DNA of 64,000 bases, from NCBI GenBank assembly GCA_030681135.1, contig JAUXXF010000033.1:8176-72175 (forward strand), written 5' to 3'. Under the pieces are notes generated by a model that saw only the letters and a list, made by a program, of their open reading frames with translations, was not told the DNA's origin and did not search any database. Made by a program: the position numbers and the translations under genes. The DNA comes from Chlamydiales bacterium. GTDB taxonomy: Bacteria; Chlamydiota; Chlamydiia; Chlamydiales; SM23-39. Of the stretch, positions 1 through 64,000 are shown one piece after another. How positions within the stretch are numbered: position 1 is the first letter of the stretch; the number at the start of each line of letters is the position of its first letter.

Positions 1-330
1 ATTGTACTAAGCCCTGACGGAAGTAACGTCTATGTTTCAGGCATAGCTGTCAGTAAAATTTTTATCATTGATACTCTTACCAACACCTTAGTCAAGTCGA
101 TATCTAAGCCCGATTTCCAAACTCCTAACCCTCTGGCAATACATCCCAACGGAAATATCTTATATATCGCCAATATATTCGGACCTATTCTAGCTTTCAA
201 TACAAGCACAACCACTGTTATCGCTACAGTACCAAATACAGCAGGAGGAGAATACGATTACAGCTCTCTCGCCATCCAACCATCAGGCAAGGCTCGGGCA
301 TTTGCAAGACCTTCAAATCGCAGGCCGTGA
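1..330 (+). CDS. YVTN-type beta-propeller repeat protein, C-terminal fragment (5' end outside window)
   Basis: Frame +1 is open from base 1 to TGA at 328-330. The translation IVLSPDGSNVYVSG...SSLAIQPSGKARAFARPSNRRP aligns with the C-termini of the paralogs at 503-1537 and 2745-3794. Confidence 0.8.
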   Translation: MVLSPDGSNVYVSGIAVSKIFIIDTLTNTLVKSISKPDFQTPNPLAIHPNGNILYIANIFGPILAFNTSTTTVIATVPNTAGGEYDYSSLAIQPSGKARAFARPSNRRP

Positions 331-502
331 TCGATGTATCTAGAAAAACTAGTTCAAATTGACAAATCAGTTTTTTGGGGGCGTCTTTGAGGTGGAACGG
401 GTATAGGTTCAAAAATCAACTTTTTTTACACCAAGAAAATTTTGGCGCATAGAAAGAGTTGTTAAAAATTAATTTTTTTCTATTTTTTAACCAAAGGTAA
501 TT

Positions 503-1537
503 ATGAAATTTTATTATTTATTTTTCTGTATAATAATCACAAAGATCTTAAGTGCTAGCCCCTTTATTTGGGCGCCTGATCAGCTGAATAATAGAGTCCT
601 TGTGATTGATGCGGCGACAAATACCATTTTCCAAACGATTCCTCAAAGTACAGGATTGTTTGACAATCCTCTTTCGGTCGCTATTACACCGGACAATCAA
701 TTTGCTTATGTGTTCAATGCAACCAGCGGTTCAACTCATACTACGGTAAGCGTTATCAACACAGCAAACTATCAACTAGAAGCCTTTATCGATCTTCAGG
801 AACCTTCTACTACCGAAGGGAATATAGCCATTTCTCCTAATGGAGCATTCGCTTATGTAACAAATACACAGAGACAGGTTGTCAGTGTTATCGACACATC
901 GACTAACTCCTTCGTCCAAAATATTGGAGGATTTTCAGAGCCCATTGGACTGGCTTTTTCACCAAATAGCGCTTTTGCTTATGTGGTAGATTTTGGAGCA
1001 AATCAAGTATTTCGCATTAATACTTCCACTCATGCGTCTGCTGCCATTCCTTTTCCAGGAGGAACATTTGATTCGCCAGAAGAGATAGCAATCACTGCGA
1101 ATGGAGTTTTTGCTTATGTAACAAACTTTGGAAATTCCACCATTCCCGTATTAAATCTAGTCAATAACACCATCCTCACTACTATTAACCTCCCAGCACT
1201 TTCTGATCCTGAGGCAATCGTCCTCAGTCCCGATGGAACGCGCGCTTATGTTGCAGGATATAGTAACCCCGGCTCAATCTTCACTATTGACACTCTTACA
1301 AATACTTTAATCGGATCCACAACTGGCGGAGGCATTTCATTCCCCACATCGTTAGCAGTAGCTCCTAGTGGGAACATTTTGTACATCGGCAATAATCAAG
1401 GTCCTATTCTAGCGCTCAATACAGGCACAAACACTATCATTACTACCGTACCAAACACTGCTGGCGATTTTTTCTTTTCTCTAGCTCTGCAACAATCATC
1501 CGCACGGCCATTTGCAAGACCTTCAAACCGCAGATGA
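503..1537 (+). CDS. Secreted YVTN-type beta-propeller repeat protein (paralog 1)
   Basis: 344-aa ORF with a signal-like N-terminus (MKFYYLFFCIIITKILSA/SPF). It has repeated ~40-aa units of the form PNGAFAYVTN..VSVIDT.TN, typical of YVTN/lactonase-type propellers. The C-terminal tail is FARPSNRR. Confidence 0.85.
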   Translation: MKFYYLFFCIIITKILSASPFIWAPDQLNNRVLVIDAATNTIFQTIPQSTGLFDNPLSVAITPDNQFAYVFNATSGSTHTTVSVINTANYQLEAFIDLQEPSTTEGNIAISPNGAFAYVTNTQRQVVSVIDTSTNSFVQNIGGFSEPIGLAFSPNSAFAYVVDFGANQVFRINTSTHASAAIPFPGGTFDSPEEIAITANGVFAYVTNFGNSTIPVLNLVNNTILTTINLPALSDPEAIVLSPDGTRAYVAGYSNPGSIFTIDTLTNTLIGSTTGGGISFPTSLAVAPSGNILYIGNNQGPILALNTGTNTIITTVPNTAGDFFFSLALQQSSARPFARPSNRR

Positions 1538-1634
1538 TAATCGATCCGTTAATCTTTTTTGTGCGCTAAGAAAATCTTGGCGCACAGAACATTTAGTTAA
1601 AAATTAAATTTTTCCATTTCAATTAGAGGTAATC

Positions 1635-2525
1635 ATGAAATTTTGTTATTTATTTTTTTGTCTAATCATCGCAAGACTCTTAAGTGCCAGCCCTTTTGTT
1701 TGGGTACCAGATCAGTTAAATCATCAAGTCCTTGTCATTGATGCGGTAACAAAAGCCATTTTTAAAACCATCTCTCAAAATACGGGATCGTTTGAAAAAC
1801 CTTTTTCGATCGCGATGACACCCGATGGTCTATTTGCTTACGTGTTCAATGGAGCAAATCACACAGTGAGCGTGATCAACACAAAGACTTACCAATTAAA
1901 AACTCTGATTTCTCTCAGACCTCTCAGCAGCGCTACAACGAAAGGACAAATAGCCGTTTCTCCTAATGGCGCGTTTGTCTATGTAGCCAATGCAGAGCAT
2001 CACGTTGTCAGCATCATCAACACATCGAAAAACTCTCTTAGCATGACACTTTCAGGTTCAGGAATGATAGAGCCCACTAAAATCTCTTTTTCACCAAACA
2101 GCTCTTTTGCCTATGTAACAGATTCTACAGCAAATCAAGTATTCCGGATTAACACCTCCTCTTACGCAATTGTCGCCCCTTTCTCAAGTCGAATATTTAA
2201 TAAACCAGACGAGATCGCAATCTCTACAAACGGAGCTTTTGCTTATGTGATAAATACTGGATTTTCTCCCTCTAAAATTTCTGTCTTAAATCTTGTCAAT
2301 GACACAGTCCTTACTAGTATTGATCTACCGGTATCCTCTGATCCTGATGCAATCGTCCTTAGCCCTGACGGAACCCGTGCCTATGTTGCATGCGCTGACA
2401 CCGGCAAAATTTTTATTATTGACACTATGACACACACCTTAATCGATCACGATCAAAAGTCCGGTACAATTCCTAATATAAGCATAAATGCAGAGGGCGT
2501 TTGCTTTTATCCGGGACTTCAGTAA
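1635..2525 (+). CDS. YVTN-type beta-propeller repeat protein (paralog 2, 3'-truncated, lacks last blade and conserved tail)
   Basis: 296-aa ORF colinear with paralogs 1 and 3 up to ...IFIIDTMTHTLI. It then diverges (DHDQKSGTIPNISINAEGVCFYPGLQ) and stops about 50 codons early. Confidence 0.75.
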   Translation: MKFCYLFFCLIIARLLSASPFVWVPDQLNHQVLVIDAVTKAIFKTISQNTGSFEKPFSIAMTPDGLFAYVFNGANHTVSVINTKTYQLKTLISLRPLSSATTKGQIAVSPNGAFVYVANAEHHVVSIINTSKNSLSMTLSGSGMIEPTKISFSPNSSFAYVTDSTANQVFRINTSSYAIVAPFSSRIFNKPDEIAISTNGAFAYVINTGFSPSKISVLNLVNDTVLTSIDLPVSSDPDAIVLSPDGTRAYVACADTGKIFIIDTMTHTLIDHDQKSGTIPNISINAEGVCFYPGLQ

Positions 2526-2577
2526 TCATCTAACCGAGGATTAAAAAAAAACCTACTAGGCGTTAACAATTAAACCT

Positions 2578-2648
2578 ATGAGCCTATCCGCAATCTAGAG
2601 AAAAAAATCTGGGGAATCTTTTTTCCTCTAGATGACGGATAGGCTCAT
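2578..2648. repeat. Long imperfect hairpin / inverted repeat downstream of the truncated paralog
   Basis: atgagcctatccg(caat)ctagag at 2578-2600 pairs with ctctag(atga)cggataggctcat at 2626-2648. The arms flank an A/T-rich loop. Confidence 0.6.
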
Positions 2649-2744
2649 CCGAATAAAAATTTTTGTCGATTTCCAGGAGTTTTTTATTTGGTTAGGTTCA
2701 GTGTATCAACAAACAACTTTTCAATTTTTAAACTAAAGGTAACT

Positions 2745-3794
2745 ATGAATTTTTTTTATTTATTTTTTTGTCTACTGATCACAAAGCTCTTAAGCGCAAG
2801 CCCCTTTATTTGGGCGACAGATGCAACTCCAGGGCATAATGTAGTCCTTGTAATTGATACAGCAACAAGCAAAATTTCTCAGACTATTTCTGGAAGCACA
2901 GGATCTTTCAACTTCCCGATGTCAGTTGCCATTACATCAGATGGTCTGTTTGCTTATGTATTCAATGGAGGAGATAGTACAGTAAGTGTAATCAACACAC
3001 AAACTTACCAACTGGAAACGACCATTTTTCTTGGGCTCTCTTCTCCCTTTGGAACCGAAGGAATCATAGCCATCTCTCCTAATGGGCAATTTGCCTATAT
3101 AACAAATACTATCAATGATAAAGTTCACGTTATTGATATATCGAATAATTCGTGGGTTCAAAATATTTCAATTTCAGGGCCTTCTGGAATAGCTTTCTCG
3201 CCTGATGGAGCTTTTGCTTATGTAGCAAGTATTAATAGTACAACTCAATTATTCCGCATTGATACGTCCACCAATACAGTCACGCCTCTTACTATTGCTG
3301 GCTCACCCTCACCATTTTCTACACCAGTTTATGTGATCGTTACTGCTAATGGAACTATGGCTTACGTGTCGAATTTTGCAAGCAGTACTATTTCTGTGAT
3401 AAATCTTACCAATAATACACTTCTTACTACAATTAGTGCCCTAAATGGGGAGCCACAAGAAATTATCTTTAATTCCGACGAAACTCTCGCCTATGTTTCA
3501 ACTTATAACAACTCGCAGATACTCGTTATTGATACTCAGACGAATACCGTGAAATCGAGCATGACTTCTGTCAACGCCGATGCTCCTCTGGGGCTAGCAC
3601 TAACTCCCAGCGAAAATATCTTATACGTCGGCAACGCTCCAGGCTCTGGAACGGGAAATATTTCAATTTTTAGCACACTCACAAACACATTTATTGCCGC
3701 AGTGCCAAATACAGCTGGGGATTACACTTCTCTAGCTCTTCAACCACCGGGCCGTCCCCGACAATTTGCAAGACCTTCCAATCGCAGGCCGTAG
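2745..3794 (+). CDS. Secreted YVTN-type beta-propeller repeat protein (paralog 3)
   Basis: The track ORF starts at TTG 2688. The conserved N-terminus MNFFYLFFCLLITKLLSA/SPF begins at ATG 2745, preceded by aaaggtaac as in the other copies. YVTN-type repeats are present and the tail is QFARPSNRRP. Confidence 0.85.
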   Translation: MNFFYLFFCLLITKLLSASPFIWATDATPGHNVVLVIDTATSKISQTISGSTGSFNFPMSVAITSDGLFAYVFNGGDSTVSVINTQTYQLETTIFLGLSSPFGTEGIIAISPNGQFAYITNTINDKVHVIDISNNSWVQNISISGPSGIAFSPDGAFAYVASINSTTQLFRIDTSTNTVTPLTIAGSPSPFSTPVYVIVTANGTMAYVSNFASSTISVINLTNNTLLTTISALNGEPQEIIFNSDETLAYVSTYNNSQILVIDTQTNTVKSSMTSVNADAPLGLALTPSENILYVGNAPGSGTGNISIFSTLTNTFIAAVPNTAGDYTSLALQPPGRPRQFARPSNRRP

Positions 3795-3796
3795 CG

Positions 3797-5266
3797 CTAG
3801 AAGAATAAAGAACTCACGCTCCAAGCGATGAGAAAATAGATAGACATCGATAAAAAGTCATTAAATGAGGTCACAATAGGTCCCGCAGAAATTGCGGGAT
3901 CTACCCCAATGCGGGCAAAGACGAGGGGAGCGAACACTCCAAGCAAGGTCCCAGCGCAGCAGCTTCCGATCAAACCGATGCTGACAATCACTGCAACAGC
4001 GCCAGGAGCCGCAACAGTCCACGTAGAACCTGCAAAAAGACTCAGTAAATAAACAATCAAACCACAGCTCAAACCGAAAATAGAACCAGTGAATATCCCA
4101 CTGATCAGCTCTTTCATGATTGTTTCACGCCGGCTTCCAGGAGAAAGGCCTCCTAAGGCCATGGTGCGCACGAGCACCGTACTGCACTGAAGACCAATGT
4201 TGCCAGACATCCCTGTAATCAAAGGGACAAAGAACATGGCAAACAGCAAAATGCCTCCAGCTTTTTGTTGAAAAGAGGACATGACAACCACGTTGACAAG
4301 TCCTGACAAAAGAGTCACGATAAGCCATGGAGCTCTAGTAAGAAAACGGCGAGTAATCGGATCATGGGAAGTAAACTTTTCATTCGTACCCGCCATACGA
4401 GCAATCGTCGCATCAGCCAAATCTTCCATCGCCTCAACCACATCCTCATGAGAGATCACCCCAATGAGGTAGTTGTCGATGTCGACTACAGGAAGAGAAG
4501 AAATTCGATAGCGCTCAACAAGATCAATCACCTCTTCTCGAGTTGCATCAGCCATCACTTTATGAAGAACCGGGCGCATCACTTGCCGAAGCGGGGTATG
4601 AGGAGGATTAATCATCATGTTCCGAGTAGGGACGCATCCTTGCAGTTCGCCTGCATGATTCAAGATGAAAATTCCTTTGGCAAAATCAATACGGGGATTA
4701 TCTCGGATATAAAGAGCAGCCTCTCCGATGGTCATATCCATCGTAAAAGCGAAAAACTCGGAGGTCATCAAACGACCTGCACTCTTTCGGTCGTGTTGCT
4801 TTAAAGCCCGAATTCGATTCGCCTTTTTAGAATCAATCTGGTCCATGAGCCGTCGGAACCTGCGCTCCGGCATATCCTCAATGATCCAGACCGCTTCGTC
4901 GGGCGGCATGCTGTTAAAAACTTTTTTTAATTCAAGGTCGGTCAAATGACGAAATAGGATCACCCGCGTATCGCTGTCTGTATTGACAAGAAATTTAATT
5001 TTGTTATCTTGACTCGGCAGATGATCGTAAAGAACAGGCCGAACATTAGGAGGAAGGTGGGAAGCTGCATAGGCCAGGTCAATGGGAGAATGCTCGCAGG
5101 CAATTTTGGCCAGGTCGTGCAAACGCACTTTTGAGGTCTGCTTATGAAAAGCTCTTTCAAGTTTTTCTTTTAACAGATCATCAATGCGACCTATTTTCGA
5201 ATCTAGCAATTCAACACTTTGAGGAGCTGTTTTTTCATCTAATTCATCGTTGGAAGAGCGTTCCAT
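3797..5266 (-). CDS. mgtE: Magnesium transporter MgtE
   Basis: 489-aa ORF. The architecture is an N-terminal cytosolic domain, a CBS pair (...ISSLPVVDIDNYLIGVISHEDV...) and a C-terminal multi-helix membrane domain ending ...PIVTSFNDFLSMSIYF, typical of MgtE. Confidence 0.9.
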   Translation of the reverse strand: MERSSNDELDEKTAPQSVELLDSKIGRIDDLLKEKLERAFHKQTSKVRLHDLAKIACEHSPIDLAYAASHLPPNVRPVLYDHLPSQDNKIKFLVNTDSDTRVILFRHLTDLELKKVFNSMPPDEAVWIIEDMPERRFRRLMDQIDSKKANRIRALKQHDRKSAGRLMTSEFFAFTMDMTIGEAALYIRDNPRIDFAKGIFILNHAGELQGCVPTRNMMINPPHTPLRQVMRPVLHKVMADATREEVIDLVERYRISSLPVVDIDNYLIGVISHEDVVEAMEDLADATIARMAGTNEKFTSHDPITRRFLTRAPWLIVTLLSGLVNVVVMSSFQQKAGGILLFAMFFVPLITGMSGNIGLQCSTVLVRTMALGGLSPGSRRETIMKELISGIFTGSIFGLSCGLIVYLLSLFAGSTWTVAAPGAVAVIVSIGLIGSCCAGTLLGVFAPLVFARIGVDPAISAGPIVTSFNDFLSMSIYFLIAWSVSSLFF

Positions 5267-5432
5267 AGCGACCTCAAAGGATTAAAAATTCTGTTTCTAC
5301 ATAACTTTTTAGGTTCTTCTGCGCCTAGTATAGGGGCTTTTTGAAAATTAAAGCAAGAAAATTCTTCTAGAAATTAATTAGTTTAGCAAGATACACTGAT
5401 TACATCATATAATGAGGAACTTTTAAAAGATC

Positions 5433-7244
5433 ATGTTTGACCCCCAAAAAATACGAAACATCGCCATTATCGCACACATCGACCATGGCAAGACTACCCT
5501 TCTAGATAGCCTTCTAAAGCAATCGAATATCTTTCGAGATAATGAAAAGATCCCCGAACGGGTGATGGACAGTTTTGATCAAGAGCGAGAGCGAGGGATC
5601 ACTATTTTTGCCAAACACACGTGCGTCTACTACAAAGACTTTAAAATTAACATTATAGACACTCCAGGCCACGCCGATTTTTCGGGCGAGGTCGAAAGGG
5701 TGCTCGGCATGGTCAATTCAGTGCTGCTCCTCGTCGACGCCCAAGAGGGTCCTATGCCTCAGACCAGATTTGTCTTGTCACAGGCATTAAAGATGGGACT
5801 CAAGCCGATTGTCGTATTAAATAAGATCGACCGCCCTCACGCAAATCCTGACCGAGCCTTAGATCTCACCTTTGATCTCTTCCTTGAACTTGGGGCCAAT
5901 GACGATCAGCTCAATTTTTCCTATATTTATGCCTCAGGATTTAGTGGATATGCGATCGCCCAACTAAACGATGAACCAAAAGATCTAATGCCTTTATTCG
6001 AGCTGATTTTGACAGCAGCTCCGGCTCCTCCTGGCAATCTCTCTTTACCTTTCCTTATGCAATCAGCGACAATCTCCTATGATGACTACTTAGGAAGACA
6101 GGCATGCGGACGTATTTTGGAAGGAAAAGTTTCTAAAGGAGACACCTTGACCCGTGTTGATCGAAATGGAAACCATACAAATCACCGAATTGTAAAAATT
6201 GAAGGGCACCATGGGCTCAAAAAAGTAGAGATCGAAGATGCAGGAGCAGGTGATATCATTTCTCTCTCCGGGATCCCAGAAGTCGATATTGGAGACACCA
6301 TTTGCGCCACCGGTAACGTTGTGCAACTTCCTCCTATTACGTTGGCAGAGCCCACTGTATCGGTAGAGTTCCTTGTCAATACGAGTCCTTTTGTCGGTAA
6401 AGACGGCAAACACGTCACGATGAATAAGCTTCGAGATCGCTTGCAGAAAGAAAAAAAGGCCAACATTTCGTTAAAAATCGAAGAGATCCCAGGACGCGAC
6501 GATGCAATCCGCGTATGCGGCCGAGGTGAGCTTCATTTGGCTGTGTTGATCGAAACGATGCGTCGTGAAGGGTATGAGCTCGCTGTCTCTAAACCAAAAG
6601 TCATCACGAAAGAAGTAGACGGCGTCTTGATGGAGCCTTTTGAAAGAGTACATATCGAAGTGCCTGAAGAATATTCTGGAACTGTGATTGAAGATCTTTC
6701 GAAGCGTAAAGGGGAAATGACTTCTCTTTCAACTTCAGAACATGGACTGACAACACTCTCGTTTACCATGCCTACTCGTGGACTCATGGGGTATCGAAAC
6801 GATTTTCTAACCCGCACATCGGGACTTGGAGTGCTTACCTCTATTTTTGAAATGTTTGCTCCTTGGAAAGGAGAATTAATTGGCAGAACCCGCGGCGTAT
6901 TGATCTCCAATAACTCAGGGAAAGCCAATGGTTACGCTCTTTTCACTCTGCAAGAGAGAGGCTCTCTGTTTGTTAAACCTGGCGATGAGGTTTATGAAGG
7001 GATGGTTGTCGGCGAACACTCCAGAGACAATGATCTAATTGTCAATGCGACGAAAGCAAAGCAGCTCACCAACGTGCGCGCATCGGGGAGCGATGAAAAT
7101 ATTATTCTAACTCCACCAAGAAAGTTTACTTTAGAACAGGCAATCGATTATATTGCAGATGATGAACTCGTAGAGATCACACCAAACTTTATTCGTTTAC
7201 GTAAGCAATATTTAACAGAAAATGAGAGAAAACGAGCCAAGTAA
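5433..7244 (+). CDS. typA: Translational GTPase TypA/BipA
   Basis: 603 aa with G motifs [17 protein letters not shown] and NKID, and an EF-G-like domain order without domain IV. The N-terminus [22 protein letters not shown] is typical of TypA. Confidence 0.93.
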
Positions 7245-7935
7245 AGAAAAGACAACGGTCAAGGAGATGTTTAACCACATCGCCAAGACCTATGACAAAA
7301 CCAACCGGGTCCTCTCTTTTGGGATGGACCTGCGATGGAGAAAACAGCTCGCCAAACATTTTCCAAACAAAAAAGAGATCCATCTTCTCGATCTTGCAAC
7401 AGGCACTGCGGATCAGCTCATTGCCCTCTTTGACTCAAAAGCACCGATTCGATCAGCTATAGGCATCGATCTTGCAGCCGAAATGATTCAAATCGGCGAG
7501 CAAAAAATTCGAAACAAGCCGTATAAAGACCAGATCGAGCTGCAAATTGGCGATGCCATGCACCTGCCTTTTGAAGAGGCAAGCTTTGAAGTATGCACCT
7601 TCTCCTTTGGTATTCGCAATATCCCAGATCCCCTGCATGGGTTAAACCAAATTCATCGCATCTTAAAACCTCAAGGGCGCTGCCTGATCTTGGAATTTTC
7701 GCTTCCTAAATTTCCCTTTAAATGGCCTTATTTACTCTATCTACGCTATATTCTCCCGTGGCTTGGAGGAAAACTCTCTCGCGCTCCGAAGGCTTATCGT
7801 TATTTAAACCGGACGATTGAAACCTTTCCTTCAGGATCTGCATTTGTCGGGCTCATGAAGCGAGCCGGATTTTCTCACGTAAAGGCGCATCCCATGGCCC
7901 TCGGCGCAGTGACTTTGTATGTTGGAGAAAAGTAA
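7222..7935 (+). CDS. ubiE: Demethylmenaquinone/ubiquinone C-methyltransferase UbiE/MenG
   Basis: 237 aa with the UbiE signature FNHIAKTYDKTNRVLSFGMDLRWRK and the SAM motif LLDLATGTAD. It overlaps the typA stop by 23 nt. Confidence 0.88.
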   Translation: MRENEPSKEKTTVKEMFNHIAKTYDKTNRVLSFGMDLRWRKQLAKHFPNKKEIHLLDLATGTADQLIALFDSKAPIRSAIGIDLAAEMIQIGEQKIRNKPYKDQIELQIGDAMHLPFEEASFEVCTFSFGIRNIPDPLHGLNQIHRILKPQGRCLILEFSLPKFPFKWPYLLYLRYILPWLGGKLSRAPKAYRYLNRTIETFPSGSAFVGLMKRAGFSHVKAHPMALGAVTLYVGEK

Positions 7936-7944
7936 AGGAAGCTA

Positions 7945-8991
7945 ATGGATCTTCTCAAGTGGCTGCAAGAGGTCACTGAATACCCCAAAATCTATTGGAA
8001 AGAACGTTCGAGTTCCACTGCTTTTGCAGGAGTTGGTGAAAGAGGACTCTCCTCTATCTCTTACGGCTGGCGCCATAGCTCTGCCAAACAAACCTGGTCC
8101 GATTTTCCAAAGAGCGCTCACATCACTCCCCGCCTAAGCTTTGAGACAACAACAAAAAGTGATCTTTCCTCTTTAGAAAAACCAAAAATCAAACAATGTC
8201 ACCTTCTCCCAAGTTACAATCACTGGTCCAAGCTAATCGAAAAAACGCTTAAAGCGATCGAAGAAAAGCAGTTCAAAAAATGCGTCTTGGCTCGAGAATG
8301 CAAATTTGAATTAGAAAAGCCAATTGATCCCTGGAGCCTCGTCGCAGCTCTTGAAAAGCGCGCTGAGAATGCCTATGTCATCTGCATCCAGCCAACAAGC
8401 CGCTCTGCCTTCATTAGCGTCACTCCTGAAATGCTTTTTTCCAGACAAGATCAGCTTCTTACAGTAGAGGCTCTTGCAGGCACGCAAAAACTCCATCAAA
8501 GCACTTCCTTTCCCCTTTCCCATCCCAAGCACAGACAAGAATTTTCTCTCGTCGAACAATCGATTGAAGAAGCTCTCCACACTGCTGGCTTAGGCCCCCT
8601 CACATTTTGTACGCCTTCCATCCGCACAACCTCTGGAGGGTTGCAACATCTCTATAGCCGCCTAGAGACTCAGCTCCCAGCTGGCATTGAAGATGACACG
8701 CTTCTCCAGGCGCTCCATCCCACAGCTGCTCTTGCAGGATTTCCTAAGGAGCCAGCAAGACAATTTCTTTATGATCATGAGCCGTTCGATAGAGGGCTCT
8801 ACGGCGCTCCTCTTGGACGAATGACAACAGACGACTCAACCTGGGTAGTAGGGATTCGCTCGTGTCTTCTCTTCGAATCAACAGCTACGCTCTACTCAGG
8901 AGCTGGCATCGTCTCGGGATCTGATCCACTCGCTGAATGGGAGGAGCTCGATCACAAAATTGCTCTTTTCAAGGAGATGCTTTTATCATGA
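7945..8991 (+). CDS. menF: Isochorismate synthase MenF
   Basis: 348 aa with a chorismate-binding C-terminal region (ALHPTAALAGFPKEPARQFLYDHEPFDRGLYGAPLG...GAGIV). It lies in a men gene context. Confidence 0.8.
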   Translation: MDLLKWLQEVTEYPKIYWKERSSSTAFAGVGERGLSSISYGWRHSSAKQTWSDFPKSAHITPRLSFETTTKSDLSSLEKPKIKQCHLLPSYNHWSKLIEKTLKAIEEKQFKKCVLARECKFELEKPIDPWSLVAALEKRAENAYVICIQPTSRSAFISVTPEMLFSRQDQLLTVEALAGTQKLHQSTSFPLSHPKHRQEFSLVEQSIEEALHTAGLGPLTFCTPSIRTTSGGLQHLYSRLETQLPAGIEDDTLLQALHPTAALAGFPKEPARQFLYDHEPFDRGLYGAPLGRMTTDDSTWVVGIRSCLLFESTATLYSGAGIVSGSDPLAEWEELDHKIALFKEMLLS

Positions 8992-9878
8992 AACTGATAC
9001 TTCTTTGTCTTTTGCCATTTTGTCTTTATGGGCTCGTTTACGATTGCTTTCCTTTTTTCAATGAACTTGAGCTTTTGCAAGTTCGTTTTGCAGAACTTGA
9101 TGAGACTGTGGACTATTTTGTCTTGGTCGAATCTGTCGAGACACAAAGAGGCGATTTGAAACCTCTTTTTTTCAAAGAGAACAAACATCTCTTTGAAAAA
9201 TACTTGCCAAAGGTGATTCATGTGATCATCGATGAACGACATCCTGAAATGGGCCTTTGGGAAAGAGAGCATTATCAGAGAAATGCGATGATGCGCGCTC
9301 TGGAAAAACGGGCCACTTCTTCTGATGTTGTGATCATTTCGGACCTCGATGAAATTCCTCGAGGGACCGTAATTGCAGCGCTCAAGCAGGCCGTTTCTAA
9401 CTCTTCTCCAATTTCTGTCAAAGTGCCTCCTTTTACATCCAAAAAAGCGAAAAAAAAGTATAAAAAAAGATATGCGCCTTTAAAAGCCTATGCTCTGGAA
9501 ATGGACAATTACTATTACCAGTTGAATCGTCAAACGTCAACCAAAGAAACCTGGGACGGCGGTATGTGGTGTGGGACCATTATGACAACGTATGCGCAGC
9601 TCAAAAAACGCTCTCCCCAATATTTCCGAAAGCGCAGAAATAAATTACCTCGCATTGCGCAAGGGGGCTGGCATTTTAGTTGGATGGGAGGAAAAGACAA
9701 GATTCGACAAAAGCTTGTGAGCGTAGTGGAAGGACGATCGGATGGGGCTCTTGTGACGGATGAAGAAATTGCTGCCTGGATCGCAAAACATCCAGCAGTT
9801 CCTCTTGACGACTCATTTCCTAAGTACATCCTTGAAAAACAAGACCATTTTCGCTCTATTGGCTTTTTGGCAGACTGA
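8988..9878 (+). CDS. Glycosyltransferase family 17-like protein (GnT-III-like), N-terminal membrane anchor
   Basis: ATG at 8988 overlaps the menF stop (ATGA). MKLILLCLLPFCLYG is followed by YDCFPFFNELELLQVRFAELDETVDYFVLVES, the N-terminal signature I associate with GT17 enzymes. Confidence 0.7.
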   Translation: MKLILLCLLPFCLYGLVYDCFPFFNELELLQVRFAELDETVDYFVLVESVETQRGDLKPLFFKENKHLFEKYLPKVIHVIIDERHPEMGLWEREHYQRNAMMRALEKRATSSDVVIISDLDEIPRGTVIAALKQAVSNSSPISVKVPPFTSKKAKKKYKKRYAPLKAYALEMDNYYYQLNRQTSTKETWDGGMWCGTIMTTYAQLKKRSPQYFRKRRNKLPRIAQGGWHFSWMGGKDKIRQKLVSVVEGRSDGALVTDEEIAAWIAKHPAVPLDDSFPKYILEKQDHFRSIGFLAD

Positions 9879-9938
9879 GTGGATCAAAGTCGACGCAAAG
9901 AATCTCTTTAAATGTTTCGATTTTCCTTATACATGTTT

Positions 9939-10316
9939 TTACAGAAAAACAGGAAACGCTATGTCGATTTTATAGCTTGGATCTGAAGAAAAAAAAGATT
10001 CAAAATCAAAAAGCAGGTCAATATAAATTTTTCTTTCCTCCTTAGATTCTTTAAACGGAAGTTCTTCATGCAATATCAGAATTTTTCTTTTATGAAAATT
10101 CTTTAAATCGCACAAGCAATCATAAAATGCATCCCAATTTTCACCAAAATATATAGGAAATTGTAGTTTAGAAGAAAAGATCTCAAAGAGCTCTTCCTTT
10201 CTTTTAACACCCTTTTTAACGCATATAACTAAATCGCATTCCTTAGAATTTATTTCTTCTTTTTTCGAATAAAACAAAAACATATATTTCTTCTGTTTAG
10301 TTTTGTTACATGCCAT
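9939..10316 (-). CDS. Barstar-like RNase-inhibitor / immunity protein (orphan)
   Basis: 125 aa. The segment LQFPIYFGENWDAFYDCLCDL matches the barstar core [21 protein letters not shown]. It is the last gene of the immunity array downstream of the RHS toxin. Confidence 0.7.
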   Translation of the reverse strand: MACNKTKQKKYMFLFYSKKEEINSKECDLVICVKKGVKRKEELFEIFSSKLQFPIYFGENWDAFYDCLCDLKNFHKRKILILHEELPFKESKEERKIYIDLLFDFESFFSSDPSYKIDIAFPVFL

Positions 10317-10568
10317 TCATTCATAAAGTTTTCCTCCCATAAGAATATCAGCAAAAACTTTCCAATTGGGTTTTTCTGGAATCGGCAAACCCTGATTTAT
10401 ATAGAATCCATCCATATCTTCTACCCAAGATACCATTGCCCCTAAAAATGTCTCGATATCTCTATTTTCCCAAGATGATAAATCTTCAATGTAATCTTTT
10501 TTGAGAGCTCTTAAAAAAGATGTAAAACCTTCTTTTGTTTGAATTTTTTCAAATTCAGAGTATTTCAT
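10317..10568 (-). CDS. Hypothetical small protein, putative orphan immunity protein
   Basis: 83-aa ORF abutting the barstar-like gene (its stop lies next to that gene's start). Only its position in the immunity array supports the call; it contains a ...SSWENRDIETFLGAMVSWVEDMD... motif. Confidence 0.45.
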   Translation of the reverse strand: MKYSEFEKIQTKEGFTSFLRALKKDYIEDLSSWENRDIETFLGAMVSWVEDMDGFYINQGLPIPEKPNWKVFADILMGGKLYE

Positions 10569-10621
10569 TGAGATAACTTTGTATTAAATCAATCATAAAT
10601 TGCAAAAGCTGTTGCTGATGA

Positions 10622-10948
10622 TTATTCATCATAACTTAAAATACTATCACCTGTTAATTGTAAAAAACACCTTCCTGGTTGTCCGTCATGGATGATTTCA
10701 AGACTTTTTTTCTTCGCATCTAAAACTCTGATTTGAGAACATTTTTTCATATTCACACTTGCAACTGCTACGTCAGAATGATTACAAACAAGCACCCCAA
10801 CATAACATTCATAGATAGAAAATGATAGAGTTACAATTAAACCATCTGCGCGAGTAACTCTAAACCAATAGACGCCTTGTTCTTCATCAGTAGGAGGCGT
10901 TAAAAGTTCATCAAATATAATGAGCAATTCAGTAATATCGACTTTCAT
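10622..10948 (-). CDS. Hypothetical protein, putative orphan immunity protein (intact copy of duplicated cassette)
   Basis: The track ORF extends to 11050. The ATG at 10948 (MKVDITELL...) is preceded by GGAGGA, and the duplicated copy begins at the same point. No family recognised. Confidence 0.55.
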   Translation of the reverse strand: MKVDITELLIIFDELLTPPTDEEQGVYWFRVTRADGLIVTLSFSIYECYVGVLVCNHSDVAVASVNMKKCSQIRVLDAKKKSLEIIHDGQPGRCFLQLTGDSILSYDE

Positions 10949-11039
10949 TGTCCTCCAGGAATAATTGTTATGCTGGTATTTACAAAAAATTAATTCGCAA
11001 TCTCTTGACCATGTTCTAGATGCTGGAGAGTCAATTATT

Positions 11040-11327
11040 TTAATTTTCATTATTTTTTACTTCTAAAAGAAATTCCTTCATTTTAAAAAGTTCTTCTATA
11101 GCTTTGTGTTGTTCAATATTATTACCCTGAACAACACGACGTATCTCGAGTGGTGTCCAAAAATCATACCATCGATTAATAAGAACATTGTCTTGAATTT
11201 CAGAATTATCCAAGGCACCTTCAAGCTGGCCTACCAAACCACAAAAGTCATTAGTTTCTTCATTGAGATAACTTTGTATTAAATCAATCATACTCTGCCA
11301 AATTCGTTGTTGATGATTATTGATCAT
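11040..11327 (-). CDS. Hypothetical small protein, putative orphan immunity protein
   Basis: 95-aa ORF (MINNHQQRIWQSMIDLIQSYLNEE...). It overlaps the upstream pseudogene stop by 11 nt. A remnant of its N-terminus recurs at 10555-10629. Confidence 0.5.
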   Translation of the reverse strand: MINNHQQRIWQSMIDLIQSYLNEETNDFCGLVGQLEGALDNSEIQDNVLINRWYDFWTPLEIRRVVQGNNIEQHKAIEELFKMKEFLLEVKNNEN

Positions 11328-11643
11328 ACATCAAAATACTATCACCTGTTAATTGTAAAAAACACCTTCCTGGTTGTCCGCCACGAATAATTTCAAGATT
11401 TTTTTTCTTCTCATCTAAAACTCTGATTTCAGAGCATTTTTTTATACGCACGCTTGTGATTGCTACATCCGCATTATTACCAATAAGCACACTGACATAA
11501 CATTCATAGATAGAAAATAATAGGGTTACTACTAAACCATCAACACAGGTTGCTTCAAACCAATACACCCCCAGTTATTCATCCGTGGGTGGCGTTAAAA
11601 GCTTATCAAATACGATAAGTAATTGGGTAATATCGACTTTCAT
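11317..11643 (-). pseudogene. Disrupted duplicate of the 10622-10948 gene (in-frame TAA at codon 23)
   Basis: It has the same SD plus ATG (cat at 11641-11643) and the same MKVDITQLLIVFDKLLTPPTDE start. TAA at 11575-11577 replaces the Glu codon of the intact copy. The remainder (YWFEATCVDGLVVTLLFSIYECYVSVLIG...) stays colinear. Confidence 0.7.
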
Positions 11644-11712
11644 TGTCCTCCAGGAATAATTGTTATGCTGGCATTTACAAAAAATCAAAATTTTCAATGA
11701 AAGTGTTTAACA

Positions 11713-12024
11713 CTATTGGTCACAGATTTTTATCACTTGCCCATTTGCAACTTCTTTACCTTCCAATAAAGTTATATTCTTTCCAACAGCCAGATTTGGC
11801 AGCGCTAAATCTTTATCTAAAAATTTCACCGGAATTTCATAATACTTTCCTAATTCTATCTCCTTATCTCCAATTAATAAGCGACAGTCATATATTTTTC
11901 CATCAACCATCAAGGGACATCCATAAAAGTCTGGGCCTAACGTTGTCTTGCGTTTCAAAGACGTTTTACGCCCGCCTTCCTCGCTTGTCTTAAATCTTAC
12001 TCTAATATAAATATCAGGTTTCAT
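11713..12024 (-). CDS. Putative cognate immunity protein of the RHS toxin; EF-Tu domain III-like beta-barrel
   Basis: 103-aa ORF starting 10 nt after the RHS stop. The sequence ...KTSEEGGRKTS...PDFYG...ELGKYYEIPVKFLDKDLALPNLAVGKNITLLEGKEVANGQVIKI parallels EF-Tu domain III ([18 protein letters not shown]...[40 protein letters not shown]). Confidence 0.6.
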   Translation of the reverse strand: MKPDIYIRVRFKTSEEGGRKTSLKRKTTLGPDFYGCPLMVDGKIYDCRLLIGDKEIELGKYYEIPVKFLDKDLALPNLAVGKNITLLEGKEVANGQVIKICDQ

Positions 12025-12034
12025 TTAAATCTCC

Positions 12035-12829
12035 TTATTTAGGAATTGTCATCCAAGTAATAATTTCAGGAATTAATCCTTCTAGGTTTCTATCATGAAT
12101 TACCCATGCAGGGATTCCTCCATCAACAAGGGTAGGCGGTATTCCATTAAGAATATTATTTGGCACTTGTGTTCTAACTAAAGTATACGGAGGATCGCCA
12201 AATCCTATTACAGCTTGTCTCGCATAAGAAGAAGCTCCTTCAATAGATGAAGTAAAATATTTTCCTTCTGCATCTCCTAAGTTACGGAAAATTCCTGTTT
12301 TTTGTATGTCTACAAGCTCTGCAGGTTGTACTACTCGATATAACGTTGTCTGAGATCCTTGCGTAGGTAAACGAAAATAAGGAAACGCGGCTAATTGACT
12401 TGTACGAATGGCAGCAGTGCCGCCCATGCTACCAACTATACTGAGGCCATTATCGATTAATCCCGCTACATAAGGCGAAAACCCCATTTCTTGCAATAGT
12501 TGGGAAGTGACGCTATCCTCCAAACTTCCTGCAAAAACTAGATTCATACCAGTGAAAAATTGATCAAGGCCATGAGCCATTACAAGGCAACCAAGAGGAG
12601 CTGCAACGCCTCCAGAAACAAACGTCATCCCTCCGCCAATACTCGCTTCTACAAGTCCGTTAAACGCTTGCATTGAGCCTTGAAAGTGGGGATTACTGAG
12701 AAAACCCATCCCAAGCGAACTTCCGACATCCCCTCCTCTTTTACAATCTCGATGTCGTTCGCAATGGCAATGGGGTTCATACTCGCCATAGAAGTACTTA
12801 GAAAATTCGTCACCATTAGTTTCAGAAGC
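12035..12829 (-). other. RHS C-terminal variable region (264 aa after DYFGL): Gly-rich hydrophobic pre-toxin segment plus ~105-aa unassigned toxin domain
   Basis: The region starts at ASETNGDEF. immediately after the conserved ..DYFGL boundary. It contains LDQFFTGMNLVF (reminiscent of the pre-toxin TG module). The terminal domain is TLYRVVQPAELVDIQKTGIFRNLGDAEGKYFTSSIEGASSYARQA... Confidence 0.6.
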
Positions 12830-15800
12830 GAGCCCAAAATAGTCTACGAATGTGAGAGGGTTATTGCGACAAAATCGATAAAGATTGGGATCGTCTAGGC
12901 TTCCCAGCGGATCGGGAGATATCCATCGACCCGTTTTAGGATCGTAGTAACGCTTGCCAAAGTAGATGAGCCCTGTTTCCTGATCGATGCGTTTGAGTTT
13001 GTATCTCCACGGATTTCCAATAGCAGAGTCGGCAATCTTCTTGCCTCTTTGATTGAACATCTCTTCTTCGCCAAAAGCAGAGTAACGATAGCTTTCTACT
13101 ATTTCACGTCGCTCAGGATCAACAAGACAAGAAACATTACCTTGGATGTCATAAAGAGGAACATAAGGCTCTTTTTTGATTTCGATGGCAATACAAGATG
13201 AGGGTTCTGGGTCATTTGGATTACCAGGAACCTTCAGCTCAAGGATATTCCCCTTCTCGTCAAGGCAGCCTAATTCTGTCTGTCCAAGATAAAAGTAACG
13301 ATATATCTTTGGTTTTTTACCTTTAGCTTCGACTTTCTTTGAGAGACGCTTCCCATTTAAATCATAGGTAAGGGCGATAGCTGTTTGATGAGGATCTTGA
13401 ATGGAGAGAAGATGGCCTAGAGGGCTCGTTTGAAAATTCCAAGTTTTTCCGAAAGCTGTCTTGATTTCTAAATGTCCCATGGGATTGAAGGAGAAAATCT
13501 CACCGCCTGCTTCCAACGTCTGATTTAAATCATTCGTTTTATAGGAAAGCCGATTTCCTAGAGAGTCGTAGGAATATGTATGTTCTTTTTCCCCTTTTTC
13601 AGAGATAAGCTCATGAAGAGCATTATATTCATACTCAGCGCTATGCGCTTGGCCATCTAAAGTTAAGGTTTTCTTCTTGATATTGTGGAAAAGGTCATAC
13701 CCACCTTCTGGCACTTCATCCGAAAGGAAATCAGTAAAAATCCCAGTTCTTCTACCAGCTTTATTCCAAGTTTGCTTTCTTTCGCCGACATGTCCAACTA
13801 GAACTTCTTCGAGAATATGTCCCATCTGATCGCGAGAGGTAATGCGGTGATTGTACAGCTCTTTTTTCTCTTTAGACTGACGTGATATAGATTTAACGAA
13901 AGGCCCCTCATACGTATATTTGATGAGAGAACCGTCGGGCAGCTGGATGACTTCAATACACCCTTGACCGTCATATTCAAGCTTAACTTCATATGTGCCA
14001 AATTCATCTTTGATTTTTTCAGATTTGAGCTGATTATTTGGGCTTCTCTTATAATGAATTGTACGAGATTTTCCGAGCTTGATTTCTGTAATGTTCTGTT
14101 TATTGTCATAAGAGAGTTGATATGTTGTCTTTTTAGCCTCGTTTTCATCTTTATAGGAAATGGATTGCACATTTCCTTCAGGATCGTACCCGTAGGTAAT
14201 GGGCTCTTTTATTCCTGGTTTGGTTATATTAAGAAGAGCTCCATAAATATCGTATTCCCATGCAGTTGTCCTCTCTTCTGAGCTTCCGGCAGCTATTGCC
14301 CTTGATTTGAGCTTATCTGCTGCATAGGATTCTTGGGTTTTATATGTTCTTAAAAAGTTTCCGTTAGCGATAACATCATTTTTTTCCAAGCGAAGATTAC
14401 CTGCCGCATCAAAGAAAAATGCTGATTCAGCAAGAATCTGTCCCCTACGATCTTTCTTTATAGTTTTAGCTAAACGACCTGCAGGATCAAAAATTTCCTC
14501 TGTTTGAGAGCCTAAAGGGTCTGTTGTGATCCGTTTTAGAACCTTTTGACCCCATTCATTCATATAGAGATCTTCGTTTTCAATGTGAGTGATCGATCCA
14601 AAGGGATCTTTTATCTCTCGAAGATGCCCAAAATCATCATATTCGTATGTGGCGAGAATACTTTCCTGGTTTTGCGGATAGCCGATGATTTTTTGAAGCT
14701 GTCCCGCATGATGATAGATGCAGCGACTCTTTAAGAGGACTTTCCCTTGAGCATCTTCGGTTCTTTCTTCTATCACTCGATCCAAAAGATCTCGCTCTTT
14801 GACTTCAAGAGTAAACGTTTTGGCTGATTTCCATTTCTTGGCAGCATAAGCTCTTCCCAGAGAGTCGTAAAGAAATTCAGTTTTCTGATCTCCTTTAGTT
14901 AAAACGGAAAGGCGACCCGCCCCATCGTAGGCATAAGTCGTTATGGCCCCTTCTACGTCTTCATGGGAGATCACTTGGAAGGCGTCATATTCATAGTACT
15001 CTCTCTTAAATCCTTCCCTCTTTCCTTTACTTCCCCTCTCGTAATATTCTATGTGGGCAAGCCTCCCTTGGTAGTCATACTCAAAAATTCTGATGATTCC
15101 ATCTCGCCCAAGGTGCCGGTGAAGACTACCTTCTGGGTCATACTTAAATAATTCTTTCGTTCCATCGGGATAACTGATCGAAGCTGGACTCCCATGAACG
15201 GTATATGTTTTTTGAGTCACTCCTCCTGTGGGATCTGTCATGCTGAAAATAGATCCAAAAAGGTCATAGCTATAAGCATAAGAAGGTGTAATAGAAGAAT
15301 ATTCATCTGTCTGAACTTTAGGATAGCTCACAAAAATAATACGCCCGAGATCATCAGGAACATAGACCGTTTTATGGCCAAAATGATCTGTTTCGGAGGT
15401 TTTATTTCCTGCAGCATCGTAGGTATACAAAGTCTCGAAACAGTTGCCTTGACCATCTTTTTCCCTTGAGCAAATGAGGCGATTTTTTAAATCATACTGA
15501 TATTCAAAGGAGAGATTTGAATTGGACTGAACTATTGAAGTCAGATTTTGGTTGTCATCGTAAGTATAGCGGGTTTCATTTCCAAGAGGATCTGTTTCTA
15601 AAGAAAGCAATCCTTGTTCGTAGATTTTTTTTAGAGTATAGCGATGATCTCCTTTCGCATCATAAATCGCAATCGATTGAACATTTCCCTGGCGGTCAAA
15701 ACCAAATATCCTCTTTTTTAAAAGAATTTCCTGGCCTTTTTTGGGATCTAAATATTTTTCCTCAATCATCTCAGGAGCTCCTACATGAGGAAGCTCCTGT

Positions 15801-17443
15801 TTAGGAGTAATAATTGTCATTTGCCTTTCATAAATATCACAAGCAGATTCAAAATCTTCTTCATCTCCATCATCGACTACAGTCTGTATCAAAGCTCCAT
15901 CATCGTTATAAGAATAAAACCATCTCTTCTTGATTTTCTTTTTATCGAAAAGGAGTTTTTTAAGAAGAAGGTCAGTACCTTTTTTGTAATACAGTTTAAC
16001 GCTGCTGCCTTTATGATCCTTTTGGCTAATGATATCTATATCTTTGACTGAGCGACACGAGTAGTTTTTGGCATGAGATTTTTGATATGAGTAAGGAACT
16101 CCCTCTTCATTCAAGGCTAGAGACTGAAGACTGCTCCCTGTTAAATGGCCATATTCTTTCTCTCCAATAAGATGACCTTTACCGTTATATGTAAAGCTCT
16201 TGTAGTAATGGGTTGCTCCATTTCCGTCTTCTACAGATATTGCAATCAAATTTGAAGCATCTTGTTTTTTTCCCAAAAATTTCTTATGAACTCGATAAAG
16301 CTCTCCGCCCAAATATTGTTCTATTGCAGTCAGTTGAAATTCATCATTAAATCGATAGACAGATTTTTGAGTTAAAGGCCCATCTACTTGGGTAAAACCA
16401 GAGCCATCTTCTTCTGTAGTAAAGGCAAACCGGATACTGGCGTTATCACTGATCCCTGCAGGAGTTGTTAGGGATTTAACTTTATTCCTATTTGTCTCAT
16501 CAGAATAATAATCGACTTCTACAAACCGCCCTTCAGGCAAATCTTTTTTTATAAGAAGAGGATGATCATCTACCATTCGGTATTCATATTTTAAAGTAGG
16601 CTTATCAGATCGAATCACCTCAGATAAAAGAGGGAAATCTTGTTGAAAGTGATATTCGACAGTTTTATGATCACTGGTATCAATATGGATGATAGAGCCG
16701 TAGTGAATCTTGATCCAACTAAGAACCTTTTCTTCCGAAGCGTTTGTCATTTTGATCTGAGAAAGAGCTACTCCCTCGTATTCATAAAAAAGTTTGTTCC
16801 CGCTTGGGAGAATTTCCAGTTCTAGAAGATAAAGATCTGAGGAGGATGAGCTGGGTACATAAAATCTTTTCCCTCCAGAACTTAGGAAAAGCTCAAAACA
16901 GTTACTTTGAGCATCAAAATAGAGTTGGTTATTTTTGAGATTTGTCCAGGCATTAATATTCCCTCTAGCTGTGTTGGCAAGCCCCAAAAGACTATCTTCG
17001 ACATCGACTTTAAATAAAGAACGAACCTGAGGATTTGTCATATTTCGCCATCCAGAATAGGTCAAAATACTTCCCTCATTAGTCCCTATGAGAATGTGGG
17101 TGGAATCGAATTTCCCCTCTGAGGTCGTGTACGACTTAACATGGGTTTCTTTTTGAATGGACAAAAAACAGTGAGGATTAAATCGCCATCCCCCTAAAGA
17201 AGAGCATCCTAAAAGATGATCCCGGCTACTATAGTATCGAGCAAGGACAAGGGAATCAGGCCCTGGAAGAACAAGATCCACCTCATAATCTGAGTAATCG
17301 CCATAAATTGTACTGACATTTTCGACCAAACTTTCAGGATCGCTCTCTCGCGATCCTAAAGAGGCGTTATACAAAGAATGTTCACTCGCAGCAGCCTTAA
17401 ACAACCAAAAGAAAGCTAAAGTCAAACCCAGGAAATAGCGCAT
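12035..17443 (-). CDS. RHS/YD-repeat polymorphic toxin with N-terminal signal peptide and variable C-terminal toxin region
   Basis: 1802 aa with the signal-like N-terminus MRYFLGLTLAFFWLFKAAAS. It has many YD repeats (YTYDDNQNL, YTYDAAGNKTS, YAYDGAGRLS, YEYDDFGHL, YGYDPEGNV, YSYDSLGNRL). The core-end motif is GKRYYDPKTGRWISPDPLG...LYRFCRNNPLTFVDYFGL. Confidence 0.92.
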   Translation of the reverse strand: MRYFLGLTLAFFWLFKAAASEHSLYNASLGSRESDPESLVENVSTIYGDYSDYEVDLVLPGPDSLVLARYYSSRDHLLGCSSLGGWRFNPHCFLSIQKETHVKSYTTSEGKFDSTHILIGTNEGSILTYSGWRNMTNPQVRSLFKVDVEDSLLGLANTARGNINAWTNLKNNQLYFDAQSNCFELFLSSGGKRFYVPSSSSSDLYLLELEILPSGNKLFYEYEGVALSQIKMTNASEEKVLSWIKIHYGSIIHIDTSDHKTVEYHFQQDFPLLSEVIRSDKPTLKYEYRMVDDHPLLIKKDLPEGRFVEVDYYSDETNRNKVKSLTTPAGISDNASIRFAFTTEEDGSGFTQVDGPLTQKSVYRFNDEFQLTAIEQYLGGELYRVHKKFLGKKQDASNLIAISVEDGNGATHYYKSFTYNGKGHLIGEKEYGHLTGSSLQSLALNEEGVPYSYQKSHAKNYSCRSVKDIDIISQKDHKGSSVKLYYKKGTDLLLKKLLFDKKKIKKRWFYSYNDDGALIQTVVDDGDEEDFESACDIYERQMTIITPKQELPHVGAPEMIEEKYLDPKKGQEILLKKRIFGFDRQGNVQSIAIYDAKGDHRYTLKKIYEQGLLSLETDPLGNETRYTYDDNQNLTSIVQSNSNLSFEYQYDLKNRLICSREKDGQGNCFETLYTYDAAGNKTSETDHFGHKTVYVPDDLGRIIFVSYPKVQTDEYSSITPSYAYSYDLFGSIFSMTDPTGGVTQKTYTVHGSPASISYPDGTKELFKYDPEGSLHRHLGRDGIIRIFEYDYQGRLAHIEYYERGSKGKREGFKREYYEYDAFQVISHEDVEGAITTYAYDGAGRLSVLTKGDQKTEFLYDSLGRAYAAKKWKSAKTFTLEVKERDLLDRVIEERTEDAQGKVLLKSRCIYHHAGQLQKIIGYPQNQESILATYEYDDFGHLREIKDPFGSITHIENEDLYMNEWGQKVLKRITTDPLGSQTEEIFDPAGRLAKTIKKDRRGQILAESAFFFDAAGNLRLEKNDVIANGNFLRTYKTQESYAADKLKSRAIAAGSSEERTTAWEYDIYGALLNITKPGIKEPITYGYDPEGNVQSISYKDENEAKKTTYQLSYDNKQNITEIKLGKSRTIHYKRSPNNQLKSEKIKDEFGTYEVKLEYDGQGCIEVIQLPDGSLIKYTYEGPFVKSISRQSKEKKELYNHRITSRDQMGHILEEVLVGHVGERKQTWNKAGRRTGIFTDFLSDEVPEGGYDLFHNIKKKTLTLDGQAHSAEYEYNALHELISEKGEKEHTYSYDSLGNRLSYKTNDLNQTLEAGGEIFSFNPMGHLEIKTAFGKTWNFQTSPLGHLLSIQDPHQTAIALTYDLNGKRLSKKVEAKGKKPKIYRYFYLGQTELGCLDEKGNILELKVPGNPNDPEPSSCIAIEIKKEPYVPLYDIQGNVSCLVDPERREIVESYRYSAFGEEEMFNQRGKKIADSAIGNPWRYKLKRIDQETGLIYFGKRYYDPKTGRWISPDPLGSLDDPNLYRFCRNNPLTFVDYFGLASETNGDEFSKYFYGEYEPHCHCERHRDCKRGGDVGSSLGMGFLSNPHFQGSMQAFNGLVEASIGGGMTFVSGGVAAPLGCLVMAHGLDQFFTGMNLVFAGSLEDSVTSQLLQEMGFSPYVAGLIDNGLSIVGSMGGTAAIRTSQLAAFPYFRLPTQGSQTTLYRVVQPAELVDIQKTGIFRNLGDAEGKYFTSSIEGASSYARQAVIGFGDPPYTLVRTQVPNNILNGIPPTLVDGGIPAWVIHDRNLEGLIPEIITWMTIPK

Positions 17444-17444
17444 G

Positions 17445-17470
17445 GCCCCTCATCTTTTCATAAGAGGGGC
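17445..17470 (-). promoter_or_regulatory. GC-rich hairpin overlapping the Shine-Dalgarno region of the RHS gene
   Basis: On the minus strand the sequence reads gcccctc-ttatgaaaagat-gaggggc-c-ATG. The 7-bp stem's 3' arm (GAGGGG) is the only SD-like sequence before the start codon at 17443. Confidence 0.35.
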
Positions 17471-17520
17471 GAATCATATCAAATTGATTTTTTTTTGATG
17501 TAGAAATTTCAAAATAATTT

Positions 17521-20500
17521 CTAAAACAGATCTTCGTCGATCTCTTCTTTTTCCCCGCGGAACCGTTTGGCAGCAGGAGCCTCTGAAATATCAGGATTAA
17601 ATAGAGGACGTTTGCTAGGCAGTTCTTTTACATTCAGATACTTTAAGGCCTCTAGAGCCTTCACAGCGCCATAATCAGTCAAACCAGCAGGCATCTCTGG
17701 TTCATCCAGATCGAAGATAATACACTTTTGCAGCATGCTCTCTCTTGCAACACCTTCCCACTCAGGAGGAAGAACTCCCTCATTCTCTAATAGCTCAATG
17801 AATTTGTTATAAAGAACCATGTTTTCTTGAAAAGCGCTTGCCTTTTGCAATTTTTCAATGACCAGTTTTGGAGTGAAAAATTTAAAAAAAGATTTCTGAA
17901 ACTTATCAGCGCTCAGTCTAAAAATATTGTCATGAAGTACTTCAGAATGTTGATCAAAAAAAAGATCGCCATATCTTAGCCCGACGACTCGAGCCCATTT
18001 TGCTTTAAGATAAAGCGTCTGGTGAGATAGTTCTCCTACTTTCTTAGAGTTCGCTAAATCGAAAATAAACGAGGAAGATTCAAATAGCTCTTCTAATGCA
18101 GTTTGGACTGACTCATCAACGAGCTGAGAAAATTCTGCATGAGAGTCTTGATAAAGACCTTGAACCTTATTTTCTCCTTGAAACAGAATATTAAAAACCC
18201 GACTCAGAGCGTCAGCTTGACCTGTTGGGCAAGAAACTAAAAGTGCGGCAAATTTAATCAAGATTTGTTCTTGTTCGCTTAAAAGATCTGTTTGTGAAAT
18301 CTCTGAAGAGGAGCTAAAAATTTTCTCAGCTATGAGCGCAAATTGCAAAAGATTTTCAGGCACTTCAGCATCAGAAGGCCCTACAATCAACTCCTCATAG
18401 AGTCCTATACACTTCTTAAACAAAGTGCTACCTAAAAAGTATTCCTCCATCACCTTTAAGCTGGAATGATTGGACAAAATTGTAATGTGCGCCTTCGCAA
18501 CCTCTTTTTCTTTTGGCTCTAGGGAGTCAATACGTAATCCTATTTTTTCGAAAAGCTCAGAGAAACGGCCTTCAGACAATCCTTTGGGTAAAGAGCGAGC
18601 AGTCCATTTTCGCGCCAGTCCTTTCTCTTGAAGGGTGCCTTGATCCCAAGTGAGTTCAAGAGGATCTTTTTTCCCAATGACATAAGAAGGAACATTCGGG
18701 AATCGAGCAACTGGGTTTAGCCTATTTATTAAAAGCTCACTATAAATATGATAGGGGTTCTTTGGTGAGTTGCGAGGAACTGAAAGAGTGTACTGACTTC
18801 TTTTCACCGCAACTCTAAGAGGATGGTTATTTGGCAAATCGAAATCATTGGCTAGCTCGAGAGCTAAGTGAGTAGCTGTCAAAGCCAAACGGATGTGAGG
18901 CTCCTGGCAAACTGAAGAAAGATGCTCAAAAAGCATGGCTCCAAATAGGGGGGTTTTCTTTGCATGATTGTTGACAGTTTTTACAGAAAACTTTTGAACA
19001 GATCGAACCGTTTTAAAAAAATCAAGCCACTCTTTAAGAGGCATTAAAGGGATGTTTTCAAAGAACAAAGTTACTTGAGATGTAAAACCTTCTTCCTCTG
19101 CTTTTAACAATTGTACTTGGAGCTCCGATAAAATAGCTTCAGGATCTCCCTTAATGGCAGAAATTGCATGAAAGAGAAATAAACGAGAATTTGGAGGTAG
19201 ATTTATCTTAAAAGGCCTTAGAAACTCAACAAATCTGTAGAGAAATTCCATCCGCTCCGATTCTGCTTTCTTATAAAGAAGATCGAAAAATCCCATAAAA
19301 GTCACAGAAGAATTATTATCCTGAAACAAATCGAGAAAAACTTGAAGAGTAGATAGTTCAGGTTTTGCAATCGACATCGGAAAAAGTTTTGTCATTTTCT
19401 CGAGGTTGGTGGAATATGCGCTAATTAAATTGGCTAAGCTAGTCTTAGGTTCAAAATTTTCTTTCGTGATTCGTTCTTTGATAGTGTGTAAGACTTTTAA
19501 ACCAATACCAGGCTTGATTTTTCTAATTTCCTTCACAAACGAACAAAAATTCTCGCAAGGTTTTTCCTTGAATAAGGTGGCAAACAAGCTAATGAGTTCG
19601 AGATTTCTCTTCAGATGATTTGAAGGCAATTGAACGACTATAGCAAGAATAAAGCAACGCGCCTTAAACAAATCAGTTTTGTAATTTGGGAAAAATTTAC
19701 CAAGTCTATCAATCTCTTGATAAAAAGCTTCTTCAACAAGATCGATTTCTAAAATCTGATTTGATTCTCTTTTGAAAAAAGGATATAAGCAATTTAAAAG
19801 TTCTTTAGCAATATTGTATTCATCAACTCCGTCCACAAGGACATGACCCAGTTTTAATGTTAGTGAGGTTAACTCTCTAACTCTCGAAGAATCGCAATAG
19901 GTAAACAGATCTTCAAAAAAGCTATCAAAAAGGTGATAAATCGCTGTCTTCTGAGCCTGATCTTCATAAAAGCGAGAAATCAAAGAGCCCAATACTCGAT
20001 CGATTTGCTTTTCGTCTTCAGAGTCACCGAATGTTTGCCTCATCCGACAAAATTGCACAAAAAATGACGTCAGTTTTTTGTAATGATCAGGTATGTCTAC
20101 TTTCTGCTTTGGAACTGGATCAAAAGAAAATAAAAATTGACCATAAGTCTCGATCGTAGTTTTTAGTGATTCTGGACAAAAAGTAGGCAAAGTCTCTTTT
20201 AAAGATTCGAGAACACGGAAAAGAGGCTCAACTTGGGGAGAAACTTCAAAATCATCGGACCACATCGGAAAAGGATAAACTCCTGTGATATCGAGTAACC
20301 ATAAGAGCAACTTCTGTCTCTCTTGAGGAGTTTCGACTTGATCAACAACAGCGAAAATATCTTTTATTACAGACTCCGCATATTTTGTTTTTGTAAAAAG
20401 AGCTGTCATCTTTTGTTTTATTTGTTGATAAAATAAAGGATCTTTCTGCAAGGATTTTAAAAAATACATAGGATTCTTACGAGGTAATAGGTCGACTACT

Positions 20501-21183
20501 CTTTGCGCTTTGCTCTCATAAAAATTTAATTCTAAGCTATTGATATTCGGCATTTCAGGATCCAATATATCAAAAAAGCGAATCATTCCTTCAAATTGAT
20601 CCATGGAGTCCCAACAAGATAATCCAAATGAACGAAAGTAAGAGTCGGTTAATGTGAAAAGGAAAAAGCGATGATCGAAAGAGATAAGGTCCAACGCGTC
20701 CTCGAATTCATCAAAGAGCTGAGTTAAGCGAGTGGTGAGATCAGAATCATTACGTCTTTTTAACGGATGAAACAGCGTATAAGCGATCAGCGCTAAAAAA
20801 GCAGAAGTTCCAGCTGGCGGATGTTTAAAAAACCTTCCGACACCAGTCATTAAACGGCTCGAACTTTTTAGCTCTTCACATAAGGTGAGCCATGCACCCT
20901 TTTCCATAATAGAGTTTCTGATAAGACCTTCAACCTCTTCGGAAGTTATTCCATGATATTCGACGAATTTGTAAAAAAACGCATCAAGAGCAGGCCATTC
21001 CGTGTTTCTTTCAAAACGAAGCTGTTCTAATACTTTACTAGCCAAATTTTTAGCGGAAGTTCTTAAATGATGAGTTTCCCTAGAATGACTAGAAGCTGGT
21101 TTAGAAAGATCAGACGAATTTTCATTAAAAAACACATCTTGTTGAGAACCTAAATTTTGAAAAGGAGAAATTCGAAATGACAT
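17521..21183 (-). CDS. Large hypothetical protein (1220 aa), predicted all-alpha, no recognised domain
   Basis: Long uninterrupted ORF with no motif I recognise. The C-terminus is ...SKRPLFNPDISEAPAAKRFRGEKEEIDEDLF. A very AT-rich region lies upstream (21184-21376). Confidence 0.7.
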   Translation of the reverse strand: MSFRISPFQNLGSQQDVFFNENSSDLSKPASSHSRETHHLRTSAKNLASKVLEQLRFERNTEWPALDAFFYKFVEYHGITSEEVEGLIRNSIMEKGAWLTLCEELKSSSRLMTGVGRFFKHPPAGTSAFLALIAYTLFHPLKRRNDSDLTTRLTQLFDEFEDALDLISFDHRFFLFTLTDSYFRSFGLSCWDSMDQFEGMIRFFDILDPEMPNINSLELNFYESKAQRVVDLLPRKNPMYFLKSLQKDPLFYQQIKQKMTALFTKTKYAESVIKDIFAVVDQVETPQERQKLLLWLLDITGVYPFPMWSDDFEVSPQVEPLFRVLESLKETLPTFCPESLKTTIETYGQFLFSFDPVPKQKVDIPDHYKKLTSFFVQFCRMRQTFGDSEDEKQIDRVLGSLISRFYEDQAQKTAIYHLFDSFFEDLFTYCDSSRVRELTSLTLKLGHVLVDGVDEYNIAKELLNCLYPFFKRESNQILEIDLVEEAFYQEIDRLGKFFPNYKTDLFKARCFILAIVVQLPSNHLKRNLELISLFATLFKEKPCENFCSFVKEIRKIKPGIGLKVLHTIKERITKENFEPKTSLANLISAYSTNLEKMTKLFPMSIAKPELSTLQVFLDLFQDNNSSVTFMGFFDLLYKKAESERMEFLYRFVEFLRPFKINLPPNSRLFLFHAISAIKGDPEAILSELQVQLLKAEEEGFTSQVTLFFENIPLMPLKEWLDFFKTVRSVQKFSVKTVNNHAKKTPLFGAMLFEHLSSVCQEPHIRLALTATHLALELANDFDLPNNHPLRVAVKRSQYTLSVPRNSPKNPYHIYSELLINRLNPVARFPNVPSYVIGKKDPLELTWDQGTLQEKGLARKWTARSLPKGLSEGRFSELFEKIGLRIDSLEPKEKEVAKAHITILSNHSSLKVMEEYFLGSTLFKKCIGLYEELIVGPSDAEVPENLLQFALIAEKIFSSSSEISQTDLLSEQEQILIKFAALLVSCPTGQADALSRVFNILFQGENKVQGLYQDSHAEFSQLVDESVQTALEELFESSSFIFDLANSKKVGELSHQTLYLKAKWARVVGLRYGDLFFDQHSEVLHDNIFRLSADKFQKSFFKFFTPKLVIEKLQKASAFQENMVLYNKFIELLENEGVLPPEWEGVARESMLQKCIIFDLDEPEMPAGLTDYGAVKALEALKYLNVKELPSKRPLFNPDISEAPAAKRFRGEKEEIDEDLF

Positions 21184-21376
21184 AAAAAAATTCCATTAAT
21201 AATTAATACATAAAATATAAATAACAATCTATAAAAAATCAATATTTAAAAATTAACAATAACACAAACAATTGATTTTACTAAAAAACCACAAACGAAC
21301 AACCTGAAAGGAGGAATTTTCTTCAGGTTGTATTAAATTCTTGTTTTGAACTACGCTTTTTCTAACGGATCATTTT

Positions 21377-23002
21377 ATGAATAGCCGCATGGCCTGGTGG
21401 GTCATCGATCAACTTGTACAGCAAGGAGTGCGCCATATCTGCCTGGCTCCAGGTTCCCGCTCTACACCTCTTGCTCTTGCAGCAGCTCACCACAAAGCAG
21501 CCAAACTCCATATCCATTACGATGAAAGAGGTCTCGGCTTTTATGCGCTTGGGCTAAGTCTTGCAACCGGAGTCCCCGCAGCTGTCATTGTCACTTCAGG
21601 CACTGCTGTGGGCAATTTACTCCCCTCGGTCATGGAAAGCTTCCATAGCCACACGCCGCTTATCTTGCTCACTGCAGATAGACCCCCTGATTTACTCTAC
21701 GCAGGAGCTAATCAAACTTGTGACCAACTCAATCTCTTTGGCCATTTTGTAAGAGGCCAAATCCATTTACCTACTGCTGAGAGTCACGTGACAGAAAACT
21801 ACGTCCGCTCGAGCATTGCTCATGGCGTATGTCTTGCAACAGAAGCTCCAGGGGCTGTCCATATCAATTGGCATATCCGCGAGCCTCTTTTCACTCCCCC
21901 TTTCCCCCATTTACCAGAAGGCAATCCCATTAAGCTGGTTCATTCAGAAGCTACGCCTAAAATCTCTACAAAACTATCGGGGCGAGGAGTGATTGCTATA
22001 GGAAAGCTCCCTTCTACAACTGATCTACAGCCGATTTTGACGCTCGCAAAAAAGCTCTGCTGGCCCATCTTTGCAGATCTCCTCTCACAAGCCCGCTTGA
22101 CACCTACAGAAGAACAAATCCTCCATTTTGACTCGATCTTAAAAGAGGGGTCAATACCTGCTGAGACCATTCTTCATTTCGGAGACCGGCTCACAGCAAA
22201 AACATTTCTCAGCTACAGTCCTCAGGCCAGACGAATCCACGTCAGCCCTTGGACAGACCTTCAAGATCCAACCCGCCTACTTACCGAAAGAGTGATCGGG
22301 GCTCCTAGTGCTTTTTGCAGATCCGCTGAGATTTCACCCGCCCCGATAGACTGGCTTGCTAGCTGGAAGGAAAAAGATCGAAAGATCCAAAGCCATATCA
22401 AAGCTTCTTTGGAAGACACTTCTTCTTGCACAGAACCTCATAGCTTCTATGCTCTAGCTCAATGTTTTCATGAAAACGATTCTCTCTACTTAGGCAGCGG
22501 TATGCCCATCCGAGATGCAGATTACTTTTTCTTTCCTTCTTCTATGAAAGGGCGCGTTTTTTCTAACCGCGGACTATCTGGCATCGATGGCAATATCGCT
22601 ACCGCAGCCGGCCTCTCAGAAGGACTACAAAGTCCACTTATGGCCTGGGTTGGGGATCAGGCAGCTTTGCACGATTTAAACTCTCTTCCCATGCTCAGCA
22701 GCTCTAAATATCCCATTTTGCTGATCATCTCCAATAATTTTGGCGGCGGCATTTTTTCTCATCTTCCCGAGATACCATCCACTCCCCACTTCGAAACACT
22801 TTTCGCCAATGCCCACTCCTGGAACTTTGCTCAAGCGGCGCAGCAATTCCATCTCCCCTACTACAAAGCAACCTCTGTCGAAGAACTGATTCGATTGTAT
22901 AAGACAAATACACATGGCTCTAGCGTGATCGAGCTCATCACATCAAGAGAACTCAATTATGCATGCCATCGAGCGCTACGAGAAACCCTGATGGTTTTTT
23001 AG
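21377..23002 (+). CDS. menD: SEPHCHC synthase MenD (2-succinyl-5-enolpyruvyl-6-hydroxy-3-cyclohexene-1-carboxylate synthase)
   Basis: 541 aa with the ThDP-enzyme N-terminus WVIDQLVQQGVRHICLAPGSRSTPLALA typical of MenD and a C-terminal ThDP-binding region GDQAALHDLNSL...NNFGGGIF. Confidence 0.88.
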   Translation: MNSRMAWWVIDQLVQQGVRHICLAPGSRSTPLALAAAHHKAAKLHIHYDERGLGFYALGLSLATGVPAAVIVTSGTAVGNLLPSVMESFHSHTPLILLTADRPPDLLYAGANQTCDQLNLFGHFVRGQIHLPTAESHVTENYVRSSIAHGVCLATEAPGAVHINWHIREPLFTPPFPHLPEGNPIKLVHSEATPKISTKLSGRGVIAIGKLPSTTDLQPILTLAKKLCWPIFADLLSQARLTPTEEQILHFDSILKEGSIPAETILHFGDRLTAKTFLSYSPQARRIHVSPWTDLQDPTRLLTERVIGAPSAFCRSAEISPAPIDWLASWKEKDRKIQSHIKASLEDTSSCTEPHSFYALAQCFHENDSLYLGSGMPIRDADYFFFPSSMKGRVFSNRGLSGIDGNIATAAGLSEGLQSPLMAWVGDQAALHDLNSLPMLSSSKYPILLIISNNFGGGIFSHLPEIPSTPHFETLFANAHSWNFAQAAQQFHLPYYKATSVEELIRLYKTNTHGSSVIELITSRELNYACHRALRETLMVF

Positions 23003-23029
23003 CTGGTTTAGAAAAGAAGATTTTGTATG

Positions 23030-23197
23030 TCACAATTTCCATTTGCGTTTAATTTCTTCCCAGGGAATAACACCGTTTTTCTTTGTATCCGCTAAAGCCT
23101 CGTGCGCATCTTCAAGATCTATTTTAGCTTCAGCTGATTTGACCTGCTCATGAAGGAAACCTTCCTCCAATGCTTTAAATGTAATTCGAAAAATCAT
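23030..23197 (-). CDS. Small hypothetical ORF (55 aa), below the ORF-track cutoff
   Basis: ATG at 23197, TGA at 23030-23032. The translation is MIFRITFKALEEGFLHEQVKSAEAKIDLEDAHEALADTKKNGVIPWEEIKRKWKL. The C-terminal half resembles tails of small antitoxin-type proteins, but no partner gene is present. Confidence 0.3.
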   Translation of the reverse strand: MIFRITFKALEEGFLHEQVKSAEAKIDLEDAHEALADTKKNGVIPWEEIKRKWKL

Positions 23198-23251
23198 ATT
23201 TACCTGGGAAAAGGTACCGGAAACTACTTAAAAAAACAAACTTTATCACCA

Positions 23252-24163
23252 TCACAGCAAGAACACTACGAGACAACCTACAGTGTAAAGAGCCAGCAAT
23301 CTCGCCGAAGCCGGCAATAAAGGAATTAGCTCCTGAGGAGATGCTGCCGTAAACGCTCTTTTCAAAGCAGGAAACGCCGCAGGAAGAATCAAAGCAAGAA
23401 AAGCCCAAGAAATGGGCGCTCTATGACTCAAAGCGAGCCAAAGAGGAAATAGACCTGCAAAAAGAATGCTAGCTGCATATTCCCACTGACCAAATGTTCT
23501 ACCGAAGCGGACGACAAGAGTTCGTTTTTGAGCAGCTCGATCAGATATCTCATCACGCAAGTTATTAGCGATCAAAATAGAACAAGCAAGTAAGCCTGGA
23601 GGTAAAGAAGAATACACCACTAAAGCATTCATCTGGAGGGTCAATACATAATACGAGCCTAGCACCGCTACGGGCCCGTAAAATACCAACACCAGAAGCT
23701 CTCCTAATCCCAGATAACCCAAAGGGCGCTTCCCTCCCGTATACCAAATTGCAAAAAGAATAGAAAAAACCACAACGCAAACTCCCCAAAATCCTCCTCG
23801 GAATAGTAAAGGCAAGCTGATCAATGCAGCCAAAGTAAAAACTACTGAAATCCCTTTTCTTAAAGCAGGTAAAGTCAGCCAACCAGATTGAGCTGCTCTT
23901 GCAGGTCCTATCCGCTGAGAAGTATCAGCGCCTTTCAGATAATCAAAATAGTCATTCGCAAAATTGGCTCCTATCTGAATACATACAGAAAAACAGAGAC
24001 AGAGAAAAAAAAGATCCCAGCGTAAAGCTTGCACCTGAACTGCAGCAATGACTACAGGGCTTATAGAGGCAATTAACGTTTTTGGCCGCGCAGCCAACAC
24101 CCAAGATTTAAGGGCGCTTGGGGAACCGTGCATAATCGGGTTTTCGTTTTTCATTAAATGCAT
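23252..24163 (-). CDS. menA: 1,4-dihydroxy-2-naphthoate polyprenyltransferase MenA
   Basis: 303 aa, polytopic UbiA-family protein with [10 protein letters not shown] and [14 protein letters not shown] motifs. The start is uncertain (Met1/4/11); it overlaps the menB 3' end. Confidence 0.88.
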
Positions 24164-24926
24164 TTCTCCCTTCTTGTCCTTCTTCCGTCATATAAAAAAG
24201 CATCGTTGCATTCCCTGCAAGTTCTTGCAAGCCCGCTTGGCCATCGCAATCGGCATTCAAACCCGCCTTCATACATCGAAGAGCCATTGGCGAATGGGCA
24301 AGAATTTCACGGCACCATTGCACAGTTGTCTCTTCAAGTAGCTCATAAGGTACCACACAATTGACGAGTCCCATATCAAGCGCCTGCTGAGCATCATATT
24401 GGCGGCATAAAAACCAGATTTCGCGCGCTTTTTTTTGCCCTACAATTCGCGCCAGAAAACTCGCTCCATAGCCTCCATCAAACGACCCCACTTTAGGTCC
24501 AGTCTGTCCAAACTTTGCATTCTCTGCAGCAATGGTTAGATCACATAAGACATGAAGCACATGACCTCCTCCGATAGCATAACCTGCTACCATCGCAATC
24601 ACAGGTTTAGGACATGTCCGAATCTGTCTTTGAAAATCGAGGACATTGAGACGATGAACGCCTTGTCCATCCACATAGCCAGCATCCCCTCGAATTTTCT
24701 GATCTCCCCCTGAACAAAACGCCTCTTTGCCAGCGCCTGTTAAAATGATGCAACCAATTTCTTGATCATGGCGAGCGTCATCCAAAGCATGGCTCATCTC
24801 ATCCACTGTCAACGGGCGGAATGCATTACGCCTTTCAGGACGATTGATCGTGATCTTCGCAATCCCTTCCATCTTGTGATAGAGAATATCTGTGTACTGC
24901 CCTACTTGGTTCCACGGAAATGTCAT
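24108..24926 (-). CDS. menB: 1,4-dihydroxy-2-naphthoyl-CoA synthase MenB
   Basis: Crotonase fold with the MenB-typical sequence [34 protein letters not shown]...[11 protein letters not shown]...GGGHVLH. The likely start is MTFPWNQ at 24926 rather than the track start 24980. Confidence 0.92.
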
Positions 24927-25061
24927 AAAACACCTTAGTTGATGCATCAGGATCGTATCAAAAGCAAAAAAGAATAGCAAATGGGGCTCCGCCCTTATGG
25001 AATCCTATGTTTGTTAAAAGAAAAAAATGCACAATAAAAAAAACTTATAAATAAGGCACGC

Positions 25062-26264
25062 ATGTCATCGCGCACAACATTTTTATCTTGGACCATTTGG
25101 ATTGTTGCATCGATTTTTTACGCCTACCAATATATTCTTCGCGTCATGCCAAATATTATGTTAAACGACATCATGAGCCAGTTCCACATAGATGCAGCTA
25201 CCTTTGGTCAATTTGCCGGCATCTATTATATTGGCTATTCTGCCATGCATTTACCAATAGGCATTTTACTTGACCGCCACGGCCCTCGAACGATTATGAG
25301 CGCTTGCATTTTACTTACCGTACTCGGCTTGACTCCCCTTCTTTTCAGCGATCACTGGATATGGCTTCTTCTAGGAAGAGGACTCATCGGAATCGGATCA
25401 TCGGCAGCTATTTTAGGGATTTTCAAAGTCATTCGGATGACATTCAAAGAAAGCAAATTTCCTCGCATGCTCAGCTTATCTGTCACCATCGGTTTGCTAG
25501 GCGCCATTTATGGAGGAGAGCCAGTCAACTATTTACAATCCAGATTTGGGTACGAAACAGTTATTTATTCATTTGCCGCTACGGGGATCATTTTAGCCCT
25601 AGCTACTTATCTTCTTATTCCGCATGAAAAAACCCCTTCGCAAACCACGATTCGAGGCGATATAAAAGAAGTGCTTTGTCATCGCAAAGTCCTCTACACT
25701 TGTCTCTTCGCTGGCTTTATGATCGGTCCTTTAGAGGGATTTGCAGATGTTTGGGGGACTTCATTCTTAGAACAAGTTTATGGTCTGCAGCAGCCACTTT
25801 CCGCCAGCCTCCCTTCTTTGATTTTTGTAGGGATGTGTTTTGGCGCTCCTATTTTGAATGCCATTGCTGAGAAAATAAAAGACTATTCGCTGACCATTAT
25901 TGGGTCTGCTGTCGTCATGGCCGCCAGTTTTTTCCTTCTCCTCTTCTATCATCTATCAAGTTCTTTTCTCAGCGTCAGCTTTGTTCTTATAGGAATCTCT
26001 TCTGCTTATCAGATCTTAGCTATTTATCAAGCTTCCACTTATGTGCGCCCTCAAATAGCAGGGCTTGCAACGGCTACCGTGAATATGATCATGATGACTT
26101 TCGGCTATGCTTTTCATACGACGATAGGAACGGTTGTAAGCAACCTAGGCGGTCCCTCCTCTTCTTTAGCGCTCTGGTATGGGGTAAGCGTTATTCCTAT
26201 AGCCCTTTGCATAGGAGGCATTGGATTTGTTTTTTTGCGCTTCTATCGAAAGAGGTCTATTTAA
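25062..26264 (+). CDS. MFS transporter
   Basis: 400 aa with about 12 hydrophobic helices and an MFS loop motif GILLDRHGPR between TM2 and TM3. Confidence 0.8.
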   Translation: MSSRTTFLSWTIWIVASIFYAYQYILRVMPNIMLNDIMSQFHIDAATFGQFAGIYYIGYSAMHLPIGILLDRHGPRTIMSACILLTVLGLTPLLFSDHWIWLLLGRGLIGIGSSAAILGIFKVIRMTFKESKFPRMLSLSVTIGLLGAIYGGEPVNYLQSRFGYETVIYSFAATGIILALATYLLIPHEKTPSQTTIRGDIKEVLCHRKVLYTCLFAGFMIGPLEGFADVWGTSFLEQVYGLQQPLSASLPSLIFVGMCFGAPILNAIAEKIKDYSLTIIGSAVVMAASFFLLLFYHLSSSFLSVSFVLIGISSAYQILAIYQASTYVRPQIAGLATATVNMIMMTFGYAFHTTIGTVVSNLGGPSSSLALWYGVSVIPIALCIGGIGFVFLRFYRKRSI

Positions 26265-27117
26265 TTCGGCTCATAGCCCATTGATGCAAAATGGTTCTTA
26301 TCCGCTGAATCTCCTCTTCAGGAGCCTCTTGCAAATCCTTGGAAAAAACTACTCCACCCACATCGAATTGAATCGCCTCATCTCCTAAAAACCCAAAATT
26401 CTTCTCAAGAGTGAAGGTTTTTCGGAGATCCGTAAATCCCTTTTTAGCCCTTAAGACAAAAAAGTCCTCGAGGGCTTGGAGCACCTTTTGTTTTTCCTCT
26501 GTACTCGCAGCTTTTTCGAGCTTTTTTTCCACAAGGATCGCTTTATGCTGCAAAATAAACGAGGCTCTATCTAACTCAACCAAATGTTTTTCTCCTATTT
26601 GGTCAAAAACAACAATCCTCGGCAATAGCTGGACAGTCGGCGTCAAATGAAGAGCGATCGTTCCTGTGTTGTTTTGCATCGATTGAAAAACAGCAGCATA
26701 ATTGTCCATGGAGCGAAGTAGAGTTTGTCTACGAGCTTGTTTGCGAAGCAATTTTTTCTCTTGATGCCAAGGAAATAACCAATGAATCACATTGGGTATG
26801 GAAAAACGTTTTTTCCCCTGCATTTTTTTCTGCAAGAAAAATTTCAACACGAAACGCTCATCTTGGCTGACAAACGCAACGGTTTCATCACCTCGATCTA
26901 AGTAAAAAAATGGCTGCTGAAATATAGAAGAAAGATCCGGCAAGGGAAATTTAGGAAAACGATCTTCCTCCATATCAAGAGCGATTTTCTCCAGGCTAAA
27001 TCTCTCTGGATATCGCACGCGAAAAAATGCCGAGATCTCTTGAGAGAAAAAGACTCCAAGAGAGCAAAGAATGCTAACAAAAATTACCCCAATCCAATAG
27101 CGACGCATAGCACGCAA
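26257..27117 (-). CDS. Hypothetical signal/anchor protein, paralog of 48839-49696
   Basis: 286 aa with the N-terminal hydrophobic helix YWIGVIFVSILCSLGVFF. It is colinear with the 285-aa ORF at 48839-49696 (shared LPDLS.I.QQPFF.L.RG.ET.AF.SQD..FV.KFF, IGEKHL.ELDR.SF.LQHKA, EKNFGFLGDE.IQFDVG). Confidence 0.7.
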   Translation of the reverse strand: MRAMRRYWIGVIFVSILCSLGVFFSQEISAFFRVRYPERFSLEKIALDMEEDRFPKFPLPDLSSIFQQPFFYLDRGDETVAFVSQDERFVLKFFLQKKMQGKKRFSIPNVIHWLFPWHQEKKLLRKQARRQTLLRSMDNYAAVFQSMQNNTGTIALHLTPTVQLLPRIVVFDQIGEKHLVELDRASFILQHKAILVEKKLEKAASTEEKQKVLQALEDFFVLRAKKGFTDLRKTFTLEKNFGFLGDEAIQFDVGGVVFSKDLQEAPEEEIQRIRTILHQWAMSRIK

Positions 27118-27141
27118 TGTCTCCTCAGGAAATCTAGCAGA

Positions 27142-27552
27142 TTATTCTATTTCATTTAGCTTTTCAAAAGGCACATTTAATACCGTACTTAACTCCTCGG
27201 AGATTTTTTTTGCATCCGCCTTGCTTGTAGTACATTGAGCTCGATTCTCTAAAAGACCTTGAGTTTGCGCTACGATTCGAGTTCGAGCTAGTTTTGACTC
27301 CATTGCAAGCAACCCTATACTTCCCCCGCTAACGGTTATCTTATTAAGATTACTTAAGTCAGCCCCTGCTTTTCCTACAATTTTAGAAAAGTTTCCTAAA
27401 CACTGCGGAGCTTGGGCTTGAACTTTCCGAAATTGATCTCCCAGTGTCTCATGAATGCGTTTTGCTCCATCAGTCAAAACCAATGTCTTAAGATCGTCTG
27501 AAGTAACTAAAGAAATAGGAGAAATAGGATCTGCAGCGTTAGTCACTTTCAT
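27142..27552 (-). CDS. Hypothetical protein (last gene of coiled-coil island)
   Basis: 136-aa ORF on the same strand as the island. No recognised motif. Confidence 0.55.
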   Translation of the reverse strand: MKVTNAADPISPISLVTSDDLKTLVLTDGAKRIHETLGDQFRKVQAQAPQCLGNFSKIVGKAGADLSNLNKITVSGGSIGLLAMESKLARTRIVAQTQGLLENRAQCTTSKADAKKISEELSTVLNVPFEKLNEIE

Positions 27553-27683
27553 GAAATGAACTCCTCAAAAAATGTAAAATTCGAAAAATATTCTTACAAA
27601 AAACACTTAAATAGGCAAGCGCTTCAATTTAAATCATTAGACATCTATGCGCAAAAAGCCTCGTAGACAAAAAAAATTCTCTA

Positions 27684-44064: not shown

Positions 44065-45879
44065 CTATCCTTCCGGTCTAGCTGGAACAACATGAACGCC
44101 ATCTTGAGCGTAATGAATCGTTCCTCTTGTAGTAGGCAGCTTAACTTTTGTAGTCTCATCTACATGATATCCAATAAATTCCTCAAAATCGACAACTTCT
44201 TTATAGCCGGATTGGCCAGGTAATTTCGAATCTGGAGAAACTTTTCTTCCTTTGCCTGCACACTCCTTCACCAATCTTTGTGGATCGGGATGCTCTAGAA
44301 TACTTTTTGCGTCCTTCGGTTTATAATTCCTATGACCTTCTAGATGCTTGCCTTGTTTATCCCACTGAATTTTTAAGTTTGCGCTTTTTAAAACCTGTTC
44401 TCGACGAGCCAAATATTCGGAGGCTTCTTTGACAATCGTTTGTTTTCCAGAGGGTGACGCTAAAGCTTCAAGCGTCATATACTGATTAGCTCGTTTTAAG
44501 CTGCTATAGGCTTTTCCGGTGCCTTTTGTCAGAAGAATATCGATCCCAAATTTGCCAATAACTTCTCCGATTGACTCCCCTTTTTCAAAAGCTTCTAATC
44601 GATCAAACCGGTTAAGCAATGCCTTTAATTCAGGCGCCATTTGATCGATCATCTCCTGGGTCGAATGCTCTCTTAAATAATCGATACAATCCAAAGAAGC
44701 TCTGACAAATGCTGTGGAGGCTCCTACAGGATGAGCACAAAAAGCCCATAGACCACGACTAAGACCGTGCAATGAATTGAGTATCTGAGGGATATATTCA
44801 ATACATCCATTTCCGACTCCTTTAACAAGGCCTAATGCAATTCCAAGACCTATATCGGTAATTTGCTCCCACTCTACGCCACCCTGTTCGGTTTCAATCG
44901 AAGAGAAATCTGACTGCAGATAATCTTCGATAGCTTGTTCAAAATCTCCTAATTCAAAATAAGCAGCAGCCCGCTCAAGATAAGCCTCTTGCCCGCTAGG
45001 ATTCTTCGCAATCGCAGCAGTCAACGACTCAATGGCCTGTGCATATTGACCATATTCTGATTCCACTTGACCTCGGAGCAAATGTATTTTCCCAAGTTCA
45101 TTCGCAGAAAAAGATTTGTTTTCTAAGATATTTAATAAATGACGAAGCAACTGCATAGCTTCAAGATAGTCCTTTTGCAAAAGGGATTCGATCGTTGCTC
45201 GAAAAGAAATCCCCTCTGTCTGATGATGTTGCAAACACCAAAAAAAGATTTCCTGCAATAAAGCATCCATCTTATTATAAGTTTTATCAAGCTTGGCACG
45301 CCATAGAGCAAATTCATTTTCCTCTCCAAGCTCTTTTAAACTGAATGTTAATTGTTCCCGTTCATGTTGAAGCCAGCTCTCAGCATTATATGCTTCGCCT
45401 ATAGAATAAGCAGGACCTATCACGCGGCCATTTCGATAGGTTACATCACGTCCTGTTTCAGAAATCCTCTGGATAGCCTCAATATTTTCTCGATGAAGCT
45501 CTACTTCTTTGCGTAACCGTTCATTATATTCACTTTCGTTCTGAGAAAATCCCTTTTCAACTGTTTGAAAAGCTTCAATCAATGCTTTTTGCCGACAACA
45601 AATAAGAGAATCATCTTCCGAAAGACGTCTAATTTTATGCTTCTCATACCAAGCATCGGTTTTAAGACCATGAGCGTAAAAATCTTCTAGATGATATTTA
45701 GTCGTTTCAAATAAATATAAAATATCATAGGCAGCTCCATCATACCGAGGAACCCCACATCCACTACGACATGTAAACGACACACCTTCATACTCTAACT
45801 TGGCGCGCAAAGAATAGACATCTAGAGGAAACAAAAAATAGAGACATAGAAAAAAAATTCGCCAATACATCGACAACAT
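44065..45879 (-). CDS. Secreted TPR-containing polymorphic toxin with C-terminal nuclease-like toxin module
   Basis: 604 aa with the signal-like N-terminus MLSMYWRIFFLCLYFLFPLDVYS and TPR-like repeats (QAIESLTAAIAKNPSGQEAYLERAAAYFELGDFEQAIEDY). The C-terminal ~100 aa read WDKQGKHLEGHRNYKP...GYKEVVDFEEFIGYHVD...TTRGTIHYAQDGVHVVPARP, as in Ntox50-type toxin tips. Confidence 0.65.
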   Translation of the reverse strand: MLSMYWRIFFLCLYFLFPLDVYSLRAKLEYEGVSFTCRSGCGVPRYDGAAYDILYLFETTKYHLEDFYAHGLKTDAWYEKHKIRRLSEDDSLICCRQKALIEAFQTVEKGFSQNESEYNERLRKEVELHRENIEAIQRISETGRDVTYRNGRVIGPAYSIGEAYNAESWLQHEREQLTFSLKELGEENEFALWRAKLDKTYNKMDALLQEIFFWCLQHHQTEGISFRATIESLLQKDYLEAMQLLRHLLNILENKSFSANELGKIHLLRGQVESEYGQYAQAIESLTAAIAKNPSGQEAYLERAAAYFELGDFEQAIEDYLQSDFSSIETEQGGVEWEQITDIGLGIALGLVKGVGNGCIEYIPQILNSLHGLSRGLWAFCAHPVGASTAFVRASLDCIDYLREHSTQEMIDQMAPELKALLNRFDRLEAFEKGESIGEVIGKFGIDILLTKGTGKAYSSLKRANQYMTLEALASPSGKQTIVKEASEYLARREQVLKSANLKIQWDKQGKHLEGHRNYKPKDAKSILEHPDPQRLVKECAGKGRKVSPDSKLPGQSGYKEVVDFEEFIGYHVDETTKVKLPTTRGTIHYAQDGVHVVPARPEG

Positions 45880-45947
45880 ATTCTCCTTGCAAAAGCTTCA
45901 GAAGAAGATGAAAGAAAACCATTTAACTGACAAGTTTTTTTTTGCAT

Positions 45948-46787
45948 TTACACATTCGCTTTTCGTATGAGCCATTCTAAAAATCGGTAGAATAGCTGCA
46001 AAAAGCGCGAGGGATTTTGTCTTTGCTTTAACAAGGGAATGTTTTTCTGCCATATGGCCCAATTTTGCATACTGATCTGGGTAGAGCGACTTGTTTGGCT
46101 AAGTAAAGCCTTATGAAAGAGATCCCCTTCGAAAAATAGACGCCAGCTTTCTTGGCGTCTTTTGATTTGTTCAGGAATTTCCGCTGAAAGTGGCGCCTGA
46201 GGGATTGTCCTGGGACGGGCAAGAAAAACTGGGAGCTTGATTCCCGTTCGAAGACGCCGATTTTGTTGAATCAGTTCGAATTGATCATAGAAAAGAGAAA
46301 GTTTTGTTTTTTGATAGTGAATGTAATAACAGGGAGTGTTTCGTAAAAAAAGCTCAGTGGGACTTAGGTGCCGACGATTAAATCTTCGATCATCCAGCAG
46401 CCAAATGACAGTGTAGCCTAAAGAAGCGTAGTCCGCCATTCTCTCTTCCACTTCTTTTTGAGCAATGAACGAACATTGAATCTCAAAAATGATCTTGCAT
46501 CGATCCCAGCAAAGATCTGCGATCCTTCCGATGGAGGGAAAGGGACGCTCAATGACAACTTCTCCTTTGCAAAACAAGTTTTGCACTTGAAGCTGCAATA
46601 AAAGATGAGCTTCACTTTTGCTATAAAGGCGGCACCCGGGAGAGGTTTTTACATGGTAAAAATGGCGCCGCCTTCTTCCTTGTCTTACTTGTAAAGCTCC
46701 CCTGCACTCTAGACAGCAGTAAGCCTTTTTATGAAGCGCGTCATCGGCAGAAATTAATTGTTCAAGGTCAAGCGCATACAAGGCCAT
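45948..46787 (-). CDS. Competence protein CoiA-like nuclease family protein
   Basis: 279 aa with the N-terminal zinc-ribbon-like motif YCCLECRGALQVRQGRRRRHFYHV...C...SEAHLLLQ, typical of CoiA. Confidence 0.7.
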   Translation of the reverse strand: MALYALDLEQLISADDALHKKAYCCLECRGALQVRQGRRRRHFYHVKTSPGCRLYSKSEAHLLLQLQVQNLFCKGEVVIERPFPSIGRIADLCWDRCKIIFEIQCSFIAQKEVEERMADYASLGYTVIWLLDDRRFNRRHLSPTELFLRNTPCYYIHYQKTKLSLFYDQFELIQQNRRLRTGIKLPVFLARPRTIPQAPLSAEIPEQIKRRQESWRLFFEGDLFHKALLSQTSRSTQISMQNWAIWQKNIPLLKQRQNPSRFLQLFYRFLEWLIRKANV

Positions 46788-46792
46788 TTTTT

Positions 46793-46954
46793 AACTCGAC
46801 TTTGGCCATTTCTCGGGGCCGATTTCTCGTCTATTCGCTTCCAGGCGTCTTGAATTTCTTTTAGGTGGCATTTCAAGCCTACCTTAAAGAAATTCAAGGC
46901 ACCTGGAAGCGAATAGACGAGAAATCGGCTCCCTCAAATGGCCAAAGTCGAGTT
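46793..46954. repeat. 162-bp palindromic MITE-like element filling the coiA-like/brnQ intergenic region
   Basis: Arms of about 69 nt (aactcgactttggccattt...cttgaatttcttt and its reverse complement, with a few mismatches) flank a ~24-nt centre. The right end touches the brnQ stop codon. Confidence 0.8.
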
Positions 46955-48087
46955 TAAACATCCGCAGTCTTCCAGTGAAAAAGATTGAATAAGGTCAACA
47001 CGATTAAGCCAGGATAGACAACTTGTAAAAGAGGCCCTAAAAAAGCTGCGATCCCCCCAAATCCTAAATTGGCAACAAGGGTAGCTGCAACCAAAGTAAG
47101 AATAATGGCTAGAGAAGGACTGATTTTTCCCTTACAAAGGTCTTTGCGTAGATAATCAGCAAAAATGGAAACTAAAGTCATAGCTGTTGTTAAACAAGCT
47201 GTAAAAATAGCGATCGCTGCAATAGAGCCTCCAATTGGCCCCAAGATGTTTACAGCTATAGCGCCCAGCATTTGCTCTGTAGGACAATCAGAGCCTAAAG
47301 CTGCTGCATGGCGAGCAGAAATTAGACAGAGTCCAATGTAGGTCAAAAAGAGCAAAAACGCTGCGATCAGACTGGAAAAAACCATCTTTTTTACCAAGGA
47401 TCTCTGTCTTTCTGCCGGATGTTCTAATTCTGCTTCCTTTTGAAAATGAGGCAATACAACCGTAGCAAAAAGAAAAGCCGCGATCAGATCCATCGTATTG
47501 TATCCCCCAAGCAAACCTTCTAAAAAGCTCTCTTTTGCTGAAAGAGTTGTGAAAGATAAAGAAGATCCATCCATAAGACCAAAAAACACCAAAGCCGTTA
47601 AGGAAAGCAGCAAGACCGGAGTCAAATACACTCCTAAAAGAGCAATTAAGCGGCTCCGTTTATAACTAGATCCAAAAATCAACAGGCCAACAAGAGCGCT
47701 AAATAGCATAAGCGGCATCTCAAAAAAATAAGGTTTTATCGTAGCATGCATCAGAGTGATCAATCGAGGAATGACTCCAAAGGGACCCAGAATCAACTGC
47801 AGAAGAAGTAATAAAAACACTCCTGGATAGGTTCCAAGCCTTCCAAAAAAGCGGCGGGTATCTCCTTGAAACAGCATCATAGCGATAAGCCCAAGAAGAG
47901 GAACAATGACAGCTGTCAGACCAAGACCTAAAATGGCAAACCAAACATGATGCCCCACTAATCTTCCAATAAAGAGAGGAAAAATCAAGTTTCCAGCTCC
48001 AAAAAACATAGAAAACAAGGCAAGGCCCGTAGTAAAAAGACTTTGGAAATTCTTTTGCCTCGGTATAATTCGTTGTTGAGTTGACAT
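46954..48087 (-). CDS. brnQ: Branched-chain amino acid transport carrier BrnQ (LIVCS family)
   Basis: 377 aa, polytopic membrane protein with the N-terminal signature FTTGLALFSMFFGAGNLIFPLFIG. Confidence 0.85.
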   Translation of the reverse strand: MSTQQRIIPRQKNFQSLFTTGLALFSMFFGAGNLIFPLFIGRLVGHHVWFAILGLGLTAVIVPLLGLIAMMLFQGDTRRFFGRLGTYPGVFLLLLLQLILGPFGVIPRLITLMHATIKPYFFEMPLMLFSALVGLLIFGSSYKRSRLIALLGVYLTPVLLLSLTALVFFGLMDGSSLSFTTLSAKESFLEGLLGGYNTMDLIAAFLFATVVLPHFQKEAELEHPAERQRSLVKKMVFSSLIAAFLLFLTYIGLCLISARHAAALGSDCPTEQMLGAIAVNILGPIGGSIAAIAIFTACLTTAMTLVSIFADYLRKDLCKGKISPSLAIILTLVAATLVANLGFGGIAAFLGPLLQVVYPGLIVLTLFNLFHWKTADV

Positions 48088-48234
48088 AACTACTCCTCTA
48101 ATGCGGCCTTTTTGAGAGAATGATATTAATTAACCAGGCCAATAAAAATCAAATAAAAAATAATTATATATCATTAATACAATTTATACAAAAACTACCT
48201 TAGAGACTGTCCACGAACTTAGTTTCAGTCGATT

Positions 48235-48798
48235 TTAGGGATTGTTTTGGCTATTCTCATGTCCAAGTAGCCACTGCTTGCGCTCAACACCGCCAGCATA
48301 GCCGCCTAATTGTCCATTTGCATAAATAACGCGGTGGCAAGGAACCACTACCGCAAGTTGGTTGGCTCCATTTGCCTGTGCAACAGCACGGTAAGAGCTG
48401 GGCTTTCCAATGGCAAGAGCCAAATCAGCGTAAGAAATTGTTTTGCCGTAAGGGATTTTTCTCAATTCCTCCCAAACACGCTGCTGAAAAGGGGTGCCTA
48501 AGAAAACTAAAGGTGTATTGAAAGTTGTTAACTTGCCCTCAAAGTACTGATGAAGTTCTTTTTCTAGCGAACGAATAGCCTGAGTCTGACCATCCGTAAT
48601 GATCGATTTAGTCTTTTTTTTAAGAAATTCTATCTCTTGCGCTAAGCCGGGACGATCTGTAAATTCTAAGAGGTAAACAACTTCCTCGCTTGCAACCACT
48701 CTCATGGGTCCAGGCGGCATATCAAGCCAAGCAGTTTTAAGAACAAGGTTTTCATTTTCCATAGGAAGTAGAATAAAAGCATGACCTGTATTAATCAA
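48235..48798 (-). CDS. ogt: Methylated-DNA--protein-cysteine methyltransferase
   Basis: It has the active-site motif VVPCHRVI and the helix-turn-helix region ISYADLALAIGKPSSYRAVAQANGAN. The start may be the internal Met (MENENL...). Confidence 0.88.
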   Translation of the reverse strand: MINTGHAFILLPMENENLVLKTAWLDMPPGPMRVVASEEVVYLLEFTDRPGLAQEIEFLKKKTKSIITDGQTQAIRSLEKELHQYFEGKLTTFNTPLVFLGTPFQQRVWEELRKIPYGKTISYADLALAIGKPSSYRAVAQANGANQLAVVVPCHRVIYANGQLGGYAGGVERKQWLLGHENSQNNP

Positions 48799-48838
48799 CC
48801 TATCTCAACAATATTTTACCTATGGTTTACTTTATTGC

Positions 48839-49696
48839 TTAACGGTCCCTAACCAGGCCATATCCTGAAGCCCACTGCTGCAAAAAGATCTTCAAGTTCT
48901 GGATTTCTTCCTCGGGAGAATCTTGCACAGCCTTGGAAAAACCGCTTCTGCCTACATCGAATTGGATCACCTCATCTCCCAAAAAACCAAAATTTTTCTC
49001 AAGCACCCGACGATTGCTCAGATCCTTAACCCCCTTTTTGGCTCGTAATACAAAAAAATCCTCTAAAGCTTGTACGAGTTTTTTCTTCTCTTCTTGAGTC
49101 TTTGCGTTTGCAATCCTTTCTCCTGTAAGAACAGCTTTATGCTGCAGCACAAAAGAAACTCGATCTAATTCAATCAGATGTTTTTCGCCGATGTGATCAA
49201 AAAAAACCAAGGTCGGTAATCGATTGGTCGTAGGGTTTAAATGAAGAGCGATTGTTCCTGTCTCTTTTTGCATCCCTTGAACAACCTCCGCATAATGTTT
49301 CATAGAATCTAACATCTTTTGCCTACGGACTTTTTGGCGCAGTTTTTGCCTTTCTTGATGGGGCTTAGGAAAAAGCCAATGGATTATATTCGGTATAGTA
49401 TAGCGCTTTTCCCCTTGAAAAGCTTTCAGCAGGAAAAATTTAATGACAAAATGTCCATCCTGGCTCAAAAAAGCAAGAGTCTCTTCTCCACGGCCCAAGA
49501 AAAAAAAGGGCTGTTGTAAAATCGCAGAAAGATCAGGCAATGCAAATTCAGGAAATTTTTCTGGCGTATCAAGAGCAATTTTGTCGAAGCTAAAAGTAAC
49601 AGGTTTTCGCTCATGAAGAAGGTGGCGAATTTGCTGAGAAAAAAAAACTCTAGAGCAAAGAAGAGTGATAAGAAAAAAAACAAACCACTTTTTCAA
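48839..49696 (-). CDS. Hypothetical signal/anchor protein, paralog of 26257-27117
   Basis: 285 aa, colinear with the ORF at 26257-27117 (see that entry). Confidence 0.7.
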   Translation of the reverse strand: MKKWFVFFLITLLCSRVFFSQQIRHLLHERKPVTFSFDKIALDTPEKFPEFALPDLSAILQQPFFFLGRGEETLAFLSQDGHFVIKFFLLKAFQGEKRYTIPNIIHWLFPKPHQERQKLRQKVRRQKMLDSMKHYAEVVQGMQKETGTIALHLNPTTNRLPTLVFFDHIGEKHLIELDRVSFVLQHKAVLTGERIANAKTQEEKKKLVQALEDFFVLRAKKGVKDLSNRRVLEKNFGFLGDEVIQFDVGRSGFSKAVQDSPEEEIQNLKIFLQQWASGYGLVRDR

Positions 49697-49745
49697 ACGT
49701 TAACTTCTCCTGAAAAATCTATACTCTTTAAATTTTGAAAAAAAA

Positions 49746-50525
49746 TCAACTTTTGTGAACGACAAGCTTTAAAGTTGCTTTTTCAATTGGCTGACCATGA
49801 GGAATCTCGATCATAAATAAATCACACTTTTCCATTGGCAACATTGGTAGCTGAGAGCCAGGCTCTTCAGAAAATTGAGATCCAGACCAACGCATCGCTA
49901 GAGCATTCAAGAGGTTTTCTCCGGAGATAATGAAAATCGTTTTTCCTTGGTCCTTACTAAGGATAGTTTTCAAATCTAAAAGAGCTCTAGCGGAAGCTTC
50001 ATAAAAACTCTCTCCCATAAACACTTTAGGAGTCATATATTTATCGGCAGCAGAAAGATTTTTCCATGTTTGATATTCATTCTTATAGAGCTGATCTTTG
50101 GATTTTCCTTCCCAAATACCCATTCCTACTTCTATGAGTCCCTCATAGGTCTCACCTATTGCAATTTGGCTTTCCGCAGAAAGAAGCTGCAATGCTGTTT
50201 GCTCCGCTCGTTTAGCTGGTGCAGTGTGAATGACAACATCTCGAATTTTTGAAGAGAGAGCAGCTTTTAACTGAAATGCTTGTTCAAGTCCCCTCTCAGT
50301 TAATGGAACATTCGGACTTTTTCCTGAGGTAAATACAGTCCCATTTTCGTCCTGGATACTATACTCGCTTTCTCCATTTGGAATAAAATACATTCGGGTC
50401 ATTTCACTTGTCGAAACGGGCAATTGAGTCATGTTTTGAATAGACTCAATTCGAATCTCTTCAGAGCTCAAAAACAGATGACCTGAGCAGGCACATAGTA
50501 AACGAAGAAAAATCATTTGTATCAT
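49746..50525 (-). CDS. Histidine-phosphatase-superfamily (PGAM-like) protein lacking the catalytic histidines
   Basis: 259 aa with a signal-like N-terminus. The family layout is conserved (LTERGLEQA, APAKRAEQTA, GESFYE). RHG is replaced by PNG (YFIPNGESEY), and the distal (V/I)SHG motif is replaced by ISGEN. Confidence 0.65.
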   Translation of the reverse strand: MIQMIFLRLLCACSGHLFLSSEEIRIESIQNMTQLPVSTSEMTRMYFIPNGESEYSIQDENGTVFTSGKSPNVPLTERGLEQAFQLKAALSSKIRDVVIHTAPAKRAEQTALQLLSAESQIAIGETYEGLIEVGMGIWEGKSKDQLYKNEYQTWKNLSAADKYMTPKVFMGESFYEASARALLDLKTILSKDQGKTIFIISGENLLNALAMRWSGSQFSEEPGSQLPMLPMEKCDLFMIEIPHGQPIEKATLKLVVHKS

Positions 50526-50646
50526 GTCAGAGCTCCTTAAACCTGATTTTTTTTAGTATATTTTTCTACCATGATTCCATCAATATCTATGCTGAAAACT
50601 TTGGCTAATTGACAGATGATTTACTGATCTGATATCGACTATTCTT

Positions 50647-51762
50647 ATGATGCAATATGTTCTTATTTGGCTTTTCTTGCTTGTCAGCGCATTGGAAATC
50701 AATGCCTGTACAGGAATCAAACTGATGGCAAAAGACGGTTCGATGGTGCATGGAAGGACCTTGGAATTTGGTCTTCCAATCGACTCTTTTCTAGCGGTCA
50801 TTCCTCGAGGTTACCGATTTGTTGGAACAACACCGATGGGTGATGGATTAACTTACACTGTAAAATACGCAGTAGTTGGAATTGCTGTCTTCGACGATAT
50901 AGCCATCCTAGATGGAATCAACGAGAAAGGATTGGCGGTAGGCACGTTCTTTTTTCCGGGATTTGCCGAATATGCATCCATCACAGACAAAAACCAGACC
51001 CGAGCTCTTTCACCCTCGGAATTTCCGCACTGGATTCTGACGCAGTTTGCAAGCATAGACGAAGTAGAAAGCGCCCTGGGAAATGTACTTATTGCGCCGA
51101 CTCTTGTAGACGGCTGGGGAAATGCCCCTCCCCCTTTTCATTACATTGTGTATGATCAATCAGGGAAATGCCTTGTCATTGAACCATTAAACGGCAAGCT
51201 GGTGACTTACGACAATCCTCTTGGTGTTTTTACAAATTCGCCCACTTTTGATTGGCATTTGACAAACCTCCGCAATTTCATCAACTTGCGCTCTGTGAAT
51301 ACGCCTCCTTTAACAATCGATGGGATGACATTTGCACCGTTTGGACAAGGCTCTGGCCTAGTGGGGCTTCCTGGCGATTTCACCCCTCCTTCACGATTTG
51401 TGCGCGCAGCTATTTTTTCCCATGCAGCGATCCCTTCAGATCGGGCAGAGCAAGCCGTTTTCCAAGCCTTTCATATTTTAAATCAATTTGACATTCCCCT
51501 AGGCGCAGTCCGCTCTCTTGAAAAGGGAAAGATCCATGCTGACTATACTATGGTCACTTGCGTGCGCGATCCAACAGCTTTGCGCTATTATTTTAAGACC
51601 TATCAGGACCAAACCATTCGTATGGTCGACCTTTCTTCTTTTGATCTCAATGCAAAAACAATCAAAAAAATGTCCACAAAAGGCACTGAGAAAATAGTGG
51701 ATATTTCTAAACAGCTTGTGCCGGTTTCCAGATCTACAAAAACGAATTCATTTAAAGATTAA
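50647..51762 (+). CDS. Choloylglycine hydrolase / penicillin V acylase family Ntn hydrolase
   Basis: 371 aa. A signal peptide ends ...ALEINA, followed directly by CTGIKLMAKDGSMVHGRTLEF (N-terminal nucleophile Cys). Confidence 0.82.
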   Translation: MMQYVLIWLFLLVSALEINACTGIKLMAKDGSMVHGRTLEFGLPIDSFLAVIPRGYRFVGTTPMGDGLTYTVKYAVVGIAVFDDIAILDGINEKGLAVGTFFFPGFAEYASITDKNQTRALSPSEFPHWILTQFASIDEVESALGNVLIAPTLVDGWGNAPPPFHYIVYDQSGKCLVIEPLNGKLVTYDNPLGVFTNSPTFDWHLTNLRNFINLRSVNTPPLTIDGMTFAPFGQGSGLVGLPGDFTPPSRFVRAAIFSHAAIPSDRAEQAVFQAFHILNQFDIPLGAVRSLEKGKIHADYTMVTCVRDPTALRYYFKTYQDQTIRMVDLSSFDLNAKTIKKMSTKGTEKIVDISKQLVPVSRSTKTNSFKD

Positions 51763-51865
51763 ATGATTCCTAGCAATTTTAAGAGAATAACAACGACCAG
51801 AGGAACTCCCAAGAGCCATAAAATAAGCATTTTCCCCATAAACCCTCTTTCTACGTCCGCGCTCA

Positions 51866-52007
51866 CCCACTCAGGTTGTGTGAATTTCAGCAGATTTTTT
51901 AGCTCAGCAGCATTGCGAAGCTCACTACAAGCTCAAAGAGCTTATAAGAGCAAACAATGTGCTGGAGCAAAAAAATGCTCACCAAAATTCACACAACCTG
52001 AGTGGGC
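51866..52007. repeat. ~142-bp imperfect palindromic element downstream of the Ntn-hydrolase gene
   Basis: cccactcaggttgtgtgaattt (51866-51887) is perfectly complementary to aaattcacacaacctgagtggg (51986-52007). The inner sequence is also partly self-complementary. Confidence 0.75.
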
Positions 52008-52455
52008 GTAAAAGCAATTACCAGAACTTTCTTCTCTTACGCTTATTTTATTAGAATTTTTATTTTTAATTCAATCTTTTATAAAAAATCTAATAATTAA
52101 AGATTCAATTAGCTAAAAATCATACTCTTAAAACGACGGCATAGCTCAAATTTTCAAGTCCCCCTCTTAAGGCTTAATAAATTAAGCATACAGATTGATA
52201 TTTTCAATATGCTTTATACAAATTATTTCACACAGGAAAATCTTATATTGTGGTTATGGTAAAACTTGGAATTTTGGGAGCTATTGCGCAACATTCAGAT
52301 TGCGCAATTAGCCCCGCCCTAATTGTGGGTAGAAGAGCAAGAACATTGCCACATTCGCCCAATTATCAAAAATGGAGAGCTTCTGGCGAGAAAACGCGGA
52401 ATGTTAATAGCCTCTCCTCCTCATCACATAATCTAGACACACCTTAATAAAGCAA

Positions 52456-52481
52456 CTCCCTCAAATGACCAAAGTCCAGTT
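52456..52481. repeat. Solo copy of the terminal 26 nt of the 46793-46954 palindromic element
   Basis: ctccctcaaatgaccaaagtccagtt compares with ctccctcaaatggccaaagtcgagtt at 46929-46954 (2 mismatches). Confidence 0.6.
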
Positions 52482-52568
52482 ACAACAAAAACACAAATTC
52501 GAATAGGAAAAATGTCCTTAGTTGTTCAAAAAAATTGATCTCAATGGAGATATCGAATAAAACCAAGC

Positions 52569-55061
52569 ATGATTGCCTTAAAGGTATACATGCTCCGCTT
52601 TGTGTTTTTTGCAGCAATTCTTCCTCTCAGCTGTTTTGCTATTTCTTCTAAAGCAACTGAAAACTGTCTTGACGGCAAACAACACTATCGAGCAACTATT
52701 CGCCATATTGAAAGCGGCGGCATCGGCTATGAAGATGGATACACGACTCTCGAAGCCTTTCTTTCCTCAGATCCAAGTCAATGGGACGTCACTCCTTTTT
52801 TCGATGGAAGAGGTCATGTTTTTGATAACGGAAAATGGGCAGCTAACGCAGGCGTTGGACTAAGAGTTCTATGGGGAAACCGAGCTTATGGCATAAATAC
52901 TTATTACGATTATAGGAACACAGGTCGCTTTCACTCGAATCAAATCGGAGCAGGCCTTGAAACTCTTGGCGAAATCTTTGACTTTCGGATCAACGGCTAT
53001 TTGCCCATTAGCAAAAAAATCAGTAATCCTTATGACTCGACCTTTGGAACCTTTTCTGGTAATCAGCTGCTTATATCGCAAAAGTACCACTCTGCGATGA
53101 AAGGGGCTAATGCCGAATTTGGCTTTCACTTTGGAGGCTCTAAATCGTTTAATTTCTATGCAGCAGCAGGACCTTACTACTTCATAGGAAAAATTGATCC
53201 TGTAACCTGGGGCGGAAAAGCGAGAATTTCTGGCACGTTCAAAGACATTGTCACTTTGGAAATCAGCGACTCGTATGACAGAACCTTCCATAATAAATTC
53301 CAAGGGCAGATTTCCTTAAGCTTTTCCTTTGGCCCTAAGTCAAAAGTCAAAAAACAAGGACGCACTTGCAAAGTAGCAAATAGGCTAAATAACCGAATGC
53401 TGCAACCCGTGGATAGACAAGAGATCATTGTCATCGATAAAACAAGAAAAAACGCCGTTGCCATCAATCCCGCCACAGGACTCCCTTACTTTTTTGTGTT
53501 CGTCGATAACACAAGCAGTTCTAATGGCACCTATGAAAGTCCTTACCATAGCTTACTTCAAGCGCAAAACAATTCCTCTCCCAACAACATCATCTACGTA
53601 TTCCCTGGCGATGGAACAACCAAAGGAATGGACTCGGGGATCACTTTGAAAGCGAACCAGAAGTTTTGGGGCTCTGGCGTCAGCCACTCGATACAAACTA
53701 CTGAAGGGACAATCTCTATTCCTGCGCAAAGCAGCTCTTCTCCCACAATTACGAATACCAATATCGATACAGACGGTAATGCAATCATACTGGCTACTAA
53801 TAATGCCATAAGCGGCTTTACCATTACGTCTTCAATGAACGACGCCATCTTTGGAACTGATCCTCAAAGCGTAGAGGTCTCTTCTTGCACGTTCGAAAAC
53901 ACGACCACTTATCCAATCGAGGCTTCTTTTTCTGGAGATGCCTCTATATCCATAACAAACAATCAGTTTTTGAACAACGTCAACGGGATCTTTTTGAGTC
54001 TTAATGGAACATCTACCCTTGCCTGTTCAGACAATACGTTTACAGGTCAAACTTCTATCTCTAGCGTTCCACTGGAGATATCAGCAAATAGCAATACCCT
54101 CTTTGCCCAGATCGAAAACAACATCTTTAATGACAATGCAACTGGCAGCATTCGAGTCAGCTTGAATAACGTTCTTGAAGCTGATATCAGCGCGGCTAAC
54201 AATACGATGACAAATAATGGAACAGGATCTCAGGCCAGCTTAGGATCAAGCTTTGTGATCCTTCCGACTGGAACTACCAACAATTGCTCCATCTTATTAC
54301 AAGACAATACGTTTTCCAACAACACATCGAATTCTCTTTACCTGCATACCTCGGGTGCATTTACAACTCTTGCCATCACAGCATCTACAAACGTTATGTC
54401 TAATAATGGAGGCTCCGCTCTAGTCCTTGCAACTCCAGTGGATGCTTTGACGCTGCTTGCAACAGACAACATCATCAAGGAATGCAACGATAATGGAATT
54501 GCGACCATAAGCTCTGGGTCTACTACCACTGGCGTTATAACAATCAGCAACAACAAAATTACAAACAATACGTCAAATGGAATTGTTATAAGCCAAGACT
54601 TCTCAAGTCTTGATTTAACGATATTAAATAACGAAATTAATGGATGCCAAGGAACGGGAATTCTTAGTTTTCCCCCTACCGGGATCAACTCTTTAACATT
54701 GAATATTTCGGACAATACGATTAGCAATTGCCAAAATATAGGGGCCCAGAATGCAGCCTCAGGCATCAGTCTAGATGGCTATCTTAACCTTGCTGCTACA
54801 GTGGCAAATAACACTTTTGCAGATAATGTAAGCCCAAGTGTGGCGTTAGGCTTTTTTTCCTCTGGAAATCCTAACGTTTGTTTGACCCTGACAGGCAATA
54901 GCTGCAATACGAACCCAAGCTACTTTCTTACAAATCCAGGAAGCGGGGTCTTTCATTTAAGTCCTTGCAATGTAGACTCGGTCAACGTCGGGACAATCGA
55001 CACATCCGGCACGATCAATCTCGTCCAATCCTGCTCTAACCCTACTTCTTGTCCCCCTTAG
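52569..55061 (+). CDS. Inverse autotransporter (intimin/invasin-type beta-barrel) with parallel beta-helix passenger
   Basis: 830 aa with a signal peptide (alternative start Met8). The N-terminal barrel motif is NAGVGLRVLWGNRAYGINTYYDYRNTGRFHSNQIGAGLETLGEIFDFRINGYLPIS. The linker is RMLQPVDRQEIIVID. About 480 aa of Asn/Thr/Ser-rich ~22-aa repeats follow (NN.F.NN, SNN). Confidence 0.75.
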   Translation: MIALKVYMLRFVFFAAILPLSCFAISSKATENCLDGKQHYRATIRHIESGGIGYEDGYTTLEAFLSSDPSQWDVTPFFDGRGHVFDNGKWAANAGVGLRVLWGNRAYGINTYYDYRNTGRFHSNQIGAGLETLGEIFDFRINGYLPISKKISNPYDSTFGTFSGNQLLISQKYHSAMKGANAEFGFHFGGSKSFNFYAAAGPYYFIGKIDPVTWGGKARISGTFKDIVTLEISDSYDRTFHNKFQGQISLSFSFGPKSKVKKQGRTCKVANRLNNRMLQPVDRQEIIVIDKTRKNAVAINPATGLPYFFVFVDNTSSSNGTYESPYHSLLQAQNNSSPNNIIYVFPGDGTTKGMDSGITLKANQKFWGSGVSHSIQTTEGTISIPAQSSSSPTITNTNIDTDGNAIILATNNAISGFTITSSMNDAIFGTDPQSVEVSSCTFENTTTYPIEASFSGDASISITNNQFLNNVNGIFLSLNGTSTLACSDNTFTGQTSISSVPLEISANSNTLFAQIENNIFNDNATGSIRVSLNNVLEADISAANNTMTNNGTGSQASLGSSFVILPTGTTNNCSILLQDNTFSNNTSNSLYLHTSGAFTTLAITASTNVMSNNGGSALVLATPVDALTLLATDNIIKECNDNGIATISSGSTTTGVITISNNKITNNTSNGIVISQDFSSLDLTILNNEINGCQGTGILSFPPTGINSLTLNISDNTISNCQNIGAQNAASGISLDGYLNLAATVANNTFADNVSPSVALGFFSSGNPNVCLTLTGNSCNTNPSYFLTNPGSGVFHLSPCNVDSVNVGTIDTSGTINLVQSCSNPTSCPP

Positions 55062-55131
55062 AGAGGGTCTATTAAGTAAGTTTATCATAGCGTATTAGGC
55101 ATTCTTGCATAATTCCTACAATCTACATAGC

Positions 55132-55341
55132 CTATGAATCAGATAATTCCTTGCGTCGCAGGCAATAATAAATGACATAGAGCCAACTAAACCATCCATG
55201 AACAATGGCCCAAAGTACTGAAGAGTTGCGGCTCCAAGAAAGAATCATAGCTAAGATGGATCCGAAACTAACGAGAGTAAGAGCCATATATCCTGCGATC
55301 ATAAACAGGATAACTGAGATGCTGGATAGAAGATCGCCCAC
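55132..55341 (-). CDS. Small membrane protein (two predicted helices)
   Basis: 69-aa ORF: MGDLLSSISVILFMIAGYMALTLVSFGSILAMILSW...LWAIVHGWFSWLYVIYYCLRRK. Confidence 0.45.
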   Translation of the reverse strand: MGDLLSSISVILFMIAGYMALTLVSFGSILAMILSWSRNSSVLWAIVHGWFSWLYVIYYCLRRKELSDS

Positions 55342-55640
55342 TAGACACCTATTTGGTTTTCTGGCTTAGATAAATAAATCTTTTTTTGTAAAAAAATCTG
55401 GGTGCAAGATCGAACTTGCGACCAAGAGATTACTAGTCTCGACTGGCACAACACTAAAACACTTGGCAAATCTAGCAACATAAGGATTAAATGTTTAGAA
55501 TTTTTTTCTTGATACCGCTCAATGTTGCTTATTTTTCTTTTAAAGCCGATTTATCTTGTCCTTTGGCACAGAAATATCTTCCAGCTTTGGAAATAGTTGG
55601 GTCGGGAAAACTGCAGATGGTCTCGTTAGAACTCCCGAAA

Positions 55641-58600
55641 CTAAAAGTCTTTGCTAACCGTTATGTTTAACTCGCTTGACCAGTAGTTAAAGCCAAACTC
55701 TCCTTCATAACCAAAGTCTACTTTAACGGGCTTTTCTTTCCCGATGGCTGCGATAAAATTCAAACCCACAGATCCTAAATTGAGGTTTTGATTTACAGCC
55801 GTCACTGTAAAGCTACTAGGAGTTCCCACAAATGATGTGTTGACAGTCCCTGTGCCAAAAGGCTTTTCAAAGATATAGGAGGCCTTTTCTCTTAAGAAAA
55901 AAGAGCCCCAGCTCTGGTCCCATTTCTCACAGAATTTCAGACCTATTTCGCTGCGCACCATAGAGCTATCGTTCGCCTTTTGCTGTGCATTAAAAGGAGA
56001 GGCTCCATGTTCTTGATAACTTCTTTGCCAAGAAATTGCCCAATCTAGAGAAGTAAAGGGAATCATATCGCCCCAACAAAACTCTACGTCATATCCTACT
56101 TCCAAGTGAGGAACAAGCTGCCATACAAAGATGTCTGCATGAGCCTTTTCAGAAAAACCAGGGAAAGAAATATTCCTTGTATTGTCTGTTTCGTTAAATA
56201 AACCCCAAATAGCAGGAGATAGGTAGAAATCCTCTATAAAATAATTTCCATACACAGAGGCGAAACCATAGTTGATATGGCCATGGCCTGCGTTGTTTTC
56301 TTCATAATAATGAGTATGAGCATATCCAAGTGAGCCGCCCGCGAGCCCTCTATTTTCTCCCTGATAATCTAATCCAGCAAGAACGGCTTCTGAGATAAAG
56401 TTGAAGGACGGGTTTTCTAGAGAGGCTGCTTGGTGTGCAAATTCTCCAAAGCCTGATATCCAAGCAGAGAACTTGTTTTTAGGCTCTTTACTTCTCGCAG
56501 GGTTAGCAATTCGATCTGTAGTATCTGCTGTAAGCGCTGAGAGAAAATGATCTTGCGAAAATTCTTTTCCAGAAAATCTAAAACCATCGATGCGAGAACT
56601 GACAAGCCTACTAAGAGAAAATGCTGTCTGGGCTGTGATATAGGTCCCAAAGGCATTTCTAGAGGGCGATACACTTGTTAATGCTTGCTTCAATTCATCT
56701 CCGGAAAGAGCTGCTAAAGACATAAATCCGCTTGAGGAAGGAGCCTCTGCATTTAAATAATTTGCCACAATCTGAAGATTTCCATGAAGTCCTTGCACTG
56801 GTATAGCCAACACGTAATTTAAATAAATATCATTTCCAAGATAGGATAAATCGAACGTAAATCCGGGAATCGTATTAATAGAGGAAAAGACACCATTTAA
56901 AGAGCCTGCTGTTAAAATTTGATAACTTCCTTGGCGTGGAAAAACACCTTGATCTTGAATAATTTGTAATACCCCATCAACTAAAGCGCTTCCTGTTACA
57001 TTTACTCGAGAGGATGCTGTAGGGTTTATTTCAATAGCAGTGGTTGAACCAGAGTGTAAAACAAGACTACCAAGATTGATTGTTCCAATGGAATTACCAG
57101 GAGAAAGCACGCCTCCATTTTCAATATTAGCCCCGCCGCCAATCGTTCCAGAGCCCTTTAGAGTTCCTCCAAAATTGACTGTGACATCTCCAGGAACTGA
57201 CCCGTTAATAGACAAAACTCCTTCTTGAATTGAAGTTAGACCTGTATAGGTGTTTACGCCTGATAATGTCTGGATGCCAGGCCCTTGCTTTGTTAATAGT
57301 AAAGGGGTAGCTAAATGATCCTGAATGCTTCCTGAAAAAAGGCCATTTGTAGAAGAATCTGTGTTGATCATTAGCGAGGGAATAGATTGTACAACACTTG
57401 TGCTATCGCCATTGAGTTCTCCGATCGTAAAAGAAGGAAGAGATGTTTCAATATCTAGCATAACATCTTTTAAGACAATATTTGCATTCCCTCCCGAATT
57501 GGCGCCTTGGATAAAAAGGCCTATATCGGAGATGCGCACTCCTTCATTGATTGCCTGAATTGTAACCTTGCCACTTGATACAATAAAGCCTTCATTGAAT
57601 GAAATTTGCGTTCCTTCAACAGTGCCATTATTCGTTGTAGAAATCACAGAGCCATCGCCTAGAGTCACTGTACCATTAAATAATGCCTGTGAACCTGAAA
57701 CGTAACCGATATAATTCGTTTCATCTCCTGTATTAGTGGCTGTGTTAGTAATAGATATATTTAAATTGGTTCCAGCAATGAAATTCCCACCTACTTCCAA
57801 TTGACTGAGATTTACATAACCAGTTTGGTTAGATGTGCTTTCATTGCTATTTGTCCCATTGTTGGAAATGACGATGTCTGCATCATCGCCTAAACTGCAT
57901 GCATCCTGAAAATAAACTTGTTGAGCACCTACAGAACCAATCAAGTTATTTCCTGCTCCGCTTCCTGTGTCTTCCCCAGTATTTTCAACTTGTAAACGAA
58001 AAGAATCACCCGAAGAAAAATGACTTACAGCTTTAAATTGCGCACTTCCTATAACACCGGCGTAACTTATAGGATTCACCGTATTGCCACTAAAAATCCC
58101 CTGATTGCTTACATGAATCGTTGAGTCATTTCGAAGGACAGTAGAAGAATTAAATAAAAGCTGACTTCCTGAAACAGTTCCGACGCCATTCGGATTGATA
58201 GAATCGCTGCTATCTGTTCCGCTATTTGTTATCGAGAAATTTAACAAGTCATTTCCCTGAAATCCCCCATTAAATGTCATTTGATTACTGTTTAATTGAG
58301 CTACGCCAGTAAAGGCTCCTGTTTTGTTCCCACTACAAGTTCCACTATTTTGCGCAACAAAAGCAGCCTGTTTGCCAACGGTGCAAGAATTATTAAACAT
58401 CACTTGATCGCCATCGGAACCAATCGTAGTGATACATCCAACGTAGGTCAATCCACTACCGCTACCACTATCGATACCAACATTTGTTGCAGTCAGGCTA
58501 AGATCATCACCTGCCACAAATTGTGTATTTACAAGGAATTGATGTTCATAAACATTCCCCACATATAGTAAGTTACTTCCATTAGTTCCACTATTACCAC

Positions 58601-59534
58601 TATTTTCACCATAATTCGAAACTGCAATTGAATTAGAATCGCCTAAATTACATGTATTGCCAAAGCTAATTTGCGAAGATCCAACTGCTCCTATAGAGCT
58701 ACCACCTTCAGATGTACCGGTATTTACTCCATTATTTGTTACAGAAAAATCCAATGCATCACCAGAAAAAAAAGAATCTGCATTATAGTATTGGCCATTT
58801 AATACAACTCCAATGCTATTTCCAGTCAGGCTATTACTGCCGCTATAGGTGCCGCTGTTAGAAAGAGAAATAGTCACATGATCTTCAATACTATTAACAT
58901 TATTCATCTGCGCTTGATAGGCAGTCATATAGGAAATTTGATTCCCACCTGTTCCATGAGAACTATCACTTCCTATGTTTGTTAAAGTAAGAGATCCTTC
59001 ATTCAACATAGAGAAGGGCCCTTGCACAAACAATTGATTGTCCAGGTTACTGAGCATAACACCTGAACTATTCAACAATTGCGATCCTGTATTGATTATA
59101 TTTAAAACAGCACTCCCTGAAGAAGAAGGATTGTTTCGATTGAACGAGACTTGATTATCTAGAGCAGTAAGATTATTTGTGTTTGTCACATTCAGCGTCG
59201 CATTTGTTTGCAAACCAGTAATGCCAAGTCCATTTAATGCAACCGTATGATCATTAAAATAAATTGTAAATGGAGATGCACTGTGTGAAAAAAGAATCGA
59301 ACAGACAGAAAAATTATCCCCTGATTGAGTAGGATTCACATCTACATTTTCAATAGAACTGTCAAAAACAACTTGTACCACTCCTGTAGGGACTCCCGTA
59401 GGATTCCAATTTCCAGGAGCATTCATATCCTGTTCTGGACTTTCCGCAATCCAGGTAGACGATGAGATTACAGCACTCAACGGTGCAAAAATTGTTAGTA
59501 CAAAAACAAAAACTATATTTTTAAAGCATGACAT
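55641..59534 (-). CDS. Classical (type Va) autotransporter / Pmp-like adhesin
   Basis: 1297 aa with a signal peptide. The passenger is long, Asn/Gly/Ser/Thr-rich and repetitive. PATR-like repeats are present (GTLKGSGTIGGGANIENGGVLSPGNSIGTINLGSLVL). The C-terminal ~280 aa are beta-barrel-like and end ...WSSELNITVSKDF. Confidence 0.85.
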   Translation of the reverse strand: MSCFKNIVFVFVLTIFAPLSAVISSSTWIAESPEQDMNAPGNWNPTGVPTGVVQVVFDSSIENVDVNPTQSGDNFSVCSILFSHSASPFTIYFNDHTVALNGLGITGLQTNATLNVTNTNNLTALDNQVSFNRNNPSSSGSAVLNIINTGSQLLNSSGVMLSNLDNQLFVQGPFSMLNEGSLTLTNIGSDSSHGTGGNQISYMTAYQAQMNNVNSIEDHVTISLSNSGTYSGSNSLTGNSIGVVLNGQYYNADSFFSGDALDFSVTNNGVNTGTSEGGSSIGAVGSSQISFGNTCNLGDSNSIAVSNYGENSGNSGTNGSNLLYVGNVYEHQFLVNTQFVAGDDLSLTATNVGIDSGSGSGLTYVGCITTIGSDGDQVMFNNSCTVGKQAAFVAQNSGTCSGNKTGAFTGVAQLNSNQMTFNGGFQGNDLLNFSITNSGTDSSDSINPNGVGTVSGSQLLFNSSTVLRNDSTIHVSNQGIFSGNTVNPISYAGVIGSAQFKAVSHFSSGDSFRLQVENTGEDTGSGAGNNLIGSVGAQQVYFQDACSLGDDADIVISNNGTNSNESTSNQTGYVNLSQLEVGGNFIAGTNLNISITNTATNTGDETNYIGYVSGSQALFNGTVTLGDGSVISTTNNGTVEGTQISFNEGFIVSSGKVTIQAINEGVRISDIGLFIQGANSGGNANIVLKDVMLDIETSLPSFTIGELNGDSTSVVQSIPSLMINTDSSTNGLFSGSIQDHLATPLLLTKQGPGIQTLSGVNTYTGLTSIQEGVLSINGSVPGDVTVNFGGTLKGSGTIGGGANIENGGVLSPGNSIGTINLGSLVLHSGSTTAIEINPTASSRVNVTGSALVDGVLQIIQDQGVFPRQGSYQILTAGSLNGVFSSINTIPGFTFDLSYLGNDIYLNYVLAIPVQGLHGNLQIVANYLNAEAPSSSGFMSLAALSGDELKQALTSVSPSRNAFGTYITAQTAFSLSRLVSSRIDGFRFSGKEFSQDHFLSALTADTTDRIANPARSKEPKNKFSAWISGFGEFAHQAASLENPSFNFISEAVLAGLDYQGENRGLAGGSLGYAHTHYYEENNAGHGHINYGFASVYGNYFIEDFYLSPAIWGLFNETDNTRNISFPGFSEKAHADIFVWQLVPHLEVGYDVEFCWGDMIPFTSLDWAISWQRSYQEHGASPFNAQQKANDSSMVRSEIGLKFCEKWDQSWGSFFLREKASYIFEKPFGTGTVNTSFVGTPSSFTVTAVNQNLNLGSVGLNFIAAIGKEKPVKVDFGYEGEFGFNYWSSELNITVSKDF

Positions 59535-59694
59535 TTTTTCTTTGTAACAGCTACATCCATATTTGATAAATTGGTTTCTTCACTTATAGTAATTTCTTCG
59601 ATCTTTCTGAATAGATTCACTCTGCACAGCTCTGGATGACAGAGAATGGGCAATAACTAAAAGTTATTTTTGATAATTGGCATGAAATTGAGAG

Positions 59695-59749
59695 AATCGC
59701 TTAAATTTCAATTGAAACAATGTACCCCAGAAGACACAATTAGGTTATA
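59695..59749. repeat. 55-bp direct repeat, copy A (pseudo-5' end of the monooxygenase gene)
   Basis: 50 of 55 positions are identical to 62281-62335. It includes a decayed start (atg tac ccc aga aga cac aat tag). Confidence 0.85.
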
Positions 59750-59764
59750 TATACCCAAGTAATC

Positions 59765-60804
59765 TCAAAAATTGGTCGCAGGCGCCCGAATAGGCCTGAA
59801 TTTATCCCTCACTCGACCCCTCAATGTTTGACCTAAAATAGACTCCGCAGTCACAGTTGATAACGCTGCGAAAAATCCAAAAATTGCTCCTTTAAAATCT
59901 TCAAAATGTTCGTAATACGTGTTGTAAATCACCCTCTTTTTCATCCACTTCCACACTCGTTCTATCGGATTCAGATTGGGGCTGTAGGGCGGTAAAAAAT
60001 GTAGGCAGACCTTCGAGGTTTCCAGATACTAGACCTCTTTCGAAATTAAGGTTCTGTCGATTTTAGAGTTCTTTTGAGCCAAATTTCGTTTGCTTTTAGG
60101 GGGGTAATATCGACTTCCTGTATATGCCCCCCCTAAAAGCAAACGAAATTTGGCCAAAATAATCTCTAAAATCGACGAACCCTTAAATTCGAAAGAGGTC
60201 TACTGTTTAACTGCCTTATTTCGATAATACGATGCATTGTCACAAAATACGTGAATTTTGCGTTTATTCGAGTACGCTTCCTCGATTTTTTTGAAAAACA
60301 AATTGTGGATTCTGCATTTAAGGTTTGATCCTCTTGGATCACAATGTTATGGCTGACAACACCAATGATCCCAGAAAGATTAAGTCTTTCACGTCCTGTA
60401 TTTGCCGGAATCTCTTTGCGCACACCTTTTTTGATCCATCCATAGGCAGGTTGTACATTATGTGTCGGATGAACACCGTCCATAAAACAGATAGTTTCAT
60501 CTACAGGAAGCTCCTGTCGGAGTTTTTCATATTTAGCCAACCACTTTTGTTGCTGTTCTTTGTTGGCCTTACCGGGCACCATTGCAGGTTTTTTATAGGA
60601 AAAAGAATGTCTCTGCAGCCAACTTCTCAGGTCATGGACAGTATAGAAAACTCAAAAAGCTGCTTCGACATAAGCTACGATATCTTTGACGTAAAGATAC
60701 GTATGTGTTTGCAGATGAGCTTCGAGTTTCTGAGAACTTTTTGATTTTTCGGTTAATACTGCTTGCTTTTGTGCTACAATATGCCCAAATTGTGCCATTA
60801 CCAT
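59765..60804 (-). mobile_element. IS630/Tc1-mariner-family transposase gene remnant (frameshifted, 5'-truncated, interrupted by a MITE)
   Basis: Fragments read, in order: ...YTVHDLRSWLQRHSFSYKKPAMVPGKANKEQQ..., CFMDGVHPTHN, KIHVFCDNASYYRNKAVKQ and YLETSKVCLHFLPPYSPNLNPIERVWKWMKKRV. They lie in at least three different frames. Confidence 0.85.
60032..60201. mobile_element. 170-bp palindromic MITE inserted inside the transposase gene, flanked by TA
   Basis: Arms of about 74 nt (agacctctttcgaa...ccaaatttcgtttgcttttagggggg and its reverse complement) flank a 22-nt centre. The element splits the transposase between ...NKAVKQ and YLETSK... TA dinucleotides sit at both junctions. Confidence 0.8.
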
Positions 60805-60842
60805 TCACCCAAAAGGAATTTTCTTGTCGGGCAAAATAGCAT

Positions 60843-62153
60843 CTAGAAAAAATTAAAATCTTCATATTCGATATCGTTCTTTTTAACGGATAAAGCTACG
60901 AATTGCTTTCGCACACCGTAGGTTAATTTTTTAGGTCCACACATAAAAATCTTACGATCTCTATAGTCAGGACATGTTTTTATAATTTCAGCAGCACAAA
61001 GCCTTTTGCCCTCCTCAGAGCAAAAAGTGAAAATTCGAATTCCAGAAACACCCTGTTTAAGTACCTCAAATTCTTTAAGAACTGCCAAGTCAACCCTTTT
61101 ATGACAACAGAAAAAAAGGTCGATAGTTTTTCCGTGATTTGATTTAAGAGAATGCATCCAAGATAAAAACAAAGCGATTCCTATGCCTCCTGCAATCCAA
61201 ATTTGCTTTTGATGCAATCGATAATCAAGACATCCGTAAGGTCCCTCTAAAAATGCTGTCCAGTTAGGCCGAAGAGATCCCTGAAGAGCTTTTGTATAAT
61301 CTCCCCTATTTTTAACATAAATTAATAAGTCATTATATTGACCATTTCTAGCTAGAGTAAATGGATGTTGTTCTTTAGAAAAATTAGGTTCTTCAAAGTG
61401 GATAAATGCGTATTGCCCTGGGACAAAAGAGATAATCCTATCTTTTGCTCGTAAAGTAACCTTAGTAAGAGTTTCACCCATGACTTCAGCCTTAACAACT
61501 GTATATTCAAAAGGTTTTACAAAGAATGAGAAAAAAAGTTGTTTGTAAATAGCACTAACGAAGCCTATCAAGGCTGAGAAATACAATATTGCTGTCGATA
61601 AACCACTCCCTAAAGTCTTGCGCGATAAAAAAAAGTGAAGAAAACTAATTAAGAAAACAACACTCATCCATTGGTGGATTTTTTTCCATATATGATAAGG
61701 CAGCAACTTAAAGATCGTAATAGTCAGAATCAGCGTCATAGAAAGAAAAGCATAAGAACCTAAATTAATTGAAAGCCTATGGTGCACTGGAAATACATAT
61801 AAAAAAAATGAACTTAAGCCTTTTGGAGCCCACTTTAAAGCAAAAGTGAAAACATGCATCAGCAAACAAGCAAATCCTACTTTACCCAAAAACTGATGAT
61901 ATCGAAAAATCTTATCAAGACCTCCAAGCCAGTCTTCTAATTTTCTCCACCTTGTAATCAATAAAAGAGAAGTTGAAAAAAAAATAAAACTTGCAGCCCC
62001 AAAAAAAGACCCTATGCAATTAATTTTGTGAAAAAACCCTCTAAAATCGCAAACGCTTAGATTAAATGCCATCCATATCGCTAGGAAGATCCAGGGAAAA
62101 GATTTTATAAACTGAGATAGATAAACTTTCTTCATTAAATTTTTTTTTAGCAC
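60843..62153 (-). CDS. NOX/ferric-reductase-like flavocytochrome (6-TM heme domain fused to FAD/NAD(P)H-binding domain)
   Basis: 436 aa. His pairs sit in TM helices with 14 and 13 residue spacing (YHQFLGKVGFACLLMH and IHQWMSVVFLISFLH). The FAD motif is HPFTLA. NAD(P)H motifs are EGPYG, IAGGIGIALF and MCGPKKL. The C-terminus is aromatic (...NFF). Confidence 0.8.
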   Translation of the reverse strand: MLKKNLMKKVYLSQFIKSFPWIFLAIWMAFNLSVCDFRGFFHKINCIGSFFGAASFIFFSTSLLLITRWRKLEDWLGGLDKIFRYHQFLGKVGFACLLMHVFTFALKWAPKGLSSFFLYVFPVHHRLSINLGSYAFLSMTLILTITIFKLLPYHIWKKIHQWMSVVFLISFLHFFLSRKTLGSGLSTAILYFSALIGFVSAIYKQLFFSFFVKPFEYTVVKAEVMGETLTKVTLRAKDRIISFVPGQYAFIHFEEPNFSKEQHPFTLARNGQYNDLLIYVKNRGDYTKALQGSLRPNWTAFLEGPYGCLDYRLHQKQIWIAGGIGIALFLSWMHSLKSNHGKTIDLFFCCHKRVDLAVLKEFEVLKQGVSGIRIFTFCSEEGKRLCAAEIIKTCPDYRDRKIFMCGPKKLTYGVRKQFVALSVKKNDIEYEDFNFF

Positions 62154-62280
62154 TACTCAATGCTATACAAAAACCAAAATAAATATCTCAAGGAATAATA
62201 AAAAAACTCCAGATACTGGGAACACTTCGAACTTATGACTGGCTAAGTCTCTCGCAAGCACTTTCAACTCTTTCAAGATT

Positions 62281-62335
62281 AATCGCTTAAATTTTAATTG
62301 CAACAATGCATCCCAGAAGACACAATAAGGTTATA
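62281..62335. repeat. 55-bp direct repeat, copy B (spans the functional start of the monooxygenase gene)
   Basis: See copy A. The ATG at 62306 lies inside the repeat. Confidence 0.85.

Positions 62336-64000: not shown

Follow-up and report, generated by a model that had tools for sequence, protein, structure and literature searches.

Interbacterial toxins are known to use EF-Tu as a target or as a cofactor (PMC9825190; 10.1101/2025.10.28.685041). The closest described system is the TreTu/TriTu pair of Salmonella Typhimurium Rhs-main (7ZHL, 7ZHM; PMC9825190), in which an Rhs C-terminus of ~110 aa with a minimal ADP-ribosyltransferase (ART) fold is delivered by the T6SS and ADP-ribosylates EF-Tu at D21, targeting the P-loop of the G domain, and the next gene downstream encodes a small neutralising protein. 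The proposed anchor point of TreTu on EF-Tu is helix D, not domain III, and R6 and E12 are needed for its toxicity (PMC9825190). Serratia Rhs2-CT, Tse6 and the CdiA-CT toxins of E. coli NC101 and EC869 are likewise interbacterial toxins that physically engage EF-Tu. The Rhs tip Tne5 also has an ART-like fold and a small immunity protein encoded downstream, and acts as an NAD(P) glycohydrolase (PMC13285283).

RHS toxins of the Sec or 'T2SS' type form a class catalogued in a survey of polymorphic toxins, with chlamydiae among the lineages (Zhang et al. 2012, PMC3482391). These proteins and Gram-positive WapA share a layout in which an N-terminal signal peptide is followed by the RHS shell and an exchangeable C-terminal toxin, and the immunity gene is accompanied by an array of orphan immunity genes, with no PAAR or VgrG.

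Here we describe a locus of a probable environmental chlamydia with the same layout, found in a window of 64,000 nucleotides (the whole stretch of DNA analysed; Table 1). Like TreTu/TriTu, it pairs a tip of predicted minimal ART fold with a small protein encoded immediately downstream; in this case it is the immunity protein that implicates EF-Tu. Neither the tip nor the immunity family is among those tabulated in the survey, the accessible portion of which does not mention EF-Tu (PMC3482391).

An RHS protein with a predicted Sec signal

Table 1. Features of the locus, with positions in the window and residues of the RHS protein.
Feature	Position	Strand	Residues	Basis
RHS/YD-repeat polymorphic toxin gene, complete	12035..17443	-	1802 aa + stop	ORF listing, ATG start
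Sec signal peptide, predicted (MRYFLGLTLAFFWLFKAAA, then S)	17387..17443	-	1-19	Hydropathy and AxA-type c-region
DUF6531 domain	17144..17320	-	42-100	Pfam PF20148
YD-repeat shell	13085..17143	-	about 101-1453	RHS_repeat, YD_repeat_2x, precomputed TEN_YD-shell match
Rhs-associated core, ending ...NNPLTFVDYFGL	12830..13084	-	1454-1538	TIGR03696
Cys/His-rich linker (FYGEYEPHCHCERHRDCKRGGD)	12710..12829	-	1539-1578	BLAST mapping of homologues
Gly-rich, low-charge pre-toxin module	12359..12709	-	1579-1695	Alignment of RHS homologues
C-terminal toxin domain, ART fold (predicted)	12038..12358	-	1696-1802	Alignment, AF2, Foldseek
Cognate immunity gene, stand-alone EF-Tu domain III homologue	11713..12024	-	103 aa	Profile, hhalign, AF2, Foldseek
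Five further small ORFs, probably orphan immunity genes	9939..11568	-		ORF listing, Pfam
Paralogous small ORF pair, 73% identical	11317-11568 and 10622-11050	-		ORF listing, pairwise identity
Small ORF	11040-11327	-		ORF listing
DUF7660 ORF	10317-10568	-		Pfam E 1.5e-30
Barstar ORF	9939-10316	-		Pfam E 2.1e-16

The first-pass annotation described a complete RHS polymorphic toxin with a Sec signal and immunity genes downstream, and ORF structure, Pfam, NCBIfam and N-terminal hydropathy all agree with this description. The full protein matches RHS_repeat in Pfam (E 1.6e-37) and YD_repeat_2x in NCBIfam (E 3.5e-30). Judged heuristically, its N-terminus (MRYFLGLTLAFFWLFKAAA followed by SEH) is organised into n-, h- and c-regions like a Sec signal, with a hydrophobic core at residues 3-15 (Kyte-Doolittle at most 2.13 over 11 residues) and then AAA-S, and the chlamydial orthologues L005, L008, L038 and L041 carry equivalent signals. 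The DUF6531 match that follows (E 1.9e-5 with the full protein, 2.8e-6 with an N-terminal fragment) is an N-terminal element typical of non-PAAR RHS proteins, and recurs in the toxin-domain carriers L008, L022, L025, L030 and P0198. The core covers the TIGR03696 (Rhs_assc_core) model in full (positions 1-76 of 76, E 5.7e-23) and ends in VDYFGL; by analogy with known Rhs and TcC cores, an autoproteolytic release site is predicted after L1538. The motifs quoted in the first reading were all located: the shell-closing LYRFCRNNPLTFVDYFGL at residues 1521-1538, leaving the expected 264-aa variable C-terminus (1539-1802), LDQFFTGMNLVF of the Gly-rich segment at 1626-1637, and GKYFTSS at 1727-1733.

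The reported lack of T6SS, PAAR, VgrG or Tc genes in the window also holds. Pfam, through new scans or precomputed matches, covered 39 of the 40 window ORFs that reach 150 aa (48839-49696, 49746-50525 and 50647-51762 lay outside the scan) and yielded no T6SS, PAAR, VgrG, Hcp or Tc component, and no further RHS-like sequence was found in the window. The novelty attached to this absence is weak, because the survey treats RHS toxins of the Sec or 'T2SS' type as a standard class and lists chlamydiae for it (PMC3482391); absence of a T6SS from the window is not the novel aspect of the locus. PAAR and VgrG are likewise missing from fourteen carriers of the toxin domain sampled from other bacteria, the N-terminus being complete in 13. 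Beyond the cognate immunity gene, GC drops to 0.31-0.34 in the array of small ORFs, among which no remnant of an RHS C-terminus was found.

The C-terminal region and its toxin domain

The Cys/His-rich linker is conserved even where chlamydial RHS proteins carry a different tip (P0007, P0008, P0009, P0011, P0030, P0035 and P0041, by BLAST). The Gly-rich module (18 Gly in 117 residues; 19-residue hydropathy maximum 1.58) follows the pattern NP.FQG.MQAF.GL.E...GGG...AP.G....HG.D.F.TG... and precedes unrelated tips in P0006, P0007, P0009, P0011, P0016, P0024, P0032, L038 and L041. Searches of Pfam and of PDB sequences gave no match to it, and its proposed resemblance to PT-TG is unsupported, since the PT-TG model of Pfam, applied with an E cut-off of 10, matched 0 of 12 family members. 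Since the module is common to chlamydial RHS proteins with other tips, its role is probably delivery or membrane translocation rather than toxic activity.

The last ~107 aa belong to a family of 1,335 cluster representatives, C-terminal in all of them, with no Pfam or PDB sequence match for the domain itself and only a weak touch of Pfam ART-PolyVal by 2 of 29 family members. Its AF2 model (pLDDT 87.7, pTM 0.79) retrieved from the PDB only members of the ART superfamily, including TreTu, Tpt1, diphtheria toxin, ExoA, ParT and RhsP2, and from a viral structure library small phage ART-like proteins. The earlier, tentative suggestion of an R-S-E ADP-ribosyltransferase is thereby upheld at the level of the fold, and the confident model presents the tip as a minimal ART-fold domain. 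The residues singled out at that time (the R of LYR, the KYFT.S strand and a downstream Asp) are the ones conserved in the alignment, where R1703, E1709, K1728-Y-F-T-x-S1733, Y1753 and D1774 stand out.

Toxins of the R-S-E clade share with this domain a split beta-sheet, an [LF][YWF]R motif whose Arg closes strand 1, a second strand rich in Ser/Thr (Y-F-[TS]-[TS]-[ST]) and an acidic residue on one of the later strands. The present domain differs in having no significant Pfam ART match, in being much smaller than the classical members, and in offering Asp rather than a Q/E-x-E motif for its putative triad; this near-invariant Asp is Glu in one member, and the third catalytic residue is uncertain.

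By Foldseek E-value the best match was Salmonella TreTu (chains 7zhm/7zhl; E 5e-3, probability 1.0), of equal 113-aa size, but with a TM of only 0.47, 16% identity and no detectable similarity at the sequence level. In both proteins an Arg on strand 1 is followed six residues later by a Glu on helix 1, the toxin-family pair paralleling R6/E12 of TreTu, whereas H31 and W68 of TreTu are without evident counterparts and the present family has K-Y-F-T-x-S and the conserved Asp. Because the likeness to TreTu is modest and diphtheria-toxin and ExoA-type domains reach a higher query-normalised TM (0.55-0.61), specific kinship to TreTu is not established.

The immunity protein as a homologue of EF-Tu domain III

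The immunity gene begins 10 bp past the RHS stop and is preceded by an AAGGAG ribosome-binding site. All ten PDB matches of its profile are EF-Tu entries in which the alignment spans domain III from end to end; taken individually their E-values are weak (0.1-1.3), and alignment of the family with EF-Tu domain III by hhalign gave a probability of 86.6%, E 4.5e-6 and 29% identity. With the AF2 model (pLDDT 92.8), the best 50 Foldseek matches, with TM 0.72-0.78 and an rmsd of about 2.3 A, consist entirely of EF-Tu from bacteria or mitochondria, and 5i4q (CdiA/CdiI/EF-Tu domains 2-3) is among the matches. The family and EF-Tu share EEGGR.TP and EG.[KR]..G.V, both "GGR" loop motifs of EF-Tu being retained, with conservation of 90% or more at G17, G18, R19, E88, G89 and G95 across six phyla. 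This homology, the most informative feature of the locus, was overlooked in the first-pass annotation.

By profile and predicted structure, the 103-aa protein corresponds to EF-Tu domain III standing on its own, and this points to EF-Tu as the toxin's likely target. Its predicted barrel differs from TriTu, a flat five-stranded sheet with two helices, and since TreTu acts on the G domain and TriTu has this different fold, the two EF-Tu pointers do not describe one known mechanism. Rhs2-CT, Tse6 and the CdiA-CT toxins differ as well: they act as nucleases or NADases, neither their folds nor their immunity proteins are related to those described here, and an EF-Tu-derived immunity protein is reported for none of them.

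EF-Tu might instead be an entry or activation cofactor, a role reported for it with Tse6 and Serratia Rhs2, the tip being an ART-fold NAD(P)+ glycohydrolase of the Tne type that kills by NAD+ depletion and the domain-III-like protein competing for the EF-Tu-binding surface or capping the NAD+ pocket. Tne5 is an ART-fold Rhs tip with NADase and no transferase activity (PMC13285283), and Serratia Rhs2-CT needs EF-Tu for intoxication, not for catalysis (10.1101/2025.10.28.685041). The third acid of the classical R-S-E triad is, moreover, not clear-cut in the toxin family. The EF-Tu entry 4zv4, deposited as a Tse6 complex, also appears among the immunity profile matches. We nevertheless consider this unlikely: the strand 1 Arg, the Ser/Thr-rich strand 2 and the near-invariant Asp resemble transferase-type triads, the nearest structures by Foldseek E-value are transferases, and nothing in the analysis specifically points to hydrolysis. 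Tne5 itself, compared by description only, differs in its Lys/Glu pocket, its PAAR-type T6SS carrier and its lack of an EF-Tu link (PMC13285283).

Immunity proteins of ART toxins usually block the cleft for NAD+ by means of a beta-sheet or a loop (PMC9825190; PMC13285283), and TriTu is unrelated to EF-Tu (PMC9825190), so that the domain III fold could be merely a recruited beta-barrel plugging the active site of a toxin with some unrelated target, such as FtsZ or another cellular component. This reading seems improbable, as the immunity family retains, beyond the fold alone, the EF-Tu-specific loop sequences E-G-G-R-[KH]-[TS]-P and E-G-[KR]-x-[IV]-[AG]-x-G, and the best fold matches are all EF-Tu itself rather than other barrels of the superfamily.

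The acidity of the toxin family (median pI 5.5) is easier to reconcile with a substrate that is a protein or NAD+ than with nucleic acid, being unusual for RNA- or DNA-binding toxins, and the immunity protein (family median pI 6.1) is no acidic nucleic-acid mimic. There is accordingly little to recommend a tip that ADP-ribosylates rRNA or tRNA (possibly EF-Tu-bound aminoacyl-tRNA) like RhsP2, TreThr and Tre23, with an EF-Tu-like immunity protein that reflects recognition of the ternary complex. The 'GGRHT' loop of EF-Tu domain III does lie on the tRNA T-stem-binding face, and Tpt1/KptA RNA 2'-phosphotransferases and RhsP2 are among the fold matches. RNA-targeting Rhs ARTs are also documented in the literature (including PMC9825190).

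Linkage and spread of the cassette

At every one of the 32 loci where the toxin domain is full-length and downstream DNA is available, the gene for the domain-III-like protein either overlaps that for the toxin or begins no more than about 35 bp away. Toxin-immunity pairs occur in at least six phyla (Chlamydiota, Verrucomicrobiota, Pseudomonadota, Bacteroidota, Myxococcota and Desulfobacterota), and the two proteins co-diverge (Mantel r 0.69, a value reached by 0 of 5000 permutations). Among chlamydial carriers the shells are 27-40% identical, compared with 65-74% for the tips and 73-80% for the immunity proteins, a pattern of identities that indicates modular exchange of tip and immunity between carriers. 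In Simkaniaceae and Chlamydiia, orphan domain-III-like copies follow RHS genes that carry other tips. One divergent domain-III-like gene, P0140, lies amid housekeeping genes with no toxin nearby.

A toxin that acts on the chlamydia's eukaryotic host (on mitochondrial EF-Tu, for instance), with immunity serving only to prevent self-harm before export, is highly improbable: chlamydiae are obligately intracellular with many host-directed effectors (PMC3482391) and mitochondrial EF-Tu structures are among the immunity-protein matches, but free-living bacteria such as Lysobacter, Burkholderia, Delftia, Myxococcota and Bacteroidota widely carry the same cassette, orphan immunity genes in chlamydiae without the toxin point to bacterium-to-bacterium exposure, and the survey deems immunity-less endosymbiont toxins likely to be host-directed, whereas the present toxin has an immunity gene.

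We therefore lean, at somewhat better than even odds, towards an ART toxin used between bacteria, which engages EF-Tu and is countered by a decoy derived from EF-Tu, the whole being carried by a Sec-exported RHS protein of a probable environmental Chlamydiota bacterium. The signal peptide would take the RHS protein over the inner membrane, and the YD shell would enclose the C-terminal region, which would be cut free after ...VDYFGL (L1538) as a piece comprising the Cys/His linker, the Gly-rich module and the ~107-aa enzyme. Once across the outer membrane and inside a target cell, the enzyme would use NAD+ to ADP-ribosylate bacterial EF-Tu, recognised through its domain III, and so stop translation in rival bacteria. 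The producer would be shielded by the 103-aa protein, a putatively domesticated EF-Tu domain III with two 'GGR' loops that may act as a high-affinity decoy occupying the substrate-binding or active-site face of the toxin.

A predicted immunity protein resembling EF-Tu domain III

Directly behind the RHS gene lies a 103-aa reading frame whose product is predicted, on profile and model evidence, to be a stand-alone domain III of EF-Tu. This relationship is visible only with a profile and a structure and not from the single sequence, since the protein by itself gives no EF-Tu match by phmmer or Pfam and is not matched by the GTP_EFTU_D3 model. A search returned 97 relatives, and the family profile compared with the PDB gave EF-Tu in 10 out of 10 hits, aligned end-to-end along domain III with EEGGR(H/K)TP in common; hhalign of the family against the domain III segment of Pseudomonas EF-Tu gave a probability of 86.6% (E 4.5e-6, 29% identity). 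The AF2 model (pLDDT 92.8) agrees with the profile. Its top 50 Foldseek matches are all bacterial or mitochondrial EF-Tu (TM 0.72-0.78, E 2e-5, rmsd 2.1-2.5 A for most), and other members of the EF-Tu domain III barrel superfamily are absent from these 50. Residues G17-G18-R19 and E88-G89...G95, the counterparts of the two 'GGR' loops of EF-Tu, are kept across six phyla, while C36-P37 and D46-C47-R48 are specific to the family.

HMM scans of 37 loci for the toxin domain and the domain-III-like gene demonstrated a tight linkage between the two. Wherever DNA continues downstream of a full-length toxin domain, a domain-III-like gene comes within about 35 bp; the exceptions are loci at contig ends (L017, L027) and those where the toxin match is truncated or a fragment (L032, L033, L036, L037). 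The same adjacency holds for two more divergent pairs found besides, and in all 32 of 32 full-length pairs are adjacent. The hosts comprise Chlamydiota, Verrucomicrobiota, Gamma- and Betaproteobacteria, Bacteroidota, Myxococcota and Desulfobulbaceae, and toxin distances are correlated with immunity distances (Mantel r 0.69, with none of 5000 permutations as high). Adjacency and co-divergence thus identify the 103-aa gene as the predicted cognate immunity gene. A full-text literature search found no earlier description of an EF-Tu-like or EF-Tu-derived immunity protein, and such a protein as the obligate partner of a toxin family appears to be new.

Within the Chlamydiota, tips (65-74% identical) and immunity proteins (73-80%) are far closer than the shells that carry them (27-40%), which indicates that the cassette moves between carriers. 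RHS proteins from one Chlamydiota MAG and from two Simkaniaceae genomes are collinear with the RHS carrier from end to end, at 39-40% identity, and the named relatives of the carrier's N-terminus are Chlamydiota or Candidatus Rhabdochlamydia. The 103-aa protein has relatives that are 87-93% identical, the named one at 87% coming from a Chlamydiia MAG, and its more distant named relatives belong to Parachlamydiaceae, Chlamydiota and Simkaniaceae. On the strength of these relatives of carrier and immunity protein, the window probably stems from an environmental chlamydia of the phylum Chlamydiota.

The domain-III-like gene is also found as an orphan. In Simkaniaceae and Chlamydiia it occurs in an immunity array behind an orthologous RHS gene with another tip, on islands that often carry integrases and transposases. 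In one such island, seen in Chlamydiia metagenome contigs (L049-L053), 93-aa, 129-aa and domain-III-like genes come in this order behind the gene for a 1832-aa RHS protein with another tip (at L052 the 129-aa ORF has no gene call), and the flanks hold phage-type integrases, DDE transposases and AAA_21/RloB genes. The presence of its orphan immunity variant, P0070, in 53 indexed collection blocks shows that the island is common in sampled environments. We rejected a housekeeping role for the 103-aa gene in chlamydiae, as it lies directly behind the toxin outside the Chlamydiota and in RHS immunity arrays on mobile islands inside the phylum. A divergent 132-aa domain-III-like protein, P0140 (L047 68-466; L048 2166-2564; 41% identical over the aligned part), is encoded among housekeeping genes (MreB, DNA polymerase III delta', RRF, an M50 peptidase) with no toxin nearby, and may serve as orphan immunity or have a different role.

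Two loci have unusual arrangements. In Gayadomonas joobiniege G7, a second and much weaker toxin-profile match (L024 8632-8922, E 2.9e-14) directly follows the immunity gene, so that toxin gene, immunity gene and a divergent toxin-like ORF stand in a row. On the chromosome of Delftia sp. PS-11, the toxin domain is in two overlapping pieces in different frames (L035 7995-8323) with an intact domain-III-like gene downstream, probably a frameshifted toxin whose immunity gene was kept.

The toxin tip and its carriers

Sequence searches did not place the tip (Module C) in an annotated family. Single-sequence searches with the 264-aa C-terminus and with its last 123 aa found nothing useful in Pfam (E up to 10) or the PDB, and for Module C itself neither single-sequence nor profile searches, nor scans of individual members, gave a match in Pfam, NCBIfam or the PDB sequences. 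Placement in an existing Pfam ADP-ribosyltransferase (ART) family was rejected, the sole trace being weak contacts of 2 out of 29 members with ART-PolyVal (E 0.15). The structural model, built from the family alignment (pLDDT 87.7, pTM 0.79), is more informative: Foldseek matches in the PDB are solely structures of the ART superfamily (probability 0.9-1.0), and matches in a viral structure library are small phage ART-like proteins. The lowest E-value belongs to the Salmonella Rhs toxin TreTu (7zhm/7zhl; E 5e-3, probability 1.0, TM 0.47, the same 113-aa size), followed by CC0527, Tpt1/KptA, diphtheria toxin, ExoA, ParT, PARP10 and RhsP2. A split beta-sheet ART fold is therefore a well-supported prediction for Module C.

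Among 30 toxin-domain sequences, each of the following is conserved in at least 90%: R1703 (end of strand 1), E1709 (helix 1), K1728-Y-F-T-x-S1733 (strand 2), Y1753 and D1774, the last being Glu in one family member. Conservation points tentatively to R1703, the Y-F-T-x-S1733 strand and D1774 as a candidate NAD+-binding or catalytic triad. The first-pass annotation had sensed a faint likeness to R-S-E ADP-ribosyltransferases; the fold bears this out and the conserved pattern of Arg, Ser/Thr strand and acidic residue is the one suspected, with subclade and chemistry tentative because ART folds can also act as NADases, as in Tne5 (PMC13285283).

The match to TreTu is a weak structural one. No sequence homology was found by phmmer or by profile hmmsearch against all PDB chains, 7ZHL and 7ZHM included (E up to 10). 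In Module C the Arg and a helix 1 Glu six residues further on parallel R6 and E12 of TreTu, both required for its toxicity (PMC9825190), but neither a His corresponding to H31 nor a Trp corresponding to W68 is conserved in the family. The immunity proteins also differ: TriTu, the Salmonella partner of TreTu, is a flat five-stranded sheet with two helices (PMC9825190), whereas the 103-aa model is an EF-Tu domain III beta-barrel. Because TreTu acts on the G domain of EF-Tu (PMC9825190) and uses this other immunity fold, the proposed action of Module C on EF-Tu would be a different mechanism, and not that of a TreTu orthologue.

An exhaustive HMM search with a limit of E 1e-3 returned 1,335 cluster representatives, and with a limit of E 1e-30 it returned 133. 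The toxin family, which thus numbers at least 1,335 clusters and is covered by no Pfam or NCBIfam model, appears to be new. Module C is the C-terminus of the protein in practically all 150 listed members, which range from 90 to 3,802 aa. Its carriers include DUF6531-RHS proteins with signal peptides, PT-HINT proteins, an ankyrin/YopT-like protein, a Kelch/teneurin-like RHS protein and TcB-like SpvB/FG-GAP/TcdB_mid RHS proteins (L010, L027, P0188); PAAR and VgrG are absent from all 13 sampled carriers with a complete N-terminus. In Verrucomicrobiae and Akkermansiaceae MAGs (L007, L019), proteins of about 140 aa consist of a signal peptide and the toxin domain alone, followed by a domain-III-like gene, so that the tip is predicted to exist also as a small stand-alone secreted toxin.

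The RHS carrier, its delivery class and its surroundings

The first-pass annotation described a complete RHS reading frame with a signal peptide, a YD-repeat shell, a closing motif and a 264-aa C-terminus, and each of these parts was confirmed by the ORF listing, Pfam, NCBIfam and hydropathy. From its ATG start the protein has a short basic n-region and a hydrophobic core (residues 3-15) followed by AAA/S, a predicted signal peptide with equivalents in the RHS orthologues of other chlamydial genomes. DUF6531 (Pfam) occupies residues 42-100. The repeats are recognized by PF05593 RHS_repeat (Pfam, E 1.6e-37), by TIGR01643 YD_repeat_2x (NCBIfam, E 3.5e-30) and by a precomputed TEN_YD-shell assignment, and Rhs_assc_core (TIGR03696, E 5.7e-23) aligns over its whole model length to residues 1454-1538. 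The core ends in VDYFGL, at the place of the DPxGL-type motif that demarcates the toxin in the RHS class, with LYRFCRNNPLTFVDYFGL at residues 1521-1538, and from this conserved motif we infer autoproteolytic release of the C-terminus. The 264 aa beyond the core include LDQFFTGMNLVF (1626-1637) and GKYFTSS (1727-1733). Polymorphism is evident at L038, L041 and L049-L052, where orthologous shells bear another tip.

Mapping of the 44 relatives found for the C-terminal region divided it into three modules (Table). The motif of Module A is conserved across several chlamydial RHS proteins, with a different Cys-rich stretch at this position in Simkaniaceae orthologues, and the module may be a metal-binding or disulfide element. 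Module B, with a maximum 19-residue hydropathy of 1.58, stands upstream of several unrelated toxin tips, those of the Simkaniaceae orthologues included, and is for this reason best viewed as a carrier or translocation element and not as part of the toxin. Its suggested resemblance to the pre-toxin PT-TG module did not hold up: the Gly-rich segment of the window has no match to PF14449, none of 12 Module B family members matches that model at E up to 10, and a Module B profile found only chance-level matches, and no relative, among PDB sequences.

The absence of a T6SS, PAAR, VgrG or Tc partner within the window was borne out. Of the 40 ORFs in the window that reach 150 aa, 39 were covered by Pfam scans or precomputed Pfam assignments, and none of these matches a T6SS, PAAR, VgrG, Hcp or Tc component; three ORFs between 48.8 and 51.8 kb lay outside the scanned set. 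Neither the RHS protein nor the checked ORFs include an N-terminal PAAR/prePAAR, a linked VgrG, an Hcp or a chaperone gene, and Pfam found no SpvB/TcdB_mid/FG-GAP N-terminal region or adjoining TcA gene in the RHS protein or its neighbours; the window has no other RHS-like sequence. As a mark of novelty this absence is unremarkable, Sec-type RHS polymorphic toxins having been known for over a decade, with chlamydiae among the lineages listed in the survey that catalogues them (PMC3482391). As a class the locus is ordinary, since ART-tipped RHS toxins with small immunity proteins are well known. Two candidates for hidden export genes were rejected: a T6SS-like or contractile cluster in the unannotated 26-38 kb block has no Pfam or PADLOC support, and the 1220-aa ORF upstream of the RHS gene, proposed as a conserved export partner, has no Pfam match and no homologue beside RHS in seven other chlamydial loci. 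Two autotransporter-type proteins were found, so that type V secretion substrates are present in the window and T6SS parts are not.

The RHS island, of about 12 kb, is flanked by menaquinone-pathway (men) genes; besides the RHS gene and its immunity array it comprises the 1220-aa ORF and a GT17-like glycosyltransferase. GC falls to 0.31-0.34 at 10-12 kb, and the island appears to have inserted into a men gene cluster. Immunity-type genes beside the RHS gene had been anticipated, and six small same-strand ORFs do lie downstream, two of them DUF7660 and Barstar. Two others, 73% identical over 83 aa and of a family with no Pfam match, are a duplicated small-ORF cassette in this presumed orphan-immunity array, with the same promoter-like strings repeated 695 bp apart. 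No orphan RHS C-terminal fragments were found in the array, promoter and terminator scans around the locus gave site numbers no higher than in shuffled sequence, and there is no flanking synteny with the named loci compared. The DNA of the window was found in a groundwater metagenome run. Elsewhere in the window, a 604-aa gene with a C-terminal Ntox50 domain is predicted to be a second polymorphic-toxin-type or effector gene.

Coordinates of the RHS locus and of other features of the window
Feature	Window position	Strand	RHS residues	Remarks
Three adjacent paralogous lactonase/NHL-type beta-propeller proteins	503-3794	+		344, 296 and 368 aa
UbiE-type methyltransferase and chorismate-binding enzyme	7222-8991			men flank of RHS island
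Small ORF, first copy	10622-11050	-
Small ORF, second copy	11317-11568	-
Immunity gene	11713-12024	-		103 aa; start 10 bp after RHS stop, AAGGAG site before
RHS gene	12035-17443	-	1-1802	1802 aa
Module A, Cys/His-rich linker	12710-12829	-	1539-1578	EPHCHCERHRDCKRGGD; directly after predicted autocleavage site
Module B, Gly-rich			1579-1695	18/117 Gly, low charge, borderline hydrophobic
Module C, toxin tip			~1696-1802
1220-aa ORF	17521-21183	-		78 bp upstream of RHS gene; no NCBIfam match
MenD, UbiA-type prenyltransferase, ECH/MenB-like enzyme	21377-24980			other flank of RHS island
Ten consecutive same-strand ORFs	26257-37835	-		150-410 aa; no PADLOC match, Pfam only sub-threshold YabA and EH_Signature
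254-aa ORF	43395-44159			no Pfam match; overlaps 3' end of 604-aa gene
604-aa protein	44065-45879	-		TPR repeats, C-terminal Ntox50 (E 8.5e-24); no RHS repeats
830-aa protein	52569-55061	+		inverse-autotransporter beta-domain, right-handed beta-helix
1297-aa classical autotransporter	55641-59534	-		Autotransporter beta-domain, PATR repeat

Possible mechanism and biological meaning

Two independent hints make EF-Tu the favoured target: the best fold match by E-value is to the only Rhs ART known to be specific for EF-Tu, and the immunity protein derives from EF-Tu. The acidity of the toxin domain (median pI 5.5) favours a protein or NAD+ as substrate. We therefore consider, with slightly better than even confidence, a model in which a Sec-exported RHS protein delivers an EF-Tu-modifying ART tip that would recognize domain III and be countered by an EF-Tu-domain-III decoy. 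The RHS cocoon would free its C-terminal region after L1538, Module B would aid membrane crossing, the tip would use NAD+ to modify bacterial EF-Tu, and the decoy would protect the producing cell as well as bystanders that hold an orphan copy. Within this model, NAD+-dependent ADP-ribose transfer would be the activity of Module C.

Several other explanations are less likely. The tip could be an NADase with EF-Tu as its cofactor, or an RNA-directed ART, which the acidity of the toxin domain disfavours. The target could also be unrelated to EF-Tu, in which case domain III would be only a scaffold. A host-directed toxin is the least favoured.

The broader form of the EF-Tu decoy model is more tentative, and we put it at somewhat less than an even chance. 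The immunity protein would be a domesticated fragment of the toxin's own target, a free-standing domain III decoy for a widespread and hitherto unrecognized family of minimal ADP-ribosyltransferase toxins that recognize EF-Tu through domain III; the chlamydial pair would ride on Sec-exported, T6SS-independent RHS carriers in chlamydia-against-chlamydia warfare, with orphan decoys spreading as protection. If true, its modes of target recognition and immunity would be distinct from those of TreTu and TriTu. If the decoy idea holds, the immunity sequence directly names the target and binding surface of the toxin, and the pair would be a clear example of an immunity protein evolved from a piece of the target. 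The EF-Tu ancestry of the immunity protein predicts, directly and in a form open to test, what a large unannotated toxin family targets and how it acts. Finally, the spread of the cassette and the orphans in Simkaniaceae, Parachlamydiaceae and other Chlamydiia suggest active conflict among obligate intracellular bacteria, a form of interbacterial conflict that has been little studied so far.
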